UHGV virus genome: UHGV-0168042 | Length of the DNA stretch: 64,000 nucleotides | DNA from: a virus | Direction: 5' to 3' (one strand) | Shown: one piece after another, positions 1 through 64,000 of the stretch | How the letters are laid out: each line of letters begins with the position of its first letter | Position numbering within the stretch: position 1 is the first letter of the stretch | Made by a program: the position numbers and the translations under genes | The notes under the pieces: generated by a model | Seen by the model: the letters and a program-made list of their open reading frames with translations, nothing else | The model's database searches: none | Told to the model about the DNA's origin: nothing

Positions 1-225
1 TGATTGCCAGAGCCTGCTCCTGCTGTGGAGTTTTCGGTGCTGGCGCTGCAGACGAAAAGCCCGCCATAGCCTGGTTGATTGCCAGAGCCTGCTCCTGCTG
101 TGGGGTTTTCGGTGCTGGCGCTGCAGACGAAAAGCCCGCCATAGCCTGGCTGATTGCCAGAGCCTGCTCCTGCTGTGGAATTTTCGGAGTAGAAGGGGAT
201 ACTTGATCTCCCGGAAGTAGATCAA
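1..225. repeat. 75-bp tandem direct repeat, about 3 copies (starts 1, 76, 151), in-frame within the giant virion gene
   Basis: tgattgccagagcctgctcctgctgtgg(a/g)gttttcggtgctggcgctgcagacgaaaagcccgccatagcctgg repeated with 1-2 substitutions; period 75 = 25 codons; array may continue upstream of the window. Confidence 0.9.
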
Positions 226-3200
226 TGATTTCTGTATCGTGATTAACAGTGCGTTTTTGTTGTATGGCTGTTGCGATATCAGCCACTTGAGAAGCTTTTT
301 TAAATCCAAAAGATTTACCGGTTAAGCCGGATATCTTTTCAGTAAGAGCCTGATCCATTCCTTTCGCTTTTTCGGAAAGCGAAGATATAGAACCAAACGA
401 AGTAGCCAACGCAAAATCCTTTACCAGGTCCAGACTTGTTCCAGCAAGGCTGGTAGCCGCGCCGCCAAATAAATTACTTGCACCACTGATTCCGCTTTCA
501 TTTATTGCGATTAACCGCTCAAGCAAACTCGATGGAGAGCCGGTATTAACATCAGCGTTCTCTGGATTAATCGGTTGTGGTTGGTTACCTGTTTTTTGTG
601 GCTTTTTGACTGCCTGGGCATGTTGTGCAACCTCAATTGGCTGTTGTGTTGCTGTCGGAACGGCATTCAAAACTGGTTGAGCTGGAGATTTTCCATTAGC
701 ATATTTTACCTTGCGACCAACACTATATTGCGAATCGCGGGCAATTAGCTGACCACCATTTTCTTTCTGAATTTTATTAATCCGCGCCAATGTTTCATCA
801 GAGAATTGCCCCTCCCATCGACCAGTGTTTGTGTTAAATGCTCCAAGTGCGTTCTTAATGAACTCATTATTAACTGCCGGATTTCCGCCTTCTTTCGTCG
901 CAATTGCACGAACTAATTGCGTCATAACCTCTGGTTTGCTGACATCTATTTTTTCATTAGGCGATACACCAAGATATTTACTGACGTTATCAATATATTG
1001 GTTAGTATTGTTCTCATTTGGCGGTGCCCATTTTGAAATGATGCTGGATACCGTCTGTAACTTCTGATATCCCGCTGCGGCACTGGTGCCGTTGTAATAG
1101 CTGGAAACCTGGTTTGCCAGTGCCCTGATCCCTTCTTCAGGTGTGTTAAATCGCGCAAAACGTTGTTCACCTTTTGCATTTGGCGATTCCAGCGTCGCCC
1201 CTTCCTGGTTGGCAAAAACAAGATTGCCGAGATTATTATTTCGGTAATTGCGGTTTTTAGCGTTGCTGCCGCCAATATTCAGATCCGCTGCAATGGTGTT
1301 GTTGGCAGGTGCACTAAATTCAGTTGGAGAAGTATACCCGTGCTCACCAACTCCATCCTCGCCATTACGCCCACCTTGTAATTGTTCACCTAGAGAATGA
1401 ATCGCATCGACAGTTTTTTTGGTGCCGTCTTCAACAGCTTTTTTTACTTGTTTCGTGTTTTCGTCAGTGGATAAAAATGTATCCTTAAGGCTACCAAAAA
1501 CAGATTTGGTGATATCTACCGCGCCGTTAACACCACGAGCAATATCTCCGGTATCAAAATTCTGAAGTTTTTCACCTGCTCTTTCAAATCCTAGCGCAGA
1601 AATTCCTTTCCCTATCAAGTTCGTTGCGCCCGACACCAAGCCCTCCATATCGAGCACATTAGCTGTTGCGTAAGCCGTTTTTTGCTGTTCGGATACAGCA
1701 TCATCGTCACTTAATCCAAAGGCTGCCTTTTGCGCATCTGTATCAGTGTAACCATCTATAGCGTCATATCCCGCCATAGCTAGCGATCCGATGATCGGGA
1801 TAGCTCTTGCAGCTGTAGAAGCAGCTGATTTAACACCTATTTTTGCAGCACTTTTGAGGGCTACGGATTCGGTTTTTTTCTTTGCAACAGTTTCACCTGT
1901 TTTAATTGTGGCCTCTTCGGCAACAACACCTGCTGGCTTAACTGCCTTTGCTGTGTTTTTTGTTTCTTTAGCAATACCCTTAGATGCGTCGCTTGTGGTG
2001 CTGATGTCTTTGGCTTTACTAACCTTTGTTTTAACAGTCTTTGCAGCTCCGGCACCAGCTCCAGCAGCAGCGGTTCCGGCAGCGGCTTTTTCACCAACAG
2101 AAAGGGCTTTTTTCCCCAGATTGCGACCTTTCCTTTTCGGTTTGTTCCGTTTATTTTTACCAGCCTGATCGCCAATATTGATTTTATTTCTTCTGCTTGC
2201 TCGATTTCTCCAGAGATCACTTAAGCCGAACTTATTCCCAGAAGATACTGATTTGCGTAGCTTAACTACTTCGTCGGAGACATTTTCCAGACCATCAATT
2301 ATTTTGTTGTCATTGGTCTGAAGAATTTTGGTTTGCTCTTCTACTGCTTGTGCGGATTTTGTCTCAACAGCGTTATTGAACGCTTTTGCAGATGTTGCTT
2401 TTTGAGAATTCACCGCCGCCGGATAAGTAATTACTGGTGATATCGCTTTCGAGGTTGATGTTTCTTTTTTTCCCTTTTCTACCCATTCTTTAAGAGATTC
2501 TGCTTTACCTGTGATCTCTTTAGTTATGTCGTACATGCCACGAGCCGCCATCCATAACGGCCCACCAGCACCGACACCAGCTGCATTTGTTAAAGACTCT
2601 TCACTGGAAGACTGATTGCCATCTACCCCCATAATGGAACCTAGCTTTCTGAGAAAGCCAGCTTGTAATTTTGCGTCGGCTTTACGTGCGTTCTGCAATT
2701 CTTTTTTTCTGGCTACATCCTCATTGCTTTTTTGGGATACAAAACGTCCACTACTATCCCGCAGCGGGCCTTTTAGACTTTGGGGGGATTGTGGTTCAAG
2801 AGGGGCTGAATTAGCAGCTACCGGTATAAAACCGTCCGGTTTTCGGATGGTCTGACGTGATTGCACGGAGCGAACACTTTCTGGTGTGTTCGTTGCAACG
2901 ATAGAGCGGTCCACGGTTTGGTTTATCGGTGCCCTTTCCTTTTTAGCAGGGAGACGTTTTTTATATGGGTTAGTTTGGACATCTCTAACGCTATCAGATG
3001 TACTTTGCTCGTAGTCTTTACGCCTGCGTGATAGTCTGTTGCTAACTCTGCCTTGCCTTTCGTCCTGTTGAGTTATGGTGCTTGCCCCAGAAAGAATGGC
3101 GTCTTTAACCTCAGCAAGAGCTTTAAGTTCGTTTGTGCTCGCCTCCTGAATAGCGTCAATTATTGCGATACGGTCTTTATTCTCTTTCAAAATAACCTCT

Positions 3201-3322
3201 CTTTTACCAGCGCGATCAACGTTTCCCAGCTTGAGCTTTGTATTTTTCTTCCAGGGCTTTTGACATATGGAGTGCTCGCCATTGCGGTAATTGTTCAACG
3301 TCGCTAACGGGCTGATATCCAT
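1..3322 (-). CDS. Large virion protein, 5' part only (runs off window start); Sit/tape-measure-like, with possible lytic-transglycosylase-like region and C-terminal 25-aa tandem repeats
   Basis: Manual minus-strand translation from ATG at 3322-3320 (MDISPLATLNNYRNGEH...) stays in the same frame as the repeat unit QAMAGFSSAAPAPKTPQQEQALAI at 1-225; no complete ORF in this frame is listed by the track, consistent with the stop lying outside the window. Absence of internal stops not fully verified. Confidence 0.55.
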   Translation of the reverse strand, partial: MDISPLATLNNYRNGEHSICQKPWKKNTKLKLGNVDRAGKREVILKENKDRIAIIDAIQEASTNELKALAEVKDAILSGASTITQQDERQGRVSNRLSRRRKDYEQSTSDSVRDVQTNPYKKRLPAKKERAPINQTVDRSIVATNTPESVRSVQSRQTIRKPDGFIPVAANSAPLEPQSPQSLKGPLRDSSGRFVSQKSNEDVARKKELQNARKADAKLQAGFLRKLGSIMGVDGNQSSSEESLTNAAGVGAGGPLWMAARGMYDITKEITGKAESLKEWVEKGKKETSTSKAISPVITYPAAVNSQKATSAKAFNNAVETKSAQAVEEQTKILQTNDNKIIDGLENVSDEVVKLRKSVSSGNKFGLSDLWRNRASRRNKINIGDQAGKNKRNKPKRKGRNLGKKALSVGEKAAAGTAAAGAGAGAAKTVKTKVSKAKDISTTSDASKGIAKETKNTAKAVKPAGVVAEEATIKTGETVAKKKTESVALKSAAKIGVKSAASTAARAIPIIGSLAMAGYDAIDGYTDTDAQKAAFGLSDDDAVSEQQKTAYATANVLDMEGLVSGATNLIGKGISALGFERAGEKLQNFDTGDIARGVNGAVDITKSVFGSLKDTFLSTDENTKQVKKAVEDGTKKTVDAIHSLGEQLQGGRNGEDGVGEHGYTSPTEFSAPANNTIAADLNIGGSNAKNRNYRNNNLGNLVFANQEGATLESPNAKGEQRFARFNTPEEGIRALANQVSSYYNGTSAAAGYQKLQTVSSIISKWAPPNENNTNQYIDNVSKYLGVSPNEKIDVSKPEVMTQLVRAIATKEGGNPAVNNEFIKNALGAFNTNTGRWEGQFSDETLARINKIQKENGGQLIARDSQYSVGRKVKYANGKSPAQPVLNAVPTATQQPIEVAQHAQAVKKPQKTGNQPQPINPENADVNTGSPSSLLERLIAINESGISGASNLFGGAATSLAGTSLDLVKDFALATSFGSISSLSEKAKGMDQALTEKISGLTGKSFGFKKASQVADIATAIQQKRTVNHDTEIIDLLPGDQVSPSTPKIPQQEQALAISQAMAGFSSAAPAPKTPQQEQALAINQAMAGFSSAAPAPKTPQQEQALAI

Positions 3323-3336
3323 ATAGAGTCAGGTTG

Positions 3337-4158
3337 TTAATAATGGTTAGCCATCCATTCAGATCTAATTGATGGGATAAACTCTCTATTGAGAAAGGGG
3401 ACGTACAGTGTGGTTGTCACATCTGCACCCTCCTTAGCGTTTTTGCAATGTTGCGGAGGCAGGATCAGTCGGCTTGTGCCTCTCTCAATAGACATTTTCA
3501 GGCCGTGGCGTAGGTCTTTTTGCATAAGCTGTATGCGAGCCACAAGCGGAGTAAATTCAGTTTCAAGCGCCATGCTTTCAATGATGTCAAAGCGTCGGTT
3601 AGCGGCCTGAGTGAAGTCCTCCGGATCGTCTTCAAGCGCCGTGCATAAAGCGAGTTCAGCAATTCGCATCCGTGCCACGCCAGCACTGTATTCGGGGCTT
3701 TTCATATCAGGAAGTGAAGCTCGCATTCGTTCAAGGAGTTCCGCGCCTTTCCCGGTTAATGGTTTAAGTATCCAGTCAGTTGGTACTCCATTTACTGGTA
3801 CGTTGGTTTTCACGTAAGGAGGTACAGTGAGTATTTCTACTGTTTGGGCCAGGTCGCTCAGGTTAATATCTGCATGATGCGTATTACCGCAGTGACTGCA
3901 CTCATAGGAGTAGGTCATTACTGCATCGGGGCGCGAATTAACAAATATCCACCAAAGAGCAGTTCTGCGATCCTGAACTGTCCAGTTAGCACTGTCGTTA
4001 ATTTCACCATCCTGCATAGAGTTAAGGTACTCTGTAGTAGTTGCCTCATCTTCTGCCGGGTTCAGGTCAGAATATTTCAGCGCATCCTTCACGGTAGGGG
4101 CGTGGAACTGAATTTCTGTCTCAGGACGGGAAGGCAATGGAAATTTTGGAATGTTCAA
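3337..4158 (-). CDS. Hypothetical phage virion/morphogenesis protein (273 aa)
   Basis: Complete ORF in track, co-oriented with and immediately upstream of the giant virion gene; no recognisable motif. Confidence 0.5.
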   Translation of the reverse strand: MNIPKFPLPSRPETEIQFHAPTVKDALKYSDLNPAEDEATTTEYLNSMQDGEINDSANWTVQDRRTALWWIFVNSRPDAVMTYSYECSHCGNTHHADINLSDLAQTVEILTVPPYVKTNVPVNGVPTDWILKPLTGKGAELLERMRASLPDMKSPEYSAGVARMRIAELALCTALEDDPEDFTQAANRRFDIIESMALETEFTPLVARIQLMQKDLRHGLKMSIERGTSRLILPPQHCKNAKEGADVTTTLYVPFLNREFIPSIRSEWMANHY

Positions 4159-4403
4159 TTATTCCTCCGAAAAGCAGGTATCTGTTCATTTTCCAGAGGA
4201 TAGGGAGTGTGTGATTTGCGATGGGGATTGAATGAAGATCTTTGCCGGTCGAGAAGCGATTATTGAGGGTGATTTTTACACCTTAAGTGACGCTACTCAC
4301 ATATCCACAGAGTATTTTTATAAACCTTTTTCCATTTTTAATCCTTTTTAGATCCTTTTTAGGCGTCGCTGGAGCCAGTAGTGGCGCGGGCTGTAGAGGA
4401 GTC

Positions 4404-4522
4404 TGGTGTAAGATTTGCCCTCAATTAGATACGATCGGTGTAAGATTTGCCCTCAGAAGGTGTAAGATTTGCCCTCAAAAGGTGTAGTAATTGCCCTCAA
4501 AGTGATGTAAAAATTGCCCTCA
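4404..4522. repeat. Iteron array, 5 direct repeats of about 19 bp (ggtgtaagatttgccctca and variants) at 22-32 bp spacing
   Basis: Copies start at 4404, 4436, 4458, 4480, 4504; directly upstream of the rep gene. Confidence 0.85.
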
Positions 4523-4546
4523 CCATTTGAAGGATCACACAGGGTT

Positions 4547-5302
4547 ATGAACAGAGCGGAATTAACAGCAAAAGCCGTCAGCCTGATTGAGTCAGCGACA
4601 CCTATTAGTCGTAGTTTGGCACAAGCCAATGAGATCACGGAGGCTGCTTATCACCTGACTCGCGACCAAAAGCGACTGTTGTTTATTGTGGTGGGAAGAC
4701 TTCGCTATGCTTCTAAGGATGGCGTTCTTGGTTCAGGTGCCTGTGAGTTGACGGTCAACGAATATGCAGAGATGTATAATTTGCCCTCTGCTGAAGCCAG
4801 CAAGGATATTCGTAAGGCCATTTCAGGTCTTAGCGAGAAGAAAGTTACGATATATAACCCTGATGAATCGACCGAATCAGAAGACAGTTATGAGTCTTAT
4901 CCTTGGATGATTAAGGATGCCTATTCACCACGGCGCGGGACTTACATTATTCATCTTAATCCATATCTCATGCCGTTTTTTACTCTGCTTGATAAGAGAT
5001 TCACAAGGCTGAATTTTACCGAAGTATCTCGCCTTACAAATCCTTATTCTATGCGGCTTTATGAGTCCTTATGCCAGTACAGGAAGGATGATGGAAGCGG
5101 CTTTGCCATACTTGGCGTCGAATGGATGCGGGAGCGTTATGGGTTACCAAAAAGCTATCAGCGGTATGCCGAATTTAAGAGAAGTTTTTTAACGAAGGCT
5201 GTAGCAGAGATTGAAAAAAATACAAAAATGAAAATAGTCTTCTCAGAGGTGACGGAAGGCGGCAAAGTTACCAGGATAAAATTTACCTATCAGCAGTCTT
5301 AA
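4547..5302 (+). CDS. repA: Iteron-binding plasmid replication initiator (Rep_3/RepA-like)
   Basis: Track ORF 4514-5302 starts at TTG; first ATG at 4547 (MNRAELTAK...). Protein resembles Rep_3 initiators (central NEYAEMYNLPSAEASKDIRKAISGL, C-terminal winged-helix-like region). Flanked on both sides by iterons. Confidence 0.8.
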   Translation: MNRAELTAKAVSLIESATPISRSLAQANEITEAAYHLTRDQKRLLFIVVGRLRYASKDGVLGSGACELTVNEYAEMYNLPSAEASKDIRKAISGLSEKKVTIYNPDESTESEDSYESYPWMIKDAYSPRRGTYIIHLNPYLMPFFTLLDKRFTRLNFTEVSRLTNPYSMRLYESLCQYRKDDGSGFAILGVEWMRERYGLPKSYQRYAEFKRSFLTKAVAEIEKNTKMKIVFSEVTEGGKVTRIKFTYQQS

Positions 5303-5593
5303 GGGCAATTTTTACACCCCTCTCAAGGTGTAGAATTTGCCCTTAACGATCGGCAATTGAGGGCAATTTTTACATCTTAATTGCATGTATCTTGTTATTG
5401 GCAAGTTGTGTTTTTATATAACATATTGATATGTAAGGATTATGTAAAAATCACCCTCAACCAATATCGTGCGTATCGTGCATTCTTATTGCGCTTTTTT
5501 ATTATCATTCACTGTGTTAACTGATTGATATTATTGAAATGTGTAAAGAATGCCTTCATTACAGATGGATTAATGATGTAAAAAATGCCCTCA
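5302..5593. repeat. Second iteron cluster downstream of rep, both orientations, with AT-rich stretch (candidate origin / copy-control locus)
   Basis: Reverse copies at 5302-5318 and 5358-5376 (exact reverse complement of iteron 5), forward copies at 5327-5345, 5442-5459, 5575-5593; AT-rich tgtttttatataacatattgatatg between. Confidence 0.7.
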
Positions 5594-5683
5594 AAATTGC
5601 GCTACCTTCCCTACCCGCTATCGTTGAGGGCGTGGGTGCTGACGGGAAATGAGCAACCCTCCAGCACACATAATTAAAGCTAT

Positions 5684-6391
5684 TCAGAATTTGATCACTC
5701 CACTCACAGCCCCCTTTAACGCACTTGTAGCCATGCCAGCGGCACCGTTGACCAAAGCAGAAACACCTGAGCCTGCGGATGTGTATTTCTGGAAAGTGAT
5801 TGGGTATGACAAGAACTCTGACACCTGATCACGTGAGCGAGTGATTTCCCCAAGTTGAGTAGGAAATACGCGCATTTCTTCTTCCAGTTCTTTTCCGCCG
5901 TCCTGAGTCACCCGGTAGACACGGATTTTCATCAGATATTCAGGAGGAAGGTTTATTGTTCCATCAGGATTTGTTACACGAGAACGACGCTCTTTGAACC
6001 AGTCCATGATCTTGCCATCTTCGGTATCCCTCACGGTCATAGTGACCGGTCCGGCGCTAACATAGGTTGGCTTGCTGAATTCTACGCTGCCGATCACCTT
6101 GCTTTCTGTCTCAATGTTTCCACTGCTGTAGGTGATATCCTTCACGAACATATCGAAGCCGTTCAGGCCATCCACTTCAACGGTCCACTGCCACCCCTGG
6201 GCGTAACGGATACGCATAGCGGCAGCAACAATATTTTTCCCGTAGGCAATATCGCTACTGTAATTCCCGCTTACCCCGCCGCCTGATATGGCTTTATCAA
6301 GAATGTCGCTAATGAGGTTGCTGGTGAATGATTTCGTGTTAAATGACAATGCGGTGGTCAACGTTCTACCAACGCTGCTGAAAATACTCAC
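5684..6391 (-). CDS. Hypothetical virion protein (235 aa)
   Basis: Complete ORF, tightly packed in the minus-strand structural gene run. Confidence 0.5.
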   Translation of the reverse strand: MSIFSSVGRTLTTALSFNTKSFTSNLISDILDKAISGGGVSGNYSSDIAYGKNIVAAAMRIRYAQGWQWTVEVDGLNGFDMFVKDITYSSGNIETESKVIGSVEFSKPTYVSAGPVTMTVRDTEDGKIMDWFKERRSRVTNPDGTINLPPEYLMKIRVYRVTQDGGKELEEEMRVFPTQLGEITRSRDQVSEFLSYPITFQKYTSAGSGVSALVNGAAGMATSALKGAVSGVIKF

Positions 6392-6406
6392 TCTGCGCCT
6401 CCAGCG

Positions 6407-6958
6407 TTAAAAAATGGTAGCCCCCGGAATAATGGCCCGGTTTGAGGACATTTTTTCCTCAATCTCCTGCACGCGGGCATATAGTGTGGCTTCATCGGGC
6501 AGATCGGAGTAGTCAAATTTCCCGTCGATGGACGCTCTACGCTGCCGGGCGACATTTCTTACATTGATAAGTGCCTCCAGATATTCCTCCAACATTCCAA
6601 TGATTGCAGGAGGCACTTGCCATTCATCTAGCTCTCTGTCGCGTAGATTAACCAGATACAGCATTCGAAAAGGCCAGCGTTCTGAACCTGTTAGCTCTAA
6701 TTCAATAAATCCGGATAATTCATCCGAATAGACCAACAAGCCGTTGTTGTCAGTAACATGAACCAGAGAGAGATAATCTTCTGGCCACGGGATTGCAGTA
6801 CCACCAGCTTTTTCAAGTTTTAACGTTTTCACTACCCCTGCCCTGTCCTGATACGTGGTCAGAGCTTTGATCAGGAAGGCTTTCAGCGTTTCTTCTTCAC
6901 GCACAAGCAGTGGATTAAATCGTGCTTTAACGCTTTCTAATAATTCGGTTGGTGTCAT
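6407..6958 (-). CDS. Hypothetical virion protein (183 aa)
   Basis: Complete ORF in structural run, 16 bp from neighbour. Confidence 0.5.
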   Translation of the reverse strand: MTPTELLESVKARFNPLLVREEETLKAFLIKALTTYQDRAGVVKTLKLEKAGGTAIPWPEDYLSLVHVTDNNGLLVYSDELSGFIELELTGSERWPFRMLYLVNLRDRELDEWQVPPAIIGMLEEYLEALINVRNVARQRRASIDGKFDYSDLPDEATLYARVQEIEEKMSSNRAIIPGATIF

Positions 6959-7010
6959 CGTACCTACAACTCAAATACAAGGAATTCCCGCCACAAGGGC
7001 GGGAAAGAGA

Positions 7011-7502
7011 TCACTCTACCCAGTTGTAAACAATACGCAGGGAAGGCTTAACGACCGCTGTTACGTCTTCGGATGAGAAGTCCACGGCGTCGGAATACAC
7101 TTTGCAATGAGAATATGTGCGGATCAGACCTTTATGGTTACCGCTATTCGATTCAGCCGCCGCCTGTAAGGTAATTTCCAGATATTCTTTTCCGTATACC
7201 ATCTGTTTTACAGCGGCGAGAACTGCGCCTTCGATAGTTTCCGCGCATGTAACCTGAAATTCACCAGAGTTGCGTAATGGTCCGTGCTGGTTGAATTTCA
7301 TGCCACCAGGGGCGTAATCCTCCACATCTTCACGTGTCATTTCTGGTAACTGAGCTGTACGAACTAGTACAGACAGATGTTCGTAACCCTTAATGGTCAT
7401 CCAATATTCAGAACCAATAAGTTTTTCGCCTGCAGCCAGGTTTTTATTAAACCGGGATTTTAGAAAGGCCATATCGGCTTTTGTATTTGCAAAACCGGAC
7501 AT
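7011..7502 (-). CDS. Hypothetical virion protein (163 aa), size and position compatible with a tail tube protein
   Basis: Complete ORF; tube assignment is positional only (downstream of a 552-aa sheath-sized gene). Confidence 0.4.
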   Translation of the reverse strand: MSGFANTKADMAFLKSRFNKNLAAGEKLIGSEYWMTIKGYEHLSVLVRTAQLPEMTREDVEDYAPGGMKFNQHGPLRNSGEFQVTCAETIEGAVLAAVKQMVYGKEYLEITLQAAAESNSGNHKGLIRTYSHCKVYSDAVDFSSEDVTAVVKPSLRIVYNWVE

Positions 7503-7510
7503 AAATACTC

Positions 7511-8101
7511 CTACACAAAAACAGATGAGATATTGCTACGGTTGATCGATGTGTTACCGCTGCATTGCAGGGTTACCGTGTTATGAGTGAAATAGCCTTC
7601 CGGTGTGCGCGGGGCGTCCAGTTGGTAACTCACGCTTTTGATAACAACGTCGGTAAGGGCTATGTTCCTACCTATGTTTAACGTTACTGTCTCCGGGCGA
7701 CGACCGAATGGCGCTACATTGTTCAGTTCCGGCGATTCCATCTTCAGCAATGCTGTAATGGCTGCGTTCACTTCAAGTTGCGCGTTCGTTGTCGCCATGA
7801 AATCAATTACCAGATTAAATTCAGGCGGTTGCTGACCTTCCCAAACAAGCATTGAGTTGAAGAGGGTTTTTGTTGTTACGCCGGTTGCGGTCTGAAGCGT
7901 ATCTGCAAGAGAGCCAGCCGCAGCGCTAATACCGCCAAGCAAACCTCCTACTGACTGGTTTTCAAATGGTGATTGCCACATTGATGACAGTTCTGCGGTA
8001 GATCCTTCACCGATATAACCGACGACCATATCCTCTGAAGAGAGGATATAAACCTTCATTAACGGACTTATTCCGTCAGGCATTATCGCGCCGCAAATCA
8101 A
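7511..8101 (-). CDS. Hypothetical virion protein (196 aa)
   Basis: Complete ORF in structural run. Confidence 0.5.
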   Translation of the reverse strand: MICGAIMPDGISPLMKVYILSSEDMVVGYIGEGSTAELSSMWQSPFENQSVGGLLGGISAAAGSLADTLQTATGVTTKTLFNSMLVWEGQQPPEFNLVIDFMATTNAQLEVNAAITALLKMESPELNNVAPFGRRPETVTLNIGRNIALTDVVIKSVSYQLDAPRTPEGYFTHNTVTLQCSGNTSINRSNISSVFV

Positions 8102-8150
8102 ACGCTATTTCTCCCAGGTAGAGGCCACCTTTGCAGACGGCCTATGTCAC

Positions 8151-8891
8151 TTACAAACCGCGTTTTTTGCGAATGCGCATTGATTTTTTGCGGTTGATAT
8201 TCGCTACGGATGTATGTGCTTTGCGGCGTGCTTTTTTCAGCGCCTGTTTTTGCAATGACGTCATGCGGCGAGGACGCGGGCGTTTACGGATGATGGTAAC
8301 CTTGCCATCACGAACCACTTTTTTACGTACCGCTTCCAGCATTGCGCTATCACCACCAGCAACGGTGTAAATGGCAATAGCTGTTTCCATCATGTCGGTG
8401 TCGCTTTCGGAAAGAGCGTCATAAACACGTTCGGCAGCTGAGTCATCTTCATCGTCGATCATTTCGGTTACATCGTCCTGATCAGCGCCAAGCGCAACAG
8501 CTGCATCAGCAAGAGCTGCGAGAGCATCGTTATAAGCATCGATTTGCTCATCGGTGAAATCGGTGTCTTCATCGATATCAGCCAGGCCAGCCATAGTGAT
8601 TGCTAATGCATCAAATGAGTCAGCCTCCGGATCACCATCTTCAACCCAACCAGCAATCATGGAAGCTGCCAGGCTGCGCATATCACCTTGTGCACGGGAT
8701 TCAACCGCTTCCATCATCGCGGTTTCAATGTCGTCTTTGGGCTTTGGTTGAGTGTCCTTTCCTTTCTGTCCTGCGCTTTCCAGCATGGCGTTATCATTAT
8801 TGTCCTGAGTGGATTTATCACCGCTTTCAAAGCAGCCAGAACCGAAAATCGCACGCATAAACGGATCAGCAGTATAATTTTTCATATTCAA
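8151..8891 (-). CDS. Hypothetical protein (246 aa) with strongly acidic body and very basic C-terminal tail (RKRPRPRR...RKKRGL)
   Basis: Composition read from translation; could be scaffold-like or an internal DNA-binding protein. Confidence 0.45.
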   Translation of the reverse strand: MNMKNYTADPFMRAIFGSGCFESGDKSTQDNNDNAMLESAGQKGKDTQPKPKDDIETAMMEAVESRAQGDMRSLAASMIAGWVEDGDPEADSFDALAITMAGLADIDEDTDFTDEQIDAYNDALAALADAAVALGADQDDVTEMIDDEDDSAAERVYDALSESDTDMMETAIAIYTVAGGDSAMLEAVRKKVVRDGKVTIIRKRPRPRRMTSLQKQALKKARRKAHTSVANINRKKSMRIRKKRGL

Positions 8892-8928
8892 ACCTCTCTC
8901 CCCCGCATCATTTAGCGGGGGTTATAAA

Positions 8929-10587
8929 TCAGCGCATCAGAATTGGCTTACCGACGATTCGGCGAGCTGTACCGGTCGGACAAACAGACCAGGCCACTTC
9001 CCACAGATCGATGTCCTTTTGGACAACCTGAACAACATATGGATCTTCACCCTGGGACTTGTCACGTGGAGTAACCAGCGCACCGGCTGCAACGTAACGG
9101 TCAAGCAATTCAGTCATTGCTTTCATTAGCGCTTCTTTGGTAATGCCATCCGGTTCGTGCTTAATCGCCTGAGCTACTTCATAGAAATCTCTGGCGATGG
9201 CGTTCATCAAGGAAGACACATGCTGGAATCGCAGATAGTTGTTTTTGCTGTAAGTTGTTAAAGAGTCGTCAATGTAAACGGACCCGTCAGCAGCAACTGA
9301 AACTGGATTAATGCGCGCAAGAACGAACGCTTCACGATCAACTGCACCGATATTTGGAATTCGGGCAATGTTCTGTCGATCAATAATCGCGCGTGATATA
9401 CCTGCCGGTGCGTAATGCCAACCACCAACATCCGGTACCAGCGCCACTCCTTTTGCCTTCGCTACGAATGCGTCGCAGCTAATGCCATAGACGACATTCA
9501 TTCCAGTGAAAGTATCTCGGCAGGAGAGCGGGAAGTAGTAACGGCTTGGTTGATGTGAGCCGCCAAAACTATGGCTTTTCGCTTCTGAAATAGCGTTTTC
9601 AGGTGTCTGGTTGCCCTTCAGGTCATAGAACATGTCTACGCGAACATCTTCAGCCAGCTTTTTGATTGCGGCTAAGGCGGATGCGTCATAACAACCCAAT
9701 GACAGCAATGCGGTGTAATTAACCTCTGAAGCTTCGAGAACCTTTAATGCTTCCAGATAGTCTGCAGCGGCAATTTCGGACAGATTTCCATCAGTACCAC
9801 CTTCAAAAGCCACATCCTCAAAAATGAGTTGAGCAGCGGATGCTTCTGCATTATCTGCCAGTACGGCACCAATGCGAGTGGACTGGCTTTCAAGCAGTGT
9901 CGGAATCCATGCTGGTTGGCCCATGTCGTTGGTGCCTTCTGGATTGAAAGACACTTGGTGGCTTTCCAGCACCTCAATGGACCCATCGGTTTTTTTTTCT
10001 TTCAGCGTCAGCGTAAAGAGTTCGCTTTCTTCATCATCGCGAGTTAGTGATAACGTGCGATTTTGAGATGCATCACCATCTTTGATGAAGAATAATGCCT
10101 TCTCTCCACCTTTAATCTGGGGCGTCTCTTTGGGTGTGAAGGTCACTGATTGAGTCGTTGCAGTTGGAGCAACACCAACGCTTAATGTGTCACCTGGATT
10201 TGCTGTGGTTTCAGTAGGTTCAACGGAAAGTTCTTTGCTCGCCTTTGCCGCTTTTGCTTTGCCCACAACGGAAACAGAAATACCCGGCACCTTCATGTCT
10301 TTAGCGCAAACTCGAACGACATATCCAGAGCCGCCTTTTACTGCACGCTCCACGTGGCGATATGGTTCAAATGCCGCGCCCAGGCGAGGGTGAATCGGTG
10401 AACCTAATACGCTTTGATAAGTCGTATCGTCAACTTTCAGTACCTTACCCGGTGCGCCACGACGCGATATTACAAGCCCAGCAAAGACGGATGCGCCACC
10501 GCTGGTATTGGTGAGGGTAGCGTCAGCATTTACTGACATTACAGCAACGCCAGCTGCCTGCCCTACCGAAAAACTAATCTTATTCAT
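8929..10587 (-). CDS. Large virion protein (552 aa); candidate tail sheath or capsid protein
   Basis: Long ORF, good RBS context; assignment by size and gene order only. Confidence 0.5.
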   Translation of the reverse strand: MNKISFSVGQAAGVAVMSVNADATLTNTSGGASVFAGLVISRRGAPGKVLKVDDTTYQSVLGSPIHPRLGAAFEPYRHVERAVKGGSGYVVRVCAKDMKVPGISVSVVGKAKAAKASKELSVEPTETTANPGDTLSVGVAPTATTQSVTFTPKETPQIKGGEKALFFIKDGDASQNRTLSLTRDDEESELFTLTLKEKKTDGSIEVLESHQVSFNPEGTNDMGQPAWIPTLLESQSTRIGAVLADNAEASAAQLIFEDVAFEGGTDGNLSEIAAADYLEALKVLEASEVNYTALLSLGCYDASALAAIKKLAEDVRVDMFYDLKGNQTPENAISEAKSHSFGGSHQPSRYYFPLSCRDTFTGMNVVYGISCDAFVAKAKGVALVPDVGGWHYAPAGISRAIIDRQNIARIPNIGAVDREAFVLARINPVSVAADGSVYIDDSLTTYSKNNYLRFQHVSSLMNAIARDFYEVAQAIKHEPDGITKEALMKAMTELLDRYVAAGALVTPRDKSQGEDPYVVQVVQKDIDLWEVAWSVCPTGTARRIVGKPILMR

Positions 10588-10654
10588 GCTGGTTCTTATC
10601 CTCTAAAGCGAGAGAACGAGGCAAGGCTGCCCACGGTTAATGGGCAGCCTCTGA

Positions 10655-10933
10655 TCAGGATTCGCTTACCGTGAAGTTATCGCCTACAGTTACTTCTTTC
10701 GTAGTTGGTTCAACACTGACGGTGCTTACGCTTTTATGTGCCTCCCTAACAGTGACTGTGCACTGTGCGGTTTTATTGCCGTCATTTGTTTTGATTGTCA
10801 GCACTGCCTGCCCGGCCTTAAGAGCGGTACATGTAGTGCCATCAACCTGGACAATATCAGGGTGATCTGACTCAACAGTGAAAGATTTGTCTGTTGCGTC
10901 AGGTGGCGTGATAGTTACTTGAATGTTTGCCAT
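10655..10933 (-). CDS. Small Ig-like (Big_2-type) domain protein, candidate decoration/accessory virion protein
   Basis: 92-aa translation has the alternating beta-strand pattern of bacterial Ig-like domains (VTITPPDAT...VQVDGTT...LKAGQAVLTIKT...CTVTV). Confidence 0.5.
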   Translation of the reverse strand: MANIQVTITPPDATDKSFTVESDHPDIVQVDGTTCTALKAGQAVLTIKTNDGNKTAQCTVTVREAHKSVSTVSVEPTTKEVTVGDNFTVSES

Positions 10934-11080
10934 TTTTTTCTCCTTAACGCCCCTTAATCAGGGGCGTGTTTTTGCCTTACTTCTGCTTTGTTTTTTTCTG
11001 TGCCTTTGAAGTGTTCGCGGCGATAGTTTCACCTTCATCTACGTCAAGTGACGTTGGTGATACCGACACGTTCGCCACCA

Positions 11081-12778
11081 TCACTTTTTTTCGTTAACCT
11101 TGCCTGTCAGCATGTCGATAGCACCTTCTTTGGCACGAGTCAGACGCAGGCGGGTGAAGTAGTTTTCACCGTTGCGAGGATGTACTTCGTTGATGGCACT
11201 GCCCCAGAGAGTGGTACGGTTAACGAGAGACGGATTGGTTTCGTGAACGTAAGGGATTGCTGGGACTGCATCACCAGCAATCAGACCGGCTTTACCGATG
11301 CCTTCGCCACGCCCATAGAAGAAGATGTCATCCAGCCCGAAGTCATATCCCTGTGCCAGGAATTGCTCACAGACAGGTTGCGGCACTTCGTAAATACGAA
11401 TCGTGCCAAACAGGGTGCCGATGTACTGTACATACGGCGACTGAACGTAACCTGGTGCGATCTGGAAGTGCTGTGGAGGCAGAGAGCGCAGGAAGTTCGC
11501 GGCGTCACTACCAGCAAAGCCGCCACGAATACCCGTTGTCAGGGTACGATTTGCCATTTCTTGAGACAGAGCGTTTACTGCGTGACGCAGGAGGCCGACC
11601 CAGGACTCATAGTTTTGAGCTTCCGGCAGAGCCACATCAAATTCACGACCATAAACGGTATGGAATACCAGGGTGCGCAGACGCATGATGTCGGTTTCAT
11701 GGGAGATCCAGTTACGCATCGCGGAGAACTGAAGTGCCGCTAATTCAAGGCCGTGCTCACGGCTTAAATCGGATGCGGACATTACCGTGTGTTCGGAAGC
11801 AAGTACGTACTGGGACGGACGAACTTCGTACTTACGCATAGCCTGGTTGATCACCGGAATCAGGCTTGGATTGCGCTCGATGTTAATTTCGACCTGAACA
11901 GCAATTTCAGTACCTACTGGCGGAGCCTGGGTAAATGTAATGTCAATGACACCAGTGTCATAGGCAACTTTGGCAGTCGCTGAGAAAGTATTACCTTTGC
12001 TGTCTTTAGCATTGAAATAAAGGTTGCCATCGCCGTCGTCAACTTTGGACGGTTTGCGGTTGATCAGCAGTTTGTTATAACCAGCGCGAAGCGGGCAGGA
12101 TTGTCCCTCAAATTTTTGGATGTTGAACTGGAAGGTTTTGGTGCTGCCATCCCCTTTAGTGGAAAGGGCATACAGGCGCTTCATTTGAGAATAAACACCA
12201 GCTGACTGCATATTCAGTTCGTCACCTTGGTTGAAGGTGCCGAATTTTGTGCCTGCTACGTTGACCAGTTCATAAATATTTGACTCGTCACGATCACAAG
12301 GAACAAAAGTACAGGCATCACTGGTAGCAGCGCCCAGAGAAGCAGGCAGAATTAGAGCAGCATATTGAGCAACTTTCATTACGCCGTCAGAGCTACGCAT
12401 TGATTGCGCGACAGACTCAAACATTGCCTTACCCGTGCCTTCATGGGTATCACTGGCACATTCAGTCATCAGGCGTTCAAGAGCCATGTGTGCGTTCGCC
12501 AGGATGTCACTTGCCGGGTAATGACCATGTTGACGTTTATACTCATGCAGAGACATAGCCCACCCACCAGTGATCTGACGAGCGACCTCTGGATTTACGC
12601 CTTCAAACATAGGCACTTTCTGGATTGCTTTATCCAGGTTTTCCATCATTACTGCCTGGTCAGCAATCATGTTGCCTGCTGCATCGGTGGTCGGATCGAC
12701 GGTCATAGCCATGACGCTTGCCGCCCGATTCATAATCTCGCGCTCGCGATCACGAGCTGGCTGAATGTTTTTATTCAC
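11081..12778 (-). CDS. Large virion protein (565 aa); candidate major head or portal-class protein
   Basis: Long ORF at the head of the minus-strand structural operon; preceded by an operator-like motif region at 12877-12926. Confidence 0.5.
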   Translation of the reverse strand: MNKNIQPARDREREIMNRAASVMAMTVDPTTDAAGNMIADQAVMMENLDKAIQKVPMFEGVNPEVARQITGGWAMSLHEYKRQHGHYPASDILANAHMALERLMTECASDTHEGTGKAMFESVAQSMRSSDGVMKVAQYAALILPASLGAATSDACTFVPCDRDESNIYELVNVAGTKFGTFNQGDELNMQSAGVYSQMKRLYALSTKGDGSTKTFQFNIQKFEGQSCPLRAGYNKLLINRKPSKVDDGDGNLYFNAKDSKGNTFSATAKVAYDTGVIDITFTQAPPVGTEIAVQVEINIERNPSLIPVINQAMRKYEVRPSQYVLASEHTVMSASDLSREHGLELAALQFSAMRNWISHETDIMRLRTLVFHTVYGREFDVALPEAQNYESWVGLLRHAVNALSQEMANRTLTTGIRGGFAGSDAANFLRSLPPQHFQIAPGYVQSPYVQYIGTLFGTIRIYEVPQPVCEQFLAQGYDFGLDDIFFYGRGEGIGKAGLIAGDAVPAIPYVHETNPSLVNRTTLWGSAINEVHPRNGENYFTRLRLTRAKEGAIDMLTGKVNEKK

Positions 12779-12912
12779 GGTTAAGCCCTAAATTCGGGCG
12801 CGGCGTGAAGGTTCTTTTGACGGGCTAACAATACCTACTTTGTGATTTAGTCAATAGGTTTAGTAAAATAAAATATATTAACACGCATGTTGTTATGTGA
12901 TTTAATTTTAGT

Positions 12913-12926
12913 TTTCTAACACAAAT
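12913..12926. promoter_or_regulatory. TTTTCTAACACAAA operator-like motif, 10 bp upstream of the 12937 start
   Basis: Member of the dispersed TGTTAGAAA / TTTCTAACA family (see findings). Confidence 0.4.
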
Positions 12927-12936
12927 CATTAGAGTT

Positions 12937-13329
12937 ATGGCGTATCGAATCTTTGTTTCGTATAAAAATGGCGCTAAGAGCCACTCTCTGAACACAACAA
13001 GTCGCTTTCTTGTTGAGGCGCAGTTGGCATCAATTCTTGCCGAAAGTGAGATACTCTCGCTCGCTGAACGGATCGTTATCCAGTTTTCTGGTAGAGATAT
13101 ACTCAATGTCCCCGCTCTCACCCCGGCCTCCGAAGTTATGGAATCAATTAAATGGCCTGTATGCGGATGTCCTGCCAGGGTTGAAGAACCGGTAACTGCA
13201 ACGCTCTACATGCCGAAAGCTGTAAGAGATTGGCTTGCTATGGTTGGCAATGGGAAAGTCAGTGCTGGACTTCGCAAGTTAATTGAAATGGCAGATATTC
13301 CTGAGTTAAAAAATGCATGGCGACAATGA
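12937..13329 (+). CDS. Hypothetical protein (130 aa)
   Basis: Complete ORF with ATG start directly after the operator-like motif. Confidence 0.5.
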   Translation: MAYRIFVSYKNGAKSHSLNTTSRFLVEAQLASILAESEILSLAERIVIQFSGRDILNVPALTPASEVMESIKWPVCGCPARVEEPVTATLYMPKAVRDWLAMVGNGKVSAGLRKLIEMADIPELKNAWRQ

Positions 13330-13345
13330 GTAAACAAGGGACAAA

Positions 13346-13804
13346 ATGAGTCACGTTAACCCATCAAAAACACAATATCGCTTAATGCTGGCGATCGCGT
13401 CAGCTATACCAACCAGCCTGAATCCCCCGGCAGGCTATCCCACTGTTGTTGATGATTGTTTTCAGTATTACGGAGAAGACATCCTGAGCCAGTCAAAAGC
13501 GCTCAAGCAGTTATGTAAGGCAGGTATTCTTCACTGTATCGGAGATCCGGACGATTTTGTTGTTATGCTGGCGGATCGTGACTCTTTTCTACTGTCCTGG
13601 AAAGCTGGTGCGCGCGAAGCACGTTTGGGGAATGGTATTGGTTACATAGACTATAGCGATTGTCCGCTGGCATTTGCTGGTGGATATATGCATTGGCATG
13701 AGCGAAATAGGGGCCGTCAGCGTCAGTATCGTTTGAGTGACTTTAACGTCTGTCACGGTTTCGAAGAAGCTGACAGCCAGGACATCTGGCTTCAGGAGCC
13801 TTGA
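13346..13804 (+). CDS. Hypothetical protein (152 aa)
   Basis: Complete ORF, co-oriented and 16 bp downstream of 12937-13329. Confidence 0.5.
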   Translation: MSHVNPSKTQYRLMLAIASAIPTSLNPPAGYPTVVDDCFQYYGEDILSQSKALKQLCKAGILHCIGDPDDFVVMLADRDSFLLSWKAGAREARLGNGIGYIDYSDCPLAFAGGYMHWHERNRGRQRQYRLSDFNVCHGFEEADSQDIWLQEP

Positions 13805-14124
13805 TCCCCCTTCCCTTCCCAAATCTCCCTGTTTCTTTGGTTATTCAGTGCGTTTCGTTGGTTGCATTCGTCGATCGTGCTGAATAACTGTTCAGCGTAT
13901 GTCGGATACTTGTTTAACAGCACTGGCGTGTCTTCTGGCACTAAACAAGGGGAGTAATCAATCAGATTTGCCTGCGGCCTGCTGGTGGCTTCTACGGTAA
14001 TTTTCACTGGCACGCTGGTTGATGGCTTTTGCCCGTTCCCGCTGCATCCTGATAACGTCATCAGGCACACGCACATCGTTAATCCCAGCACGGCGTAACG
14101 CATTTTCAAGGCGAGTGATTTCAT
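13792..14124 (-). CDS. Rz1-like outer-membrane lipoprotein spanin (o-spanin), overlapping the 3' end of the i-spanin in another frame
   Basis: Lipobox LSGC after a signal peptide, Pro-rich mature part, C-terminal Cys; the 167-bp out-of-frame overlap is the classic overlapped spanin architecture. Confidence 0.5.
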   Translation of the reverse strand: MKSLALKMRYAVLGLTMCVCLMTLSGCSGNGQKPSTSVPVKITVEATSRPQANLIDYSPCLVPEDTPVLLNKYPTYAEQLFSTIDECNQRNALNNQRNREIWEGKGDQGS

Positions 14125-14431
14125 TCTGGCTTTCCTCCCGTTGTTTGATTAGGTTGGCATTCAGTTCTGCTGTTTTGCGCTGGTACTCCTTTTCCAGTGC
14201 TTTAATTCTTTCGTTTTCGGTCAGCATGGCTGAGCGAGCGTTCTCACTTAACTGTAATGCGGTAGAAAGCGTGTTGTTCGTGCTTTCCAGTTGTGATTTT
14301 GAGTCTTCAAGCGATCGGACATACCTGATGTGTTCGATAACTGCCGTCGTTGTTCGGTAAATTCCAGAAATGGCTAAAAGCGCAATTACAATCAAAATTA
14401 TCTTTTTCAAAACCATCCTCTTCAGGTTCAT
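13958..14431 (-). CDS. Rz-like inner-membrane spanin (i-spanin)
   Basis: N-terminal TM segment (KKIILIVIALLAISGIY) followed by a long periplasmic coiled coil. Confidence 0.55.
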   Translation of the reverse strand: MNLKRMVLKKIILIVIALLAISGIYRTTTAVIEHIRYVRSLEDSKSQLESTNNTLSTALQLSENARSAMLTENERIKALEKEYQRKTAELNANLIKQREESQNEITRLENALRRAGINDVRVPDDVIRMQRERAKAINQRASENYRRSHQQAAGKSD

Positions 14432-14486
14432 TTTTGGTGTTAAACATGTGCCAATTCACATCCTTTTGTGTTCCTAAGTGGTGTTG

Positions 14487-15290
14487 CTATGGTTCCTTTT
14501 TGGTGTCCTTTTGGAGCGCATCGATAACGCCTTGTGGCATGATTAAACTGATTGCCGGACTCATTACTGCATCATCCAGTAGAGAACTAGTTAACGTGAT
14601 GGCGACAGCGTTCTCTAAACCTTTGGTTGCCTGAGTGGTTGACGTTTTAATGCGACCTGTAAGGGCTACGACACTCTCACTTGCTGAGTTAATTTCGGAG
14701 AGTAAAACTTCGGCGGCTGTCACTGCTTCCCGTAAAGCATCAATTTCATCCTGAGTAATGACTGGAGCCTGAGCGCCCCCAGCACCACCCTGTCCACCAT
14801 TGCTATTACCACCAGCGCTTCCAGCAGCTTCTATTTTTGCGTTAATGGCGTTCATGGCGGTTTTCAGAGCATCAAGTTTTAGCGCCGTCAATGCGTCCGT
14901 TAGAGATTGCGGAATGGAAACATTCCCCATTCCCTCAACAAGGGCGAAAGCAGGTATGGGGGTCAGCTCGTTACCTTTTGCGTAGCATTCCCAGCCAATC
15001 TTCATCTGTAACAGCTCTGATGGCTTGGTGTATGGGGAAAGAGAATCAGCCAGTAATGAAGACGCTTTGCTGGCCTCATTGAGCTGTTCAGAAAAGCCAA
15101 GCAATTGAGTAGTCCAGGCCGAAACAGAATCAGGATAGGTTTTATCGGCGAGAACTATTCCCTGTATGGCGCTGGCGAGTGATGAGGCTTTTACAGACGC
15201 TGCCCGGCTTATGGTTATAGATTCTGGTGTAGAGATACCGGCATCTGACAGAATTTTGAAGGCTTTAACTTCACCTATTGAATCAAGCAT
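14487..15290 (-). CDS. Hypothetical baseplate-associated protein (about 267 aa from internal ATG at 15290)
   Basis: Track ORF 14487-15389; start refined to MLDSIGEV..., where TAATG overlaps the stop of the upstream PAAR gene; Gly/Ala/Ser-rich central region. Confidence 0.45.
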   Translation of the reverse strand: MLDSIGEVKAFKILSDAGISTPESITISRAASVKASSLASAIQGIVLADKTYPDSVSAWTTQLLGFSEQLNEASKASSLLADSLSPYTKPSELLQMKIGWECYAKGNELTPIPAFALVEGMGNVSIPQSLTDALTALKLDALKTAMNAINAKIEAAGSAGGNSNGGQGGAGGAQAPVITQDEIDALREAVTAAEVLLSEINSASESVVALTGRIKTSTTQATKGLENAVAITLTSSLLDDAVMSPAISLIMPQGVIDALQKDTKKEP

Positions 15291-15574
15291 TATGCAACCT
15301 GAAAAATATCCTCGCCGTTGGCGATAACAGAACCACAAGAAAGCGGATCGCCTACACAGACAACTCCCTTTCCACCTATCGAAAACCATACTCGCGTCGA
15401 TACAGCTGCCCCTGGATGTGCACTGTTACCGTCAGTGTGACTGGGAAACATGGCACCATCTACAACAATTGGCTTACCGTTAACGGTGAACCAGGGAACA
15501 GTTTCAGCTACCAGTCGCGGCGGAAATCCTCCGTGACCAGAACAAAGGGTGTCGCTGGTGGCTATTGCGCTCAT
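15290..15574 (-). CDS. PAAR-like spike-tip protein
   Basis: 94 aa with Cys/His-rich PAAR-type motifs (LCSGHGG, SHTDGNSAHPGAAV, CVGDPLSCGSV). Confidence 0.55.
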   Translation of the reverse strand: MSAIATSDTLCSGHGGFPPRLVAETVPWFTVNGKPIVVDGAMFPSHTDGNSAHPGAAVSTRVWFSIGGKGVVCVGDPLSCGSVIANGEDIFQVA

Positions 15575-15639
15575 TCTTCACCTCCGGGTTATCCTCCTAT
15601 TGTCATCACTTTGTTATTTCATCATTCAAACTGAGAGTT

Positions 15640-15815
15640 AAATTTCGGAATATTTCTGTATTCTCACTTCATTCTCAAATAAATCTCACTGTCAGACCAT
15701 AATTCATTGGGTGATTAAGATATTCTCAAAATGAACTCAATAATCACTCTTTTTTTATCTCTTTTGGTGTGGATTTTTGGGTGCTTCTCTTTTAAAATTG
15801 CATTTTGATTCTCAA
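15640..15815. repeat. Short direct repeats (ATTCTCA-type, 4-7 copies) upstream of parM; candidate parC-like centromere/operator
   Basis: tattctcacttc, cattctcaaat, atattctcaaaat, gattctcaaatg within 170 bp. Confidence 0.3.
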
Positions 15816-15841
15816 ATGTGTCTCAGAAGTGGAGCAAGAAG

Positions 15842-16798
15842 ATGCGCATTTTTATCGATGATGGTTCAACCAATATCAAAATGCTGTGGGAGCACGACGG
15901 GGAAACTCGCACTCACATCAGCCCTAACAGCTTTAAGCGCGGATGGTCAGCAACATTTGGTGCGGGCAAGCCGTTTAACTATGTCATTGACGACGAAAAG
16001 TATTCGTATGATTTGATCTCGCCAGATGTTCTGCCGACGAATAACGTGGAATGGCAATACAGCCCGCTTAACGTCCTGGCTGTTCACCATGCCCTGCTGA
16101 CAAGTGGCATTGAGCCGCAGGAAGTAGAAATTGTGGTCACGCTGCCTCTGGCGGAGTTTTACGACGACGACGCGCAATACAATCTCGATAACATCGAGCG
16201 CAAGAAAGCCAGTCTTATGCGCCCCGTCACGCTGAATAAAGGCAATGTGTTCACGATTAAGAAAGTTACGGTACGACCGGAGTCTATTCCGGCAGGAATT
16301 GGCCTGTGCGACAATCTGAACCCTGCCCATTCTGTTCTTATCGTCGATTTGGGTGGAACTACCCTTGATGTTTCAATGGTCGCCGGGCAAATGACGGCAG
16401 TTTCCCGTGTTTTTGGCGATTCGAATCTTGGTGTATCACTGGTCACCAGGGAAGTAAGGCAAGCACTTGCAAGGGCCAATACCGAAACGTCAAATTACAA
16501 TGTCGATCAGCTCATTATTAACCGCCACGATGAAGATTATCTGAACGACAATATCAATGACCCATCAGCGATTGGTGATGTGAAAAAGGCCATTGCCGCA
16601 AGCATTGACCGTCTGCGTACCCGCGTTCTTGATGTGATTGGCGACTTTAAAGGATATACGCATGTCATGGTGATCGGTGGTGGCGCACCGCTGGTGGCAG
16701 ATGCAATTCGCGAGCAAGTTAATATTCGTGATGACCGTTTCTTCGTGGCGGATGACCCGCAACTTGCTCTTGTTCATGGCCTGAAAGCAATCGGTTAA
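15842..16798 (+). CDS. parM: ParM/StbA actin-like partition ATPase (type II partition)
   Basis: MRIFIDDGSTNIKMLW... N-terminus and overall similarity to R1 ParM (family-level recall); track ORF begins at GTG 15818, ATG with GGAG RBS at 15842. Confidence 0.85.
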   Translation: MRIFIDDGSTNIKMLWEHDGETRTHISPNSFKRGWSATFGAGKPFNYVIDDEKYSYDLISPDVLPTNNVEWQYSPLNVLAVHHALLTSGIEPQEVEIVVTLPLAEFYDDDAQYNLDNIERKKASLMRPVTLNKGNVFTIKKVTVRPESIPAGIGLCDNLNPAHSVLIVDLGGTTLDVSMVAGQMTAVSRVFGDSNLGVSLVTREVRQALARANTETSNYNVDQLIINRHDEDYLNDNINDPSAIGDVKKAIAASIDRLRTRVLDVIGDFKGYTHVMVIGGGAPLVADAIREQVNIRDDRFFVADDPQLALVHGLKAIG

Positions 16799-16805
16799 CG
16801 AGGTA

Positions 16806-17150
16806 ATGTCCATGTCTCAGGAACGTAAGAAAGTGATGATTTATCTTCGCCCAGAGGCTTATGCCAATGAAAAGGCGGCGAGCGAGAAGATAAAAAAACA
16901 TAGCGATATGGCAAGAACCGCATTGTTGGCAGGGCTTGCGCTGGGAGAAGTCGATAGCAGGCTTCCAGGATTACTGGCTTCCCTGCTGACCGAAGATAAT
17001 AATCCGGAGCTGATCCGAAAAATGCTGGCATCCTTCCTGGAACTACCAGCTGCGGTTGAGGAGCGCCCTGCCTCCATTGAGCCAGTGAAGGAGCAAGTTG
17101 TTGCCAAAAGCGCGTCGGCGCGCAATCTGGCTGACTCTCTACCTGATTGA
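16806..17150 (+). CDS. parR: ParR/StbB-like partition adaptor
   Basis: Small protein directly downstream of parM with RHH-like N-terminus and ALLAGLALGE motif. Confidence 0.6.
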   Translation: MSMSQERKKVMIYLRPEAYANEKAASEKIKKHSDMARTALLAGLALGEVDSRLPGLLASLLTEDNNPELIRKMLASFLELPAAVEERPASIEPVKEQVVAKSASARNLADSLPD

Positions 17151-17168
17151 CAGAAGATGTGCTGGTTT

Positions 17169-17194
17169 AAGGCTGCAAATTGCAGCCTTTTTTA
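17169..17194 (+). terminator. Rho-independent terminator after parR
   Basis: aaggctgcaaattgcagcctt hairpin followed by a T run. Confidence 0.6.
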
Positions 17195-17437
17195 TGCCTT
17201 AATGGTGCCTAATTGGTGTTAATCTGGCACCGGTTAGGTGCTGTTATGGTGCAGTTTTGTATCTGGTTCCAATTTAGGGCTGATTTCGTGTTAAACAGGA
17301 TGCAACAGAGGGCAAATTTAGAATGATTAGTGTTATACTTTTGCAAAGCATAATGACTCCACTATAGAGCCAAAACCGCATCAATAAGACTTCTGTTTGG
17401 AGCCAGTTTGATACCAAAATAACACCGAGGAACGGAT

Positions 17438-18079
17438 ATGATTATATTGGTAGTCAGCCAAAAAGGTGGCTGTGGAAAATCAACCACAAGCGTAAACATC
17501 TGTGCGGAGCTTGCCCGCGCAAATAAGGATGTAGTGTTACTAGATGCAGACAAGCAAGGAACAGCTGCCCGCTGGGCAGCTGACCGTAACACGGCAGAGG
17601 TTTCTCCTGTAATTCATTGTGTCCAGAAGTTTGGTAATATTCGAGAAACACTTCTCGATCTGGATAAGCGTTATGAATTTGTAGTTGTTGATACAGCCGG
17701 GCGCGATAGCAAAGAGATGCGTACAGGCATAACCGCTGCAGATATTGTGTTGGTCCCATTCAGACCATCTCAACCAGATTTAGACACGCTGGCACACTTT
17801 GTTGAAGTGTTTGAAGAGGCTTTGGACCTGATGCCTAATCCTAGCATTAAGGCGTTCGCAGTCTTAACAATGGCCCCATCCAATCCGGTTGTGAATGAAA
17901 CCAATGAGGCCAAAGAGTACCTGGCTGAATATCCGCAACTGAAGTTGCTGAAAACCATCATTCGTGATCGTAAGGTTTACCGCGATTGCATGGCTGAAGG
18001 GAAGGGCGTTGTTGAGATGGACAACGGGAAAGCTAAAGGTGAAATCCAGATGTTGGTTAAGGAGTTATTAAGTGATTAA
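17438..18079 (+). CDS. Small ParA/ParF-family partition ATPase (type Ib)
   Basis: Deviant Walker A KGGCGKST, Walker B-like VVVDTAG; 213 aa lacking the N-terminal HTH of large ParA proteins. Confidence 0.8.
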   Translation: MIILVVSQKGGCGKSTTSVNICAELARANKDVVLLDADKQGTAARWAADRNTAEVSPVIHCVQKFGNIRETLLDLDKRYEFVVVDTAGRDSKEMRTGITAADIVLVPFRPSQPDLDTLAHFVEVFEEALDLMPNPSIKAFAVLTMAPSNPVVNETNEAKEYLAEYPQLKLLKTIIRDRKVYRDCMAEGKGVVEMDNGKAKGEIQMLVKELLSD

Positions 18080-18359
18080 ACCTCGTAAATCGGTAAAAGC
18101 CCCCGAAGTAAAAGACCCCGATCTTGAACGCCGAATTGAGGATTTTGCAAGTAAGGCTGATTTGGTGCCGGGTGAGCAACCAGAAGACAACAAAGTGCTC
18201 GATAAGGACGCCCCACGTGATTTTAAATCTATTCGTGTTGGTTTCAATGAATACGAGTACCAGGTACTTGATGCGTTAAGTAAAAAGCATAATCGCAGCA
18301 AATTGAATATGATCCGCCATGCTATCCTCATGTTAGCGGAGTCTGAGGAAGCAAAATAA
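18072..18359 (+). CDS. ParG-like small partition/DNA-binding partner
   Basis: 95-aa basic protein overlapping the ParA stop; RHH-like C-terminus (KLNMIRHAILMLAE); GGTGCA-containing inverted repeats flank the pair (17211-17250, 18406-18436). Confidence 0.5.
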   Translation: MIKPRKSVKAPEVKDPDLERRIEDFASKADLVPGEQPEDNKVLDKDAPRDFKSIRVGFNEYEYQVLDALSKKHNRSKLNMIRHAILMLAESEEAK

Positions 18360-18627
18360 AGTCTTTCAGGGTGGTTTTAGAACTTAAAAAATCTTGAACC
18401 AAAGATGCACCAATACACCACTAATTTGGTGCACCTTTACATCCTTTTTGGTCCCAATTGTGTACCATTTGTCATTAATTTACTTATGCGCAAAAGTGGG
18501 CTTCATGAAAAAGCTCATTATTGAAATAACGATAGAAAGCAATTTCTAATCAACTAGTGGTTGTCAGCCTATTCGGCTTATAAGATCATACGCTGTTATA
18601 CGTTTTTTACGCTTTGAGGAATCCACA

Positions 18628-20289
18628 ATGAGTGAGGCAGAAGCCCGCCCGACTAACTTTATTCGTCAGATCATCGATGAAGATCTGGCCAGTGGTAAGC
18701 ACACCACAGTACACACCCGTTTCCCGCCGGAGCCGAATGGCTATCTGCATATTGGTCATGCGAAATCTATCTGCCTGAACTTCGGGATCGCCCAGGACTA
18801 TAAAGGCCAGTGCAACCTGCGTTTCGACGACACTAACCCGGTAAAAGAAGATATCGAGTACGTCGAGTCGATTAAAAACGACGTTGAATGGTTAGGTTTT
18901 CACTGGTCTGGTAACGTCCGTTACTCCTCCGATTATTTTGATCAGCTCCACGCCTATGCTGTTGAACTGATCAACAAAGGCCTGGCGTATGTTGACGAAC
19001 TGACGCCGGAACAGATCCGCGAATACCGCGGCACCCTGACGCAGCCGGGTAAAAACAGCCCGTACCGCGATCGCAGCGTTGAAGAGAACCTGGCGCTGTT
19101 CGAAAAAATGCGTGCCGGTGGTTTTGAAGAAGGTAAAGCCTGCCTGCGTGCGAAAATCGACATGGCGTCGCCGTTTATCGTGATGCGCGATCCGGTGCTG
19201 TACCGCATTAAGTTTGCTGAACACCACCAGACTGGCAACAAGTGGTGCATCTACCCGATGTACGACTTCACCCACTGCATCAGCGATGCGCTGGAAGGTA
19301 TTACGCACTCTCTGTGTACGCTTGAGTTCCAGGACAACCGTCGCCTGTACGACTGGGTGCTGGACAACATCACCATTCCTGTTCACCCGCGCCAGTACGA
19401 ATTCTCGCGCCTGAATCTGGAATACACTGTGATGTCCAAGCGTAAGCTGAACCTGCTGGTGACCGACAAGCACGTTGAAGGCTGGGATGACCCGCGTATG
19501 CCGACCATTTCCGGTCTGCGTCGTCGTGGTTACACTGCGGCTTCTATTCGTGAGTTCTGCAAACGCATCGGCGTGACCAAGCAGGACAACACCATTGAAA
19601 TGGCGTCGCTGGAATCCTGCATCCGTGAAGATCTCAACGAAAACGCCCCGCGCGCAATGGCGGTTATCGATCCGGTGAAACTGGTCATCGAAAACTATCA
19701 GGGCGAAGGCGAAATGGTCACCATGCCGAACCATCCAAACAAACCGGAAATGGGTAGCCGTCAGGTGCCGTTTAGCGGTGAGATTTGGATCGACCGCGCC
19801 GATTTCCGAGAAGAAGCTAACAAGCAGTACAAACGTCTGGTGCTGGGTAAAGAAGTGCGTCTGCGTAATGCTTACGTCATTAAGGCTGAACGCGTGGAGA
19901 AAGATGCCGAAGGTAATATCACCACCATCTTCTGTACTTATGACGCCGACACCTTAAGCAAAGATCCGGCAGATGGTCGTAAAGTGAAAGGCGTTATTCA
20001 CTGGGTGAGCGCGGCACATGCGCTGCCGGTTGAAATCCGCCTGTACGATCGTCTGTTCAACGTGCCGAACCCAGGTGCTGCGGATGATTTCCTGTCGGTG
20101 ATTAACCCGGAATCGCTGGTGATCAAACAAGGCTTTGCTGAACCGTCGCTGAAAGAAGCGGTAGCGGGTAAAGCATTCCAGTTTGAGCGTGAAGGTTATT
20201 TCTGCCTCGACAGCCGCCATTCTACGGCGGAAAAACCGGTATTTAACCGCACCGTTGGACTGCGTGATACCTGGGCGAAGTTAGGTTAA
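18628..20289 (+). CDS. glnS: Glutaminyl-tRNA synthetase (class I, HIGH/KMSK)
   Basis: 553-aa translation matches E. coli GlnRS along its length from recall ([24 protein letters not shown]..., HIGH at [17 protein letters not shown] motif); only the last residues appear to differ. Confidence 0.95.
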
Positions 20290-20314
20290 TAGGTATTTCG
20301 CCACATGAAAAAGT

Positions 20315-20340
20315 AAACGCCGCTACTGCGGCGTTTTTTA
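20315..20340 (+). terminator. Rho-independent terminator after glnS
   Basis: aaacgccgctactgcggcgtttttt. Confidence 0.7.
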
Positions 20341-22632
20341 CTTCATTATTGCAATTATATCGTTAGCAACTACACGTGTTGACGCCTTGCAGGAAACCGA
20401 CCGTCTGGCTGCCATATGATGTACTTTAAACCCGTTTCCTTCATATAGTTCACGGATGTTTGGTGCACCACTATTTGTAATCACTACCTTAGCGCCGCGC
20501 TGGTGGGCTTCCACCAATAGAGATACCAGCCGTTTCTGTTCGTCGAAACGGAAGCTATTTCCTGAATAACTGGTAAACCCTTCTGTATCCGGCAGCGGTT
20601 CATACGGCGGATCGCAAAAAATCACATCTCCTTCACCAGCCGCCTCGATGACGCCAGCAAAGTCACCTGATACAAAGGACGTGTTTTTGAGTACGTCATC
20701 AGCCAAAAATGCCTCCATCTCTGCATGTGGGAAGTAGGGCGCTTTGTATTTGCCATACCCCACGTTGAACTCGCCATTTTGGTTGTACCGCGTTACGCCA
20801 TTAAAACAGTGCCGATTAAGGTACAAAAAGGCGGCAGCATGATGTAGCTGGTCATACTTTCCTCTGTTAAATGCCTCACGCACTTCGAGGTAAGCGTCAG
20901 CGTTGTTGTAATTTTGGAAAAAACTATATGACAGCGTGACGAGCGAATGTCCTTCTCGCTGCAATGTCTGATAGAAGTTAATCAGGTCACCGTTAATATC
21001 ATTAAGCAGGTTGTGGCGAAATCCTGCATTCGTAAATACAGAACCGCCACCAACGAACGGTTCTATTAACCGCTTGCCGTGTGGTAGATGCTCAAGCACT
21101 GTAGGCAACTCTGAGAATTTACCGCCTACCCATTTGAAGATCGGACGCTCATATTCATCCGGAGTCCGGAGTTTTCTTGTGTAGGTAATGGTATTTATTG
21201 TTTTTGGCTGTTTAGCTTCCACAGTCGCAAGAATGCGACACCCAATCCATTGCATAACAGGAACTGCCATGCTGTTGCCAATCGCTTTGTAACGCGGCCC
21301 GTCAGCAGCGAGCATCGCGGCCTCTTCTTCGCTTAAATCTGGATAGTGATTGCGAAGGTATGCCAGTTCATCTGAGGAAATTGTTTTACGCTTTTCCGTA
21401 GGGATCAACGTATGCCCATCAGGAAAACCTTGCAGCCTTTCACATTCGACAGGGGTAAGACGGCGGACAGCTACTTCTGCGTTTCTTACTTCATAGCAAA
21501 CGGCTGTTGGATTTTGAGCCATTAGAGATGGTGAAGTATTCTTAGTTGCAGCATGTTGTGTACCGCTCATACGCTCAGGAAAAGCTAATGTAACAAGATG
21601 CTCATGGCTTTCTTGCTCACGCGCCCGCAATGTACCATGCCCCTCTGACCAAAAACCTGCTCCTGTGCTGCTAAAAACGGCAAGGTCAGTGGCATCTTTA
21701 AAGTCTCTTGCCTTTACTGTCGATGCGGTTTCATCGTCAATATATTCCCCAAATGCCGCCATCCTGAAAGCGTTTACGGCTTTCGTCGATTTCATACCGG
21801 GGGGCATGTCAGCGTGTAGGCATGGATTTAGGCTTTCGCCACTGATTGCAGCGCCATTTGCAATAATGGCGGAAGCGATTTCCTTCTTTTTTCGGCTCGG
21901 CGCAATATTCCGGCGCACGCCTTCGAACTCAAAAAGTATCGTTGCGGGATCGAGGTCTGTTCGAGCACTTGCGACAACAAACACGCGTCGGCGTCGTTGC
22001 GCCACTCCGAAGTATTGGGCATCAAGGATTCTCCAGGCCACTTTTCGCTGCGGTCCATAAATACAACCACACTGCGGCCACTTTGGAGCATGGCAACTGG
22101 TTTTGACATCCCACCGCCAGAACGCGTTACTTTTTCGCGATTCAGGTCGAGCACCTGGTTCGAATGGCGCATCTTCTCCAGCCAATCCGGCAAGGAAACA
22201 TCCGAAGGCGTTATCTGCCGATGACAAGACTCCTGGGACATTTTCCCAGACGATAACGGCTGGTTTGAGAAATGACTCAGCCCGTTTGTCGTCAATTGCA
22301 TTTGCAAGCTCCACATACTTTAAAGTTAGCGCGCCACGCTCATCATCAAGCCCACCACGTAATCCAGCGATACTGAATGCCTGACAAGGTGTTCCCCCGA
22401 CGAGCACATCAGGGGATTCGATTTCCCCAGCCAGGACTTTTTTGGCAAGTTTTGTCATATCGCCAAGGTTGGCGACATGGGGCCAGCGGTGCGCAAGAAC
22501 GGCAGATGGAAAAGGCTCGATTTCAGCAAACCACGCCGGACGCATACCCAACGGTTCCCAGGCAATGCTCGCTGCTTCAATTCCACTGCAAACTGAACCA
22601 TATCTAAGGTTAACGTTCTGCTTCACCACCAA
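20338..22632 (-). CDS. dmt: Bifunctional DNA methyltransferase: N-terminal C5-cytosine MTase domain fused to C-terminal Dam-like N6-adenine MTase domain (P1 Dmt-like)
   Basis: C5-MTase motifs GSVCSGIE (I), [12 protein letters not shown] (IV), ENV (VI), QRRRRVFVV (VIII), GNSMAVPV (X); then Dam-type KWVGGK, NRHCFNG and CDPPYEP. Confidence 0.85.
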
Positions 22633-23515
22633 CGGCCTCCACTAGCGAAGTGAACATCGCGGATAATTCAGCAGTAAACAGGATAAAGTCAGCGTCAAAT
22701 CGTTGCGCAACATCCTCTCGATCAATATCGTCGTTCTGGTCGTACAATTCGTCGCTGAACGACAAAGCCTTGATACTCATATCGTCATTCAGTCTGAAAA
22801 ATGCACGGTCTTGCCAGTTAACCGCAACTGTGGTTGCAACCTTACCAGCTTCTATATGACTCATGATCTCGTCGGATAGCAGGTCCACTTTTTTGCAGCG
22901 GACCGCGCCGCCATCATCAAGCAATGCTTTTAAGGTCGCTTCCTCACCGGCACGGAAACCGTTCGGGAAGCCATTTTTAATCCAGCCAGTGATGGTCAGT
23001 TCTAATGGGTCTTTCGGAGAGAAGGGGACAACGGGCAAGCTGCCAAGCGATTTCCGTAACAAAGCCAGCTGATCCTCTGCTTTTTTAGCACTGCTGGCCT
23101 CGACAAAAACCAGATGATTGCTTCGGTCTATCAGGATTTTAGCTACTGATTTTCTCGTGAAAGCGCGAGGAAGAAGAGAGTGAAGCACTTCATCCTTCAG
23201 CGAATCTTTTTCGGTCTTCTTCAGCTTTCTGTCTTGCTCTTCTTCAAGTTTCAGGATTTTTTTCTGTAACTCTTCTTTGAGTACTTGAGAAGGTAGGATT
23301 TTTTCCTCTCGTTTATGCTGCATCAGAAGAAAACCCTGGTATTCATGGGTGAGGTTGTCGCCAAGAACGGGGGTCCAACCAGCTTTAGCCATATCCTGAG
23401 AACCGCATGGGGTAAACACAAACTTGCTAAGGGCTGCATTTACTTCTGCAGTATCCCAGCTAACTTCGCGTGAAAGACGATAGATGAAGATATTTTTGAA
23501 AGCGACTGATCTCAT
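22610..23515 (-). CDS. rdgC: RdgC-like recombination-associated protein
   Basis: Collinear similarity to E. coli RdgC from recall ([73 protein letters not shown]). Confidence 0.85.
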
Positions 23516-23526
23516 GTCTCACCATA

Positions 23527-23560
23527 TGTGTTAGAAAATACATATTAATTATCTAACACA
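23527..23560. promoter_or_regulatory. Palindromic operator-like site TGTGTTAGAAAAT-N11-ATCTAACACA upstream of the rdgC-dmt operon
   Basis: Near-perfect inverted half-sites; the minus-strand copy sits about 12 nt upstream of the rdgC ATG. Confidence 0.45.
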
Positions 23561-23574
23561 AATGGGTGCATTTT

Positions 23575-24228
23575 CTATCCTTTCTTGAAATCGAAGTTGC
23601 TAGCAGTGGCCTGAAAGGTTCCTCCTGCCTTGAAAGCTATGTCTCCGTTAGCGGTGACAGCAATATTTTCCCCTTTAACATTGATGTTGTTGGCTGATTT
23701 GACGTTAACACTCCCTCCTGCATTCACGATTACATCAGCCGGACCAATGATATATATCTGCCCGGACTCATTCATGCCAATCCTTGAGCCTGCAGCCGTA
23801 TTGGCAATTTCATAGCCGCCACCAGCAGTTCGTACTTCAAGAATATTGTTGCGGTGAATAACGAAGTCTTTCGTTGCTGAGATTTGGGGGCGGGGAGGCG
23901 CTCCATCTACTTCCGGCGGCGTCCAGCCGTTGCCTTTGCCAGATGCTTCTGGTGCAACGTTTGGAATTCCTCCCGGTGCATCCTGAGCGGCACCAACTAT
24001 CATTGGGCGTCTGGTGTCTATTCGACCGTTAACATCTAAATAAGGAAACTCTACCCAGACCAGGTCACCTTTGACTGTGGGTACAAAAGCGTTTCCGATG
24101 GGTAACAGGTATTCCGCCCAGGGTAGATCGTCATCAGGAACGCCATTCCAGTCAGGTAAAACACGGACTTGAGCACGCATAAGCCCTGCCGGGTGCACAG
24201 TTCCAACAATTTGCGCTCTACGCTTCAT
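23575..24228 (-). CDS. Baseplate central spike (gpV-like)
   Basis: N-terminal OB-fold-like region, then Gly-rich repetitive region (NAGGSVNVKSANNINVKGENIAVTANGDIAFKAGG) typical of spike/needle proteins. Confidence 0.6.
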   Translation of the reverse strand: MKRRAQIVGTVHPAGLMRAQVRVLPDWNGVPDDDLPWAEYLLPIGNAFVPTVKGDLVWVEFPYLDVNGRIDTRRPMIVGAAQDAPGGIPNVAPEASGKGNGWTPPEVDGAPPRPQISATKDFVIHRNNILEVRTAGGGYEIANTAAGSRIGMNESGQIYIIGPADVIVNAGGSVNVKSANNINVKGENIAVTANGDIAFKAGGTFQATASNFDFKKG

Positions 24229-25205
24229 TTGTTCGGCACTCCCAATATCATTCGTGTTGTGTAGCCTACGCGGTCTTCAAAGTGCGCAACATTTTTTACT
24301 ATCAGCTTACGGGGCATTGATTCATCAATGCGGTTTTCCTGGTCATAGCGGTATACGATAATCTCTATCACCATCCCCGGTTTTATATCAGGATTGCCTG
24401 CGACTTCTATATCCATTTTGGGGACGAGAGACAGCTGCATATTGCGAAGAGTTTCCATATCAGAGTCGGATATATAACGCACTGGGAGTGAGCTATCGCC
24501 ATATTCGACGTAGCCATCGGTCATGGAATACCCAACAAAACGATATTGATTCTTTGCTGTTGTCGCATGTTCCTGTTGGAGTAGGCGCATTTTGGACAAA
24601 GTGTATTCTGCTTTAGGGTTATTCCCCTCGTAGGTAAATGATGGCGTTTGCTTCATCAGATCAGCCAGGGTGTAAAAGTTAAATTCCCCCCGGCATACCC
24701 AACATAATGCACCTTTGTCTCGCGCTATCTCCGAAAGCATTTTTGACGGTTTGTCACCGGCATTCAGATGATATGTAACTGCGCGTTTTAGCACGCTGCT
24801 GGTAATTTTAAGCTTGCCGGAATATGCCTTGAATATAGCGTCTGGTGTTTTGTTGGTATGTAAATTTGTGCGCGGGGAGGGGATCTTAAACCTGCGCACG
24901 TCTTCACTGACAGCAATAACGGTAACAACATCACCAGCCAGCATTGCAGACGTAACAAAGAAATCTGTTTTAAAAGTGCCTGCATTACCGTTTGGATCGC
25001 CCATTTCAGCCACCAGCGATGCACCGTATTTGGCTTTCCAGTCATCAATTACGGTGCCGGTAGCGTCATGAATTTCCAGTTTTAGCAAAGGGGCTTTGAG
25101 GCTGGTTTTTTCTACATATACTGCGGTAAAAATCCAGTCTCGTGGCACTTTGTTATCGTTAATGAGCACTGACTGTAGAAAATATTGTTGTAACTCCTGG
25201 GCCAC
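24225..25205 (-). CDS. Baseplate hub-like / tail protein (326 aa)
   Basis: Positional: directly upstream of the spike, overlapping its start by 4 nt. Confidence 0.4.
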   Translation of the reverse strand: MAQELQQYFLQSVLINDNKVPRDWIFTAVYVEKTSLKAPLLKLEIHDATGTVIDDWKAKYGASLVAEMGDPNGNAGTFKTDFFVTSAMLAGDVVTVIAVSEDVRRFKIPSPRTNLHTNKTPDAIFKAYSGKLKITSSVLKRAVTYHLNAGDKPSKMLSEIARDKGALCWVCRGEFNFYTLADLMKQTPSFTYEGNNPKAEYTLSKMRLLQQEHATTAKNQYRFVGYSMTDGYVEYGDSSLPVRYISDSDMETLRNMQLSLVPKMDIEVAGNPDIKPGMVIEIIVYRYDQENRIDESMPRKLIVKNVAHFEDRVGYTTRMILGVPNK

Positions 25206-25208
25206 TTA

Positions 25209-25976
25209 TCACCCCATAGATATCGAGGTTTCGGTAATAATACGTTTTGCGTCCAACTCCCATGCTGTGATCACGTCTGTAATCACACTTATCGGCGCTT
25301 GTGTGGCATAAATACGCTCTTCTCCAATTGGTGCTGAAACATCCGTAAAGCCGACTTCTTTGGCATCCTGTATCGAGCAAATCAGCGGGACCGGGACACG
25401 AACAAGGTGAGTGGTTGCTTCAAATTGTGTACCTGTCATCAGGCGAAGCCGTGCGCCCAGCGAATTACACATCAGACTCATGGTCGCTTTATCAGTTGCC
25501 ATTAACGTAACGTCATACGTCAGAATGGCCTGGGTGTATTCCAGTTCTGCTAAAGGCATTCCGGTATCTGGTTCGCAAAAACTGGCTACTTTTTTGCGGT
25601 CAATCTGCTGATCATCGTTGATATAATTGATATCCATAGTGCGTGAGATATTGACCAGGGGGAGAGCATCCCGGTTAATGTTCTGGTTTTCAGGTTTTCT
25701 CCCTTGCCCGGCATTTGCGCGACGAACTGCTTTAAGAAACTCGATCGCATTGTCGAAACGGGCCATATAGACACGCTCTGCTGGTGGACGATTCAGGAAT
25801 GACGCAAAGCGTTTTTCTTCCGGCGCGGGGGCCACCAGTAAGATATCAGAAAAAATGTTGCTGATTAGCGTCGCAAACGCGTTATCCACGTTTTCAAAGC
25901 CCGTGGTCTGGAATTTTCCTGTGCGTAAGGTTTGCCATTCACCGGTTCGCGCCAGGAGGGTTTTATTTGAAGTCAT
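25209..25976 (-). CDS. Hypothetical tail/baseplate protein (255 aa)
   Basis: Complete ORF in baseplate run. Confidence 0.45.
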   Translation of the reverse strand: MTSNKTLLARTGEWQTLRTGKFQTTGFENVDNAFATLISNIFSDILLVAPAPEEKRFASFLNRPPAERVYMARFDNAIEFLKAVRRANAGQGRKPENQNINRDALPLVNISRTMDINYINDDQQIDRKKVASFCEPDTGMPLAELEYTQAILTYDVTLMATDKATMSLMCNSLGARLRLMTGTQFEATTHLVRVPVPLICSIQDAKEVGFTDVSAPIGEERIYATQAPISVITDVITAWELDAKRIITETSISMG

Positions 25977-26776
25977 TCGATCACTCCGTTTTGAGTCGTA
26001 TCAAAATTTCTGGCAGGTATGCAGTAGTAAAGCGAACCAACATGCTGTGTGCCGTAGCTAAAAATACGGTGCACGTACCACCAGCGGCGGGCTACGCCGT
26101 TTACCATCTCTTCATTCCATTCAAGAATTGAGCCGACGGGGACGTTATTTGCTGCAATACGCAGAATCAGAACATCATCGGTTAAGCCATCCTGCTCACC
26201 GTCTGCGTCAATCGCATGGAAAGAGTCACGCCCGTCAGGGTTATCCAGCACATAAACGATTTCAGGTTCCTGGTAAGTCAGTTCGCGTTGGTTGTTATCC
26301 AGTTCAGTGAATGACTCTTCTCCTGTTTCGTCGCTGACTACCCCATATGTGCCAACATCTGGTCGATATAAGAGAGCCTGAAACGCGTCTGGGCTGGATT
26401 CAATAATCAGCATCCAGTCTGCGCGGATTTGGTCGTTAAAGGCTTTATGCCCGTTATAGCGTGCTTTTAACTGTGGAGTCGGTTCTCTCCCAGCCAGGGA
26501 AGATGGAAGTATGGCTATATCTGATTCGCCAGCATCCGAAGTAAGGCCACCGTTGCTATCAGCAAAATTATCATGGCTATCAGCTTTGGCGGCGGGTTGC
26601 TCTTCCAGAATGCTGAATGAATCCGAACCGGTATTGCCATGTTCCGGCGCGCCTCCTGCATTCGCTTCAATCGGTGCTGGCGTTTCTCTCTGCGTGCTGT
26701 CATGTTCTGACTCCTTACTTGCCAGGTTTGCATCGTCAGCAAACCATTCGTCAAAACGGCCCATAAGCATCCTCAA
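25973..26776 (-). CDS. Hypothetical tail/baseplate protein (267 aa), acidic
   Basis: Complete ORF, 4-nt overlap with downstream gene. Confidence 0.45.
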   Translation of the reverse strand: MRMLMGRFDEWFADDANLASKESEHDSTQRETPAPIEANAGGAPEHGNTGSDSFSILEEQPAAKADSHDNFADSNGGLTSDAGESDIAILPSSLAGREPTPQLKARYNGHKAFNDQIRADWMLIIESSPDAFQALLYRPDVGTYGVVSDETGEESFTELDNNQRELTYQEPEIVYVLDNPDGRDSFHAIDADGEQDGLTDDVLILRIAANNVPVGSILEWNEEMVNGVARRWWYVHRIFSYGTQHVGSLYYCIPARNFDTTQNGVIE

Positions 26777-26926
26777 AGGTCGATCTGTCAGGTATCGAAA
26801 GGAAGATTTTCGGGAGATTGTGATTTTGGATGAAGGAGGGGGAATTCATAAAATGCACTTGCGCACAGTGCAACAGTGCGCTATAGTTATGGCATTCGGT
26901 AATCATCACGGAGGATCAAATGACTA

Positions 26927-27229
26927 ATGACCAAAAAAATTAACATAAAGGATTTCAGGGATGCGTGGCTTGATGATTTTTTTGAATTTTCAACACCACA
27001 TAGAAAGATACCTCCTGATATTCATATGACATTGTCACGGAAGTTGGACATTATCAATGCCGCAACTACCTGTAAGGATTTAAGATCACCACCAGGTAAT
27101 CGGTATGAGGAACTGTCAGGGAAGCTAAATGGCTATTCATCAGTAAGGGTGAATAAGCAATATAGGTTAATTTTTAAGTGGGTTAACGGAAAGGCCGAGG
27201 ACTTGTATCTCGACCCTCACAAATACTAA
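26927..27229 (+). CDS. higB: HigB-family toxin (RelE/ParE fold, plasmid maintenance killer protein)
   Basis: 100-aa protein with C-terminal pattern (YRLIFKWVNGKAEDLYLDPH) resembling HigB toxins; toxin-first gene order typical of hig loci. Confidence 0.75.
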   Translation: MTKKINIKDFRDAWLDDFFEFSTPHRKIPPDIHMTLSRKLDIINAATTCKDLRSPPGNRYEELSGKLNGYSSVRVNKQYRLIFKWVNGKAEDLYLDPHKY

Positions 27230-27299
27230 AACAGATACCCGGTTACGGACCGGGTTCTGACCAGAGTCCACTTAATACGCACGCTAGTAAGGGCAAAAA

Positions 27300-27638
27300 A
27301 TGAAACAGGCAACCAGAAAACCGACGACCGTAGGTGATATCCTGCTGTACGAATACCTGGAGCCGTTAGAGCTGAAGATCAACGAGTTAGCAGAAATACT
27401 TCATGTTCATCGTAACACCGTAAGTGCTCTTGTTAATAATAATCGTAAGCTAACGATGGATATGGCATATCGCCTGGCAAAAGCATTCGATACTTCTGTA
27501 GATTTTTGGATTAATCTCCAGACCGCAGTAGACCTGTGGGAAGTCGAAAATGACATGCGCGTTCAGGAAGAGTTAAGTCGTATCAATACTGCTGAAAAAT
27601 TTATTTCTCAGCGGAACCTGAATAAAAAAGCAGCCTGA
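27300..27638 (+). CDS. higA: HigA antitoxin (XRE-family HTH)
   Basis: HTH segment INELAEILHVHRNTVSALVNNNRKLTMDMAYRLAKAFDTSVDFWINLQ matches the HigA antidote family. Confidence 0.8.
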   Translation: MKQATRKPTTVGDILLYEYLEPLELKINELAEILHVHRNTVSALVNNNRKLTMDMAYRLAKAFDTSVDFWINLQTAVDLWEVENDMRVQEELSRINTAEKFISQRNLNKKAA

Positions 27639-27673
27639 TATAGTAAAACACATACAAAAAGCCCACTTAACAA

Positions 27674-28054
27674 GTGGGCTTTCCTTTGGAATTAATGAAC
27701 ATTAAAACTATCCGTACAGAACAAGATTATGAGGCCGCACTGCGTGCGGTAGAACCGATGTTCGATAACGAACCGGAAACGAACACCCCGGAAGGTAATT
27801 TCTTGGAGGTTATGTGTCTTCTCATTGAGGAGTACGAGAAAAAACATTACCCAATTGAGCCGCCATCACCTATTGAAGCCATTAAATCCCGTATGGAATA
27901 GCAAGGGTTGACCGTGAAGGATCTGGAACCGGCGATTGGTAAGTCAAATCGTGTTTACGAAGTGCTAAATGGGACACGAAATTTAACGTTACCTATGATT
28001 CGTCGTTTACATTCCCAGTTTGGCATTCCTCTTGAAAGCCTAGTTGGTGTTTAA
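27674..28054 (+). pseudogene. Second HigA-like antitoxin gene interrupted by an in-frame TAG at 27899-27901
   Basis: N-terminal 75 aa (IRTEQDYEAALRAVEPMFD...) and, in the same frame after the amber codon, the HTH part (QGLTVKDLEPAIGKSNRVYEVLNGTRNLTLPMIRRLHSQFGIPLESLVGV); intact homologs carry a sense codon there. Confidence 0.5.
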
Positions 28055-28114
28055 GTTTGGCAGTCTGGAGGGCCGATTTTACATAAAATCAAGGTTTAAA
28101 TATTTGGTGATTAT

Positions 28115-28855
28115 ATGAGCACTGATTCATCAATAGAAAAGGAAAATGAAAAATCATCCGCCCAAAATCTGATAGAAGATGCTGTAAAAGATAAGTTGTT
28201 TAATAAGGTTTTTGCCTACATTTTTATTTCATTTTTAATTTCTAACTGGCGAGATATATTTATATTGTTGAAGTCAAAAGATGATGTTATGTATACATTA
28301 TCTATGGTGTTTGTTGGGGAAAAGATTCCATTATTTGGGAATGTTTTTGTACCCTCATTCGTAGCTCATTTTGTCTTGCCTTTTATTTATGGTGTTGTGG
28401 CTTCAATATTAGCCCCAATGTTAACTTTACTAATTTCTATGGTGACTGGCACAATATACGCTAAATTGAGAGAGATAGATAAAATTGAAGACAAAAAAGA
28501 ACAAGTAAGAAAAATTAACAGAGACATTAATGATCTTACTAAGAAACGGAAAGACGTTGAAGAGCGTCTTGAAAAAGAAAAAGAAGAACATGAATCATTA
28601 AAAAGAAAGGTAGAAGAAGTTAGGGAACAGATTGAATGTGTGGATAGCGATATCCGTCATGTTATTAAATTATATAGAGAGAAAGGTGAGAGCTTAAATT
28701 CGTTGGATGATTTTTATGAATTTTTTACTGCCGTGAAAAACTCATCTTTTCGTTCGGGTGATACAAATGACAGGGAGACACTTGAGGAGATTCTCTCAAA
28801 GCTTTCTGATTCACTTGAAAAAATTAAATGCGATGCTAATAAAAAGGTGGGATAA
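28115..28855 (+). CDS. AT-rich membrane protein with N-terminal TM helices and C-terminal K/E-rich coiled coil (candidate exclusion/abortive-infection-type protein)
   Basis: 246 aa; hydrophobic segments VFAYIFISFLISNW and FVLPFIYGVVASILAPMLTLLISMV, then a long charged coiled coil; markedly lower GC than neighbours; followed by a hairpin terminator. Confidence 0.55.
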   Translation: MSTDSSIEKENEKSSAQNLIEDAVKDKLFNKVFAYIFISFLISNWRDIFILLKSKDDVMYTLSMVFVGEKIPLFGNVFVPSFVAHFVLPFIYGVVASILAPMLTLLISMVTGTIYAKLREIDKIEDKKEQVRKINRDINDLTKKRKDVEERLEKEKEEHESLKRKVEEVREQIECVDSDIRHVIKLYREKGESLNSLDDFYEFFTAVKNSSFRSGDTNDRETLEEILSKLSDSLEKIKCDANKKVG

Positions 28856-28880
28856 ACCCACCTTTGTTAATTTTTTATGT
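28844..28880. terminator. Bidirectional hairpin terminator between convergent genes
   Basis: aaggtgggataaacccacctt followed by a T run. Confidence 0.5.
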
Positions 28881-30057
28881 ACTCCATGAACATTTTTTCA
28901 GCTTGTGCTGGTGGTGTTCCAGCCATGACAAGCGCATCAATGAACGCCTGCTTCTTCAGTGCGAACTGATCGGCAAGGCGTTGCTGAAGTTCCTTATTTT
29001 TCTGTTTCTCACGTTGCAAGGCCGCTTCTTTTGCAGCCGCCCGTTTTTTCTGTGCGTCTGACAACTTTCTGGCCCTGGTCAATTGGTCACGTAGCTTGTC
29101 GATATTGCCGTTGTCCTTTGCCAGTTTTGTACTTAAAGCTGCCTGGCGCTTCTGATAGAGCCTCCATTCGCGTTTGGCGGCTTCAACGTTTGTTTTACTG
29201 CTTCGATTGCGATTAAACTCCTTCTCGTCTTCTTTTGAGAAGTGTTTGGTTGTACGGCGGCGATCGTCACCAAATGCAATTTGCGTTGCAGCCTTTTGTA
29301 GCGCACGAGCAATACTCATTTGCCAACTGGCGGACTGTAACCGCGTCATTGAGTGGATCACGTGTTTACAGGCGACGCCTTGCAGCTTCGGGTTGCGAAC
29401 TTTTGGATAGGCGTATTCTTTTGGCGGGGCCAGGGCAAAGTTACCCGCAGTAGCGATGTAACGATACCAGTATTGATGACGACCACAGTCACAATCGAAA
29501 GACACTCGCCCGGCGCACAGTGATTTAGTGATTTTGAGAGCTGATTTATCGTCTTCTGCGATGTCATCGACCATCTGATCCCATTCTTCAAAGCGTATCC
29601 GGACGATATGGTGCTGGTGGACGGATATATCCGATGCTTCTACGCGGATATTAATCACGTTGTGGCGAAGAGATACGGGGGTAGCTCTTTTGATACCAGA
29701 TCCGTCATCCACGGCGTTATTTGCACGCTTAATATCGATTGCCTGGCTGGATGCCACCAGCTGGGCGTATGTGATGCCAGCCGTCTTGCTGTCATATTTT
29801 TCGCGTGTTTTACTCCGTAGCTTTTCGAAACCTTTCAGGTCGTCTCGCGTGAAGAACGTGCCGCCTTTTTTCTTCCCTAACTTGAGAATATCTTCGGCGG
29901 ATTTGTTCCTCAGTCCACCTGGCGTCAGCGTCCGGTGAGCTTGTCGGCGCTTACGGGTTTGTTCTTTCCTGATAATCTCGAATATACGCGTGAAGTCCTT
30001 AGAGGACAGACCGTCAGTGATATAGCGCCCGTCCTGGTTTTTCAGGAAATCAGGCAT
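28867..30057 (-). CDS. SWIM-type zinc-finger protein with long basic coiled-coil C-terminus (396 aa)
   Basis: CxC-Xn-CxH signature (FDCDCGRHQYWYRY...GVACKHVIH); C-terminal K/R/Q/E-rich helix. Confidence 0.5.
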   Translation of the reverse strand: MPDFLKNQDGRYITDGLSSKDFTRIFEIIRKEQTRKRRQAHRTLTPGGLRNKSAEDILKLGKKKGGTFFTRDDLKGFEKLRSKTREKYDSKTAGITYAQLVASSQAIDIKRANNAVDDGSGIKRATPVSLRHNVINIRVEASDISVHQHHIVRIRFEEWDQMVDDIAEDDKSALKITKSLCAGRVSFDCDCGRHQYWYRYIATAGNFALAPPKEYAYPKVRNPKLQGVACKHVIHSMTRLQSASWQMSIARALQKAATQIAFGDDRRRTTKHFSKEDEKEFNRNRSSKTNVEAAKREWRLYQKRQAALSTKLAKDNGNIDKLRDQLTRARKLSDAQKKRAAAKEAALQREKQKNKELQQRLADQFALKKQAFIDALVMAGTPPAQAEKMFMEYIKN

Positions 30058-30379
30058 TTTCTATCTCCGGTTCCGCGCTTGCGTAATCACGGATCTTGTT
30101 CCTCAGCCATGCCACATCAGGAAGAGTTAACGTGGTCCCTGCGGGCATTTCTTCCATTTCTGACTCATGGCCCACCAGCACCCGGAATACCCAGCGCAAA
30201 TCTGCATTGCCATACGCCCTGTAGGCTGCAAGGTCTGAACGATATACTTCATCAATCTTTATCGTGTACTGGAAATTATCAGAGTGATACTCCGATACCC
30301 GCTTAATCATTTCCTGGTGAAACAGCGCACGAAAAATATCGTCTTCAATGTACCTATCGTCGAGTCTGCTATAGCCCAT
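30050..30379 (-). CDS. Hypothetical protein (109 aa), translationally coupled upstream partner of the SWIM protein
   Basis: 8-nt overlap with the 28867-30057 start. Confidence 0.5.
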   Translation of the reverse strand: MGYSRLDDRYIEDDIFRALFHQEMIKRVSEYHSDNFQYTIKIDEVYRSDLAAYRAYGNADLRWVFRVLVGHESEMEEMPAGTTLTLPDVAWLRNKIRDYASAEPEIENA

Positions 30380-30572
30380 AACAAAGCCTCTCAGTCATAA
30401 CCTGGTGGAAACTGTATGCAGGGTGTGAAATGCGAGAAACAGACAGGCCACCAGTTCAGGGGGATGTGGTTCATAAATCCCCTCACTGGTGACAAGTGAC
30501 TTTCATTAATCTTTATGCGGGGGCCAGCTTCATTTGCTGGCATTAGATTAAAAATTAAACGGAGTGAATGAC

Positions 30573-30707
30573 ATGGATGTTATCTTCGAATTATTAATGC
30601 TAATTGATCTGTTTATGAACGCTTCATTGACCACGCAAATACTGGCGTCAATATTTTTGTTACTCTTCTACCTGGTATTGAGGGAGTTAACAAAGCTACT
30701 AATGTGA
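30573..30707 (+). CDS. Candidate small hydrophobic peptide (44 aa)
   Basis: GGAG RBS 8 nt upstream of ATG; single predicted TM helix (MDVIFELLMLIDLFMNASLTTQILASIFLLLFYLVLRELTKLLM); below the track size cut-off. Confidence 0.3.
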   Translation: MDVIFELLMLIDLFMNASLTTQILASIFLLLFYLVLRELTKLLM

Positions 30708-31361
30708 TCAAAGTATCACGGTATCTTCATCAACTTCTTTCCCAGCCAGTGACTTTGGCTGGGAGGTGCCTGCTTTAACTTTTTCATGCCCAATAATGGA
30801 CAGGAACGAAGCGAGTATGCCTGTTTTTTGCTCTTTCTCGACTGTACCGATCATCTGCTCTACGTAATCCGCACTGGCAACGTTGTGGTATACGGTCGCG
30901 TAGCAACACAGGACCATCAGAATATGTTCCGGCCTGATATCCTGCCAGTTCACCCGGTAGACTTCTTCTCCGTTACCGTTGTATTCGGTGTCAACGATGG
31001 AGTCAGGGATTTCGAAAGCACCTTTGTTATTTTGCGGCAGGGATAATAGCTTCTGGAGTTTTAACTCTCTGTATCTTTCCATCCCGACGATGATTGCTGC
31101 TCTGCCATCGGCATGACGGGTCTTGAGAGTCACCTGGCTTGCTCCGGTGCCAGCGGAGATCGTTGGCGTTATTTCGTCTACCAGTACCTTAAATTTGCTT
31201 TTCCGCAGGGCTGCTATAGCTGGAGGAATTTTTTGCTTTTGCTCCAATGCTGACGCGGGAAGGGGTTTTACTTCGTTAATAATGAGAGCACCGTCTTTCA
31301 GTATTGCAGTGAGCATTTGAGGCTTGCTGGTGGTCAGGCTGAATATTGCGATCTTTTCCAT
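30708..31361 (-). CDS. Hypothetical protein (about 218 aa from ATG at 31361)
   Basis: Track ORF 30708-31403; GGAGGA RBS precedes internal start MEKIAIFSL. Confidence 0.5.
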   Translation of the reverse strand: MEKIAIFSLTTSKPQMLTAILKDGALIINEVKPLPASALEQKQKIPPAIAALRKSKFKVLVDEITPTISAGTGASQVTLKTRHADGRAAIIVGMERYRELKLQKLLSLPQNNKGAFEIPDSIVDTEYNGNGEEVYRVNWQDIRPEHILMVLCCYATVYHNVASADYVEQMIGTVEKEQKTGILASFLSIIGHEKVKAGTSQPKSLAGKEVDEDTVIL

Positions 31362-31629
31362 TGTCCTTCCTCCACGGATGACGGATACAAAAAAAGGCCG
31401 CACATGGCGGCCTGCTTTGGCGTTATGACTCCCTACCGCGCTTCGGCTGAAAGTTAATCGTCAAAAGAACCTTCAACGGGAGCCGTTAGCGCGATGGATT
31501 ATGTGCAGTTTGTGATTTCCAAAATAGTGTCAACCACTTTTTGTGGATTTTATTTTTTGACCGAAATTTGGCCTAAATCATGTTGATGTAGTTGATTGTT
31601 TTTGTAACATAAAACTTCATTTTGTTTAC

Positions 31630-32253
31630 ATGAAGGACGGTGTAGTGAAGTTAAGGGTTTTAGGGACCGCGCTCGCGGCTATGTTGGGATGCGTATCTGT
31701 TAATACAGCCAATGCAACTGCGTTACCTGCACAATTCAGGGCAGGGCAGCAGGTTATGAATAACGCTGGTGGGGATCATTCACAAGCGGCAATTATGGAC
31801 TTTTGCAAGAGAGAGGGCATTCCATTACGGCCTGTTGGAACTCAGTTTATTGGTAAAACTGACTTTTGCGTTTTTGCATATACAGCATATCTGACGGACA
31901 AAGCTATAACAAAAACAGGTTATTCAACCAAAGATACTCTTTCCAGATTAAGTCAGGGATGGCAGCAATTCGAAGTGTATCGCCAGCAAGGATTAGGTGA
32001 GTTATTACAACCACTTTTTATGCTTGCGTTGGTGCCCGAGGGGCAGCAATTTTTGGTTAAAAAGGGAATGCTTCGCCAAAGTGATATTGCCGGGTTCGAT
32101 AGCATGATGGCTTATGAGCGCAAACTAACCGAGCAGCGAAATAAAAAACCATCTGCTTCATGTGTGCAAAGTAAAACAGCAGAATACAGTGCAGTAGCCG
32201 GGCCTTTAGCCAAACAAATGGCAGAGCAATGGTGTAAAAAATACGGGCAATAA
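31630..32253 (+). CDS. Secreted protein with N-terminal signal peptide (207 aa)
   Basis: Signal-like N-terminus LGTALAAMLGCVSVNTANA. Confidence 0.5.
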   Translation: MKDGVVKLRVLGTALAAMLGCVSVNTANATALPAQFRAGQQVMNNAGGDHSQAAIMDFCKREGIPLRPVGTQFIGKTDFCVFAYTAYLTDKAITKTGYSTKDTLSRLSQGWQQFEVYRQQGLGELLQPLFMLALVPEGQQFLVKKGMLRQSDIAGFDSMMAYERKLTEQRNKKPSASCVQSKTAEYSAVAGPLAKQMAEQWCKKYGQ

Positions 32254-32273
32254 GTTACGCAGCGGAGGCAGAA

Positions 32274-32666
32274 TTGAAAAGATTGGCTATTGCTTTACTG
32301 GCGTCTTTCCCTTTGATCGCGAGCGCCGGAAATTTACAAGTTAAGTGCGGTCGGTTTGATATAAAAATCTATCCAGATGCCATATTTCTGAATGGGAATA
32401 AGGTTGATAACGCACACCGAAAAACTGAATCTGACGTAATGAGCTATGTGTTCCAGGAGTATGCGGAGATGGGGGGAACTTACACGCTGTACTCGCTGGA
32501 TGTTCCTTCTCGCGGTGATATGACATTATCCCATCAATGGCAGAACGCCGATGGCGAAGCTCTGCGCGAGGTTAAAACAGAAAAATGTGGCACTTTCCAT
32601 TCTTTTAAAGGGAAAGCGCCAAATGTTAAATCTGTGCTTGAAAAACAGCGCGCAGGTGAGCTTTAA
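32274..32666 (+). CDS. Secreted/periplasmic protein with signal peptide (130 aa)
   Basis: MKRLAIALLASFPLIASA signal peptide. Confidence 0.5.
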   Translation: MKRLAIALLASFPLIASAGNLQVKCGRFDIKIYPDAIFLNGNKVDNAHRKTESDVMSYVFQEYAEMGGTYTLYSLDVPSRGDMTLSHQWQNADGEALREVKTEKCGTFHSFKGKAPNVKSVLEKQRAGEL

Positions 32667-32974
32667 ACACCTTTAACCACGGAGATGCCGTTTCCTGCAC
32701 GATAGCGGCGGGGAACGGAATTCTCCATCAGGTCACGAATTACTCCCGCCTCATGTAGTTCCTCTGTTTCCCAGTATCTGTTTGTCACCAGATCGAGGCT
32801 GGCTATGACCTTGTGCCGGTCATTCGGCATAGCCAATTTTTCTGCTATAACCATCAGTGAAAACTCTTCATCCAGTAGGATTTGATACCAGACTTTTGAC
32901 AGTTCCAACTCTCTAATGAGGGTGAAGCGCCGCTCAAGTGTGGCGGCAGAATAAGTGAAATCTATTTTTTTCAT
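32663..32974 (-). CDS. Hypothetical protein (103 aa)
   Basis: Complete ORF convergent with 32274-32666. Confidence 0.4.
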   Translation of the reverse strand: MKKIDFTYSAATLERRFTLIRELELSKVWYQILLDEEFSLMVIAEKLAMPNDRHKVIASLDLVTNRYWETEELHEAGVIRDLMENSVPRRYRAGNGISVVKGV

Positions 32975-33033
32975 CGTGCGGATAATCCGATTATTTGGCA
33001 GTTAAATCCCCGGCGTCGCCGGGGATGCAGCAT

Positions 33034-33975
33034 TTAACTAACAATCCAGTCCATAGCAATAACATCCTCTGGAGCTAAATCAATAGCATGGATTTTCCCG
33101 TCACGGATGGTGCGCCAGTGCTTTCGTGATCCACCTTCGGGCCACACCCATATACCTTCAGGCCAGGAAGAACGACGACACACTGTTGCGTATCCAGTCC
33201 TGATCTTCTCTCTGACGGTATGTAGTGACAGATTATCCTTTGGGCTTTCAGGCACAGGATGGTGGATTGCCTGAAACATCCCCATCTTTGGATGATACCA
33301 GCGTTTATTGCGTGGTTCTGCCTCCGACATCACCTGCTTAAAGGCTTTCCGGAAGGGGGCCAGGGCCACAATGGAGCGTCGCGCAAGCAAACCATCTGGA
33401 GTTAAAAACTCATGCGTATCGGTGGGAATCCGGAAAGCGTTAACCAGGTTGCGACATTTGGCTTCAGTCAGGCCACATTTCGCCGCCAGCTGGCGGTAGC
33501 CAATGTAGCCTTCCGGAATATTGCCTTTCTTTATTTGCTCGAGTGTTTCAGCGACCATCGATACTTGTGCTGATACCTCGGCTACCTGGGCATTTACGGC
33601 GTTGATCCGGCGTTCATGCTCAAGATGCATTTGCGCCATTTCAGCCAGGATTTCGGCTTTTGATTTTAACTGTACCCGGGCATTCTCCAGTTCGCGCCAG
33701 CGGTCCACCAGCCGGGCGGTGAATTCCGGAGAGAGCTGCGCGACGACAATGATGCTGTCTCGTTTTCCTTGTTCGCCTTCAAATATGTAAGCCTTGGAAA
33801 ATCGACGAGGGCCAACTGATTGTTTATTTTCAATTTCCACAGATTGTGGAAATTGGATCACACTCTTTTTAGCCAGTGTTTCGATAGTTCTCTTCACACT
33901 ATCTTGGCGACTTCCTACCAGTTCCGCGATCTCAATGCTGGTCATTGTCGCTTTTTGAGAGATGGACAGATTCAT
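33034..33975 (-). CDS. Rha/Ant-family phage antirepressor
   Basis: N-terminal Rha/KilAC-type domain (MTSIEIAELVGSRQDSVKRTIETL). Confidence 0.7.
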   Translation of the reverse strand: MNLSISQKATMTSIEIAELVGSRQDSVKRTIETLAKKSVIQFPQSVEIENKQSVGPRRFSKAYIFEGEQGKRDSIIVVAQLSPEFTARLVDRWRELENARVQLKSKAEILAEMAQMHLEHERRINAVNAQVAEVSAQVSMVAETLEQIKKGNIPEGYIGYRQLAAKCGLTEAKCRNLVNAFRIPTDTHEFLTPDGLLARRSIVALAPFRKAFKQVMSEAEPRNKRWYHPKMGMFQAIHHPVPESPKDNLSLHTVREKIRTGYATVCRRSSWPEGIWVWPEGGSRKHWRTIRDGKIHAIDLAPEDVIAMDWIVS

Positions 33976-34190
33976 CAGTGCACCTCCACGCAGTTCATTG
34001 GCAGATTCCAGTAATTGAGGATCTCCATCGCATCAAGAGTGAAGCGTGCGGCAAAAATGCAGGGTTCTTCAGGAAGGTATGAACGAGCTTCTGCTTCGGT
34101 TGCAGCCATGACGCAGATATACAGGTGTTTTTGGCAGGAATAGAAACGCCAGATAAATTCAGAATGAGTTGGGGTAGGGATAGTAGCCAT
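33975..34190 (-). CDS. Small protein overlapping the antirepressor start (Icd-position gene)
   Basis: 71-aa ORF whose stop overlaps the ant ATG, as for icd-ant in P1 immI; positional inference only. Confidence 0.35.
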   Translation of the reverse strand: MATIPTPTHSEFIWRFYSCQKHLYICVMAATEAEARSYLPEEPCIFAARFTLDAMEILNYWNLPMNCVEVH

Positions 34191-34373
34191 ATTGGCAGCC
34201 TCCTTTTGCTAATTTAAGGAGCTACCGCGTGAGGTTCCAATCTCAATGGCGGTAGCACTGACTGGGTTGGAACTACCGGCGCAAAAGGGAACCGGCCTGC
34301 CTTTCGGCAGCCCAGCCAGCACTACCATTGATCTCTGAGCTAAACGCTACGTATGGCTGTGCGATGGCATGAC

Positions 34374-34470
34374 ACAAGAAAAGACGCTTTCGGCGTCTGT
34401 GTCGCCTTTTGCATTATCCGGGGTTCCAATCCCGGCACCCGTTTTTCTAAGGTGCCGTAGAAATATACCC
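34374..34470 (-). ncRNA. Candidate c4-like antisense regulatory RNA upstream of icd/ant
   Basis: Minus-strand hairpins ggcacc...ggtgcc and ccggg-attggaac-cccgg, then terminator gacgccgaaagcgtc+ttttctt ending near 34374; 5' end not defined. Confidence 0.3.
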
Positions 34471-34502
34471 CACGATAATGCCAGGGCGCAACAGTCAGTA
34501 TT

Positions 34503-34670
34503 TTATGCTTTGGCGGATTTCTTCCGGGCTTGCTTGCAGGCGTAGGCCATTGCTTTAGCTTTCACTTCATCCAGCTTCCCGGTAATCACTTCTTTTCCGA
34601 GAGTGACAAACCAGTCATAGCAACCGCCAGTAATGTTCTTGATTTGAAAGTTGAGGTAGCGAACAGTCAT
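34503..34670 (-). CDS. Candidate small protein (55 aa)
   Basis: GGGGGAG RBS then ATG at 34670; MTVRYLNFQIKNITGGCYDWFVTLGKEVITGKLDEVKAKAMAYACKQARKKSAKA; below track cut-off. Confidence 0.3.
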   Translation of the reverse strand: MTVRYLNFQIKNITGGCYDWFVTLGKEVITGKLDEVKAKAMAYACKQARKKSAKA

Positions 34671-35001
34671 TTTGACTCCCCCAGCGCGAATAAAGAATGC
34701 AGATTATCGCGTGAGTGGTGGACGACGAGTGATGGGAAAAGACTGTAGTTGTTCATAGTGTAGTGACTCCTTGCTTTCGGAGCCGCCATCGACTGTTCCA
34801 CGGTCTGGTGGCGGCGCAATAAAGGCTGGAACACCGTGAGTCAACGGGGGCTTTTCAGCCACCTATATTGCACCGCCATAGGTATGGCGGGGGCAATAAT
34901 ACGAAAAACTAAACAGTTTGTCTCAAAAAGTTGACCGGTGTGCCAATCGGTAGTGAATGTACATCGGAGAAATTTACAATTCAACTTAAAATGTTAGAAA
35001 A

Positions 35002-35580
35002 CTAATTTATTAATTCAATCGCCATCTGATACAACGCCATTTCATCGGCATTGTGCCGTATGAAATCTGCTTTTCCGCCTATTTTTCCATCAGCATGAAC
35101 AGGGACCAGCCAGGGATATTGTTCTCGGACCTCGGCTGGCGCTGCGTACTGGTGGTGCCATTTACACAAAGGGAGGACATATTTATGTGCGTTCTCTGCC
35201 GTTCTCCCGAAGATATGGTGCAGGGATACCACTGGGCTATGTTGCCCGTGAATATGGCAGGCAATGCAGGGGAGAGTACCGATAGCGGTCTGTATCCGGC
35301 GTTCATCGGCTGTGAGTGATCTGCCCTTCAGGCCGCGTGACGTGCGTGTTTTTTTGGGCGGAGCGGATACAGCTTTATCTTTTCTCCGCTGTTCATATTG
35401 CTTTGCTTTTTCAATTTTCTTTTGCCGATATTCAGGCGATGCGGCTTTTTCTCTCGCTCGCTGCTGCTGGCGTTGAGCTTGTTGAAGGCGCTTTGCCCTT
35501 TGTTCCTCTCGCCAGGCTGGGTCAGCCAATTTTTGCATGGCTTTTTGTCTCTGTTTCTCCCAATAGCTCTGTTTCTGCAT
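35002..35580 (-). CDS. ref: Ref-like HNH endonuclease (recombination enhancement function)
   Basis: HNH core LPCIACHIHG...VSLHHIFGRTA...LPLCKWHHQYAAPAEVREQYPWLVPVHADG matches P1 Ref as recalled; basic N-terminal region. Confidence 0.75.
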   Translation of the reverse strand: MQKQSYWEKQRQKAMQKLADPAWREEQRAKRLQQAQRQQQRAREKAASPEYRQKKIEKAKQYEQRRKDKAVSAPPKKTRTSRGLKGRSLTADERRIQTAIGTLPCIACHIHGQHSPVVSLHHIFGRTAENAHKYVLPLCKWHHQYAAPAEVREQYPWLVPVHADGKIGGKADFIRHNADEMALYQMAIELIN

Positions 35581-35619
35581 GATGGCTGCCTCTTACTTTT
35601 CAGCTATTTTTCTATGATT

Positions 35620-35663
35620 GATCAAAACAGTTAGATATTCAAAATTGATTTTCTAACACAAAA
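35620..35663. promoter_or_regulatory. Operator-like palindrome (GTTAGATATTC ... TTTTCTAACACAAAA) upstream of ref and of the divergent 35698 operon
   Basis: Motif family member in the divergent intergenic region. Confidence 0.4.
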
Positions 35664-35697
35664 CATTAATATCATTCCTGATAACTGTTTGGAGGAC

Positions 35698-35853
35698 ATG
35701 ATGCTTATAGCTTTAAGTGCGATCCACCAGCCATCTGTGAATGAGATTGGCCTGTTCTATGTGTTGTTTTTCGGGGCGTTGGCGCTACTTGAACTTGGTA
35801 TTGAGCTTTTCGCAGTGCTTATGTTTTGCGTCACGATTTTGGGGAAATTTTGA
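35698..35853 (+). CDS. Small membrane peptide (51 aa)
   Basis: GGAGGA RBS, ATG at 35698; hydrophobic sequence; stop overlaps next start (TGATG). Confidence 0.4.
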   Translation: MMLIALSAIHQPSVNEIGLFYVLFFGALALLELGIELFAVLMFCVTILGKF

Positions 35854-36476
35854 TGGTGAAACGTGTTTTGAAAATTTACATCGCGGGGCCGATGACTGGT
35901 TATCCAGATTACAACCGTGCTGCGTTTAATGCGAAAGCGAGCGAGCTGATGTCTGAAGGGCATATCGTTCTGAATCCAGCTGTGTTACCTGGTGGCCTTT
36001 GCCAGAGTGAATACATGGATATTTGCCTGGCAATGGTGCGTTCTGCTGATGCGATCTATCTGCTCAATCAATGGGAAGAATCGGTTGGTGCTCGCGCAGA
36101 GCACGCGCTGGCTGAAAAGCTGGGGCTGACTGTAATTTATGAGTCACAAACCAACATTGAATGCCAGGTTGCTCCGCATATTTACCGTGAACTGGTAAAT
36201 GCGTTACGTGATGTTGCTATTGAATGTCACGGCACGGATCAGCTTCGCGCCCGCTTAAGCAAAACCCTTTCCAGTTACCTGTCTTTGGCTGAAGGATACA
36301 ACCTCCGGCAGCGGAGAATGGTCAAATTAATCACGCGTTTATCTCAATCCCTGGCAAATGCCGAACCAACTAATCCGCTACCTAATGACGCAATGAATTA
36401 TCTGAAGTCATGCGGCGTTGTTTCTGAAGATGCAGTTCGTTTTGTGGAGTTTATGTCTCAGAGGATGTCAGCGTGA
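35853..36476 (+). CDS. Nucleoside 2-deoxyribosyltransferase-like protein
   Basis: N-terminal KIYIAGPMTGYPDYNRAAF pattern; start refined to ATG 35853 (track lists 35826). Confidence 0.45.
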   Translation: MVKRVLKIYIAGPMTGYPDYNRAAFNAKASELMSEGHIVLNPAVLPGGLCQSEYMDICLAMVRSADAIYLLNQWEESVGARAEHALAEKLGLTVIYESQTNIECQVAPHIYRELVNALRDVAIECHGTDQLRARLSKTLSSYLSLAEGYNLRQRRMVKLITRLSQSLANAEPTNPLPNDAMNYLKSCGVVSEDAVRFVEFMSQRMSA

Positions 36477-36790
36477 GCTGGCGGGGATGGGGAAGGGCGG
36501 AAATCATGATACTCCGCCAGTGCGCCGGGACTATGACAGTCGTGAGTATTGGGAGGCTGATCGGGCGTACCGGTAGTGCTGTCAGAACCAAAGCGCGGCA
36601 GCTGCGGATCTGCATGATTCTGAAAGGAGACTTTCACCCGTCAGCCAAATACCGGCAGGGCGATATAGAACTGGCACGGCAGCTTCATCGGTGTGGTGTT
36701 CCCCGCCGTGAGATCGCAGAAAAACTCGAAATGCCCTTGAGCATGATTAATCAGTACGTTTATTTCGAAAGGAGAGTACATGAAGTCTGA
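36473..36790 (+). CDS. Putative HTH DNA-binding protein (105 aa)
   Basis: HTH-like segment GVPRREIAEKLEMPLSMINQYV. Confidence 0.4.
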   Translation: MSWRGWGRAEIMILRQCAGTMTVVSIGRLIGRTGSAVRTKARQLRICMILKGDFHPSAKYRQGDIELARQLHRCGVPRREIAEKLEMPLSMINQYVYFERRVHEV

Positions 36791-37268
36791 AGGTTTAACG
36801 CCAGCACAACTGGCAGAGCGTAACGCTGAGTATGTAACGGAAATTTCCCGACTTGAGAAAGAACGCTCGGCGCTGGCGGCGGAGAATGCTGGGCTGAAAC
36901 ATGCAATGGCTGTAACTCTTGAGCATGTGTCGGTCACGGATGCAGGGCAGGCCGGAGTTGCTGCAATGATTATCAACGATGCCCTGCACCACAGCGAAAC
37001 TCCAGCCACCGATGCTTTTCTGGCTGAAATTCGTGCGGAGGCTCGCAACGAGGGGATTAACTATACCGCAAGCCGTCTTGCTGCTGCTTTCAACCACGGA
37101 TTTATCAATAAGTCTTTACGTGAAGTTTTCGACGTTACACGCATGATTCTGTCAGCGAAAGAAGAGTTGGCTAATGAACCGCACCCGATTGATGGCCTGT
37201 CCGGTGAATATGCGGAGAAATCCCTTGAAGAATGGGCGGAACAGATTCGCAAAGGAGCTGACAAGTGA
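36780..37268 (+). CDS. Ea22-like family protein, paralog A
   Basis: Coiled coil RLEKERSALAAENAGLK and C-terminal PATDAFLAEIRAEAR...AEQIRKGADK shared with the other paralogs. Confidence 0.55.
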   Translation: MKSEGLTPAQLAERNAEYVTEISRLEKERSALAAENAGLKHAMAVTLEHVSVTDAGQAGVAAMIINDALHHSETPATDAFLAEIRAEARNEGINYTASRLAAAFNHGFINKSLREVFDVTRMILSAKEELANEPHPIDGLSGEYAEKSLEEWAEQIRKGADK

Positions 37269-37675
37269 AGAAGATGATTTTTGTCGCGGCATTGTTGGTG
37301 AATATCCAACAAGTGCATGCTTCAGCAGCTATTGTAGCCTCTACCGCCGCGACTACGGCTGCTGTAGCTGCTGCGAACTCTGCGAATATCGCAAACCAAC
37401 AGGCACAGCGTGCTGCTAATGCATCAGCCAGCGTTCACTCAATCACCATTAAGAGCAGTAAGCAAAATCTGGGATTCATAACGTGCGGCACGCGTTCTAA
37501 TGAAGCTGTAGGTTCACTTGGATGTACGGTATATGGGGGTAGTGAGAATAGAGAAATTCCATGGAAAACGTGGCCCGGATACGTTCTTGGCTCGAAGCTC
37601 CCGGCCAGTTATGAAGTAAACGCCGTATCGTTTGATCACTATAACGGCGTGGCAACGGTCTATTTTGCATATTGA
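37265..37675 (+). CDS. Secreted protein with signal peptide (136 aa)
   Basis: MKKMIFVAALLVNIQQVHA signal peptide. Confidence 0.45.
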   Translation: MKKMIFVAALLVNIQQVHASAAIVASTAATTAAVAAANSANIANQQAQRAANASASVHSITIKSSKQNLGFITCGTRSNEAVGSLGCTVYGGSENREIPWKTWPGYVLGSKLPASYEVNAVSFDHYNGVATVYFAY

Positions 37676-38484
37676 GGCTCCGCATGAAATTCTCCAAATT
37701 TTCTGAGTTGGTGAATCGTATTTTGTTGAATCGTATTTTGTCCAACAACCACAGCCATCGTCGCGATATGGATGTAACGATCGTTGTTCATTCGCCTGGC
37801 AGCATTGGTTCAACACCCTCAGTTGAGGTTCAGTCAATTCACGCTGGTTTTGATTGGGATTCCGGGAAAGTGCTGATTTTCCCAGCACAGCCACTGACCA
37901 CGCTAACACCAGAACAGATTACTGATATTACTGATAGTGTGCGCAAAGGTCAGTCCTGGCACGCATATCAGGAATACAAGAAGCATCAAGAGCAGTTGGA
38001 AAAATTATCGATTGAACTTGATACCGCAAAACAGCGCATTGCAGAGCTGGAGGGTAATCGCGCGGCGCTGGCTGCGGAGAATGCGAGACTGAAGGCGATA
38101 TGTGAGGATCGCCGCACGTTCATTATGAATGGCGTGCAGCTTGGTTTTATCAAGGTGCCAACAGTGGAAATAGATCCAGCTCTTGAAACAATTCGTATCG
38201 CCCTATCACCACAAAAAACCACTCCTGCGACCGACACTTTCCTGGATGAAGTGAAGACTGAAGCACGCAAGGAGGGCGCTTACTTTGTGGCGAATAGAAT
38301 GCTGGCTGCCTGGGAAGCTGGTTTTATTGATGATACTGCGAAGAACGCCGCGGATATTGCCCGGATGATTCTTACCTCTACTGAGTTTATGGCTAATGCG
38401 CGGGAAGGCGATTTTGACCGCTCATTCTCTGATGGTGTTCTCGAAGATATCGCTGAACAGCTTCGCAAAGGAGGCAGCCAGTGA
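37672..38484 (+). CDS. Ea22-like family protein, paralog B
   Basis: RIAELEGNRAALAAENARLK ... PATDTFLDEVKTEARKEG ... AEQLRKGGSQ. Confidence 0.55.
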   Translation: MRLRMKFSKFSELVNRILLNRILSNNHSHRRDMDVTIVVHSPGSIGSTPSVEVQSIHAGFDWDSGKVLIFPAQPLTTLTPEQITDITDSVRKGQSWHAYQEYKKHQEQLEKLSIELDTAKQRIAELEGNRAALAAENARLKAICEDRRTFIMNGVQLGFIKVPTVEIDPALETIRIALSPQKTTPATDTFLDEVKTEARKEGAYFVANRMLAAWEAGFIDDTAKNAADIARMILTSTEFMANAREGDFDRSFSDGVLEDIAEQLRKGGSQ

Positions 38485-39122
38485 GCGAGCTTTACTATCA
38501 GACGTTACGTGAACGTTTTTCACCGAAACCAGCGCCTAAATGCTCTGTTTGTGGCGAGGAAATGTCAATGCAGCGCATATCTGGATCACATGTTGTTTAT
38601 GCCTGTTCCGGCATGGAGGACGACGGATGCTTCAAAACTGGACGAACTTATGCTGACGAGCATTACAAAAAATCGCGCATAACAGTAGTTGATGATAGCG
38701 ATCCTGATGTGATTGAACTGCTGGAAGAGAACATGGAGATGGCTCTAACGCTTGAGAAGCTGCGTGTTGAGCTGGAGGCTGCTAAACAGCGTATTGCCGA
38801 ATATGAAAGCAATTGCGGGGCGATGGTGGCGGAATGCCAAAGCAAAAAAGCAGCTCTTGAGGCAATTCTTAGCCATTGCCCAATTAATCATCCAGATATA
38901 GACATCGCATGTATAGCGAACATCGCTCATAACGAATTAGGCGGGGCGAAAAGCACTACATCTAAGGCATACCTTGTAGAAATACAGGCACAAGGGGTGG
39001 AGGCATTCGCTTTGACGATGCGCGATACCGGAGATGATCCATTTTTTGATTCCGTTGCTTCTGCTTGCGCGGATGCAGCTGATAGGTTCGCTGCCCAGCT
39101 TCGAAAAGGAGGCAAACAGTGA
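38481..39122 (+). CDS. Ea22-like family protein, paralog C, with N-terminal Cys-rich zinc-ribbon-like motif
   Basis: CSVCGEE...YACSG...DDGCF; RIAEYESN coiled coil; C-terminal AAQLRKGGKQ. Confidence 0.5.
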   Translation: MSELYYQTLRERFSPKPAPKCSVCGEEMSMQRISGSHVVYACSGMEDDGCFKTGRTYADEHYKKSRITVVDDSDPDVIELLEENMEMALTLEKLRVELEAAKQRIAEYESNCGAMVAECQSKKAALEAILSHCPINHPDIDIACIANIAHNELGGAKSTTSKAYLVEIQAQGVEAFALTMRDTGDDPFFDSVASACADAADRFAAQLRKGGKQ

Positions 39123-39367
39123 GTAATACCGCACGACTACAGCTTGGTTTTTTACCGCTATCAAAAACCATCGTGTTGGCAAAAATGCGTGACTTAGGGG
39201 ATGGAACAAAACGTCGTGTCGGCAATGATCGCGGTCGTGATGTAACCAACGAGGCCGCACAACTCGTTTGGCATCTAGTCATGGCTGAAGGCGGTGAAAT
39301 TAATTGGGAGCTGGATGATGGTTCTCGCATGGTATTAAAGGCAGAAAAGCAGGAGCCACCACAGTGA
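39119..39367 (+). CDS. Hypothetical small protein (82 aa)
   Basis: 4-nt overlap chain of small early-region-type genes. Confidence 0.4.
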   Translation: MSNTARLQLGFLPLSKTIVLAKMRDLGDGTKRRVGNDRGRDVTNEAAQLVWHLVMAEGGEINWELDDGSRMVLKAEKQEPPQ

Positions 39368-39657
39368 ATATCGACACCACGATAACGATTGATACGGCCC
39401 TAAATACCGGTCTGGCACTTCTCGGTTGGCTTTACATCATGTCCAGTACATGGCGATGGCTGGGTTCCATTTTCCTGAAACAGTGGAAAAAACGGCGCAA
39501 ACAGGAATTACGCCAGAAGGCATTAGAAGCGTTCTATGACGCATTTGAACTTAGCCGCATTGAACCAGGCACAACAGCCAGGATAGCGACAAAAGGCGAC
39601 CTGATGATAGTGATGTTCCGACAGGAGAAAGCAAATGGCAGCAAAGCGAATGACTAA
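39364..39657 (+). CDS. Hypothetical small membrane protein (97 aa)
   Basis: Hydrophobic segment LNTGLALLGWLYIM. Confidence 0.4.
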   Translation: MNIDTTITIDTALNTGLALLGWLYIMSSTWRWLGSIFLKQWKKRRKQELRQKALEAFYDAFELSRIEPGTTARIATKGDLMIVMFRQEKANGSKAND

Positions 39658-39859
39658 TCGCGAACTTGTTGATGCCGCGATTGAACTTGCTGGCGATTTT
39701 TATTCCATGATGGGGTACACGCATCGCCCAGGCTTCAAATATTGGGAGTCTCCGCACCCGCAAGAGCAACGGGTATTTCAAATGGCCTGTCGCGCTTTTG
39801 AAGTTATTCGCGGTTCTGATGTGATGGACGCGGTTGCTGATTTGGAGGATGAAGAGTGA
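39635..39859 (+). CDS. Hypothetical small protein (74 aa)
   Basis: Complete ORF in coupled chain. Confidence 0.4.
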   Translation: MAAKRMTNRELVDAAIELAGDFYSMMGYTHRPGFKYWESPHPQEQRVFQMACRAFEVIRGSDVMDAVADLEDEE

Positions 39860-40167
39860 ACACAATTAAAGAAATGCCGGTAGAACGTGATGAATATGGC
39901 TGCTGGACACATCCGGAGTATGAAAAGTTTTGCGCAGGTCGTGAATATATATCCACTGAGGAATTTGACGCCTGGATGAAGGAAAATAATCTTCAGTGGA
40001 CTATTCGCAGTATGGATGAAGATGATTTTGATCTGGACGCAGCTGGTCCCGATATTGCCGCCTGGGAACCGGAGCGACCAGAGGGTGAAGGCTGGTTTGT
40101 TGGCTCTATTCATGACACTGAAGATGGTCCAGTTTGTATCTGGCTGCGGGAGAAGGTTGCCGCATGA
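39856..40167 (+). CDS. Hypothetical small protein (103 aa)
   Basis: Complete ORF; stop overlaps phosphatase start (ATGA). Confidence 0.4.
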
Positions 40168-40856
40168 TCCAGACTATGCATGAAGTGAATTTATATAGCC
40201 GTATTGATGGTTCTGGCTACAGAAACATATGGGTTGTTGGTGATCTGCATGGTTGCTACACCAGACTGATGTCCGAACTCCATCGTGTGGATTTTGACCC
40301 GGCGCAGGATTTACTGATATCGGTTGGCGACCTTATCGATCGCGGTACTGAAAATGTCGAATGTCTGGAACTATTGCAGATGCCCTGGTTCAGGGCAGTA
40401 ATGGGGAACCATGAGCGGTTGATGCTTGATGCGTTAAGTCCTGATGGCAACGTGAATAACTGGCTAATGAATGGCGGACAATGGTTCTTCATGCTGGGCA
40501 CTGATCAGGAAATATTAGCCAAGGCGCTGGTGGAGCTGGTAAAGCGTCTGCCATATATCATTGAGTTGAACACCGGGCATGAAACTATCGTTATAGCCCA
40601 TGCCGACTATCCAGGTGGAGAGTACCAGTTCGGTAAGGATGTGTCGTTTTTTGATGTTGTCTGGTCGCGCAGTCGCGTCGGTGATTCGATAGATGGCATT
40701 GGTGGAGAAATCACAGGCGCAGATCGCTTTATCTTTGGGCACACACCGGTACGAAGACCAAAAGCATACTGGAATCAGCACTACATAGACACGGGCGCGG
40801 TTTTTTGCGGAAATCTGACGCTAATGCAGGTGAAGGGAGGGCAGCTTAAAGTCTGA
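40164..40856 (+). CDS. Ser/Thr protein phosphatase (lambda PPase-like metallophosphoesterase)
   Basis: Metallophosphatase motifs GDLHGC, GDLIDRG, GNHE and collinear similarity to lambda PPase ([15 protein letters not shown]...[15 protein letters not shown]). Confidence 0.85.
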
Positions 40857-40880
40857 TCAAATCATTTACGCACTCAAAAT

Positions 40881-40916
40881 CACGTTAGAACATTGATTTT
40901 AGTTTTCTAACATATT
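40881..40916. promoter_or_regulatory. Operator-like palindrome CGTTAGAACATTGATTTTAGTTTTCTAACA upstream of the 40955 operon
   Basis: Motif family member. Confidence 0.4.
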
Positions 40917-40954
40917 ATTTTACCGATCGGAACAAAACAGAGTCGGTATGCATT

Positions 40955-41950
40955 ATGAGTGCAATAATCACCCCATATGTCGTAAATGAAACTGGTGTGG
41001 CTGTCTTTCCTGTAGATAAGCCCACCAGCAATTACATCGGCGCAGGACGCCGTTTTCTTATATCCCCATTGCCGCGTGAACAGGCTGAAAACACCCCTGA
41101 TGGTGTCGTTGACCTGAATTATTCACTGGTTGCCAACCAGTCACTGGCACCCTTTTTTCAAAGTGAGCGTGTATTTAACGCGTTAGGTGGTGAGGATTCT
41201 CTCGTTCACTGGGTTAGCACCAACATTCACGATTGCCAGGCGCATGATAAGCGCGATTGCAGCCACCAGCTAACCACCCATTTCTATAACGGTTCTGCCG
41301 TTCGCCTGTGCTGGAAGCATGATGCGGAATACATGATGAAGGGATACGGCAAGCTGGAAGACCAACTGTCACGGAATCGCGCCAACTGGATTATGAACTG
41401 GGCTGCCAGCGAGTTAAAACTTCCGCCAGATCGCGATCTGAGCATGGTTGAACTCACCTTTTGGGCCATTCGCCGGAATCTTAAAGACGAACTGCCTGAT
41501 GAAGCTGGTCGCATTGCATTTTGTCAGCCAAAAACTGAAATCCCTACCGGTACGCTGAAAGAATCAGATATCACCTGGGAGCACAGTACCCGCGAGCTGG
41601 TGGACATAACCGCAGAGCAGATCGTCAACCTGTCTGTAGATGAGGATTCCGGCCTGCTTTATATGCGCCGACCAAAAGCGGTCCTCGGTAAAAGCCCGGC
41701 TTATCTCCGGTTTGTGGTTTCTCGTCCGTGCATCGGATGCGGTGGCAAAGTTAACCACCCGTTCATGTACCGCGCCCGCTCGTTAAACGAACACGACCGC
41801 TGGGCTGTTCCTCTTTGCGATGACTGCGCCAGAAGCGCAGAAAACGATGTTCGGGCATGGGAAAAAGCACATGGCATACGCCTTTACGTAGCCGCTAACC
41901 AGCTTTTTGACTTCGCCATCGAGCGCGGAGTGATCACGTTCAATAACTGA
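40955..41950 (+). CDS. Phage protein with C-terminal Cys-rich motif (DUF968-like)
   Basis: CIGCGGKVNHPF...VPLCDDCARSAEN; family assignment from recall, low certainty. Confidence 0.4.
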   Translation: MSAIITPYVVNETGVAVFPVDKPTSNYIGAGRRFLISPLPREQAENTPDGVVDLNYSLVANQSLAPFFQSERVFNALGGEDSLVHWVSTNIHDCQAHDKRDCSHQLTTHFYNGSAVRLCWKHDAEYMMKGYGKLEDQLSRNRANWIMNWAASELKLPPDRDLSMVELTFWAIRRNLKDELPDEAGRIAFCQPKTEIPTGTLKESDITWEHSTRELVDITAEQIVNLSVDEDSGLLYMRRPKAVLGKSPAYLRFVVSRPCIGCGGKVNHPFMYRARSLNEHDRWAVPLCDDCARSAENDVRAWEKAHGIRLYVAANQLFDFAIERGVITFNN

Positions 41951-41954
41951 TGAG

Positions 41955-42647
41955 GTGGATCAAAAAATGAAAGAACGCGGGATGATTTTTAACGATGAGA
42001 TGGTCAGGGCCATCCTCGAAGGAAGGAAGACGCAGACTCGCCGACCTGTAAAAAATGTCAGGGCCGATAACTGCCTAGTTATCCGTAAACCGACAAAGAA
42101 ACGCAATGGTGTCTATACCCACGTTATGGATGCACCTGAACATGGTTTATGCCCGTTCGGTAACGTTGGTGATCGCATATGGGTCCGTGAGGCGTGGGCG
42201 ATATTAGGCAATGAGGATGGTTGCAGTGTGGACTGGAACGACAACCTTTGTCGTGGCGATGAGAAGAACGCAGCAAGGATTTATCGGGCCAGTTGTGAGC
42301 AAAAGCCTGGTGATTACGGTTTGTGGTCGATACCCGATGATGCCGACTGGAAACCTCACACTGTGAATGAAAAGTTTGATGGCGGGTGGCGTCCATCAAT
42401 TCACATGCCGCGCTGGGCTTCGCGTATTTTGCTGGAAATTACCGACGTGCGTGTGGAACGGCTGCGTGATATGAGCGAGGCAGATGCTAAAGCAGAAGGC
42501 GCATCTCCGGCGATGTACAAAATTACGCCGCCGGAAGCTGTTTATCGCGTTGGTTTTGGTGACATCTGGCGCAGTATTTACGGGCAGGATAACTGGCTAT
42601 CTAACCCGTGGGTATGGGTAATCGAGTTTAAGCGCGTTCAGGAATAA
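41955..42647 (+). CDS. Hypothetical protein (230 aa), ASCH/PUA-like N-terminus possible
   Basis: MIFNDEMVRAILEGRKTQTRRP pattern common in prophage genes. Confidence 0.4.
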   Translation: MDQKMKERGMIFNDEMVRAILEGRKTQTRRPVKNVRADNCLVIRKPTKKRNGVYTHVMDAPEHGLCPFGNVGDRIWVREAWAILGNEDGCSVDWNDNLCRGDEKNAARIYRASCEQKPGDYGLWSIPDDADWKPHTVNEKFDGGWRPSIHMPRWASRILLEITDVRVERLRDMSEADAKAEGASPAMYKITPPEAVYRVGFGDIWRSIYGQDNWLSNPWVWVIEFKRVQE

Positions 42648-42650
42648 ACC

Positions 42651-43529
42651 GTGAGTATGCATCAAGTTGTCAGCTTTTCAGGTGGACGAACATCGGCTTA
42701 TCTCGTTCATCTGATGGAAGCACAGCGAAAAGCTGGCGCTAGCGTCCATTTCATTTTTATGGATACCGGCTGTGAACATCCTCTGACGTATCGCTTTATT
42801 CGTGAGGTTGTGAAGTTCTGGAATGTACCGCTAACGGTGTTGCAGGTCGATATAAATCCAGAACTTGGGCAGCCAAATGGTTATACGGAATGGGAACCAA
42901 AGGATATTCAGACGCGAATGCCGGTGCTTAAACCGTTTATGGACATGGTTAAAAAGTACGGTACGCCATACATCGGCGGCGCGTTCTGTACTGACAGGCT
43001 AAAACTAACCCCTTTCACGAAATATTGCGATGACCATTTTGGGCGAGGGAATTACATCACATGGCTGGGTATTCGTGCGGACGAACCCCGTAGGCTGAAA
43101 CCGAAACCGGGCGTCCGGTATCTTGCCGAGCTGTCAGATTTTGATAAGTCGGATGTTATCCGGTGGTGGCGAAAACAACCTTTTGATTTGCAAATCCCGG
43201 AGCACCTCGGGAACTGTGTTTTTTGCATCAAAAAGTCAACGCAAAAGCTGGGGCTTGCATGTAAAGACGAACCAGGTCTGATGCGGGTTTTTAATGAACT
43301 GGTTACAGGCAAACACGTCAGGGATGGTCATCGCAGAACAGATAAAGACGTTATGTACCGTGGTCACCTGACGCTTGACGGGATTGCCAGAATGTATGCC
43401 GACAGCGACTACAGAAATTTGTATCAGGCGATGGTGCAGGCCAAGCGGTTTGATACTGGTTCGTGTTCCGAATCATGTGAAATCTGGGGTGACCAATTGG
43501 AGTTGAAATTCGAAGAGGTAGTGGCATGA
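42651..43529 (+). CDS. PAPS reductase-family (PP-loop ATP pyrophosphatase) protein
   Basis: PP-loop SFSGGRTS near N-terminus, C-terminal Cys cluster. Confidence 0.7.
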   Translation: MSMHQVVSFSGGRTSAYLVHLMEAQRKAGASVHFIFMDTGCEHPLTYRFIREVVKFWNVPLTVLQVDINPELGQPNGYTEWEPKDIQTRMPVLKPFMDMVKKYGTPYIGGAFCTDRLKLTPFTKYCDDHFGRGNYITWLGIRADEPRRLKPKPGVRYLAELSDFDKSDVIRWWRKQPFDLQIPEHLGNCVFCIKKSTQKLGLACKDEPGLMRVFNELVTGKHVRDGHRRTDKDVMYRGHLTLDGIARMYADSDYRNLYQAMVQAKRFDTGSCSESCEIWGDQLELKFEEVVA

Positions 43530-44035
43530 CAAACAAAATTGACTATCAAAAGCTTCGTGAAATTGCTGAAAAAACAAAAATTGCTGGTGAAGCGCCTGTA
43601 ATGCCTTTCGATCAGCGAATTAATGCGCTTAACGATTTTATGAAGCACTTTTCGCCAGATATCGCGTTGGCATTATTGGATGAAGTTAAACGCCTGGAGG
43701 ACACAAATATTGATGCTATGTGTCGAATTGCAGAGCTTGAGACTAATCTCGCGGCGCTGGCAGCGGAGAATGAGCTGGCTCGTAAGGCAGTTCAGGCATT
43801 CTGCGATGTTGTTGGCGACAACACCGAGGTTATCGCTGAGGTGGTTGGGCGAGATGGCGTTCTGGTTATTTTGGAGGCCATGAAGGCAACAGGAAATATG
43901 CCAGCCACCGATGCTTTCCTGGCTGAAGTACGGGCGCAGGGCGTGGAGATGTTTGCGGAGTGTGCATACACGCTTGAACATCATGATCACGCAGTAGCCT
44001 TCGCCGCTGAGCTTCGCAAAGGAGGCAACCAGTGA
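43526..44035 (+). CDS. Ea22-like family protein, paralog D
   Basis: IDYQKLREIAEK N-terminus, RIAELETNLAALAAENELARK, PATDAFLAEVRAQGV...AAELRKGGNQ. Confidence 0.55.
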   Translation: MTNKIDYQKLREIAEKTKIAGEAPVMPFDQRINALNDFMKHFSPDIALALLDEVKRLEDTNIDAMCRIAELETNLAALAAENELARKAVQAFCDVVGDNTEVIAEVVGRDGVLVILEAMKATGNMPATDAFLAEVRAQGVEMFAECAYTLEHHDHAVAFAAELRKGGNQ

Positions 44036-44727
44036 GCAAGATTGACTATCAAGAACTGCGCGAGGCGGCGGAGAAGGCTACGAAAGGTAAGTGGGCTGTT
44101 GAATTCGACGATGAGATTTACTCCACTGACGGCATAAACCATGAGCAAATAGCTATGGTGTTCAGTGAAAACGAATCTCGTGATGCTGAATTCATCGCCG
44201 CAGCCAATCCGGCTACCGTCTTGGCGCTGCTGGATGAACGGGAAAGAAACCAGCAATACATCAAACGCCGCGACCAGGAGAACGAGGATATTGCGCTAAC
44301 GGTAGGGAAACTGCGTGTTGAGCTGGAAGGCAAAGACAGCAAAATAGCCAATCTTACCGCCGAACGCGATGCTCTTCGTGAAGGTGAGATGGGCGACGCT
44401 AGGCATAGCAACACACGGGCCGCAGCTGATATCTACTTCCAACTGGTCGAGGAGTGCGAAATTCCTGCTGGCGGATCTCTGGTCGAGTACGTTGACGATA
44501 TGCGCGAGAAGCTGGAAGCCGCAGAGAAGCGCATTGCAGAGTTAGAAAGTGGTTCTCAGGCACAAAAGTTAGTTGAAGCAATCATTGTTGCGATAGAAAA
44601 CGAACAGGAAAGGCTTTTTGATGAAGATTACCTAATGGATTCGAAAGAATGCATTGACGTAATTCGTGAAGAAGTAAAGCGATGGAATGATTCCCGCGCC
44701 GCTGGCATTCGCATCAAAGGAGAGTGA
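44032..44727 (+). CDS. Ea22-like family protein, paralog E (divergent C-terminus)
   Basis: IDYQELREAAEKATKGKW N-terminus, coiled coil RIAELES. Confidence 0.5.
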   Translation: MSKIDYQELREAAEKATKGKWAVEFDDEIYSTDGINHEQIAMVFSENESRDAEFIAAANPATVLALLDERERNQQYIKRRDQENEDIALTVGKLRVELEGKDSKIANLTAERDALREGEMGDARHSNTRAAADIYFQLVEECEIPAGGSLVEYVDDMREKLEAAEKRIAELESGSQAQKLVEAIIVAIENEQERLFDEDYLMDSKECIDVIREEVKRWNDSRAAGIRIKGE

Positions 44728-44728
44728 T

Positions 44729-44992
44729 ATGGCAACTTTGACAAAAAAAGAACAAGCATGGTTGAGCGAATTACAGGACGTTCTTGATCGCTGCCCATCA
44801 CCGAAAAAAATTGGTTTTTACACCATTGGCGATAAAAGCATTTACCTGTATGACCTGCGCCGCATGGATGAAATCATGGAGGCTCTTGATAATCGTTCGT
44901 CAATGGATTGGTGTGTTGCTGTTCATGATATGAATGCCGGATTTGATGAAAAGATTTTATTCCCCTCATCAGTTGAAAGCACTGCGGGTTAA
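44729..44992 (+). CDS. Hypothetical protein (about 87 aa from ATG 44729)
   Basis: Track ORF 44687-44992; internal start MATLTKKEQ follows preceding stop. Confidence 0.4.
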   Translation: MATLTKKEQAWLSELQDVLDRCPSPKKIGFYTIGDKSIYLYDLRRMDEIMEALDNRSSMDWCVAVHDMNAGFDEKILFPSSVESTAG

Positions 44993-45002
44993 GGAGTAAC
45001 AC

Positions 45003-46193
45003 ATGACCACTATTACCAAAGAACGTATTGAATTGTTCATTAAAAATCCGCTTGAAAACGGGCTTACCCGTGGTGAACAAATGGAACTGGCACGGATTGC
45101 GCTGGCATCGCTGGAAGCAGATCCAGTTAAACGAGTTAACTCAGATCAGATGCGCCGAGTCTGCTTAGAAGCTAATCGCCATTTAGATAAATATGACGCG
45201 ATGGCGAAAGAGGTAAATAAGTTGCTTGGCCGCATCGCCCCGCCAGCGCCGGTAGTGCCGGAAGAAATCAGTACGACCCACACAATGCTGCCCGCCATGA
45301 GTGATCAGTTGATGGCGTTCGGTTATGTGAAGGGGTGGAATGCCTGCCGCGCGGCTATGCTTCATGCCGGAAACTTTCGGAAAAACGCGAATTCGTCAAC
45401 CAATAATTTTCGGGATATTGCGGAAACGTCAACCAACTCTCCGGTAATTCCTGGTGAGGTGTTGTCCGCAATCCTGAAGTTTGCCAGAGTTCGTGCTGAT
45501 TTCGATGATTTTGACGGCGACAGACGAGGTATCGGTGATTGTCTGGATGAGGCTGAGCAAGAGCTTATCGTTACCATTAACAAATATGCCAGCCAGTTGG
45601 CAGCAGAACCGATAGCGACTAATGACGTTCGAGAGCAGCAGACAGCCGTTCCACCAATACAGGCTGATGTCGCACAAGCAATTGAAAATCTCAAGCAGAA
45701 GTTAGTGGAATGCAATCGCTATAACTACTGCGCAGATGCAGTTAAAGGCGTAGAGGATGCCTGCCGTGCTGTTAGCTATAGCCAAGCCGACAATCAACCA
45801 GCATCTGGCAACCAGGCTGCCGAATCCAATCGCGGTAATGAGTGGACCGGCAATCCTGATATTGATAACGCCATCATCATGCTCGACCGCATAGATACGC
45901 TGGAAAATTGCGATGATGACCGTATTGAGGCTGTTAAGGCTGTTTTGCGCAGACTGGCTGTCAACTCTCCGGTAACTCCGGATGGCTGGATAAGCTGTAG
46001 TGAGCGAATGCCGGATACCAAAACAGCCGTTCTTGTTGCCGTGGAGTTTGACAGGAAAGGTGACTGGCGAATGAAATGGGCGACTTACATCCCTGGTCAT
46101 CCTGACGCTAATGATGGGTGGATAATTCCTGGTGCGTCGTGGAAACCGTCACACTGGATGCAGCTACCAGAACCGCCACAGGAGGCGAAATGA
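45003..46193 (+). CDS. Hypothetical protein with DUF551-like C-terminal domain (396 aa)
   Basis: C-terminal GWISCSERMPDTKTAVLVA...WKPSHWMQLPEPP pattern typical of DUF551 prophage proteins. Confidence 0.5.
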   Translation: MTTITKERIELFIKNPLENGLTRGEQMELARIALASLEADPVKRVNSDQMRRVCLEANRHLDKYDAMAKEVNKLLGRIAPPAPVVPEEISTTHTMLPAMSDQLMAFGYVKGWNACRAAMLHAGNFRKNANSSTNNFRDIAETSTNSPVIPGEVLSAILKFARVRADFDDFDGDRRGIGDCLDEAEQELIVTINKYASQLAAEPIATNDVREQQTAVPPIQADVAQAIENLKQKLVECNRYNYCADAVKGVEDACRAVSYSQADNQPASGNQAAESNRGNEWTGNPDIDNAIIMLDRIDTLENCDDDRIEAVKAVLRRLAVNSPVTPDGWISCSERMPDTKTAVLVAVEFDRKGDWRMKWATYIPGHPDANDGWIIPGASWKPSHWMQLPEPPQEAK

Positions 46194-46450
46194 TGGATGT
46201 AAAAGAGAAGGTTTTGCAGGTGATGCGTTCCCGTGCTGCCCTACAAGAGAAAGCTCTCGGCGGTGAATATCCATTCACGATAGCAACCTGGAATCTGCGG
46301 TTGGCAATGGAGAAGGAATTTCCTGATGAAGAATGGCGTTCGGCAGATTTGCGCAAAATTCTTATGGAGCTGGCTAAAGACGGAACAGTATCCAAAGATA
46401 CCCATGCCAGCCGGATTGGTCAGGCGGTATGGAGACTGGAGGTGAGGTAA
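46190..46450 (+). CDS. Hypothetical protein (about 86 aa)
   Basis: Track ORF 46118-46450; start refined to MMDVKEK overlapping preceding stop. Confidence 0.4.
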   Translation: MMDVKEKVLQVMRSRAALQEKALGGEYPFTIATWNLRLAMEKEFPDEEWRSADLRKILMELAKDGTVSKDTHASRIGQAVWRLEVR

Positions 46451-46731
46451 TGGCTAACCTGCAACTTGCCGTTAAAGGTGAATACTTCGATGCCATGATT
46501 CGAGGGGAGAAAACGGAAGAGTATCGCCTGTGTAATGACTACTGGAATAAGCGCCTCGTTAACCGTAAGTATGACCGCCTGATTATCACAAAGGGATATC
46601 CGAAGCGCGAAGACTTCAGTCGCAGAATTGACGTCCCGTATAACGGATATGAAATAAAAACAATCACACATCCGCACTTCGGTGATAAACCGGTAAAGGT
46701 GTTCGCGATAAAAGTGAAGATTAATAGCTAA
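46450..46731 (+). CDS. Hypothetical protein (about 93 aa)
   Basis: Track ORF 46429-46731; start refined to MANLQLAVKG after a GAGG RBS. Confidence 0.4.
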   Translation: MANLQLAVKGEYFDAMIRGEKTEEYRLCNDYWNKRLVNRKYDRLIITKGYPKREDFSRRIDVPYNGYEIKTITHPHFGDKPVKVFAIKVKINS

Positions 46732-46754
46732 ATTTCAATTAACACGGAGTAATT

Positions 46755-47048
46755 ATGTGGCGCGGTAATAATCATGGCGGAAGCCAGATGATACTTACCG
46801 AATATACTTTCGACCACAAAACCAATAAATCACGTTCAGTATATTTGCTTCGGCACAATAGCCGCGTAAGAAATACCGTGCTGGAGCAAAATCTGACCGT
46901 CGAAATGGATAATTTAGGAAGCTTCAAGCCAACAATATCGCTTGATGATTTTCCGTGTGGTTTAAGCGAAAGAGAAGCAATGCTGAAATTAGCAGAATGG
47001 TTACAAAGATTAAGCATTGCTATTGAAGATAACTGGATTCAACCATAA
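46755..47048 (+). CDS. Hypothetical protein (97 aa)
   Basis: Complete ORF. Confidence 0.4.
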   Translation: MWRGNNHGGSQMILTEYTFDHKTNKSRSVYLLRHNSRVRNTVLEQNLTVEMDNLGSFKPTISLDDFPCGLSEREAMLKLAEWLQRLSIAIEDNWIQP

Positions 47049-47072
47049 TGAAAAACAGAAAGAAAGATTGCT

Positions 47073-47282
47073 ATGGCAACATTTAGTAAATTCGCAGTAA
47101 TTATTATTTTATTAATTCCCCTCACTGTTACAGCAGGGGAACAGCAACATTGCACAAAAGAGAATGAACACCCTTTCATCGTTATTCAATGCGATGACGG
47201 AACGGTGACTGTGGTTAATGTAAGAAATGACCGTGTAGCTGTTTGCCGTAAAGGCGAACCATGCAAGGAAATAAAACTATGA
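47073..47282 (+). CDS. Small secreted Cys-containing protein (69 aa)
   Basis: Signal peptide FAVIIILLIPLTVTAG, four Cys in mature part. Confidence 0.4.
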   Translation: MATFSKFAVIIILLIPLTVTAGEQQHCTKENEHPFIVIQCDDGTVTVVNVRNDRVAVCRKGEPCKEIKL

Positions 47283-48028
47283 CAAGAATCACTAAAGAGC
47301 GTATTTCAGATATTATTTCCCGTATCGAAATGTATGGTCACGGTGCTGGATACACAGCAGATGAAGTATTGGAGCTTGCCAAAATAGCTTTAGCGCCTTG
47401 CAAGGATGGTAAAGCTATGACACTGATTGACTTGTTAGTGAAGGAATTATCTAAGGGGCGTGGATGGCCTGATGGAAAAGATTTTTGCCATCTATCCATT
47501 ACGATGCCAGGTAGTAGTCGCGCTACGGTTCTTTTTGGTACGCGCCATAAAAATTACCAATCATCAAAGAATTATTCCATTGATGGCATTATTTGCGATA
47601 TCAGTGACCTTGATCGCAGTGCGTTTACATCGGTTGTCACTCGTGAACAGTATGAAGCAGCTCGCATAGCGTCTCAGAAAGTCAAGTCTGAAAGTAAGGC
47701 TTACAAGTTAGATTTTGAGCAATGGCTGGAGCAGCAACGCGGGGAAATCGATGTGGACTGCGGTTGTGTGTCTGCGGAAACATTCATGCACTGGTTGCGG
47801 GTAGCTTATGAGGCTGGGAACCATCCGGTTCTTCCGGATAGTTCCCAACAAGCGCCCAGGAAAAGCGTAAAAACCACTCTGGAAAGAGGCTATCTTGAGG
47901 CCGCATTAAAGATTAAGCCGGGCCATACGCTAGGCGTCATTGATGCCATGTTGGTTCATGAAATGGCTAAGGCTTTATTGCCGCTGGTGGCTGATAAACA
48001 TGAGGCGGGCCATGCCAACGAAAGCTGA
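47261..48028 (+). CDS. Hypothetical protein (255 aa)
   Basis: Complete ORF. Confidence 0.45.
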   Translation: MQGNKTMTRITKERISDIISRIEMYGHGAGYTADEVLELAKIALAPCKDGKAMTLIDLLVKELSKGRGWPDGKDFCHLSITMPGSSRATVLFGTRHKNYQSSKNYSIDGIICDISDLDRSAFTSVVTREQYEAARIASQKVKSESKAYKLDFEQWLEQQRGEIDVDCGCVSAETFMHWLRVAYEAGNHPVLPDSSQQAPRKSVKTTLERGYLEAALKIKPGHTLGVIDAMLVHEMAKALLPLVADKHEAGHANES

Positions 48029-48296
48029 GTTACAGGCTCGCGTAGAGATTCTTGAAAAAGAAAATGCGAGTCTAAAAGGAATGCTGGCGCGGGCGGAAAG
48101 GGAATTATCAGGCAAATTATTGCCAGAAGAGCTGCCACCAGCAGATATACCTGATCGAGTGTCCTGGTGGATGAAGTATTTCCGTGCACCGTGGGAGGCG
48201 TTTTGGTGCTACGACCATCGCAGATGGTGTGATGAGCTTGATAGCAGTTTCCCCTATTTTGCGGAAGGGAACTCTTGCCCTGAATGTAGGAGTTAA
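48012..48296 (+). CDS. Hypothetical protein with coiled coil and C-terminal Cys-rich motif (about 94 aa)
   Basis: Track ORF 47940-48296; likely start MPTKAELQARVEILEKENASLK; C-terminal CYDHRRWC...CPEC. Confidence 0.35.
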   Translation: MPTKAELQARVEILEKENASLKGMLARAERELSGKLLPEELPPADIPDRVSWWMKYFRAPWEAFWCYDHRRWCDELDSSFPYFAEGNSCPECRS

Positions 48297-48528
48297 TGAT
48301 GACCGGCGAGCTTTATTTTAAAATGTTTCTCGTTAGGAGTGCAGTCAAAATTTTTGGGCAATACAGGATCGAGAGGAATGCGATTAGGCATAGCCAATTC
48401 CTTATTAACTGATTGGCAACGAGGTTGCGCTGATCCGTTGGTGATGAATAGTAGCAAAGCGCACAAAATCATCTGCGGTGGTTGATGTACATAACGCGTT
48501 TGCACCAAAGGTGTCTCTTTAATGTATA

Positions 48529-48544
48529 CTGTATAAATGAACAG
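48529..48544. promoter_or_regulatory. LexA (SOS) box CTGTATAAATGAACAG upstream of humD
   Basis: Exact CTGT-N8-ACAG with AT-rich spacer, about 22 bp upstream of the humD start. Confidence 0.75.
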
Positions 48545-48565
48545 TATTGTTGAGGTGAAAACGCT

Positions 48566-48955
48566 ATGGGCTTCCCTTCTCCTGCGGCGGATTATGTTGA
48601 AAGCAGAATTTCTCTTGATCAGCAACTAATCAGGCATCCATCAGCGACATACTTCATGCGGGCGGCAGACAGCCATCACCGTGAGGGAATATTGCAGGGT
48701 GCTTTGCTGGTGGTTGATTCTTCGCTTACTCCAGTTGATGGTTCGCTGCTTGTGTGCGCTATGGAGGGTGAATATCGCATAAAGAGATACAGGAAGTATC
48801 CGCGCCAGCACCTGGAGGATTTAAGCACCGGGAAGAAAGAGGCGTTACCAGTAGATGACGATGGATGCACGGGAAGTAATGCTGTTTTTGGTGTGATCAC
48901 TCATGTCATCAATGATGCCCGAAGTGGGGAGTTTGATGATTGTCCGGTTATTTAA
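48566..48955 (+). CDS. humD: UmuD'-like S24 peptidase-domain protein (HumD-like)
   Basis: Collinear with the UmuD C-terminal domain (GFPSPAADYVE...HPSATYF...GDIVIA/SLLVCAMEGE...VFGVITHVI); lacks the N-terminal cleavable part, as P1 HumD. Confidence 0.8.
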   Translation: MGFPSPAADYVESRISLDQQLIRHPSATYFMRAADSHHREGILQGALLVVDSSLTPVDGSLLVCAMEGEYRIKRYRKYPRQHLEDLSTGKKEALPVDDDGCTGSNAVFGVITHVINDARSGEFDDCPVI

Positions 48956-49027
48956 GCTGCAAAGTGCTGGTGCTTTATGCCTGTGAGGTTTATAATTGTG
49001 TACACATAATGAGTACACGAGGTGTTT

Positions 49028-49249
49028 ATGCAATCCATTAACTTCCGTACCGCGCGCGGCAACTTTTCTGAAGTGCTCAACAATGTTGAAGCCGGGGAAG
49101 AGGTTGAAATCACCCGCAGAGGCCGTGAGCCAGCAGTAATTGTCAGCAAGGCTACTTTCGAAGCCTACAAAAAAGCGGCGCTGGATGCTGAATTTGCATC
49201 CCTGTTTGACACCCTGGACTCCACCAACAAGGAACTGGTTAACCGATAA
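49028..49249 (+). CDS. phd: Phd antitoxin
   Basis: [73 protein letters not shown] matches P1 Phd as recalled. Confidence 0.9.
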
Positions 49250-49629
49250 TGAGGCATATATCACCGGAAGAACTTATTGCGCTTCATGATGCGAATATAA
49301 ACCGCTACGGCGGCCTGCCGGGAATGTCTGATCCGGGTAGGGCAGAGGCCATTATCGGGAGAGTTCAGGCCAGAGTTGCCTACGAAGAGATCACCGACCT
49401 TTTCGAAGTCTCCGCCACCTACCTGGTGGCTACAGCGAGAGGGCATATATTCAATGATGCCAATAAGCGTACCGCGCTAAACAGTGCGCTGCTATTTCTA
49501 CGCCGTAACGGGGTGCAGGTATTTGATTCACCTGAACTGGCAGACCTTACCGTAGGGACTGCGACTGGCGAGATATCTGTATCTACTGTCGCCGCCACGT
49601 TACGTAGATTGTATGGTTCTGCGGAGTAG
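49249..49629 (+). CDS. doc: Doc toxin (Fic-fold kinase)
   Basis: 126 aa with [15 protein letters not shown] Fic-like motif; start overlaps phd stop. Confidence 0.9.
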
Positions 49630-49831
49630 ATTAATGGCACGCAAATGCAACAAATTGTCCCATAAAGCGTTAAAGATGCTTCTTGATGGCGTGAGTCGCC
49701 GCGAGGTAAAGCAATACCTGGTTGGTAAGCAAATTGGTGCCAGGACCGCTATTGCTGTGTTATGCCGTCAGGAAATGGTTGTGCTTAAACAGAGAATGCT
49801 TGGTAGCAGACAAAGTGCTTCCAGTATTTGA
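49613..49831 (+). CDS. Hypothetical small basic protein (72 aa)
   Basis: ORF downstream of doc overlapping its end; may be spurious. Confidence 0.3.
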
Positions 49832-49832
49832 A

Positions 49833-49865
49833 AAGAAGCCCGCCATACCAAGCGGGCTTTTTGTT
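49833..49865. terminator. Bidirectional hairpin terminator between convergent operons
   Basis: aagcccgccataccaagcgggctt followed by T run. Confidence 0.6.
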
Positions 49866-50640
49866 ATTTCACCTCTTCTGTCGCTGTATCATTGGCCTGT
49901 TCTTCTTTGGCCCGTTCTGCAATCGCCGCACGGCATTTCGCCCTGGCTGTAGCGATTGCTTCTGCTCGTACATCGTCTGGAATCGTTGACGTTATATACA
50001 TATCCAGTTCTTCGGCACGGAATACTGTTTGGTCCAGATATTCGCGTAGCATCCAGGTAAATTCGAAATCACACGCGATAATCTCTGCGCTACCTTCTGC
50101 ACCATTTGGGAAATGAATAAATGCCTGTTTAGCCAAACCGATAACACGACATGCGGTTACCAAAACAGCGACAACCAGGTTTACATTTTCACACGCTACG
50201 GGCTGATTAACGCCGGAGATTACTCCATTTAACTGTCGGTTATATGGAAGGTAGTTTGAGATGCGTTCTACGCGCCATGTGCCAGTCAGGCTGCCATTTT
50301 TAAAGATAATTGGTGTAACGGATAGCCCAAGCTCGCGTATAAGTCGTTGCGCTATAGCAGGATCATTAAACAGGTCTAATGCTACACATTCGAAAGACTG
50401 CGCAAGGGCAAACAGTTCTTCCAGAGAGTAGTCTTTGCCCCTGGCGGTGATGTAACGACGAACGCCGCTGTCTGCATCACTCCATATAGCTACGCCATGC
50501 TCTTCATTCAGTTCTTCATTAAAGCCGAGATACGTCATGATAGTGCGTTCAATCGTGTCAAACGGCAGTGACATGTCGGCGTTAACAGCCACCAGCAGGC
50601 CATTACGCAAGCGGTATTGAATTGTTTTAGTGCTTTCCAT
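49864..50640 (-). CDS. Hypothetical protein (258 aa)
   Basis: Complete ORF. Confidence 0.5.
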   Translation of the reverse strand: MESTKTIQYRLRNGLLVAVNADMSLPFDTIERTIMTYLGFNEELNEEHGVAIWSDADSGVRRYITARGKDYSLEELFALAQSFECVALDLFNDPAIAQRLIRELGLSVTPIIFKNGSLTGTWRVERISNYLPYNRQLNGVISGVNQPVACENVNLVVAVLVTACRVIGLAKQAFIHFPNGAEGSAEIIACDFEFTWMLREYLDQTVFRAEELDMYITSTIPDDVRAEAIATARAKCRAAIAERAKEEQANDTATEEVK

Positions 50641-50646
50641 GTCAAA

Positions 50647-51324
50647 TCACTCCACAACAAACCAGTCACAGGCCAGCAGGTCGCCAACTGAAGGCACCCA
50701 CGGAACAACTACACCTTGTGCATTTTTTAAGGCGAAATAAGCACCATACGGAACGAGGTCGCCGGGGAAATATCCCTTAATGGCTTCCATTCGTGCCGGG
50801 TACTGTCCTTCAGGAACCAGCCAGCAGAATTGGTCTTCGCCGTTCCACCCGCGTCGAGCAACTTTCTTGCCATCCTTCAGCCACATCAGCGCGTCAGAAA
50901 AGTCGGCTGCTTCAAGGTCGATTTCTTCTTGCTGGGTGGTGATGCCACCAGCAGAAATAGTTACGCTCCCGGTAAGATTAATCATCTCGCCGTTGTCATC
51001 CGTAATGATGACCGTGGTTCCATTTTTGGAGGCGTCGTTAACCAGGCCATAGCGTTCCTCAAATGGTTTCTCCGGGACATAGAACAGATAACCGTTTTCA
51101 TAAACGATCAGATACCCGCCAGTTTTTGGTCGGTGTTTTTGTAAAAAAATTGCGTCAACACAAACTGTTGCCCCTTTAGGTTCAACGAGTTCGATGCTGC
51201 CCCAAAGTGGGGCATCAGTTACTCCGAAAATAACAACATTTTTGATTTTCGATGCACTAACGTTTTTGTGAGCTTTGTATTTGGGAAGGAGCTTAAAAAG
51301 CTCTTTCGTTGCCATGTTATTCAT
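50647..51324 (-). CDS. Protein with C-terminal DUF2829-like domain
   Basis: C-terminal ALMWLKDGKKVARRGWNG ... VVPWVPSVGDLLACDWFVVE resembles the DUF2829 signature from recall. Confidence 0.45.
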   Translation of the reverse strand: MNNMATKELFKLLPKYKAHKNVSASKIKNVVIFGVTDAPLWGSIELVEPKGATVCVDAIFLQKHRPKTGGYLIVYENGYLFYVPEKPFEERYGLVNDASKNGTTVIITDDNGEMINLTGSVTISAGGITTQQEEIDLEAADFSDALMWLKDGKKVARRGWNGEDQFCWLVPEGQYPARMEAIKGYFPGDLVPYGAYFALKNAQGVVVPWVPSVGDLLACDWFVVE

Positions 51325-51338
51325 AGTCTTTTCTCTGC

Positions 51339-51833
51339 TTATAACTTTTCGTACTGAAGCGGTGTACGCTTGATTTCAACGCGGTCTTCCGATGTACTAC
51401 CAAAGCCACCAGCACCTCGCTCTGTTTCATCGAGTTCATCAACTTCTACCAGCGATACCGGTTCAACACGCTCAAAAATGCCTTGCATGACAGCCATTCC
51501 AGGCTTGAGGCAAATGCCTTCCCCGCCGGGATCAGCAATCAGTTTTGCCATGATTTCACCGCGATAATCGGAGTCGATAATTCCTACGCAGTTAGCCAGG
51601 CGAGTATGTTTTTTGCAGCCCAATCCGGATCGTGGATAGAGTTTCAGACACCAGCCGGGCGGGATCTCCATAGCCAGTCCGGTATACACCCACCAGCTTG
51701 AGGAAATTGCCCCATTGCTATCGACGCATGGTTTTATTTCAACAGCCTCAAAATCCATCGCCGCCGATCCGGAGGTGGCATAAGCTGGAAGTTTTGCTGC
51801 CGGATGTAGGCGTTTCACTTTTACGTAAATCAT
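51339..51833 (-). CDS. dut: dUTPase
   Basis: dUTPase motifs GIIDSDYRGEI and RGAGGFGSTS. Confidence 0.85.
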   Translation of the reverse strand: MIYVKVKRLHPAAKLPAYATSGSAAMDFEAVEIKPCVDSNGAISSSWWVYTGLAMEIPPGWCLKLYPRSGLGCKKHTRLANCVGIIDSDYRGEIMAKLIADPGGEGICLKPGMAVMQGIFERVEPVSLVEVDELDETERGAGGFGSTSEDRVEIKRTPLQYEKL

Positions 51834-52306
51834 TGTTTTTTAGCTCTCTGCGTGAAGGTGTAAACCCGACGTTTGATATGTGGAACGGTAGGAACAGGAA
51901 GACAGGAACTTTCAATAACTCCTTGCTCCTCCAGCGATCGCACCGCCCGCAAGAACTGCGACGTGTCGCCGCCAAACTGGCGGGCATAGGTGCTGCCGTT
52001 ATGAAGTATTTGAGCTATTACCCGAGCTTTTGTCTGGCTGTCACGATATGCGAATAGCCGCACGGCCTCTTCTGGCGCAATCGCTAACTGATAGCCTTTC
52101 CCGGCACGGTGTCGAATGAATCCATGCGCCAGTAGGTTTTTGAGTTCGTTACGAGTGCGAACAGATCCGTAATCCAGGAAGTGTGGATTGATAACGACTG
52201 GCTTAAACCATTCCGTAGGTGCTTTAGCTAATAGAGCTAACAGCTTCCCGGACAATTCTGGATAGGAAGACGGGTAACAATTCAGAGATGGGTAATAAGT
52301 TTTCAC
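51830..52306 (-). CDS. Hypothetical protein (158 aa)
   Basis: Complete ORF, 4-nt overlaps with neighbours. Confidence 0.45.
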   Translation of the reverse strand: MKTYYPSLNCYPSSYPELSGKLLALLAKAPTEWFKPVVINPHFLDYGSVRTRNELKNLLAHGFIRHRAGKGYQLAIAPEEAVRLFAYRDSQTKARVIAQILHNGSTYARQFGGDTSQFLRAVRSLEEQGVIESSCLPVPTVPHIKRRVYTFTQRAKKQ

Positions 52307-52647
52307 CGACGCCCCCTTGCCGGATATCGACCTGCATTAGTATCCGGTGCAATAAAGCCGGTAGTGGGGCGAGTGAAAGCGAGATTAATCTTCTCGACCA
52401 TAGTGCGATAATTTTCCTGATAGTGGGCCAGGAGTTTTTCGGCGGCAATGATGGTTACTTTCCGGACGTAGCTTTCTGCTTCCTCCAGATTTCGCCAGTT
52501 TTTTTCGAGGGTAAACACAGGGACGGCCTCAAGCCCGGTCATGATGCCGAACACAACGACAGCATGACTGTTCTTAACACCAGCGGCGAAGGTTACGGTG
52601 TAACCATCTACCTTGAAGCGTCTTGATTCCGTGATTTGACTCTGCAA
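52303..52647 (-). CDS. Hypothetical protein (114 aa)
   Basis: Operator-like motif (52693-52715) lies about 45 nt upstream of its ATG. Confidence 0.45.
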   Translation of the reverse strand: MQSQITESRRFKVDGYTVTFAAGVKNSHAVVVFGIMTGLEAVPVFTLEKNWRNLEEAESYVRKVTIIAAEKLLAHYQENYRTMVEKINLAFTRPTTGFIAPDTNAGRYPARGRR

Positions 52648-52720
52648 AGCACCCTCCTAAATAGGCGAGGGTACTTTACAGCAAAGGCGTTAATCTAAAA
52701 AGATGTGTTAGAAATTTAAT

Positions 52721-53749
52721 TTACGAATCCATCAGGCGGCTATTAGCCCCCACAGACACGCCGCCACGGCGAAGATACCGCATAAGTGTTTCCGGTTTCT
52801 TCCATGTTCCTTCCTGCATGATCTCCACCATAGACACCTGCTTTTCAGCCATATCAATAGCGGCCCCGACGCGTGCACTATGCCCGGTCCACGTCCGGTA
52901 TCTTCCTTTGTTTGGCGTAGCATCTCTTTTATTCAGCAACACCCAGGCGTCGCTGAATATTTTCTCCATTGCAGGTGCAGTAAGGGGCGTTGTCGTGATC
53001 CTGGCCTTATTGCTACGGTGTATCGGCGGGAACAGCACTGCGTCAGGATGTTCGCGAAGCCCGGAAACATCCAGCCAGTCATTCAGCACAGCGGTAGTGC
53101 GACGGGAAAGCACCTTATCAAGCCCGGCGGCGGTCGTTATTGTCTTCGTGTGTGAAATATGTAGCGTGACAGTGTCACCTGTTTGGTCCAGATCTCCTAC
53201 ACGAATACGCGAGATTTCCGACATACGCATCAGCGTATTGTATGCAACAAAGAGAAAAGCCCGGTTGCGCAGGTCCACCAGCCGTTCTGACCTGGACAAC
53301 AGGACGTCGAGCAGTTTCAGATCGTCCCACCGCAGCGGTATAGCCTGGCCTGTTCGTTCGCCTTTTTCCGTTGCCGCTTCACGCCGGATGCGCCGCATAG
53401 CCAGAGAAACACTTTTATCATCCGAAAGTGGCGGAAGGCCACAATGCGAAAGCAGCATGTTAAGCATGGCGTAGTGCTTATCAATGGTGGTCGAAGCCAG
53501 ATCAGCATCATGCAGCTGGAGAAAATACTCGCGGGCCATCTCTGGTGAGATCGGGAACCAGGCGAGCTGGCGAGCGTGACACCATCTCGCCCAGGAGTGA
53601 AACACTAACCGGAGATCGCGCAAAGTATTCGGCGCGTAAGCCCCCCGGTCATTCATGAACCGCATAAAGTTTTCTGCGGCCTCCTGGTACTCTTTGCCAA
53701 TGTTGCGCAGAAAACCACCGGAGCTGCCAGAGATAATTAATTCACTCAT
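52721..53749 (-). CDS. cre: Cre-like tyrosine site-specific recombinase
   Basis: Collinear similarity to P1 Cre as recalled (WFPISPEMAREYFLQL, NRAFLFVAYNTLMRMSEISRIRV, WTGHSARVGAAIDMA, catalytic Y in LMRYL). Confidence 0.85.
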   Translation of the reverse strand: MSELIISGSSGGFLRNIGKEYQEAAENFMRFMNDRGAYAPNTLRDLRLVFHSWARWCHARQLAWFPISPEMAREYFLQLHDADLASTTIDKHYAMLNMLLSHCGLPPLSDDKSVSLAMRRIRREAATEKGERTGQAIPLRWDDLKLLDVLLSRSERLVDLRNRAFLFVAYNTLMRMSEISRIRVGDLDQTGDTVTLHISHTKTITTAAGLDKVLSRRTTAVLNDWLDVSGLREHPDAVLFPPIHRSNKARITTTPLTAPAMEKIFSDAWVLLNKRDATPNKGRYRTWTGHSARVGAAIDMAEKQVSMVEIMQEGTWKKPETLMRYLRRGGVSVGANSRLMDS

Positions 53750-53901
53750 GAAACTATTTCGCCTCTATATACAGATGACGCTACGCGAAAAATATAAAAA
53801 TGACAGGGTAGCTATAAGTTAATTTTCAAAATACAAGCCTTTGATTCGAGGCGCGTATTTTCATTGATGTCAACACTGATCATCTACCCATGATTATAGC
53901 C

Positions 53902-53933
53902 TAACTTTAAATAATGCCAATTATTTAAAGTTA
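53902..53933. other. lox-like recombination site: 14-bp perfect inverted repeats TAACTTTAAATAAT / ATTATTTAAAGTTA around a 4-bp core (or 12-bp arms around ATGCCAAT)
   Basis: Located about 150 bp upstream of the cre-like start; arm resembles the loxP arm ATAACTTCGTATA (10 of 13). Confidence 0.6.
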
Positions 53934-54114
53934 TAAAATGGCGATTTTTTTTAATCCATCACAGATTGATTCTGACCAGTAACACGTTGCCTTCATGGTC
54001 TTTAATTTGCGAAGTGTGGTTTATACAGTTGGTTTTCTAAAATTGATGACAAAAAATCACAGCTCTATCCTTTACTCACTCTGTTATTCGACATAAATTT
54101 GTCATAGTAATTTT

Positions 54115-54126
54115 ATGTTAGAAAAC
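54115..54126. promoter_or_regulatory. Operator-like motif ATGTTAGAAAAC about 20 bp upstream of the 54144 start
   Basis: Motif family member; a second partial copy at 54034-54044. Confidence 0.4.
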
Positions 54127-54143
54127 TAAATCGAGTAGGAATA

Positions 54144-55181
54144 ATGAGTAAGAAGTCGATCGAGAAAGAGTACAAACGGTTCCTGCAAACCGCTGAACGG
54201 TGGAAAGAGCTGGTGGTCGCAAACTCTGTTTTCCATGATACCAGTTATGCTGGCGAGGAATTCCGCCATGTTGCATTAACGCATGACCAAAACATATTAG
54301 AAGAAGCTGAAAAATGTCTTGCTGAATGGAAAGCCTTCGTTGACATGTGTCGCGATGCCGACGGCAAAGCGTCGAACATTGTTGAGTCTGTATATTCTCC
54401 GATCCCATTCATCATTGAGGACACCAATCAAAGCACGCATGTTGTTGTGCAAAGCGCTACAACAACACGTACATTTACACGTGAGCAATTGCTCAAAAAA
54501 TACGACAAAATCATAAAGAAAAGCCTGAAAAATAGGGTTTTTTCTCAAATCGTAGGTGCTCTTGAAGAAGAACAGCGCTTCTTTGAAGCTGAGCCTGAAG
54601 GCGAGATCTACCGGGCGCGTAAAGAGGCATATACAGATGTTGTGCTGACAACAAACATCGAAGGCAGCAATGCCCTTTCTCGCTTTAGAGTTGGCGCACA
54701 TGGCGCATTGGTTTTCGCAAGACTACCGAAGACAACGATCCCCGTTGTCAATAATGTTGGTGAACGCCGGAGCATTACAATTTATTCTGGCGTCGAATCG
54801 GTACCTTGCAGCCTTCTCGGCGATTTTAACTTATATCGTGTTCGTGACCTGGAAAAACACCAGCCAAGCTACGTTGCGAAGTCGTACATCTTAAGGAACA
54901 TCGATATTCGCAACGAAAACCTTAAGCAGAAATCCGCTAAGATGCTGGAGGATGCCGATCCGGCCATTCGCCATATCATTGAACGTAAGATTCGTACATC
55001 GCGTGAAGCAATGGCAAGGCTGGATAAAATGGATCTGGAATTGTTAGACGTAATGATGGCCTCTGGAGACGACCTGACCGGCATCAAACTGAATGAAGCG
55101 CGTAAAAAATACGGCAAAGCAATCGAAGAACGTTACGGATACACATTCCCCCAAACGCAGCACGCCGCAAAGCTCTGGTAA
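54144..55181 (+). CDS. Hypothetical protein (345 aa); occupies the position held by the c1 repressor in P1
   Basis: Lies between the lox-like site and pacB with an operator-like motif in its leader; no sequence-level support for repressor function. Confidence 0.45.
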   Translation: MSKKSIEKEYKRFLQTAERWKELVVANSVFHDTSYAGEEFRHVALTHDQNILEEAEKCLAEWKAFVDMCRDADGKASNIVESVYSPIPFIIEDTNQSTHVVVQSATTTRTFTREQLLKKYDKIIKKSLKNRVFSQIVGALEEEQRFFEAEPEGEIYRARKEAYTDVVLTTNIEGSNALSRFRVGAHGALVFARLPKTTIPVVNNVGERRSITIYSGVESVPCSLLGDFNLYRVRDLEKHQPSYVAKSYILRNIDIRNENLKQKSAKMLEDADPAIRHIIERKIRTSREAMARLDKMDLELLDVMMASGDDLTGIKLNEARKKYGKAIEERYGYTFPQTQHAAKLW

Positions 55182-55209
55182 TCACCACCGGCCCCGCACC
55201 GCGGGGCTT

Positions 55210-56718
55210 TTATATATCCAGATCCGGCATTTCGATATCCGCCAGAACCTGATCTCGGAAAGTTGCCATTTCGGCACCAATATCTTCATTAGCAGGCACA
55301 TAGTCCACCAGCATAGTGAAGCAGTAGGTATCCCATCGGTCAGGCGATTTGATGTTTAGCTTTTGCCGCATGTGCTCTTTGCGCATCATCGCCATTTTCC
55401 CCTCTTCATTCAGTAAAAAGGGGATTTTTGACGCTTGCTCTGCCGTTTTAGGGTCACTGTCTATCCGCATACGCCCTGACTTTATGGCATCACGCGCCAT
55501 AATATTTGCGTAGGCACGCTGATTAACAAATCGCTCCCTGTCTTTGTTCGCAAACATGGGTTTTCCCCACCGAATACGTACCGGGTTCGCACCACGACGC
55601 ACCAACTGCGCACACGTATCAGAACCAAAACCATCAGCATCAACCGCGATTGTTATATTCGGGTATTTTTCCGGCGTACATTCGTTATATATGAAGTCAG
55701 CAAAGGCCAATGGGTCCATAGTGCCAGGCATCTCCATTACCTTAAAGTTAACAACGCGCCGCTTATCCCTGTGACCTGATACCTTGCAGATGTTGAGGAC
55801 CGACTTATCTCGCCCATTACCAACGTCAGCCGTTGCCACCCATCCCCAGTTTTTCTCCAACAACACCTTGCGGCGAGCAGCGCGATCGCATTCATCACGA
55901 CCAAGCAAATAGCCGTTAATTTCTCGTGGGAACTGACCAAGCACCTTGACCATGTACTCAATAGAATCGCGCCCGCCATATTCCAGAAGCTTCTCCTTGA
56001 TGAATTGTGGTGTGACGAACGGTGATTCTTCCGAGTTAAGAACAATTGCTGTCCAGATCCCTTTCGGGTTGCCTGGGGTTTTTGCTCGAGAATGGTGCGA
56101 ATCGTAGAAATAACCACTTGGCCTTGTTGGCTGGGATAGCATCAACATCCGGTTATCTTCTTCAGTAAGAGCACCGGTCATTACGCCGATCGCCTTATCA
56201 GATATACCAGATGCTTCATCCAGAATTAGAAGCAAATGTGCCGCGTGTTCCCCCGCCAGCGCTTCTTCGTTGCCGAGTCGATAACCTTTGCAGAGAACTT
56301 CCCAAATCCCCTTACGGGAGCGCTCATAAAACATGGTGTCAGAGAGGACAAAATAGGTCTGCAACCACCCATGACGCTTAACTGCATTCGCCCAATACTG
56401 TTTAACGTATTTGAATACGCCTGTTTTTACCTGGCCTATCTTGTTAGCAACAATGATGACACGGGCATCGGGGAACAGGATCATAAAAATCAACAGCAAC
56501 ATCGCGGTAAGGGACGACTTCCCCGTTCCGTGTCCGGACGTGACGGTAGTCCTACTCCCCGTTTCCTGTACGGACTGAATGATCTGCTGCTGCTGGTGGG
56601 AGGGGAACATCCCAAAAATATCGACAACAGCCTGGGTAAAGTTGTAGCGGTATTTGATTACCATATCGCGCCAGCGTGGATCTCTGGTGACGCATTTAAC
56701 CTTGCGCCCGCCAGCCAT
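55210..56718 (-). CDS. pacB: Terminase large subunit (PacB-like)
   Basis: Walker A GHGTGKSS, Walker B LLILDEAS, C-terminal nuclease-like region; directly downstream of pacA-like gene. Confidence 0.75.
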   Translation of the reverse strand: MAGGRKVKCVTRDPRWRDMVIKYRYNFTQAVVDIFGMFPSHQQQQIIQSVQETGSRTTVTSGHGTGKSSLTAMLLLIFMILFPDARVIIVANKIGQVKTGVFKYVKQYWANAVKRHGWLQTYFVLSDTMFYERSRKGIWEVLCKGYRLGNEEALAGEHAAHLLLILDEASGISDKAIGVMTGALTEEDNRMLMLSQPTRPSGYFYDSHHSRAKTPGNPKGIWTAIVLNSEESPFVTPQFIKEKLLEYGGRDSIEYMVKVLGQFPREINGYLLGRDECDRAARRKVLLEKNWGWVATADVGNGRDKSVLNICKVSGHRDKRRVVNFKVMEMPGTMDPLAFADFIYNECTPEKYPNITIAVDADGFGSDTCAQLVRRGANPVRIRWGKPMFANKDRERFVNQRAYANIMARDAIKSGRMRIDSDPKTAEQASKIPFLLNEEGKMAMMRKEHMRQKLNIKSPDRWDTYCFTMLVDYVPANEDIGAEMATFRDQVLADIEMPDLDI

Positions 56719-58082
56719 TAATCATCCTCCGGCGGTTCTATCGCGATATCATCATCTCCGGCGTCATACCCTGCATCAGATGCATCATAATCACCGTAAA
56801 TTTCAGCCGTTGCCGAAGGGTCAATATCCAGCTCTTCGTCGTTGGCCTCGAATTCTCCAGCTTTACGCTCGCCATTGCGGTCGTAATCTCCGCAACCCAA
56901 TTCTTCAACAATGGTTGCCACATCCGCCCGGCGCTCTGCCAGCCATAGCGGATGGTTAGCCTGAAGCGTTGCAAACTCCCTTGCCTCTTTGTCCAGCTGT
57001 TCATCATCAACATCATTGACGTCAGAAACAGGTGGTTCGAGAAGAGTGATAGCTTTCGCCGCGCGCGCCGCGAGGATAGCCGGGACGCTGACACCCTGGC
57101 GCTCGATGTATTCAGCAACACCGATATCATCCAGTTCCTCGCGCTCACGCATACGTATAGCGGCGGCGATAACTCTGGCTGCGCGTGCGTCAGCGCCAAT
57201 GCGATATTCAATCTCTTTGCCACGCTGTTCGGCCTGTAGGCGTGCTAATTCGAGTTTTTCTCTGGCCTCAGCCTCTTTGAATGCTTGCTGGCGAGCGCTC
57301 TGACGAAGCTTTTCATCCCCCTGTCGCAGCTTTTGTTCGGACTGATATATAGCTGCCAACCTACTGATAAAATCATTCATGTAGTAGGCCGCGTCACTGA
57401 TTAGACCGAGAAGGCGCTGCCCAGGGTGCATTCCTTCTGGCTCTTTATCGCCCAAGGTGTCTATTTCCGCCTGTAGACGTTCGGCCTCCTGATCAACAAT
57501 GCTTTGATACTGAAGTGCGCGCTCTTGCGCCATTTGAATTGCTAACCGCAGGTGTTCTTCTGCGCCGTTCTTCATCATATCGCGAGCCACATTCGTAGTT
57601 GGCAATGTGGCACGCTGCACAGCACCGTCAGGGATCATTGCAGAAGATCCCTCAATTTTTGGGGCACTTTTATCTTCTTCGGGGATCATTTTCGCCATTT
57701 TTTCGCGCAATGATCTCCTGACGGATTCTTTTATCTCATTGTTATTATTTAAATTATTTTCATGATCCGAAGTTTTCTTTCTCGGCATACTTCGGAAAGA
57801 ACCTGCGCCCTGCGAATTGTCAATTTCTGTAAATTTTGTTTTTTCTGCACCCTCTTCCTGCTTTTTTGTTGCTCTTCCTGCCCGTTTTTTTTCAGGTGAT
57901 TTGGTGCTTTTTTTTGTTGTCTTTACCTGCGACCGCACCTCATTTTTTTTCATATTGAGATGCTTTCTGGCTGTATTGAAGCTAAGGCCATGCTCCTCAC
58001 AGTATTCCTTTACAGTGATCCCTTTTTCTTCACGCAACGCTATAAAGCGGGCGCGGTGCTCCTCCCAATTAACCAGACTCAT
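56718..58082 (-). CDS. pacA: Terminase small subunit (PacA-like) with N-terminal HTH
   Basis: N-terminal HTH (GITVKEYCEEHGLSFNTARKHL), acidic C-terminus; contains a GATC-rich cluster at 57630-57770. Confidence 0.55.
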   Translation of the reverse strand: MSLVNWEEHRARFIALREEKGITVKEYCEEHGLSFNTARKHLNMKKNEVRSQVKTTKKSTKSPEKKRAGRATKKQEEGAEKTKFTEIDNSQGAGSFRSMPRKKTSDHENNLNNNNEIKESVRRSLREKMAKMIPEEDKSAPKIEGSSAMIPDGAVQRATLPTTNVARDMMKNGAEEHLRLAIQMAQERALQYQSIVDQEAERLQAEIDTLGDKEPEGMHPGQRLLGLISDAAYYMNDFISRLAAIYQSEQKLRQGDEKLRQSARQQAFKEAEAREKLELARLQAEQRGKEIEYRIGADARAARVIAAAIRMREREELDDIGVAEYIERQGVSVPAILAARAAKAITLLEPPVSDVNDVDDEQLDKEAREFATLQANHPLWLAERRADVATIVEELGCGDYDRNGERKAGEFEANDEELDIDPSATAEIYGDYDASDAGYDAGDDDIAIEPPEDD

Positions 58083-58471
58083 AAAGCAACACCACGCTTT
58101 TTAACGGCGGCATTCCACAGCTTATTCGCCATGTCCACCAGCTCTCGTTGCTCTTTTCGCGCCTGTTCGACTGATTTCCTGCTACAGTTTTTAACCAGTA
58201 AACTGCCGTATTCAGGGGTTCGCCCACGCACCTTGAACTGATATCCGTTCAGGCCATGCAACCAGTATTTTCGTGGGTAAACACGATCATCAAGCTCACA
58301 GATTGCCCTGCTTGAACGAACAAAATGACGAATGATGTTAGTTACACTTACTCGTGAAACATGGAGATGAGGGTATTTTTCTTTGGCGAGAGTGGTAATT
58401 TCAGTGACTGTCAGATAGCAGTCAGCCCTGATCATGATATCCGCAATTTCTGCGCTGCTGATTTGTTCCAT
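58079..58471 (-). CDS. Hypothetical protein (130 aa); position matches the late promoter activator gene of P1
   Basis: Positional only (immediately upstream of pacA, operator palindrome in leader). Confidence 0.35.
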   Translation of the reverse strand: MEQISSAEIADIMIRADCYLTVTEITTLAKEKYPHLHVSRVSVTNIIRHFVRSSRAICELDDRVYPRKYWLHGLNGYQFKVRGRTPEYGSLLVKNCSRKSVEQARKEQRELVDMANKLWNAAVKKRGVAL

Positions 58472-58547
58472 TAATCCCCCGGCAGGAAATGACCGAGGGG
58501 ATGATAATGAGAATGTTAAAACTGTATAGACTGGTAAAAAGATGATT

Positions 58548-58582
58548 ATATTAGAAAATTAATATTAAATACCTAACACTAC
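58548..58582. promoter_or_regulatory. Operator-like palindrome TATTAGAAAATTAATATTAAATACCTAACACT
   Basis: Motif family member upstream of the 58471 start. Confidence 0.4.
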
Positions 58583-58971
58583 CAGCGAGACAAACGAACA
58601 ACATGTTTCACTTTTGCGATCCACTGTCCGCGATAACTATTGATTACGGCCTGTGCCAGCTTCAAATTGGCTTCAAAATCAGCCTTACTACCATCAGACT
58701 CCACCAGCATTCCTCCATCTATTTCTGGTAAACATAGATAATCCTGCTCAACCTGCAGCGGCATTGATGGCTCTCTGAATGGCGTTACTTGCTCTGCTTT
58801 CCAGCGAAATCTAACCCTCATCCCCCTGGTGGTCATTACTAGATAGCCTGTTATAGTGCTTTTATGGCCCACATCAGTACGCGTGGCATTGCATGACACG
58901 ATCTTACAGTTAGCGATAGACCACTCCATATTGGTGGCCTGTTGAGTGCTTAATTTGGTAGTCCCGTACAT
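58579..58971 (-). CDS. Hypothetical protein (130 aa)
   Basis: Complete ORF. Confidence 0.4.
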   Translation of the reverse strand: MYGTTKLSTQQATNMEWSIANCKIVSCNATRTDVGHKSTITGYLVMTTRGMRVRFRWKAEQVTPFREPSMPLQVEQDYLCLPEIDGGMLVESDGSKADFEANLKLAQAVINSYRGQWIAKVKHVVRLSRW

Positions 58972-59546
58972 CAGAAAGCCTCCCAGTCAGTCGCGATAAT
59001 ATCCACACCAGTTGCAAACCAGTCTGTCTGCGCCTGTAAATCACCATTCATCATTACCAGGCGAGGCATCACCATCACATCGCACCCTTCCACAATATCG
59101 AATGCCTCTTCCGGCAAGAATTCGAAGAGCTTTTCTTTGCTGCCAATGCTGCCACGGAACATCGATATATAGCTCCCTTTAGGCCATGATGTCCGCCGGG
59201 CATCAAGCCCTTTCATCATCCAGTAAAAAGCCGAGGAAAAAGGGATATTCTTTTTGCCAATGATTACATTATTCGCTTCTGTGTACTTCAGGAACTTAAC
59301 TAACCTTACCATTGACTCGGATAACGCAACGTATGGCTCATGATTGATTGCTGACACGCTTACACCGTGCAAATCCACGCTTACCACTGTCATATCACCG
59401 CTCTGTGCGGTTTCGATATTGACGCCTTTGCGAACTAATGAGGCGTAAAGTTCCTCTCGCTTTTTGGTCCAGCGTTCCCGCTTCCCTATGAAGTCACTCA
59501 AAATGAGATCTTCTTCTGCATATGCGTTATCGTTCGCCATTAACAT
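58971..59546 (-). CDS. Hypothetical protein (191 aa), possibly DUF2829-related
   Basis: Weak resemblance to the DUF2829 pattern (YWMMKGLDARRTSWPKGSY ... ATDWEAF). Confidence 0.35.
   Translation of the reverse strand: MLMANDNAYAEEDLILSDFIGKRERWTKKREELYASLVRKGVNIETAQSGDMTVVSVDLHGVSVSAINHEPYVALSESMVRLVKFLKYTEANNVIIGKKNIPFSSAFYWMMKGLDARRTSWPKGSYISMFRGSIGSKEKLFEFLPEEAFDIVEGCDVMVMPRLVMMNGDLQAQTDWFATGVDIIATDWEAF

Positions 59547-64000: not shown

Follow-up and report, generated by a model that had tools for sequence, protein, structure and literature searches.

The D6-type replication and partition equipment of a P1-related Escherichia coli phage: an F-plasmid-like origin and two segregation systems

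The interval 4404-18440 of the window (the whole stretch of 64,000 nucleotides of viral DNA analysed here) is the D6-type replication and partition equipment in E. coli, and comprises an F-plasmid-like origin and two segregation systems. The best explanation, to which as a whole we assign a probability of roughly 0.9, is that the window belongs to a D6-like, P1-related temperate phage that is kept as a circular plasmid of ~90 kb, and that in this interval three modules for plasmid maintenance alternate with virion genes. The genome of Escherichia phage D6 (MF356679 / NC_050154; Gilcrease & Casjens 2018) is 98.3% identical over 100% of the interval, with the same gene order, and is colinear with the window across the D6 coordinate origin. 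The Rep protein is 100% identical to that of D6, a plaque-forming phage, and the region matches over 100 circular plasmids, 88-95 kb in size, at 98-99% identity. The par region occurs 101 times in a set of 5426 complete E. coli genomes, each time on a plasmid (101) and never on a chromosome (0).

The modules are real, with all rep and par ORFs intact; they belong, however, to familiar types and have been annotated before. In the D6 record, orf42 is annotated as a pfam01051 replication initiator, orf58/59 are named StbA/StbB, and orf60 is given as a possible ParA; the genes are also listed in a 2019 paper, and pYU39_89 (PMC6799933) is an example of a D6-like plasmid prophage. The D6-type records leave orf61 hypothetical and the iterons and centromere repeats unmarked. 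The searchable literature yielded no experiments with the replicon or the par loci of D6. The architecture is standard for phage D6 and its relatives, and not peculiar to the window, which differs from D6 by a few indels and by a fused 764-aa methyltransferase downstream in place of D6 orf63/64; elsewhere, some segments of the window have no D6 match.

The phage backbone and the virion gene order are the same as those of P1. In P1, the maintenance module (parS-parB-parA-incA-repA-oriR) is located between gene 23 and upfA, and partition is of type Ia (ParA/HTH-ParB/parS). As the first-pass annotation had proposed, the window has this P1-like backbone without the P1 ParA/ParB module: orf52-55 occupy the position between gene 23 and upfA, and the modules are split between two sites, pmgB-tub and upfC-dmt. 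The rep gene, also as proposed, is on the opposite strand inside the virion gene run, flanked by pmgB and tub. The par loci follow upfC, and the segment 5684-15574, outside the plasmid modules, holds mostly ordinary virion genes. The coordinates of the features are listed in Table 1.

Table 1. Replication and partition features of the window
Feature	Positions	Strand	Description
Distal iteron, inverted	4264-4282	-	2 mismatches; inverted-repeat pairs; beyond the AT-rich region
DnaA-box-like site ATATCCACA	4301-4309	+	1 mismatch to TTATNCACA
AT-rich stretch	4310-4363	.	Candidate DNA-unwinding element; three to four repeats ending CCTTTTT
GC-rich spacer	4364-4403	.	After the AT-rich stretch
Five direct 19-bp origin iterons	4405-4522	+	GGTGTAAGATTTGCCCTCA type; 0 mismatches each
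rep	4547-5302 (ORF 4514/4547-5302)	+	251-aa Rep_3 (WH1+WH2) initiator, F RepE homologue
Iteron-like copy	4771-4789	+	Within the rep coding sequence; 2 mismatches
Downstream iteron cluster	5300-5593	.	Five copies, mixed orientation: 5300-, 5327+, 5358-, 5441+, 5575+
parC-like candidate centromere/operator	15660-15829	+	Three clusters of 11-bp units with a TCTCA core, about nine in total
parM (stbA; D6 orf58)	15842-16798	+	318-aa actin-like segregation ATPase
parR (stbB; D6 orf59)	16806-17150	+	114-aa centromere-binding adaptor, predicted by homology
Intrinsic-terminator-like hairpin	17169-17195	+	9 bp, 5 GC, and T run; between the two par operons
Upstream array	17200-17255	.	Candidate centromere/operator site 1; five GGTGY/GCACC units, exact 11-bp phasing
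Extended -10 element TGnTATACT	17331-17339	+	Promoter of the parA operon, predicted from conservation
parA (D6 orf60)	17438-18079	+	213-aa small type Ib Walker-type partition ATPase, no N-terminal DNA-binding domain
orf61	18072-18359	+	95-aa probable ribbon-helix-helix (RHH) centromere-binding protein
Downstream array	18404-18470	.	Candidate centromere site 2; GCACC/GGTGC/GTACC units, including GATGCACCAA...TTGGTGCACC

Sequence comparison reveals F RepE/ori2 as homologues of Rep and its iterons, a relationship added by the present analysis. The ORF, whose start at 4547 follows the D6 annotation, matches Pfam Rep3_N (E 3e-29) and Rep3_C (E 1e-15), shares 50% identity over 228 aa with IncFIA RepE, likewise of 251 aa, and matches the RepE structures 1rep/2z9o in the PDB (E 1e-73); the NCBIfam RepE model scores it at 280.6 bits, which is below the equivalog cutoff of 342. 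When the pattern RRTGTARNAWTTGCCCTCA is searched over the 64 kb with up to three mismatches, 13 matches are found (0.7 expected; 13 was reached in 0 of 100 shuffles), 12 of which are clustered in 4264-5593. An iteron-flanked Rep_3 initiator, as first suggested, is present, with iterons on either side of the gene as in mini-F. The upstream copies are spaced by 32, 22, 22 and 23 bp, and their array ends 25 nt from the rep ATG. The F iteron TGTGACAAATTGCCCTCA and the 19-bp iteron of the window have the common core TGT.A.A..TTGCCCTCA and differ at about 4 of 18 positions. Upstream of its gene F has four iterons, whereas the window has five, and the downstream copies of the window are in mixed orientation; unlike mini-F, the replicon is inside a phage tail-gene operon and is unlinked to sopABC.

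The replicon was earlier given as 4400-5600, but the origin probably starts near 4260 rather than at 4400, as the inverted iteron, the DnaA-box-like site and the AT-rich repeats lie upstream. Taken alone, the DnaA-box-like site has no statistical significance, because such sites occur at a background rate of 0.72 per kb; its position is that expected from P1 oriR and F ori2, and A+T reaches 70% over 4283-4363. The order of DnaA-box-like site, AT-rich stretch, GC-rich spacer, five iterons, rep and further iterons matches that of P1 oriR-repA-incA, whereas P1 RepA and the window Rep have no pairwise similarity (E 0.057). Every mechanistic step proposed here for rep and both par loci is derived by homology. 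Rep monomers would bind the five direct iterons, and host DnaA and Rep would open the adjoining AT-rich stretch; the same iterons, reaching the rep start, probably also serve autoregulation of rep. The downstream iterons, by analogy with F incC and P1 incA, form a candidate copy-control (handcuffing) locus, which may titrate Rep and handcuff Rep-bound origins, keeping the copy number low.

Two segregation systems unrelated in type adjoin each other, as had been noted before: downstream of upfC lie a type II ParM/ParR locus and a type Ib small-ParA locus, separated by a terminator-like hairpin that is invariant in three diverged relatives. For the former, the earlier description as an actin-type locus with upstream short repeats is confirmed by the domain content and by the ATTCTCA repeats. 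ParM matches Pfam StbA_N (E 2e-69) and the ParM C-terminal domain (E 4e-55), and over its full length the R1 ParM structure 1mwk (E 7e-111); it is 42% identical to pB171-type ParM. ParR matches Plasmid_stab_B (E 4e-11) and the pB171 ParR structure 2jd3 (E 1e-6), is 32% identical to pB171-type ParR and is detectably related to the pB171 ParR/StbB family only. All four + strand ATTCTCA heptamers of the window are within 15660-15808. The repeat clusters (15660-15692, 15722-15761 and 15808-15829, in a 3+4+2 arrangement) have 11-bp spacing inside each cluster but are out of phase with each other, and a conserved TAAAAT -10-like hexamer (15793-15798) lies among them. In the divergent relative L010 the repeat cores are conserved and the spacers are variable. 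R1 parMRC has the same layout, with 11-bp repeats upstream around the promoter, then a full-length ParM homologue and a small ParR, but the TCTCA core and the 3+4+2 arrangement are specific to the window element. By this homology, ParR would coat the TCTCA repeats and repress the parMR operon, and actin-like ParM-ATP filaments capped by ParR would push sister plasmids apart.

In the second locus, ParA has a deviant Walker A motif (KGGCGKST), Pfam matches to AAA_31, CbiA, MipZ and others, and 43% identity to pB171-type ParA. Among solved structures the closest is ParF of TP228, a plasmid partition ATPase (4dzz, E 1e-18), matched over the full length, as is NCBIfam ParA_partition (162.6 bits). 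The TATACT of the predicted promoter element is invariant and the TGn is kept in the window and in the relatives L007 and L010. The orf61 gene overlaps parA by 8 nt, and its product starts with a basic stretch (MIKPRK), followed by a disordered linker and, at ~residues 52-93, a C-terminal beta-alpha-alpha segment. TP228 ParG, the partner of ParF, is likewise small and combines a flexible, basic tail at the N-terminus with an RHH-like segment at the C-terminus, but orf61 is outside the Pfam ParG family and the TP228 repeat motif differs. The orf61 sequence itself has no Pfam or NCBIfam match. In its family of 123 representatives, however, 76 were aligned, and these include matches to NikA-like (23), RHH_1 (17), DUF6290 (12), RHH_7 (6) and TraY (5); the N-terminal M-x-K-x-R is conserved throughout. 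Among PDB profiles, CopG and HP0222 give weak alignments with the family profile (E 0.1-0.2), which cover the beta-alpha-alpha segment. The AF2 model, of low confidence (pLDDT 60), has helices at 60-73 and 76-94, and a Foldseek search with it gave no matches. It is probable that orf61 is a member of an unnamed RHH-like family, an assignment added by the present analysis.

The inverted repeats containing GGTGCA that were first described around parA do flank the operon, but they are better described as degenerate GGTRY arrays in both orientations, the upstream one being phased at 11 bp (units starting at 17204, 17215, 17226, 17237 and 17248). The GGTRY motif, defined after inspecting the sequence, occurs 7 times upstream of parA (1.8 expected) and 5 times downstream of orf61 (0.9 expected; P ~0.002-0.003 each), and in 80-bp windows over the 64 kb the GGTGC density is highest at 17201 and tied second at 18387. 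The flanking arrays are enriched in four genomes, far more strongly in the relatives (down to P 1e-9): L007, L010 and L016 have stronger counterparts of the upstream array, and at the downstream position 11-bp GGTACCGAATT units form a very clear array in L010. The orf61 protein, as a probable RHH protein, would bind the arrays at both sides and may also repress the parA promoter, while its basic N-terminal tail would stimulate the ParF-like ATPase, which would position the plasmids over the nucleoid.

The combination of type Ib and type II loci is already known. The plasmid pB171 has a double par locus of par1 (ParMR) and par2 (ParA/RHH-ParB; Ebersbach & Gerdes 2001), an IncFIB plasmid with a pB171-type double par was also seen (ParMR and ParA/RHH-ParB), and in PLSDB 971 plasmids combine a type I RHH-ParB with a type II system (PMC13245405). 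The two types are side by side in pB171 as in the window, and the candidate centromere arrays upstream and downstream of parA resemble pB171 parC1 and parC2. The window operons are, however, in tandem with a terminator between them, whereas pB171-type operons diverge from a common control region; orf61 has no detectable sequence similarity to pB171 ParB, and the host element of the window loci is a phage.

It is conceivable, but unlikely, that just one par locus acts in partition, the other being dominated, redundant or maintained for a different purpose, for example to regulate genes, to extend the host range or to exclude competitor plasmids via partition incompatibility. In other dual-par plasmids, SCP1, R27 and pINV among them, one system is often dominant or condition-dependent (PMC13245405), and the parA-orf61 cassette is sharply replaced as a unit between D6-like genomes that are otherwise 99-100% identical, which is the pattern that diversifying pressure from incompatibility would produce. 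Nevertheless, neither locus lacks a component (NTPase, adaptor or repeat arrays); every D6-like relative examined carries the two of them, and strong purifying selection acts equally on all four par genes (dN/dS 0.03-0.08). Moreover, the alleles hardly differ in KSIRVxF, the beta strand of orf61 that is predicted to contact DNA, and a changed centromere specificity is therefore not evident.

It is much less probable that ParA and orf61 have no part in partition, and are a ParA-like ATPase and a small regulator with another positioning or regulatory role in the phage. ParA/MinD-type ATPases with non-partition roles do exist and count for such a role, as do the question mark on ParA in the D6 record, where orf61 is hypothetical, and the lack of a direct family assignment for orf61. 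Against this stand the full-length matches to ParF and ParA_partition, the phased arrays that border the operon on either side in each of four genomes, and the plasmid homologues of ParA (43-67% identity), which adjoin small RHH genes, including those of pB171-type par2. That the modules are decaying relics of an integrated or defective prophage, as in the first-pass scenario of chromosomal DNA with degenerate plasmid remnants, has next to no probability: no support for it was found, and it is contradicted by the exclusively plasmid occurrence, the circular records, the intact ORFs, the identity of Rep with D6 Rep and the purifying selection.

Under the preferred reading, of three maintenance modules, the proposed exchange with plasmids is in agreement with the data. 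The nearest relatives are plasmid genes (F RepE at 50%, R1 ParM, pB171 ParR, TP228 ParF and, at 43%, pB171-type ParA), so a plasmid origin of the three modules is reasonable. Since these homologues are at most 51% identical, the exchange is old; the replacement of the parA-orf61 cassette, added by the present analysis, is the only recent exchange visible.

The interval carrying the replication and partition genes (4404-18440) is 98.3% identical to the P1-related Escherichia phage D6 (MF356679/NC_050154), which is kept as a plasmid in E. coli, over 100% of its length (~14 kb), and it is 98-99% identical to more than 100 circular non-mobilizable plasmids of ~88-95 kb from E. coli, Salmonella and Shigella. 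By megablast, D6 is colinear with the entire ~64-kb window, from ~41.6 kb past the end of the record to ~9.8 kb, and the window spans the D6 coordinate origin, which fits a circular element that is permuted. The par region is carried, as a single copy, by 101 of the 5426 complete E. coli genomes, on a plasmid in all 101 and on the chromosome in none; D6-type phage-plasmids are widespread, occurring in ~2% of these genomes. Near-identity, colinearity and the circular extrachromosomal state place the element among the D6-like (P1g2) phage-plasmids. The same distribution rules out that the window is integrated DNA with decayed plasmid relics (0/101 chromosomal). The combination described in the first-pass annotation, an iteron replicon and two partition systems on a P1-like backbone, is confirmed.

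Much of this is already known. In the GenBank record of D6 (2018), orf42 is annotated as replication initiator (pfam01051), orf58/59 are named StbA/StbB, and orf60 is given as a possible ParA; the RefSeq copy of the record lists a replication initiation protein, partition proteins and a ParA-like partition protein. The observation is confirmed and its interpretation supported, for annotated features of a known phage-plasmid that are of well-understood module types: judged by homology, the replicon is a relative of the F RepE replicon, and both partition systems belong to known types. In the literature searched, no experimental work on the D6 replicon or on the D6 par loci was found; the primary D6 paper lies outside that search.

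Features of the window (gene map from D6 records, window coordinate = locus coordinate - 597)
Feature	Position	Strand	Remark
sit, pmgB		-	D6 records
Replicon region	4158-6391		against neighbours
Clustered iterons	4264-5593		12 copies
Inverted iteron			one copy, past AT-rich region
DnaA-box-like ATATCCACA	4301-4309		
Direct iterons			five, ~22-bp spacing, last ends 25 nt before rep ATG
rep (orf42 Rep)	4547-5302	+	D6 records
Iteron within rep			one copy
Downstream iterons			five, mixed orientation
tub, pmgC, bplB, pmgG, 21, 22 (sheath), orf49, orf50, 23 (capsid)		-	D6 records
AATGATTNGTGTTA, first copy	12917-12930	-	14-mer
orf52-55	12937-14431	orf52-53 +, orf54-55 -	D6 records
upfB, upfC		-	D6 records
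TCTCA repeats	15660-15829		~nine 11-bp units, three clusters
parM (StbA/ParM)	15842-16798	+	D6 records
parR (StbB/ParR)	16806-17150	+	D6 records
Terminator-like hairpin	17169-17195		follows parR
Upstream GGTGY/GCACC array	17204-17248		five units, exact 11-bp phasing
AATGATTNGTGTTA, second copy	17322-17335	+	14-mer
Extended -10 TGnTATACT	17331-17339		conserved
parA (small ParA)	17438-18079	+	D6 records
orf61	18072-18359	+	D6 records
Downstream GGTGY/GCACC array	18407-18467		four to five units
GlnRS	18628-20289	+	D6 records
dmt, hrdC		-	D6 records
764-aa ORF	20338-22632	-	
No megablast match to D6	21168-22610		
No megablast match to D6	28329-28871		
No megablast match to D6	41952-47894		~seven ORFs, + strand
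No megablast match to D6	60080-61570		
tRNA-Met(CAT)	59999-60074	-	ARAGORN
tRNA-Thr(TGT)	61912-61987	-	ARAGORN
tRNA-Arg(TCT)	61990-62066	-	ARAGORN

The Rep protein (251 aa, with its ATG at 4547) has WH1 and WH2 domains, with scores of 102.5 bits for Rep3_N and 58.2 bits for Rep3_C, both over the Pfam cutoffs, and it shares 50% identity over 228 residues with RepE of IncFIA plasmids, which also has 251 residues. Among solved structures, 1rep and 2z9o match it best (E 1e-73). On these matches Rep is a homologue of F RepE, and as its score for the NCBIfam RepE equivalog NF010305 is under the cutoff (280.6 vs 342 bits), it is a RepE relative, not a RepE equivalog. The possibility that it is a relocated P1 repA is rejected, since the pairwise comparison of Rep with P1 RepA gives no significant similarity; P1 RepA itself matches Rep3_N weakly.

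The iteron pattern has 13 matches in the window, when 0.7 are expected, and the 12 that are clustered at rep agree with the tandem direct repeats of ~19-22 bp adjoining rep by which Rep_3/RepE-type replicons are defined. The F iteron TGTGACAAATTGCCCTCA (IncFIA plasmid) and the D6-type iteron GGTGTAAGATTTGCCCTCA have the common core TGT.A.A..TTGCCCTCA, and this homology of the D6-type iterons to the F iterons is a modest new point. Upstream of the direct iterons there are, in this order, the DnaA-box-like sequence, a stretch of 70% A+T in which the repeats are ended by CCTTTTT, and a GC-rich spacer, which is the same order of parts as in P1 oriR. The DnaA-box-like sequence is near-consensus and single, and at a background of 0.72 such sites per kb it is no more than chance would give. 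The iteron-flanked Rep_3 initiator noticed in the first pass is retained; the mini-replicon, proposed to start at 4400, should begin near 4200. In F, P1 and related iteron replicons, monomer binding with origin opening, autoregulation and handcuffing form the standard mechanism. By analogy with this established knowledge, binding of Rep monomers would open the D6-type origin, Rep would be autoregulated, and the downstream iteron array would allow handcuffing.

The replicon interrupts what is a single late operon in P1, where LPsit drives pmgC-tub-pmgB-sit and pmgB abuts tub. A late promoter would let transcription of the tail genes resume beyond the rep insertion and was therefore searched for, using a P1 consensus built from LPs, LPsit and LP23; the window has no match to a P1-type Lpa late promoter at one mismatch or fewer, and at 3 mismatches the matches are at chance level. 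In P1, the parS-parB-parA-incA-repA-oriR module sits between gene 23 and upfA, so that the slot between the capsid gene and upfB holds upfA, mlp and ppfA in addition to the rep/par module; in the window exactly this slot is taken by orf52-55, four ORFs without a Pfam match. A type Ia partition system such as P1 ParA/ParB/parS comprises a large ParA that has a regulatory domain at its N-terminus, an HTH ParB and a parS with an IHF site. The interval does not fit this type: it contains no ParB/Spo0J-type gene, and its ParA has only 213 residues. The earlier proposals of a P1-like backbone lacking the P1 module, and of a rep gene in opposite orientation inside the virion gene run, with rep on the plus strand within minus-strand tail genes, are both borne out. 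This layout is the standard D6 architecture and not a peculiarity of the window.

The type II locus is as had been described, an actin-type ParM/ParR system with short repeats upstream. ParM (318 aa) has the StbA_N and ParM C-terminal domains (Pfam) of an actin-fold ATPase, aligns with R1 ParM from end to end (E 7e-111) and is 42% identical to pB171-type ParM. The parR gene follows directly, after a gap of 7 nt, and its product matches Plasmid_stab_B (Pfam) and the solved pB171 ParR (2jd3, E 1e-6). All four plus-strand copies of ATTCTCA in the 64-kb window are found in the repeat region upstream of parM. In the diverged relative L010, the TCTCA cores are kept while the spacers vary, and a TAAAAT -10-like hexamer between the repeat clusters is also kept. 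With direct repeats that overlap a putative promoter, this region is built like a parC site and is a candidate for one.

The small-ParA locus immediately downstream is also confirmed. ParA carries the deviant Walker A motif KGGCGKST from residue 9 onward, and its match to NCBIfam ParA_partition covers the entire protein. Among solved structures TP228 ParF is the nearest (full length, E 1e-18), and ParA is 43-45% identical to the ParAs of IncFIB(pB171-type), IncI/K and other plasmids. ParA is therefore of type Ib, a class defined by a length of ~200-220 residues, a deviant Walker A motif and no N-terminal HTH domain. The hairpin after parR is invariant in three diverged relatives, and the two par loci are hence separate tandem operons. 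In one plasmid of the IncFIB(pB171-type) class the pB171 arrangement is seen, in which parR and parM diverge from parA, which is followed by a gene for a 91-residue RHH_1 protein.

The partner of ParA, orf61 (95 aa), overlaps parA by 8 nt and has itself no Pfam match at E <=0.01 and no NCBIfam match. An exhaustive profile search collects 123 representative clusters of small proteins into its family, and of the 76 aligned relatives 23 match NikA-like, 17 RHH_1, 12 DUF6290, 6 RHH_7 and 5 TraY, all of which are ribbon-helix-helix (RHH) families. The family profile aligns weakly (E 0.1-0.2) with CopG and HP0222, and the aligned part coincides exactly with the segment predicted as strand-helix-helix. 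The AF2 model of the monomer, from a shallow alignment, is of low confidence (pLDDT 60); in it a disordered linker precedes helices at residues 60-73 and 76-94 (helix-helix pLDDT ~71-75), and Foldseek of this model against the PDB returns only meaningless matches (E >7); as the RHH strand is formed only in the dimer, the monomer model and Foldseek cannot decide the fold. A phmmer search of the PDB with orf61 found nothing, and a sequence link to pB171-type ParB could not be shown by BLASTP (E 0.14) or by hhalign of the family profile with the single ParB (probability 0.6%). In ParG-type proteins, the ATPase-stimulating residue is in the basic N-terminus, and a basic N-terminus, M-x-K-x-R, is kept in the family consensus. 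Neither orf61 nor its 76 aligned relatives match Pfam ParG, which places orf61, by its sequence, outside the family of TP228 ParG. The earlier description of orf61 as ParG-like thus holds for the architecture and the probable fold and not for membership of the Pfam family. The probable RHH-like nature of orf61 adds modestly to what was known.

The GGTGCA-containing inverted repeats reported around this locus are seen as GGTGY/GCACC arrays on both sides, of which the upstream one consists of 11-bp-phased units. In the window, GGTRY occurs 7 times upstream (1.8 expected) and 5 times downstream (0.9 expected), with P ~0.002-0.003 for a motif chosen post hoc. In L007 there are 12 (2.0 expected) and 7 (1.0 expected), and in L010 16 (2.1 expected, P 1e-9) and 9 (1.35 expected), so that the enrichment is modest in the window and strong in these two D6-like relatives; units are visible in L016 too, and downstream in L010 there is an unmistakable array of 11-bp GGTACCGAATT units. 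These arrays are candidate centromere or operator repeats of the type Ib locus. The extended -10 element is preceded by the upstream array and followed by a second, weaker group of units in the leader. The two sites flanking parA-orf61 recall parC1 and parC2 of pB171 par2, for which plasmid constructs are described in PMC4270457. The phased arrays on both sides of parA are likewise new in a modest way. The 14-mer AATGATTNGTGTTA is present in exactly two copies in the 64 kb, one upstream of the major capsid gene in the capsid orientation and one that begins shortly before the parA -10 element and runs into it; this pair, noticed post hoc, could be the site of a shared regulator or be due to chance.

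The order upfC, parM, parR, parA, orf61 is kept in L007, L010/L011 and L016, and dN/dS of all four par genes is 0.03-0.08, showing that both par systems are maintained by selection. Divergence is uneven along the region. The window and L007 are 99-100% identical over 13000-17100 and 18500-20300 and 40-80% identical over ~17150-18300 (L007 5080-6290), and in L016 the dS of parM/parR is 0.07-0.15 and that of parA ~1.2. Between genomes that are otherwise nearly identical, the whole type Ib cassette, together with the array upstream of it, has thus been replaced in one piece, the left junction being at the conserved terminator hairpin. This sharply bounded replacement is a further modest new point, and in the D6-like population the cassette acts as a separate allele that can be exchanged. 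It is possible, but rather unlikely (a chance of roughly one in four), that the cassette of upstream array, parA and orf61 is a rapidly exchanged compatibility determinant and orf61 a new, unnamed RHH centromere-binding family. The turnover of the cassette would then result from incompatibility in partition, or from competition, among phage-plasmids that share a host, and the second par locus would enable related phage-plasmids to live together or to oust each other. The alleles hardly differ in KSIRVxF, the strand with which orf61 is predicted to contact DNA, and a change of centromere specificity is therefore not evident.

All three modules are at most 51% identical to their plasmid homologues. 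The module exchange with plasmids suggested in the first pass is real but ancient. The prototype of the double par combination, type II with a type I RHH-ParB system, is pB171. A 2026 survey (PMC13245405) counts 971 PLSDB accessions with this combination and describes it as reported before. That plasmids and phage-plasmids exchange genes for replication and partition is also documented (PMC10879196). The present assignment opens no new question; the genes had been annotated in D6 before, and double par loci of such composition are common. It can serve in replicon typing, in the prediction of incompatibility with IncFIA and pB171-type plasmids, and in the construction of D6-based vectors.

Three segments without a megablast match to D6 (28329-28871, 41952-47894 and 60080-61570) are mosaic replacements relative to D6, and the first of these falls in the lowest-GC kilobase of the window (28001-29000, GC 0.345). 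At the place of the three tRNA genes predicted by ARAGORN, the D6 record has tRNA-Thr and tRNA-Asn on the plus strand, which disagrees in strand and identity. Directly after the type Ib locus there is a full-length glutaminyl-tRNA synthetase gene, encoding tRNA-synt_1c and both anticodon-binding domains (Pfam); it is present in D6 and L007 and absent from L010, L011 and L016, where dmt adjoins orf61, and is therefore variable cargo. Beyond it, a single ORF of 764 residues stands in the window in place of the two methyltransferase genes of D6 (orf63 and orf64), and L007 likewise has a fused DNA_methylase and MethyltransfD12 protein of 762 residues.

Follow-up and report, generated by a model that had tools for sequence, protein, structure and literature searches.

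A promoter-to-terminator glnS cassette in a phage D6-type plasmid prophage

In this study, a glutaminyl-tRNA synthetase (GlnRS) gene, glnS, was investigated within a 64,000-nt stretch of viral DNA (UHGV virus genome UHGV-0168042, hereafter the window). The coding sequence occupies positions 18628..20289 of the plus strand, as identified by open reading frame (ORF), profile search, BLASTP and structure match, and encodes 553 aa, uninterrupted by any frameshift or internal stop codon, so that the initial annotation was right to call the gene full-length and the missed frameshift it had allowed for does not exist. The product scored 1067.1 bits with the NCBIfam equivalog TIGR00440 (glnS; cut-off 425.8) across the whole model (positions 1-524 of 524), and harbors the three Pfam GlnRS/GluRS domains PF00749 (28-337), PF03950 (340-439) and PF20974 (456-528), which are the catalytic domain and the two beta-barrel anticodon-binding domains expected of a GlnRS. 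BLASTP against the K-12 enzyme returned 549 of 553 identical residues without gaps (99.3%), in line with the near-identity to E. coli GlnRS given in the initial annotation, and a near-identical full-length match was obtained to the solved E. coli chains 1o0b and 1gtr. The differences from K-12 are I112V, S478N, D510E and V552L together with the absence of the terminal residue E554; residue 510 is naturally variable and V112 is seen in Citrobacter. Both class I signatures are present as in K-12 GlnRS: the HIGH motif was as annotated (residues 41-44, nt 18748-18759), and the second motif, the KMSKS-type loop annotated as KMSK, literally reads VMSK (residues 268-271, nt 19429-19440), an exact match to E. 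coli GlnRS. The product is a class Ib synthetase and, because of the 99.3% identity to a characterized enzyme, should be equivalent in function to the host GlnRS and glutaminylate tRNA-Gln. Identity between the gene and chromosomal glnS is 96-98%, and the plasmid copies are marked by fixed differences at CDS nt 129, 246, 334, 336, 348, 363 and 1653 and by the distinct C-terminus.

The gene is accompanied by its own expression signals. Homology to chromosomal glnS upstream DNA begins at position 18534, where the block common to all glnS-positive plasmids also begins, and the captured 5' region therefore spans 18534..18627 of the plus strand. A promoter scan placed a -35 box (TTGTCA, 18561-18566) and a -10 box (GATCAT, 18584-18589) 17 nt apart in this region; the match to consensus (9/12) is by itself no better than expected from shuffled sequence, and what supports the promoter call is its homology to the chromosomal one. 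A Shine-Dalgarno sequence (GAGGAA) follows at 18616-18621. The -10 box contains a Dam site (GATC at 18584) that is invariant in 19 of 19 aligned sequences, and dam mutants show derepression of the chromosomal gene (Plumbridge & Soll 1987, as cited in PMC12369378); a Dam-sensitive glnS promoter is kept on an element with its own Dam nearby. As for the upstream leader that the initial annotation assigned to the gene, only about 95 nt (~18534-18627) derive from glnS, and 18360-18533 is element DNA. The rho-independent terminator, by comparison, proved to be of native glnS type. It was located at 20315..20340, with no single strand assigned, by a terminator scan on both strands and by alignment, and consists of a GC-rich 9-bp hairpin at 20315-20336 (AAACGCCGC-TACT-GCGGCGTTT) followed by a T-run, with A/T runs flanking the hairpin on both sides. 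Its homologues lie 3' of chromosomal glnS in Salmonella and Citrobacter, and in E. coli past REP elements. An alternative placement, in which the terminator was phage DNA and the 3' junction fell inside the last codons, was rejected, since the wider alignment identified the native glnS hairpin with the REP elements intervening in E. coli. The terminator abuts the stop codon of the convergent methyltransferase gene dmt and, given this adjoining stop codon and the A/T runs on both sides, the hairpin at 20315-20340 probably ends dmt transcription as well. The cassette is therefore a promoter-to-terminator capture of about 1.8 kb (~18534-20340), and both of its junctions are common to diverged lineages.

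Upstream of the cassette lies a short ParA-type partition ATPase gene (17438..18079, plus strand, 213 aa), the equivalent of D6 orf60 by profile search, Pfam and D6 annotation; its match to NF041546 ParA_partition (E=8.5e-48, 162.6 bits) is under that model's 180-bit cut-off, and its Pfam matches are CbiA, AAA_31 and MipZ. A 95-aa ORF corresponding to D6 orf61 (18072..18359, plus strand) overlaps the parA stop codon, is kept beside parA in all relatives and is presumed from position and size to be the centromere-binding partner. It gave no family match in NCBIfam and Pfam profile searches, so that of the "ParA/ParG-like pair" described earlier the ParA half was retained and the ParG-like identity of orf61 was dropped. 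Outside glnS, an inverted repeat at 18401..18438 (AAAGATGCACCAA-N12-TTGGTGCACCTTT, unstranded) may serve ParA/orf61 as a partition site or operator; an E. fergusonii plasmid displays the same architecture with a different arm sequence, and glnS-less relatives carry 11-bp-phased repeats in its place. A 51-aa ORF in the leader (18394-18549) had no NCBIfam or Pfam match, and its region is not kept in the E. fergusonii plasmid. Downstream, the P1 Dmt-like methyltransferase was recovered as annotated: a 764-aa Dcm+Dam fusion on the minus strand (20338..22632), convergent with glnS, with Pfam domains PF02086 and PF00145, a Dam part scoring 245.9 bits with TIGR00571 dam (residues 496-761) and a Dcm part scoring 120.2 bits with TIGR00675 dcm, divided into two stretches of which residues 13-138 match best.

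With reference to phage D6, the window was found to be collinear over 13 blocks of 87-98% identity, with one additional 74% paralogous match; the run proceeds from D6 position 41579 through the rox site and 91159/1 to 9784, mostly at 92-98% identity, and the D6-annotated content of these blocks includes repA, cre/rox, phd-doc, C1, pacAB and the tail and head virion genes. Phage-plasmid genes flank glnS on both sides over more than 18 kb. A D6-type parA flank was detected on 101 plasmids and on none of the chromosomes of 5426 complete E. coli genomes, which means that no integrated D6-like copy was found in them, and the nagE-glnS-chiP context of the chromosomal gene was sought around the window glnS and was absent. 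Given this collinearity, the window is part of an extrachromosomal plasmid prophage of the phage D6 type (P1 family), neither chromosome nor chimera, and the annotation of glnS as cargo on a P1-like phage-plasmid is upheld. Maintenance as a plasmid is judged here from relatives, which in PLSDB are circular, non-mobilizable, 78-97 kb in size and assigned to rep_cluster_1704.

The 1981-bp block at 18360-20340 is 97.5% identical in D6 and at least 95% identical in 104 closed plasmid records, and 100 records carry the GlnRS protein at 99% amino-acid identity or more. Given this recurrence, a chance occurrence is excluded. Closed plasmids with the glnS junctions come from E. coli, Salmonella and Shigella, with Salmonella cassettes in PLSDB up to 99.2% identical to the window, and the D6-type lineage reaches about 2% of the complete E. 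coli genomes. In the comparison with P1, P7, SJ46 and RCS47, the dmt part alone matched and glnS gave no match; among these P1-family elements, glnS is therefore specific to the D6 lineage. That D6-like elements carry glnS is already described, in GenBank annotations and in two papers. The D6 genome (MF356679 / NC_050154; Gilcrease & Casjens 2018, as given in the GenBank record and in PMC6799933) annotates orf62 as "glutaminyl-tRNA synthetase, similar to E. coli GlnS", and Silva et al. (2019, PMC6799933) regarded glnS as a moron of D6-like plasmids that might contribute to fitness or maintenance; our literature search found no follow-up work on it beyond the 2019 paper. The claim of that paper that all D6-like genomes have glnS is contradicted by three empty-site relatives (CP026816, CP028585 and AP027414, the first two in rep_cluster_1704), where parA-orf61 is followed by a spacer of 135-156 bp and then by dam, without glnS. 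The segment missing from these sister plasmids (window 18358-20348) nearly coincides with the block first noted, and the existence of such relatives indicates that the cassette is dispensable.

Concerning its origin, the E. fergusonii plasmid, with flanks only ~84-87% identical, holds glnS in an identical position and shares both its 5' and its 3' junction, which indicates that an ancestor of the D6 lineage took up glnS in one capture from a chromosome of Escherichia type. In the scan of genome contigs for the donor, E. ruysiae was the sole entry of the genus Escherichia among the matches listed, a comparison that did not extend to the E. albertii, E. fergusonii and E. marmotae alleles. Salmonella chromosomal glnS is about 85% identical to the cassette at the nucleotide level. 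Chromosomes gave 5428 glnS matches for the 5426 genomes, a genome-level count in which the carriers' own chromosomal glnS is not separated out; nearly every E. coli keeps its own copy, and the plasmid gene is for this reason redundant on paper.

The plasmid glnS is under strong purifying selection. Among nine aligned plasmid copies, 129 polymorphic codons were synonymous-only and 11 were amino-acid-changing, with pairwise dS of up to 0.31, and pN/pS was about 0.03 overall (0.044 over nt 1-549, 0.020 over nt 550-1653), near the values of the chromosomal copies. A pseudogene or decaying copy was rejected, as the ORF is unbroken in 9 of 9 aligned copies and in about 100 records at 99% amino-acid identity or more. 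We also observed that the D6 and ptetA copies are mosaic: they diverge from K-12 by 4.4% and 4.2% over the first ~820-835 nt, respectively, and by 1.0% and 0.4% over the remainder (max-chi2 permutation p<=0.002 for the breakpoint), and their 3' halves carry E. coli chromosomal alleles in conversion tracts of at least 800 nt. The plasmid glnS thus evidently exchanges sequence with the host chromosomal gene by homologous recombination. The 5' 550 nt, on the other hand, form a plasmid-specific haplotype that none of the sampled E. coli alleles has overwritten, and in the copies on pTB423 and on the E. fergusonii plasmid the last 275 nt are 7.6% off the E. coli alleles, while over the 551 codons compared these copies depart from K-12 at no more than 7 and 3 amino acids, respectively. 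Since recurrent conversion by the chromosome could preserve the ORF under little selection on the plasmid copy, the low pN/pS does not count as wholly independent support for a benefit.

We consider it quite probable (roughly 85%) that the D6-lineage glnS cassette was captured once, is self-expressed, and is kept by selection, with a role as a moron that would supply extra charging capacity as the most economical account of its putative benefit. In a lysogen, glnS would be transcribed from its own sigma-70 promoter, with the Dam-sensitive GATC kept in the -10 box, and the product, equal in function to the host enzyme, would charge host tRNA-Gln. The carrier cell would in this way gain a second, plasmid-linked source of GlnRS, and lytic replication, by raising the copy number, would raise the GlnRS dosage. 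Such extra or back-up Gln-tRNA charging may benefit host or phage, and would incidentally tie a housekeeping function to the plasmid. The translation-related cargo set proposed for the element was weakened on inspection: tRNA genes for Met, Thr and Arg are indeed present, but they lie about 40 kb from glnS and tRNA-Gln is absent from the element, which also removes an element-borne tRNA-Gln partner for the enzyme. A Gln-rich phage proteome as the need for GlnRS was likewise rejected, as Gln makes up 3.5% of residues over 69 ORFs, and the extra GlnRS therefore meets no obvious demand from element proteins.

Among the other explanations, host dependence, in which the chromosomal glnS is down-regulated or damaged, the plasmid GlnRS is relied on and plasmid-free cells are penalized, is unlikely. 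Silva et al. (PMC6799933) put it forward for the glnS of D6-like plasmids after the example of pBT1 cysS, an expressed and essential plasmid copy (PMC6785131, PMC6333337). The glnS cassette directly adjoins two partition modules, and the phd-doc carried on the element indicates heavy investment in maintenance. However, the chromosomal glnS count given above means that loss is rare at most, the enzyme is 99.3% identical to host GlnRS and is not a divergent paralogue like CysRS-pBT1, and relatives persist without any plasmid glnS. A neutral hitchhiker, conferring no benefit but small, cheap and repeatedly repaired by chromosomal gene conversion, is a more doubtful proposal still. It agrees with the long conversion tracts of the mosaic copies, with close relatives in which the cassette was lost or was never present, and with the fact that the mechanism of benefit is not evident; it fits poorly with the unoverwritten plasmid-specific 5' 550 nt, where pN/pS is nevertheless 0.044, and with the few amino-acid changes in the diverged pTB423 and E. 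fergusonii plasmid copies. Besides, the ~100 intact records include those from Salmonella hosts, where conversion by an 85%-identical chromosomal gene is unlikely.

Protection by a second GlnRS, whether against a GlnRS inhibitor or toxin or as a buffer of attacks on tRNA-Gln, is highly improbable. A second synthetase on a plasmid is a known resistance route, as with mupirocin-resistant IleRS and the self-immunity LeuRS of agrocin 84, and D6 itself bears a tRNA-Asn gene. Resistance copies, however, diverge at the drug site, whereas the GlnRS here shows three conservative changes and an altered C-terminal tail; with an enzyme 99.3% identical to that of the host, the tolerance through an altered target suggested in the initial annotation is unlikely, and only a dosage effect is conceivable. 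The window contains no tRNA-Asn, a literature search found no GlnRS-directed natural toxin, no such natural inhibitor is linked to D6-type glnS, and extra charging would be no help against CdiA-CT EC869, which cuts tRNA-Gln equally whether it is charged or not. GlnRS binds tRNA-Gln at its U1-A72 end, which it opens. A related and very speculative idea is that the cassette acts as a counter-measure against acceptor-stem tRNases, shielding or replenishing targets of the tRNA-Gln type. In this reading, the GlnRS supply would be amplifiable by copy number, derepressible through Dam and joined by the D6-type tRNA genes, and it would operate in inter-bacterial attack or abortive-infection defence, so that the lysogen or the lytic cycle stays translating.

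There is also little to suggest that the 1.7 kb of near-identity serves as a homology patch for RecA-dependent integration, cointegration or marker exchange at glnS, and we regard this as very improbable. Exchange with chromosomal alleles is seen in the mosaic D6 and ptetA 3' halves, and a complete-gene cassette would spare glnS on integration. Yet the D6-type flank is confined to plasmids in the genomes surveyed, by which integration through glnS homology was rejected; an intact ORF is not needed for such a role, although amino-acid changes are strongly avoided; and ~85% identity in Salmonella hosts is poor for homologous recombination. The observed allele exchange is better read as a by-product. 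Finally, a chimeric assembly or a chromosomal window, a formal possibility raised by the 96-98% identity of the gene to its chromosomal counterpart, found no support and has a negligible chance of being correct, as both junctions (18360 and 20340), at which a mis-join had been considered, recur in the D6 record as well as in over 100 plasmids closed independently, amid the long collinear phage-plasmid flanks, and the glnS copy has plasmid-specific fixed differences and a distinct C-terminus.

Complete housekeeping aminoacyl-tRNA synthetase (aaRS) genes are rare on plasmids and temperate phages, as the initial annotation held; 30 complete coding sequences were counted among 13,661 plasmids (PMC6785131). 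In a widespread phage-plasmid lineage of E. coli and Salmonella, glnS is a stable hallmark, and the purifying selection on it implies that it pays its way. Flagging the gene is in itself no new biology; what this study adds are the exact cassette boundaries, the empty-site relatives, evidence for ongoing exchange with host alleles and a Dam-sensitive promoter retained close to the Dam of the element, which amount to a cleaner experimental starting point and not to a discovery.

Among the closest known systems, D6 orf62 shares the locus and the neighbours (StbA/StbB, ParA and orf61 on one side of glnS, dmt and rdgC on the other), as well as the 553-aa GlnRS with its AKLG C-terminus. It differs from the window at 44 CDS nt (39 synonymous and 5 non-synonymous), its 3' half is K-12-like and that of the window is not, and the methylase beside glnS, a single P1-like Dcm+Dam fusion in the window, is split and different in D6. 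In the Salmonella plasmids pYU39_89 and p75 (PMC6799933), glnS is likewise a moron of D6-like plasmid prophages. The CysRS of pBT1 from Salmonella Typhimurium D23580 (Canals et al. 2019) is also a complete plasmid aaRS alongside a chromosomal copy. It is, however, divergent, less active and the essential expressed copy, whereas the D6-type GlnRS closely resembles the host enzyme. The mupirocin-resistance enzyme mupA/ileS2 and the agrocin 84 immunity LeuRS AgnB2 are plasmid-borne, inhibitor-resistant aaRS. Like glnS, they represent a second aaRS on a mobile element, but they are strongly diverged at the inhibitor site and glnS is not; the four substitutions and the loss of E554 relative to K-12 are its only changes. 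Translation genes are also carried as cargo by other viruses, such as the tRNA genes of P1 and D6 and the aaRS genes of jumbo phages and giant viruses. The glnS cassette resembles these as a virus-carried translation gene with tRNAs on the same element, and differs from the aaRS of viral lineages in being a recent, near-identical copy of a host gene with host expression signals.

The block at 18360-20340 of the window harbors an uninterrupted glnS open reading frame of 553 aa on the plus strand (18628-20289, ORF scan), whose product scored 1067 bits against the NCBIfam glutamine--tRNA ligase equivalog (cut-off 426) with the whole model covered, confirming the intact, full-length gene reported in the initial annotation. 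In the domain search, the protein showed the catalytic and the two anticodon-binding domains of a glutaminyl-tRNA synthetase (GlnRS); solved E. coli GlnRS structures match it from end to end, and 549 of the 553 positions are identical to the E. coli K-12 enzyme in a gapless alignment, bearing out the near-identity first noted. The changes are I112V, S478N and D510E, together with a tail of ...AKLG* in place of ...AKVGE*. Both class-I motifs are unchanged relative to K-12, HIGH at residues 41-44 as described, and the second at residues 268-271, which is intact but reads VMSK, the GlnRS form, rather than KMSK. The observation of a host-type glnS carried as cargo is thus confirmed, and its core interpretation is supported.

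With reference to the cassette boundaries, the alignment showed that homology to chromosomal glnS loci starts about 95 nt before the ATG, near 18534, which is also the start of the sequence common to all glnS-bearing plasmids, the diverged E. fergusonii plasmid among them. The leader ascribed to the gene is therefore glnS-derived only from about 18534, as 18360-18533 is not glnS DNA. This captured 5' region contains a predicted -35 element (TTGTCA, 18561-18566) and a predicted -10 element (GATCAT, 18584-18589) at 17-nt spacing in the promoter scan, as well as a Shine-Dalgarno sequence (GAGGAA, 18616-18621). At the other end, the hairpin at 20315-20336 (GCCGC-TACT-GCGGC, then a T-run) is the native glnS terminator, as had been claimed; the same terminator follows glnS directly in Salmonella and Citrobacter, and is separated from the stop codon by REP elements in E. 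coli. A chromosomal homology ending within the last glnS codons was ruled out by wider alignment, which took in this terminator. The 5' homology and the native terminator together make the cassette a neat unit of about 1.8 kb that runs from promoter to terminator (~18534-20340). Since the terminator abuts the stop codon of dmt, the convergent Dcm+Dam methyltransferase gene, and has A/T runs on both sides, it probably serves glnS and dmt alike.

All 19 aligned sequences keep the GATC at 18584, inside the -10 region, unchanged. Chromosomal glnS is derepressed without Dam methylation (Plumbridge & Soll 1987, per PMC12369378), with a log2FC of +1.08 in RNA-seq of a dam deletion (PMC12369378). The captured promoter retains this repressing Dam site, and the cassette adjoins the element's own Dam methylase gene (20338-22632), an arrangement that might couple GlnRS expression to the replication or methylation state. 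Just downstream of parA-orf61, we also observed an inverted repeat at 18401-18438, with 13-bp arms AAAGATGCACCAA...TTGGTGCACCTTT and a 12-bp spacer. In the E. fergusonii plasmid, a repeat of the same geometry and different arm sequence lies at 4087-4124 of locus L086, and glnS-less relatives display 11-bp-phased GGTACCGAATTGG-type repeats in its place. It looks like a candidate partition site or operator that co-evolves with its uncharacterised neighbor orf61.

Profile searches identified a short ParA ATPase (17438-18079) upstream of glnS, a 95-aa partner ORF (orf61, 18072-18359) and the 764-aa Dcm+Dam methyltransferase (20338-22632, minus strand); of the neighbors originally named, the ParA and the Dmt-like methyltransferase stood, and the ParA partner gave no family match. 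ParA and orf61 form the second of two partition or stability modules in tandem (15818-18359), the first consisting of ParM/StbA (15818-16798) and StbB (16806-17150). The window is collinear with the P1-family phage-plasmid Escherichia phage D6 (MF356679), running from D6 41579 through rox, the lox-like site at the origin of the D6 record, to 9784 at 92-98% identity, except for a few replaced blocks. The matching blocks carry the D6-annotated plasmid replication gene, cre/rox, phd-doc, C1 repressor, pacAB, tRNAs and virion genes (tail, baseplate, sheath, capsid), so the context of iteron replicon, Cre/lox, phd-doc and virion genes was read rightly in substance. By this collinearity, the element is assigned to the P1 phage-plasmid family as a D6-like member. 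The native chromosomal context, with nagE upstream and chiZ/chiP downstream of glnS, was looked for and is absent from the window.

Some blocks depart from D6. Homology is broken over 21168-22610 within the methyltransferase gene, this part being about 96% identical to P1-like plasmids, and D6 annotates two separate methylase genes where the window has a single fusion, which suggests a D6/P1 recombinant; of the 622 PLSDB records that match, just 17 cover at least 80% of 16800-22632. The block at 41955-47880 has no D6 counterpart and encodes lambdoid-type accessory proteins, including a PAPS-reductase-like protein, two Ead/Ea22-like proteins, one DUF551 protein and several ORFs without a family hit. 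A short gap in D6 homology (28407-28871) lies inside the lowest-GC kilobase of the window (28001-29000, 0.345), where a 246-aa ORF (28115-28855, plus strand) gave sub-threshold coiled-coil-type Pfam hits only.

Three relatives lack glnS, namely Shigella dysenteriae CP026816 and E. coli CP028585, both of rep_cluster_1704 like the glnS-bearing plasmids, and E. coli pEC361_3 (AP027414). All display parA-orf61, then a 135-156 bp spacer of short phased repeats with its own GC hairpin, and then dam; 18358-20348 of the window has no counterpart in CP026816 and CP028585. The published statement that glnS is present in all D6-like genomes (PMC6799933) thus does not hold strictly. In the E. fergusonii plasmid the flanks share only about 84-87% identity with the window, but glnS is at the same place with the same junctions, which indicates a single old capture followed by patchy loss or module exchange.

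To follow the gene after capture, nine plasmid copies were aligned with seven E. coli chromosomal alleles, E. ruysiae, Salmonella and Citrobacter. Between plasmid copies, up to 6% of nucleotides and very few residues differ, with 129 synonymous-only polymorphic codons versus 11 amino-acid-changing ones; I112V is present in 9/9, and Citrobacter also has valine at 112. pN/pS was 0.044 (nt 1-549) and 0.020 (nt 550-1653) in the plasmid copies, and 0.051 and 0.005, respectively, in the chromosomal alleles. Conservation under purifying selection is thus apparent in these alignments, with conversion obscuring what share of the low pN/pS arose on the plasmid itself. The first ~550 nt form a distinct haplotype common to all plasmid copies, which diverges by 2-7% from the closest of the seven E. 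coli alleles and carries fixed differences at CDS nt 129, 246, 334, 336, 348 and 363. Mid-gene, the typical D6 clade is within ~1% of E. coli alleles, and the 3' half of D6 and ptetA is almost identical to the K-12 allele: divergence from K-12 falls from 4.4% over the first ~820 nt to 1.0% over the remainder in D6, and from 4.2% over the first ~835 nt to 0.4% in ptetA (breakpoints at max-chi-square permutation p <=0.002). The copies of pTB423 and the E. fergusonii plasmid are still 4-8% diverged towards the 3' end and probably represent the less-overwritten original allele. Plasmid glnS is 95-98% identical to E. coli and E. ruysiae versus 85-87% to Salmonella and Citrobacter. The most economical explanation is that the donor lay outside the sampled E. 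coli (seven chromosomal alleles) and within Escherichia-level divergence, and that repeated homologous exchange with host chromosomal glnS followed the capture. On the chromosomal side, the intergenic region upstream of the E. coli glnS promoter is of at least three types among strains, and an ST131 chromosome has a DeoR/GlpR regulator upstream of glnS, not nagE.

The sequence data show an intact, extrachromosomal glnS with host-type expression signals that recombines with the host allele, and we rank first a functional second GlnRS, a moron with an as yet undefined benefit. Such a gene would be expressed in lysogens, its enzyme functionally equivalent to host GlnRS, and glnS dosage would double at a plasmid copy number of ~1, rising further on lytic replication and when the promoter GATC is un- or hemi-methylated. 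By analogy with cysS on the Salmonella D23580 plasmid pBT1 (PMC6785131), host dependence or plasmid maintenance is the best specific rival; by count, chromosomal glnS is present essentially everywhere. The null is a neutral hitchhiker kept up by conversion. The proposed translation-related cargo set is weak: the element bears tRNA genes, Met(cat) at 59999-60074, Thr(tgt) at 61912-61987 and Arg(tct) at 61990-62066, all on the minus strand; these lie ~40 kb away, and the window has no dedicated tRNA partner for GlnRS. As D6 is annotated with Ser?/Thr/Asn tRNAs, this cargo varies within the lineage. The phage proteome is not Gln-rich (3.5% Gln). Inhibitor or toxin tolerance through an altered target, as earlier envisaged, is unlikely for an enzyme 99.3% identical to the host's. 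Since tRNA-Gln-cleaving CDI toxins do not distinguish charged from uncharged tRNA (PMC9071432), tRNA-Gln would not be saved by more charging, leaving its shielding by GlnRS as the only conceivable option. As to integration through glnS homology, 5426 complete E. coli genomes yielded no integrated element. Why D6-like plasmids carry glnS is a fair question for experiment, and the cassette boundaries, empty-site relatives and mosaic alleles described here should help in designing work on its benefit.

The gene is an already described and annotated hallmark of D6-like phage-plasmids. The 1981 bp of 18360-20340 match D6 over their full length at 97.5% identity, and the D6 record labels the gene 'orf62; glutaminyl-tRNA synthetase, similar to E. 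coli GlnS'. Crediting the first description to Gilcrease & Casjens 2018, Silva et al. 2019 (PMC6799933) explicitly discussed glnS as a moron of D6-like plasmid prophages and, from the parallel with plasmid-borne cysS in D23580, suggested a role in fitness or maintenance; our literature searches returned no later experimental work on D6-like glnS. In PLSDB, 119 records match, 104 of them at >=95% identity, mostly non-mobilizable plasmids of 78-97 kb from E. coli, Salmonella and Shigella annotated 'glnS: glutamine--tRNA ligase', and tblastn found a protein >=99% identical encoded in 100 plasmid records. Among the 5426 genomes, the D6-type par flank occurs in 101, always on plasmids, with 75 of these matches extending through the glnS-linked leader, and plasmid-borne glnS matches number 81. 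A few other records labeled as phage (MT836034.1, MT838755.1, MT835705.1 and Acinetobacter phage MD-2021a) contain glnS-like sequence at 63-72% nt identity, which may represent host DNA flanking predicted prophages or additional viral aaRS cargo. An unrelated 133-kb Enterobacter ludwigii plasmid (NZ_CP116349.1) carries a full-length glnS (7001-8668, ~93% aa identity) with dinQ and two site-specific integrases next to it; there, the same housekeeping gene was captured independently. Together with the general survey of plasmid aaRS genes (PMC6785131), this indicates that such cargo is not unique as a phenomenon. In P1, P7, SJ46 and RCS47, the match to this region of the window is confined to the methylase side, so that glnS marks the D6 branch.

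Follow-up and report, generated by a model that had tools for sequence, protein, structure and literature searches.

A phage-plasmid rdgC gene linked to a fused DNA methyltransferase gene lies behind a predicted C1 repressor operator

The stretch of viral DNA analysed here (UHGV-0168042, 64,000 nt, hereafter the window) is a D6-like phage-plasmid of the P1 family, and its rdgC-dmt pair is the hrdC-dmt module known from P1. The palindrome preceding this pair is most plausibly a bivalent operator at which the D6-type C1 repressor acts, the product of the c1 gene of the same window being its presumed trans-acting ligand. On balance, it is probable that rdgC and dmt constitute an early operon under C1 control, in which an RdgC ring would restrain RecA while Dmt methylates new phage DNA. 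The regulatory part of this explanation, although predicted from sequence, is well supported; the biochemical role proposed for the window RdgC is an extrapolation from E. coli RdgC. Since the rdgC gene, its linkage to dmt and its control by C1 have all been recorded before in P1 and D6, the present result mainly confirms existing annotation, and the sequence-only reading of this DNA, which had treated the arrangement as particular to the element, has to give way to a module shared by P1-family phages. The additions made here are modest: the predicted operator motif of a D6-type repressor is spelled out and its putative regulon mapped, and an argument is made that places rdgC-dmt in the lytic phase rather than in lysogenic conversion. 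The features considered are listed in Table 1.

Table 1. Features of the window discussed in the text, with their positions and strands
Feature	Position	Strand	Description
Bidirectional intrinsic terminator	20315..20336		9-pair stem with 6 GC pairs; T-runs on both strands
dmt	20338..22632	-	Fused C5-cytosine and N6-adenine (Dam) DNA methyltransferase, 764 aa; PF00145 and PF02086
rdgC/hrdC homologue	22610..23515	-	RdgC-family DNA-binding protein, 301 aa; Pfam PF04381, PHROG 724
Palindrome, read as bivalent D6-type C1 operator	23522..23565		Inverted repeat; arms 23522-23539 and 23548-23565; half-sites 23524-23544 (+) and 23543-23563 (-)
Predicted sigma-70 promoter of rdgC-dmt	23548..23577	-	-35 TAGAAA, 18-nt spacer, -10 GATAAT (consensus scan)
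Ref-like RecA-dependent nuclease gene	35002..35580	-	Pfam PF16786
Second bivalent operator, predicted	35624..35663		Matrix hits with the same arm spacing; upstream of the Ref-like gene
LexA box	48527..48546		Precedes an S24-peptidase (HumD/UmuD-like) gene
Half-site at dre	52701
Half-site directly upstream of c1	54111..54131
c1, D6-type prophage repressor	54144..55181	+	98% nt identity to the D6 immC region (ORF annotated c1)
lpa	58079..58471	-	Pfam PF25716 BPP1_LPA
Third bivalent operator, predicted	58544..58583		Matrix hit outside the training set; upstream of lpa

The RdgC-family protein and the history of its gene

[quoted passage not shown] The score against NF001460, the enterobacterial chromosomal equivalog, lies below the cut-off (419 bits versus 501), and the window protein, judged by such profile scores, is not a host-type orthologue. 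No defence-system match was returned for it by PADLOC. The key residues described for E. coli RdgC comprise the fingertip R97, K98, K100 and K101, the gate R118 and F120, and the horseshoe Q212, E218, H222 and K227 (PMC2965237), and nine of these ten are kept in the alignment with the window protein (R96, K97, K99, K100, R117, F119, E216, H220 and K225). The exception is the horseshoe residue Q212, which corresponds to V210. Since the Q212A substitution renders E. coli RdgC non-functional in vivo (PMC2965237), the horseshoe interface of the window protein may differ from that of its E. coli counterpart.

Compared by identity, the window RdgC shares 60% with E. coli K-12 RdgC, 89% with orf65 of phage D6 and 55% with P1 HrdC, and it is about as far from the chromosomal RdgC of one Enterobacterales family as from that of any other sampled (59-62%). 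Compared by phylogeny, it falls in a deep clade of its own, carried on phage-plasmids of about 90 kb, and P1 HrdC forms a separate clade; the same neighbour-joining tree does not tell a single origin of the P1-type and D6-type genes from two separate acquisitions. These data bear on the notion that rdgC is a decaying or recently captured chromosomal fragment, the outcome against which the sequence-only reading had set its account, and leave it next to no credence. Similarity to host rdgC, and nothing else, speaks for it, whereas strong purifying selection acts on the gene (dN/dS of about 0.05-0.14, over dS up to >2), its length is 301 codons in every complete relative, it belongs to that deep phage-plasmid clade at an even distance from the chromosomal genes, and its 83 E. 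coli matches are all plasmid-borne, with no chromosomal one among them. Taken together, these observations refute both decay to a pseudogene and recent capture from a host.

Operon structure

The window Dmt, which is matched by Pfam PF00145 and PF02086 (D12 Dam) as well as by TIGR00571 (dam) and TIGR00675 (dcm), is 84% identical to P1 Dmt, with a Dcm part 95.7% identical to P1 at the nucleotide level, and its best PADLOC match is "orphan methyltransferase". As the sequence-only reading had proposed, rdgC is almost certainly co-transcribed with this fused methyltransferase gene, a conclusion drawn from the layout of the region, because the two ORFs overlap, a consensus scan of the same strand from the palindrome to the last dmt codons detected no other promoter-like site, and a single bidirectional terminator follows dmt, where it forms the shared end of the rdgC-dmt unit and of the convergent glnS. 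The overlap of 23 nt given in that reading stands if TTG 22632 is the dmt start, and shrinks to 20 or 17 nt if translation begins at GTG 22629 or GTG 22626, which lie 6 and 9 nt after a GGAGG Shine-Dalgarno sequence located, as read from the sequence, inside the rdgC 3' end. The 17-nt version is the one annotated in the D6 record, and the corresponding overlap between the RdgC and methylase genes is 4 nt in P1 and RCS47. The ORF overlap itself (-23) is kept in every complete relative examined with downstream sequence available.

On the upstream side, no uhr ORF precedes rdgC in the window, its place being taken by tail gene 5, which ends 59 nt before the rdgC ORF and closes a tail operon (genes 7-24-6-5) transcribed from the same strand. 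A scan for intrinsic terminators on the minus strand detected none in this 59-nt gap. Therefore, late read-through from the tail operon into rdgC-dmt is likely, and expression of the pair need not be purely C1-controlled.

The palindrome as a predicted C1 operator

The arms of the palindrome, each of 18 nt, are 89% complementary and are separated by 8 nt. Its half-sites scored 26.0 and 28.1 bits with a position weight matrix that was built from the half-sites, the lpa site lying outside the training set, and that produced 15 hits of at least 10 bits in the window, against 0-5 in shuffled sequences. The half-site consensus (TGTGTTAGAAAAyTAAAA, from a motif of about 19 bp) recurs upstream of c1, dre, ref and lpa, the 9-mer TGTGTTAGA is present in 6 exact copies in the window, where about 0.5 would be expected, and four bivalent sites share identical spacing of the inverted pair. 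The earlier description of the palindrome as a repressor-type operator is supported by the 18-nt arms and the recurring half-site, with the refinement that the repressor is predicted to be the phage's own C1. Among relatives, the half-site cores TGTGTTAGATAATT and TTTTCTAACACA are invariant, the flanks are about 68% identical and the spacer is variable. The palindrome pattern was found at 21 loci in IMG/VR, in every case with an extracted site at the gene 5/rdgC junction, and nothing was found by the same pattern scan of genome_contigs. The predicted -10 element of rdgC-dmt falls inside the upstream half-site, and its hexamer reads GATAAT in each of the four lineages, even though the operator consensus at these positions is GAAAAC. 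The palindrome's outer flanks, moreover, were seen to change in step from lineage to lineage, a minor oddity that goes beyond what an operator alone would call for.

P1 possesses C1 operators at ref and lpa in addition to those annotated at c1/cre and dmt, and the sites of the window fall at the homologues of these C1-regulated genes, namely c1, cre (dre in the window), ref, lpa and dmt. C1 operators in this phage family are asymmetric, span about 17 bp and occur at many promoters, either alone or in inverted pairs, a pattern that the motif of the window also shows. In the P1 record (AF234172), the uhr-hrdC-dmt operon is preceded by the promoter Pdmt and the C1 operator Odmt/Op68. The P1 operator consensus ATTGCTCTAATAAATTT is not matched in the window, with about 9 of 17 positions in common, a mismatch that fits a heteroimmune C1, since the window repressor is only 21% identical to P1 C1.

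Alternative explanations for the palindrome

The palindrome could instead act primarily as a nucleic-acid hairpin, be it a 3'-end or stability element of the tail-operon RNA, a DNA cruciform or a structure that gates translation at the ribosome-binding site of rdgC, and several observations point in this direction. The RNA folds at -19.4 kcal/mol (z -3.6), and its 3' stem end abuts or overlaps the Shine-Dalgarno sequence GGTGAG of rdgC. Additionally, when pairs were counted on an ungapped, core-anchored alignment of the intergenic region, each of the five outer stem pairs had undergone double compensatory change among the four lineages, and the covariation score was 0.257, versus 0.071 for shuffled and at most 0.116 for slid controls, and such flanks are absent from the other bivalent sites. 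However, the invariant part of the palindrome is precisely the half-site that recurs at c1, dre, ref and lpa, neither a U-tract nor an Rfam match is present, the independent lineages are only four, and template-switch correction of a quasi-palindrome could yield the same symmetry in the absence of selection. A hairpin as the primary function is therefore quite unlikely, and a dual role, in which the operator also forms a hairpin, may exist. An Rfam scan of positions 20000-24500 gave sub-threshold chance hits only. The palindrome is not an intrinsic terminator, because it lacks a U-tract: its AT-rich stem is followed by UGAGAC with no U-run, in agreement with the absence of a minus-strand terminator call in the gap.

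A P1-type late promoter, with a 9-bp inverted repeat bound by Lpa, was also considered, since P1 late promoters carry a conserved repeat of this kind (PMC10695390) and the palindrome comes after late tail genes. Nevertheless, this possibility is very improbable. The -22 boxes extracted from the P1 promoters LPs and LPsit (AAGTTACTT and AAATGACTA), which precede the -10 by 4 nt, bear no resemblance to TGTGTTAGA...TCTAACACA and contradict such a promoter at the palindrome, no AAGTTACTT-like 9-bp box lies 4 nt upstream of a -10 in positions 23516-23580, and the motif of the window fronts early and immunity genes (c1, dre, ref and lpa) rather than structural operons.

Expression and proposed role

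Under the preferred reading, namely a C1-controlled early operon, two C1 molecules bound at the palindrome would lie over the -10 element of the sigma-70 promoter and over the point where transcription begins. With a C1 operator over this promoter, rdgC-dmt is expected to stay silent while the element persists as a plasmid prophage and to be released from repression upon infection or induction. Once produced, an RdgC-like ring dimer would clamp duplex DNA non-specifically and restrain RecA filament activity during phage DNA replication, possibly together with the phage's own RecA-dependent nuclease Ref, which belongs to the same predicted regulon, and meanwhile Dmt would methylate the newly made phage DNA. 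To our knowledge, no RecA-related phenotype is known for any phage RdgC copy. In P1, hrdC was non-essential in a CRISPRi screen, being dispensable for plaque formation (PMC10695390).

The sequence-only reading had suggested that the element modulates host recombination and SOS together with DNA methylation, which, taken as continuous damping of host RecA/SOS and recombination by RdgC made in the carrier cell, now appears unlikely. Compatible with such damping are the close, full-length similarity of the protein to RdgC, with the fingertip and most interface residues kept, the capacity of C1-controlled promoters to leak, and the SOS-linked genes found elsewhere on the element. On the other hand, rdgC has no LexA box nearby, the P1 record assigns the homologous operon to C1 control, and a strong bivalent operator for the resident repressor would sit over both the predicted -10 and the start of transcription. 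Control of rdgC by LexA/SOS was rejected, the sole LexA box of the window lying elsewhere. Control by C1 thus weakens the idea of constitutive host SOS modulation. The genes of the homologous P1 operon are induced in lytic growth (bioRxiv 10.64898/2025.12.28.696737). If the operon is silent in the resident prophage, modulation of host recombination and SOS would occur at most in lytic growth or fresh infection.

Two further roles were weighed. The fact that rdgC and ref both stand behind bivalent predicted C1 operators of the same geometry is consistent with an early-lytic RecA regulator paired with Ref, in which HrdC rings would decide where RecA and Ref act and the palindrome would additionally serve as a hairpin gating rdgC on late read-through transcripts; this combined version is improbable. 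A slimmer chance is given to a RexA-like role, in which the RdgC-fold protein would bind DNA and thereby tilt the choice between lysis and lysogeny, or shut out other phages, and would not be directed at RecA. Lambda RexA is a structural homologue of RdgC that binds DNA non-specifically and biases the switch (PMC11077077), and such a role was raised by Casjens and colleagues for lambdoid RdgC homologues (PMC12315714); the differences between RexA and the window protein are given below. A phage copy that is conserved, kept by selection and tied to a methylase in both the P1-type and the D6-type lineage, two lineages that diverged deeply, provides a compact genetic handle on the physiological role of RdgC.

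Comparison with known systems

Lambda RexA resembles the window protein in being a phage-encoded RdgC-fold protein that binds DNA non-specifically (PMC11077077), a property that the window protein may share by analogy. However, this relationship is confined to the fold, and RexA is made in lysogens from the repressor transcript and acts with its partner RexB, whereas the window rdgC is predicted to be repressed and has no such partner. E. coli RdgC (b0393; PDB 2OWL) is related over its full length, with the gate, the fingertip and most horseshoe residues kept, and differs at the substituted horseshoe residue; additionally, the window copy scores below the NF001460 cut-off and is plasmid- or phage-borne, methylase-linked and, by prediction, repressor-controlled.

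In the P1 uhr-hrdC-dmt operon, as in the window, an RdgC-family gene lies directly upstream of dmt and overlaps it, a C1-type operator and a sigma-70 promoter stand in front (both predicted in the window), and the regulon logic is common to ref, lpa, c1 and cre. In contrast, P1 HrdC is only 55% identical and its operon includes uhr, hrdC is located next to upfC/repA rather than after tail gene 5, and the P1 operator reads ATTGCTCTAATAAATTT instead of TGTGTTAGAAAAyTAAA and is monovalent at the -35, whereas that of the window is bivalent over -10/+1.

A further close system is phage D6 (GenBank MF356679). It differs in carrying a split 228-aa cytosine-methylase-like ORF and a separate Dam where the window has a P1-like 764-aa fusion, and the 3' third of rdgC is mosaic. 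Nevertheless, D6 is of the same genome type, with glnS, the methylase(s), rdgC and then the gene 5 baseplate in the same order, its RdgC-family gene belongs to the module orf65-orf64-orf63, of which orf64 and orf63 are the methylase genes, and its intergenic palindrome differs from that of the window by a single nucleotide.

The rdgC gene and its relation to chromosomal homologs

The window represents a D6-like phage-plasmid of the P1 family. Its gene order is that of phage D6 orf62-orf69 (glnS, methylase, rdgC, tail genes 5, 6, 24 and 7), and the D6 immC genes dre, c1, pacB, pacA and lpa are present at 98% nucleotide identity. Full-length glnS is a known cargo of D6-like elements (PMC6799933), its D6 equivalent being orf62 in the D6 record, and the toxin-antitoxin pair has the same placement as D6 orf70/orf71. 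The rdgC segment gave 83 matches in 5,426 complete E. coli genomes, all on plasmids of approximately 90 kb, with no chromosomal copy among these genomes. Additionally, 120 such plasmids from Escherichia, Salmonella, Shigella and Enterobacter were found in PLSDB.

The product of rdgC matches Pfam RdgC over the full model (E 6e-102), as well as the NCBIfam RdgC models and PHROG 724. It also gives a full-length alignment with the solved ring structure of E. coli RdgC, 2OWL (E 7.5e-111), the P. aeruginosa structure 2OWY being a further structural match. This agreement bears out the RdgC homolog recognized in the sequence-only reading; in fact, an identical protein is already in databases as 'recombination-associated protein RdgC' (P0001, 312 member sequences). 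Of ten residues found to be important in E. coli RdgC (PMC2965237), nine are kept here, namely the four fingertip basic residues, the gate R118/F120 and the horseshoe E218/H222/K227. The lone changed residue is Q212, a horseshoe-interface position at which Q212A is inactive in vivo (PMC2965237); it is replaced by V in the window protein (V210) and in D6, and the Q is retained in P1 HrdC.

The protein is 60% identical to E. coli K-12 RdgC, 55% to P1 HrdC and 89% to D6 orf65, while P1 HrdC and E. coli RdgC share 61% identity. When one genome per species was searched, the best chromosomal RdgC matches (Pantoea, Serratia, Photorhabdus, Yersinia, Citrobacter, Klebsiella and others) were all 59-61% identical. 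The phylogenetic side of this comparison, which the sequence-only reading had proposed, was addressed by a neighbour-joining tree rooted on Pseudomonas RdgC, where three deep branches were resolved: P1-type HrdC, a chromosomal Enterobacterales clade, and a separate, diverse D6-type clade from Escherichia, Salmonella, Klebsiella, Raoultella, Enterobacter and Gibbsiella, in which every member has 301 aa. Therefore, the sequences place this rdgC in an old phage-plasmid lineage rather than among recent captures, and the tree does not discriminate between one and two acquisitions for the P1-type and D6-type genes. Pairwise comparison with 15 distinct relatives yielded dN/dS of 0.05-0.14 where dS, which reached >2, was measurable, and every complete copy has 301 codons, which speaks against a pseudogene or silent fragment. 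In the Salmonella plasmid L010 (pSa1423-90k, NZ_MK356557.1; ~3740-3850), where few genes are annotated, the rdgC start is altered, with three extra T in the palindrome spacer and no in-frame ATG; this may be a degraded copy or low-quality sequence.

Predicted transcription unit shared with the fused methyltransferase

The consensus scan detected no other minus-strand promoter-like site from the palindrome to the last dmt codons, the only further match lying at the dmt 3' end, and for this reason the predicted co-transcription of rdgC and dmt is near certain. Together with the overlap and the terminator after dmt, this agrees with the single unit that had been proposed. The overlap itself exists, but its reported length of 23 nt needs a TTG start at 22632; the alternative GTG starts at 22629 and 22626 lie 6 and 9 nt past a GGAGG Shine-Dalgarno sequence, and thus an overlap of 17-20 nt is as likely. 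The 17-nt version is the one annotated in the D6 record. The tail genes precede rdgC on the minus strand and no terminator separates them from it, so late read-through into rdgC is also plausible.

The dmt product is 84% identical to P1 Dmt, and the gene is a mosaic: its cytosine-methylase part (especially 21242-22602) is 95.7% identical in nucleotides to P1 dmt, and its Dam part, like rdgC, is D6-like. Whereas D6 has a 228-aa split ORF plus a separate Dam, the window carries one fusion. In relatives, the ORFs downstream of rdgC have 228, 313, 720 or 764 aa, with the same -23 overlap throughout.

Features of the rdgC-dmt unit and of the putative C1 regulon (window positions; operators are predicted; PWM, position weight matrix)
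Feature	Position	Strand	Remarks
glnS	18628-20289	+	full-length glutaminyl-tRNA synthetase; convergent with dmt
Strong bidirectional terminator	20336-20315		common to unit and glnS
dmt	20338-22632	-	764 aa; C5-cytosine and Dam-type N6-adenine methylase fusion
rdgC	22610-23515	-	301 aa; RdgC family
Genes of the unit	rdgC 23515-22610, then dmt 22632/22626 to 20338	-	
Palindrome	arms 23522-23539 and 23548-23565		18-nt arms, 89% complementary; 8-nt centre
Promoter and operator	23577-23522	-	predicted
Inverted operator pair	23524/23543		upstream of rdgC; PWM
HigB/RelE-like toxin, HigA-like antitoxin	26927-27229, 27300-27638	+	between tail gene blocks
Ref-like RecA-dependent nuclease (PF16786)	35002-35580	-	bivalent operator, geometry as at rdgC
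Inverted operator pair	35624/35643		upstream of Ref-like gene; PWM
LexA box TACTGTATAAATGAACAGTA	48527-48546	+	only good one in window
S24-peptidase (HumD/UmuD-like) gene	48566-48955	+	directly after LexA box
Operator half-site	52701-52721		beside dre; PWM
Operator half-site	54111-54131		directly upstream of c1; PWM
Inverted operator pair	58544/58563		upstream of lpa; PWM, outside training set
Further high-scoring half-sites	12906-12926, 34987-35007, 40897-40917, 63127-63147, 63283-63303		PWM

The palindrome as a probable bivalent C1 operator

The operator-like palindrome is a real inverted repeat, located inside the 59-nt gap 5' of rdgC, and is most likely a bivalent operator for the repressor C1. 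Its half-site TGTGTTAGA has six exact copies in the window, and the aligned copies give the consensus TTATGTGTTAGAAAACTAAAA. A PWM trained on nine half-sites found 15 matches of at least 10 bits in the window versus 0-5 in shuffled sequence, and four inverted pairs have identical spacing. Even where the surrounding DNA has diverged to ~68% identity, relatives keep the cores TGTGTTAGATAATT and TTTTCTAACACA unchanged, while the central spacer is free to vary. The sole sigma-70-like site on the minus strand of the gap (-35 TAGAAA, 18-nt spacer, -10 GATAAT) has its -10 inside the upstream half-site, and the T that generates this -10 is off the operator consensus yet invariant. Taken together, recurrence, enrichment, location, geometry, footprint and promoter overlap support a predicted promoter whose -10 and start site would be covered by two C1 molecules. 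In P1, C1 operators are annotated at c1/cre and dmt, and are also found at ref and lpa. The P1 operator, ATTGCTCTAATAAATTT, has ~9/17 positions in common with the window motif; the two C1 proteins are only 21% identical, and a different operator specificity is therefore expected.

Other roles for the palindrome were considered. P1 late promoters carry a 9-bp box at -22 (PMC10695390), but this box (AAGTTACTT, AAATGACTA), which lies 4 nt ahead of the -10 in the extracted P1 late promoters, is unrelated to the palindrome. An intrinsic terminator was discarded because there is no U-run, no Rfam match to the palindrome was found, and no LexA box occurs at rdgC. The flanks beyond the conserved cores (23522-23526 / 23561-23565), compared across the window and relatives L001, L007-L009 and L011-L031, vary by lineage with complementarity kept: left CCATT and right AATGG in the D6 type, CCAAT and ATTGG in a second lineage, (T)CAA and TTG(G) in a third, and GCAAAAC and GTTTTGC in a fourth. 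Compensatory double changes were present in 5/5 variable flank pairs, and the covariation score was 0.257 versus 0.071 when shuffled (0/500 shuffles reached 0.257; slid controls ≤0.116). This could reflect a further function at the level of a hairpin, such as one acting on late read-through transcripts of the tail operon, as the co-varying flanks are peculiar to the rdgC palindrome, comparable ones being missing from the other bivalent operators; as RNA, the palindrome folds at -19.4 kcal/mol (z -3.6), and the 3' end of the hairpin adjoins the rdgC ribosome-binding site. Neutral quasi-palindrome correction could also produce such covariation, and four lineages cannot decide between the two.

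Predicted timing and function

Under control by C1, the rdgC-dmt operon would be held silent in the resident prophage and turned on after infection or induction, which fits the finding that hrdC and dmt are induced as P1vir grows (bioRxiv 10.64898/2025.12.28.696737). Therefore, the picture in which the element modulates host recombination/SOS is supported only in part: the gene and its regulation were right, but the presumed C1 operator points to a timing that is probably lytic rather than lysogenic, and the effect on the host is putative. From its homology to E. coli RdgC, whose activities are described in PMC2965237 and PMC11077077, the protein would form a ring dimer, clamp duplex DNA and restrain RecA. 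Such a RecA-centred role is attractive, given that the RecA-dependent nuclease Ref belongs to the same presumed regulon. For phage RdgC homologues, a role like that of RexA is a further suggestion (PMC12315714), and P1 hrdC was non-essential in a CRISPRi screen (PMC10695390).

Comparison with known phage-plasmids

In the P1 GenBank record, the annotated uhr-hrdC-dmt operon follows a sigma-70 promoter, Pdmt, and a C1 operator named Odmt (formerly Op68). The same rdgC-methylase pair is found in RCS47 and is carried by P7-like plasmids (PMC5786510), and the D6 record calls orf65 'similar to P1 gene hrdC'. Thus, the linkage and its repressor control are already on record. The residual interest is small and comes from two points, an operator map made explicit for the D6 type and palindrome flanks that co-vary; the original observation is correct, and the module is an ordinary one, already annotated in P1/D6-type phage-plasmids.

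Follow-up and report, generated by a model that had tools for sequence, protein, structure and literature searches.

The DNA analyzed here is a 64,000-nucleotide viral stretch, referred to below as the window. Sequence matches of the region place it among the E. coli phage-plasmids that are D6-like and P1-related, with phage D6 itself at 97% identity. The features under study (Table 1) lie at an accessory-gene site flanked by homologues of P1 tail genes 7 and 25: an intact toxin-antitoxin (TA) pair, a stem-loop, a second HigA-like antitoxin gene interrupted by an in-frame amber codon, and a homologue of D6 orf73. Plasmid pGF60-C is 100% identical to the window over a 1.2-kb stretch and only about 92 to 98% identical elsewhere (whole-window BLAST), and the two are thus distinct; contig JPXJ01000019.1 of GCA_000773555.1, the same as IMG/VR UViG_2681813421_000002, is identical to the window.

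Table 1. Coordinates, strand, and supporting evidence for features of the amber-split antitoxin locus and for the tRNA cluster of the window
Feature	Position	Strand	Evidence or remark
Swapped-in cassette: own promoter region, PF05015 higB, TIGR02607 higA, hairpin	26828..27694	+	Alignment with pTB423
HigB-like toxin of the resident TA pair, 100 aa, intact	26927..27229	+	Pfam PF05015, E = 4.4e-35
HigA antitoxin of the resident TA pair, 112 aa, intact	27300..27638	+	NCBIfam TIGR02607 antidote_HigA, E = 7.9e-30; Pfam HTH_3
Stem-loop rich in G+C, then a T-rich tract; resembles a terminator on both strands	27659..27684		Between resident higA and the orphan gene
Orphan K-12-type HigA antitoxin pseudogene (phage D6 orf72 homologue)	27695..28054	+	119 codons; read-through translation
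Residual 68-codon N-terminal ORF	27695..27901	+	Two-helix hairpin, linker, and one HTH helix
In-frame amber at codon 69, CAG>TAG	27899..27901	+	Q69 in 119/120 family representatives
D6 orf73 homologue, 246 aa	28115..28855	+	phrog_8191 (unknown function), E = 1e-74
tRNA cluster	59999-62066	-	Met/Ile2(cat) 59999-60074; Thr(tgt) 61912-61987; Arg(tct) 61990-62066

The frame opened by GTG 27674 or ATG 27695 ends at the TAG and then stays open in frame to a TAA at 28052-28054. Translation from the ATG gives MNIKTIRTEQ...SRME, the amber codon, and then QGLTVKDLEP...SLVGV, and in this read-through product residues 63-115 match Pfam HTH_3 (E = 8.9e-6), bearing out the original prediction that the frame runs through an amber codon into a complete helix-turn-helix (HTH) domain. 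That prediction had given the N-terminal fragment 75 amino acids by starting at GTG 27674, the ORF finder's start, which falls inside the upstream hairpin. Homologues of the gene begin with MNIK or MQIK, that is, at the ATG, and homology between the window and the toxin-paired relatives described below also begins exactly at ATG 27695; the real start is therefore the ATG, and the shortened product is 68 aa long rather than 75.

The adjoining higB-higA pair is intact, as had been proposed from the sequence; in relatives the toxin is annotated as a RelE/ParE family toxin (WP_000162415.1) and the antitoxin is WP_000806445.1. Between this pair and the orphan gene lies the stem-loop, which has a stem of 13 pairs, a predicted RNA fold of -15.7 kcal/mol (z = -3.0), and a hit on the minus strand in a terminator scan. 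No promoter better than chance was found for the orphan gene, and its expression is presumably low.

Across D6-like plasmids the site as a whole (26828-28860, between the homologues of P1 genes 7 and 25) is an accessory-cassette hot spot, and its contents vary: it carries either a PF09907 higBA or a PF05015 higBA pair, with or without orf73 variants and with or without IS elements. A second PF05015 higB/HTH pair lies ~1.5 kb further on in pGF60-C, L018, L020, and other loci; the window has none. The product of the orf73 homologue is hydrophobic in its N-terminal half and a coiled coil in its C-terminal half, and searches against Pfam, NCBIfam, and PADLOC returned only coiled-coil noise. This gene is itself a variable cassette, with alternative alleles in D6, p98205, and pE2863-2; it is missing from pF719-4, pTB423, and some amber loci and is split by a DDE transposase in L030. 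We considered whether orf72 and orf73 form a two-gene system and rejected the idea, as toxin-paired orf72 copies occur both with and without orf73; because the presence, absence, or replacement of orf73 is independent of the state of orf72, orf73 is not the antitoxin's partner. Two further observations concern other parts of the window. The equivalent, in related loci, of the 764-aa ORF at 20338-22632 (-) contains both PF00145 (C5 DNA methylase) and PF02086 (D12 N6-adenine methylase) and is therefore a fused double methyltransferase, which in several relatives is split into genes of 301 and 226 aa. Positions 1-187 give staggered, self-similar BLAST matches to pGF60-C at an offset of 75 nt, which suggests a short tandem repeat within the large "transglycosylase" gene.

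The read-through protein has 4,536 homologues at an E value of 1e-5 or below, mostly of 119 aa; among the best 120 of the 4,536, lengths run from 113 to 134 aa, and 77 are exactly 119 aa long. The closest solved structures by sequence (phmmer versus PDB) are the HigA proteins of E. coli K-12 and Shigella, 5ifg and 5ycl (E = 6e-9, residues 6-112). In the AlphaFold model (pLDDT, 91.5) of a family member with 90% identity, two helices (9-23 and 32-51) make up the N-terminal part and five (59-70, 74-81, 84-91, 99-109, and 113-117) the HTH part, and the best Foldseek matches of this model in the PDB are again E. coli/Shigella HigA chains (6kml_B, 6jq4, 6kmq_B, and 5ycl_A, over about 120 columns). 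The alignment of homologues that the original prediction had proposed as a check shows CAG (Gln) at the amber codon in relatives, and position 69 is Gln in 119 of 120 cluster representatives; with TAG here, the difference is a single C>T transition, and the antitoxin-like gene is indeed split by one nonsense codon. The amber lies where the first HTH helix (59-70) ends, and the other four HTH helices are therefore lost.

On Kluyvera chromosomes and in Salmonella lambdoid prophages, the 119-aa homologues lie 4 to 5 nt 3' of a 100-aa PF09907 HigB_toxin gene, and this chromosomal and prophage order, PF09907 higB followed by higA, is the canonical toxin-first higBA arrangement. The orphan gene is a descendant of this K-12-type HigA family: it resembles solved HigA over its full length in both sequence and fold. 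Its frame is interrupted within the HTH by the TAG at codon 69, near-invariant residues have been replaced (T5, N35, L37, and S65), and a cognate PF09907 HigB gene directly upstream, present in relatives, is absent from the window. Compared with E. coli K-12/Shigella flexneri HigA (YgjM) of the HigB(YgjN)-HigA module (5ifg, 5ycl, 6jq4, 6kml, and 6kmq), it has the same N-terminal hairpin and five-helix HTH but only ~30% identity, with 119 aa against 138 aa, and in the window it lacks both a HigB partner and an operator region and is cut short at codon 69. The 90% protein cluster represented by P0001 mixes 119-aa HigA antitoxins with unrelated 100-aa PF09907 HigB toxins; this is probably a clustering artifact, bridged for example by fused or overlapping gene calls.

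A precise replacement is visible upstream of the orphan gene. In the alignment with pTB423 (L038), the left junction lies at ...GGAGATTGTGATTT (about 26827) and homology resumes exactly at ATG 27695, so that the 867-nt cassette of the window (26828-27694) stands where pTB423 has ~380 nt of promoter/operator and PF09907 toxin gene; the promoter/operator region of pTB423 is absent from the window. No PF09907 HigB homologue was found upstream of the orphan gene or elsewhere in the whole window (tblastn with pTB423 HigB; best E value, 0.49), in keeping with the earlier description of the gene as an orphan. Five D6-like plasmids (pTB423, pEP91B-2, pKOr024_2, FDAARGOS_1059 unnamed1, and MINF_7C plasmid 4) carry at the same site a "HigB family toxin" and an intact 119-aa antitoxin, the toxin (e.g., WP_021551810.1) ending 3 nt before the antitoxin. 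Since the PF09907-HigA pair is also the arrangement found outside the plasmid family, we infer that this pair is ancestral, that the PF05015 cassette was the incoming one, and that the toxin half was displaced.

The state of the orphan gene was surveyed with a 421-nt query (27640-28060) against 93 complete E. coli genomes with a D6-like plasmid. Query coverage was at least 80% in 42 of the 93 records and below 80% in 51. In some of the 42, homology starts at query position 56, which is exactly the ATG, and the five of these that were examined are the toxin-paired plasmids; in the remainder of the 42, the gene is preceded by the PF05015/TIGR02607 pair, the order also seen in D6 and the window. 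Orphan copies have been disrupted by at least three independent routes. One is the amber allele of the window and pGF60-C. Another is replacement of the 3' part after codon 61, which joins the gene to a different downstream cassette and reduces it to a stub of 66 aa (MNIK...PPSPVESFNYP); nearly every one of the 51 low-coverage plasmids, about half of the complete ones, is of this kind, with the match ending at query position 238 in 32/60 records of an evenly spaced sample, and PHROGs has a 66-position family of its own for the stub (phrog_10398). The third is an IS3 insertion at about codon 35 in pMTY12355_3. All toxin-paired copies examined (5/5) are intact; disruption in the orphan context set against intact paired copies is what one would expect of an antitoxin required only beside its toxin. 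Many orphan copies are nevertheless still intact, and some encode the same protein as the toxin-paired allele (WP_021551809.1); rapid loss is thus not an inevitable result of orphaning, and intact orphans could have an anti-addiction role.

The amber codon is not the only change in this allele. Private changes, called against five intact D6-type alleles, all fall within 27707-27908 and comprise P5T, M29T, D35N, F37L, and F65S in addition to the nonsense change at Q69; the synonymous changes are at V19 and L72, with T31 and P56 added only by a wider comparison. Four of the five substitutions strike strongly conserved residues: across the 120 family representatives, P stands at position 5 in 110 and T in none, D at position 35 in 118 and N in none, F at position 37 in 118, and F at position 65 in 119 and S in none. 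The description of the gene as otherwise intact thus does not hold. Differences among intact alleles are mostly synonymous, and the five private amino acid changes therefore indicate relaxed constraint. The private changes are also clustered, with 10 in the 214 nt of 27695-27908 and 10 in the other 1,947 nt of 25900-28060. We considered positive selection on the N-terminal half and rejected it: there are five nonsynonymous and four synonymous changes, a ratio raised relative to intact alleles but not above 1, and the presence of four synonymous changes points instead to an older diverged segment set in recombined flanks. As far as the sequences indicate, such a mosaic origin is the likeliest cause of the N-terminal clustering, which uniform drift would not predict.

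The allele is fairly common. Its exact products are recorded on 174 contigs as the 75-aa form with the GTG start and on 28 contigs as the 68-aa form, 202 together, and the 68-aa product has been deposited as a "transcriptional regulator" (KGT11642.1 and KGT21831.1). An identical haplotype over 27327-28041 is shared by at least 21 loci taken from independent assemblies (NCBI, ENA, and Logan), and the complete RefSeq plasmid pGF60-C has the allele as well. The flanks of these loci vary: orf73 is present or absent and in one case carries an IS, the second downstream PF05015 higBA pair is present or absent, and identity to the window falls to about 93%. It is nonetheless in the minority, both among complete sequences (1/93 complete E. 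coli plasmids; 0/109 PLSDB records) and by contigs per allele, where it stands at ~200 against at least 1,000 and 899 for the two commonest intact protein alleles, counts that include toxin-paired copies. An exact-pattern scan of GTDB contigs, with one genome per species, gave no match. Occurrence of the same allele in independent assemblies with varied flanks shows it to be neither a sequencing error nor a private, recent mutation. The original prediction had suggested a recent pseudogene; if recent is taken to mean private, this is contradicted by the ~200 contigs, by flanks differing by up to ~7%, and by the presence of the allele in a 2014 assembly. That this contig acquired its TAG through a sequencing or assembly error is extremely improbable and is refuted by the independent assemblies: its only support is the general expectation that single-base errors occur, whereas the haplotype is identical in 21 loci drawn from isolate genomes, metagenomes, and read-set assemblies, recurs in complete pGF60-C, and links the TAG to seven further allele-specific substitutions.

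Exact protein look-up for an unbroken progenitor or a revertant, with residue 69 set in turn to Q, W, Y, K, E, L, or S, gave a match for Q only. This 119-aa Q69 protein (P0151) was rejected as a progenitor, as the ENA metagenome contigs that encode it (L043, 268-627; L044, 145-504) carry TAG; since both have TAG despite the Q69 entry, the gene caller must have applied a code that reads TAG as Gln. Some metagenome gene calls thus produce spurious "intact" entries that mimic progenitors, and caution is warranted.

Nothing in the window points to suppression or recoding of TAG. No suppressor tRNA (anticodon CUA) was found there by ARAGORN, which identified only tRNAs for Arg(tct), Thr(tgt), and Met/Ile(cat); pGF60-C has an extra tRNA-Ser(tga), not found in the window by ARAGORN, and this is no suppressor either. 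TAG is the stop codon of 6 of the 62 long window ORFs, and ORF pairs that could be joined across a stop show no excess for TAG (22, versus 45 for TAA and 50 for TGA). Stop reassignment would be marked by a CUA tRNA or by many genes with in-frame TAG, and neither is seen. An exact supE tRNA is present in 155/5,424 complete E. coli genomes, and among the matches listed, 40/40 are K-12 laboratory derivatives. The 553-aa ORF at 18628-20289 (+) corresponds to a gene annotated glnS (glutamine--tRNA ligase) in pGF60-C and in many D6-like phage-plasmids; an aminoacyl-tRNA synthetase is unusual on a phage-plasmid, and glnS on Salmonella D6-like prophages has been remarked on previously (PMC6799933). 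We considered whether the plasmid glnS is tied to the Gln-to-amber change and dropped the idea, because the gene is found throughout the D6-like elements regardless of allele and a CUA tRNA is lacking; no link was seen.

We consider it probable that the gene is an antitoxin left stranded when its K-12-type higBA module was displaced, that the CAG>TAG change inactivated it, and that it is now a pseudogene. The site would ancestrally have held a PF09907 HigB toxin gene followed 3 nt on by the 119-aa HigA. A self-contained cassette of PF05015 toxin, TIGR02607 antitoxin, and hairpin would then have taken the place of the old promoter/operator and toxin gene, its right junction falling exactly at the start codon of the old antitoxin and stranding it. 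With no toxin to neutralize, no promoter or operator of its own, and a hairpin in front, the stranded antitoxin would have become dispensable and begun to decay; in the window haplotype, decay would have taken the form of the amber at codon 69, which would remove four of the five HTH helices, together with the conserved-residue substitutions, and function has presumably been lost. The original prediction had offered a pseudogene or an N-terminal fragment acting alone, and a pseudogene is the best reading. Several observations sit less easily with it. The allele is fairly common and occurs on diverse backbones, which either hitchhiking and recombination or selection could bring about; the private changes are concentrated in 27695-27908, unlike uniform drift; and many orphan copies remain intact. 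Moreover, the amber (codon 69) and the replacement (codon 61) both drop the HTH and keep a 66- to 68-aa N-terminal ORF, which could hint at retention, although the 5' part is spared in the latter case because the replacement comes from the variable downstream cassette side.

These last points bear on the idea that the 68-aa N-terminal peptide is functional, a predicted DNA-binding-free hairpin that would bind PF09907 HigB toxins and act as an anti-addiction or anti-defense "sponge," which we regard as unlikely. Its targets would be at hand, as PF09907 toxins circulate in sister plasmids and prophages, and in the AlphaFold model the N-terminal helices (9-23 and 32-51) form a unit apart from the HTH (59-117). 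In the E. coli/Shigella HigBA structures (5ifg and 5ycl), it is presumably this N-terminal part of HigA that contacts HigB. Two independent truncations keep an ORF of 66 to 68 aa, the 66-aa form being the majority state in complete plasmids, and the amber allele occurs on about 200 contigs; orphan antitoxins have also been proposed as anti-addiction modules (PMC7354431). What weighs against a working peptide is the nature of the substitutions: P5T, D35N, F37L, and F65S are nonconservative and hit near-invariant N-terminal residues, the opposite of what conservation of toxin binding would leave. The peptide gene also lacks its own promoter and has a strong hairpin ahead of it, and the IS3 insertion at codon 35 in another plasmid indicates that the N-terminal part is dispensable too. 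Deletions that enter from the variable downstream cassette account for the surviving 5' part, and nothing speaks positively for solo action of the fragment. That HTH loss was itself selected, with two lesions at one domain boundary yielding a peptide that soaks up rival PF09907 HigB toxins, is quite improbable; if it were true, the HTH-less peptide would disarm the addiction or exclusion systems of rival D6-like plasmids or prophages without disturbing transcription.

We rate as very improbable a leaky, down-tuned allele, in which a full-length antitoxin with Gln69 would be made by read-through in a supE-type host or by a near-cognate tRNA-Gln. The change is from Gln (CAG>TAG), and supE (glnV CUA) would restore the native residue; after the TAG, the C-terminal half has no amino acid change relative to intact alleles. 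Gln is inserted at UAG at a low level even in suppressor-free E. coli, and the 155 complete genomes with supE include phage D6's laboratory host, C600. In natural isolates with the allele (chicken meat and metagenomes), however, supE is not expected, because the supE genomes listed are all K-12 laboratory derivatives, and the element itself has no suppressor tRNA and the window no sign of TAG recoding. Any read-through product would keep the four damaging substitutions and would find neither cognate toxin nor operator, and the two full-length Q69 database entries are gene-caller artifacts whose DNA has TAG.

The inactivated, stranded antitoxin can be set beside several known systems. Phage D6 orf72 (ASR76362.1, "HigA family addiction module anti-toxin") is its ortholog at the same position, with ~94 to 95% identical DNA; it too follows the same PF05015 higB/TIGR02607 higA pair and precedes orf73, but it has CAG at codon 69 and keeps P5, D35, F37, and F65, where the window gene has TAG and five substitutions. 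The PADLOC profile PD-Lambda-2_B matches the whole read-through protein (E = 4e-42), although only over profile positions 1-119 of 402, the HigA-like part, the window protein ending at residue 119. Component B of PD-lambda-2 combines a HigA-like HTH with a C-terminal peptidase domain in a three-gene operon (Vassallo et al. 2022, PMC9519451), and in it, as in the window gene, a HigA-like HTH module follows a HigB-like gene; lacking the peptidase domain and any such operon, the window gene does not belong with component B. Orphan antitoxins have mostly been interpreted as degraded TA systems, with anti-addiction modules also proposed (PMC7354431). The orphans of that review are likewise toxin-less, derived from a formerly complete module, and carried on a mobile element; compared with them, the cause is visible in the window, where the toxin gene has been precisely replaced by a TA cassette, and the decay states can be seen side by side.

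Part of this was already known. RefSeq/PGAP treats the identical sequence of pGF60-C as a pseudogene, named "type II toxin-antitoxin system HigA family antitoxin" and flagged "internal stop," D6 orf72 is annotated as a second HigA, and orphan or degraded antitoxins are an established phenomenon. The amber-split gene is an ordinary pseudogene, a case of ordinary gene decay in a well-known antitoxin family. The locus is a tidy example of TA turnover, in which one cassette displaces a toxin and the stranded antitoxin erodes by nonsense mutation, deletion, and IS insertion; that all stages are visible within one plasmid family makes it a neat illustration rather than a surprise. The plasmid family could serve as a natural experiment on the anti-addiction value of orphan antitoxins.
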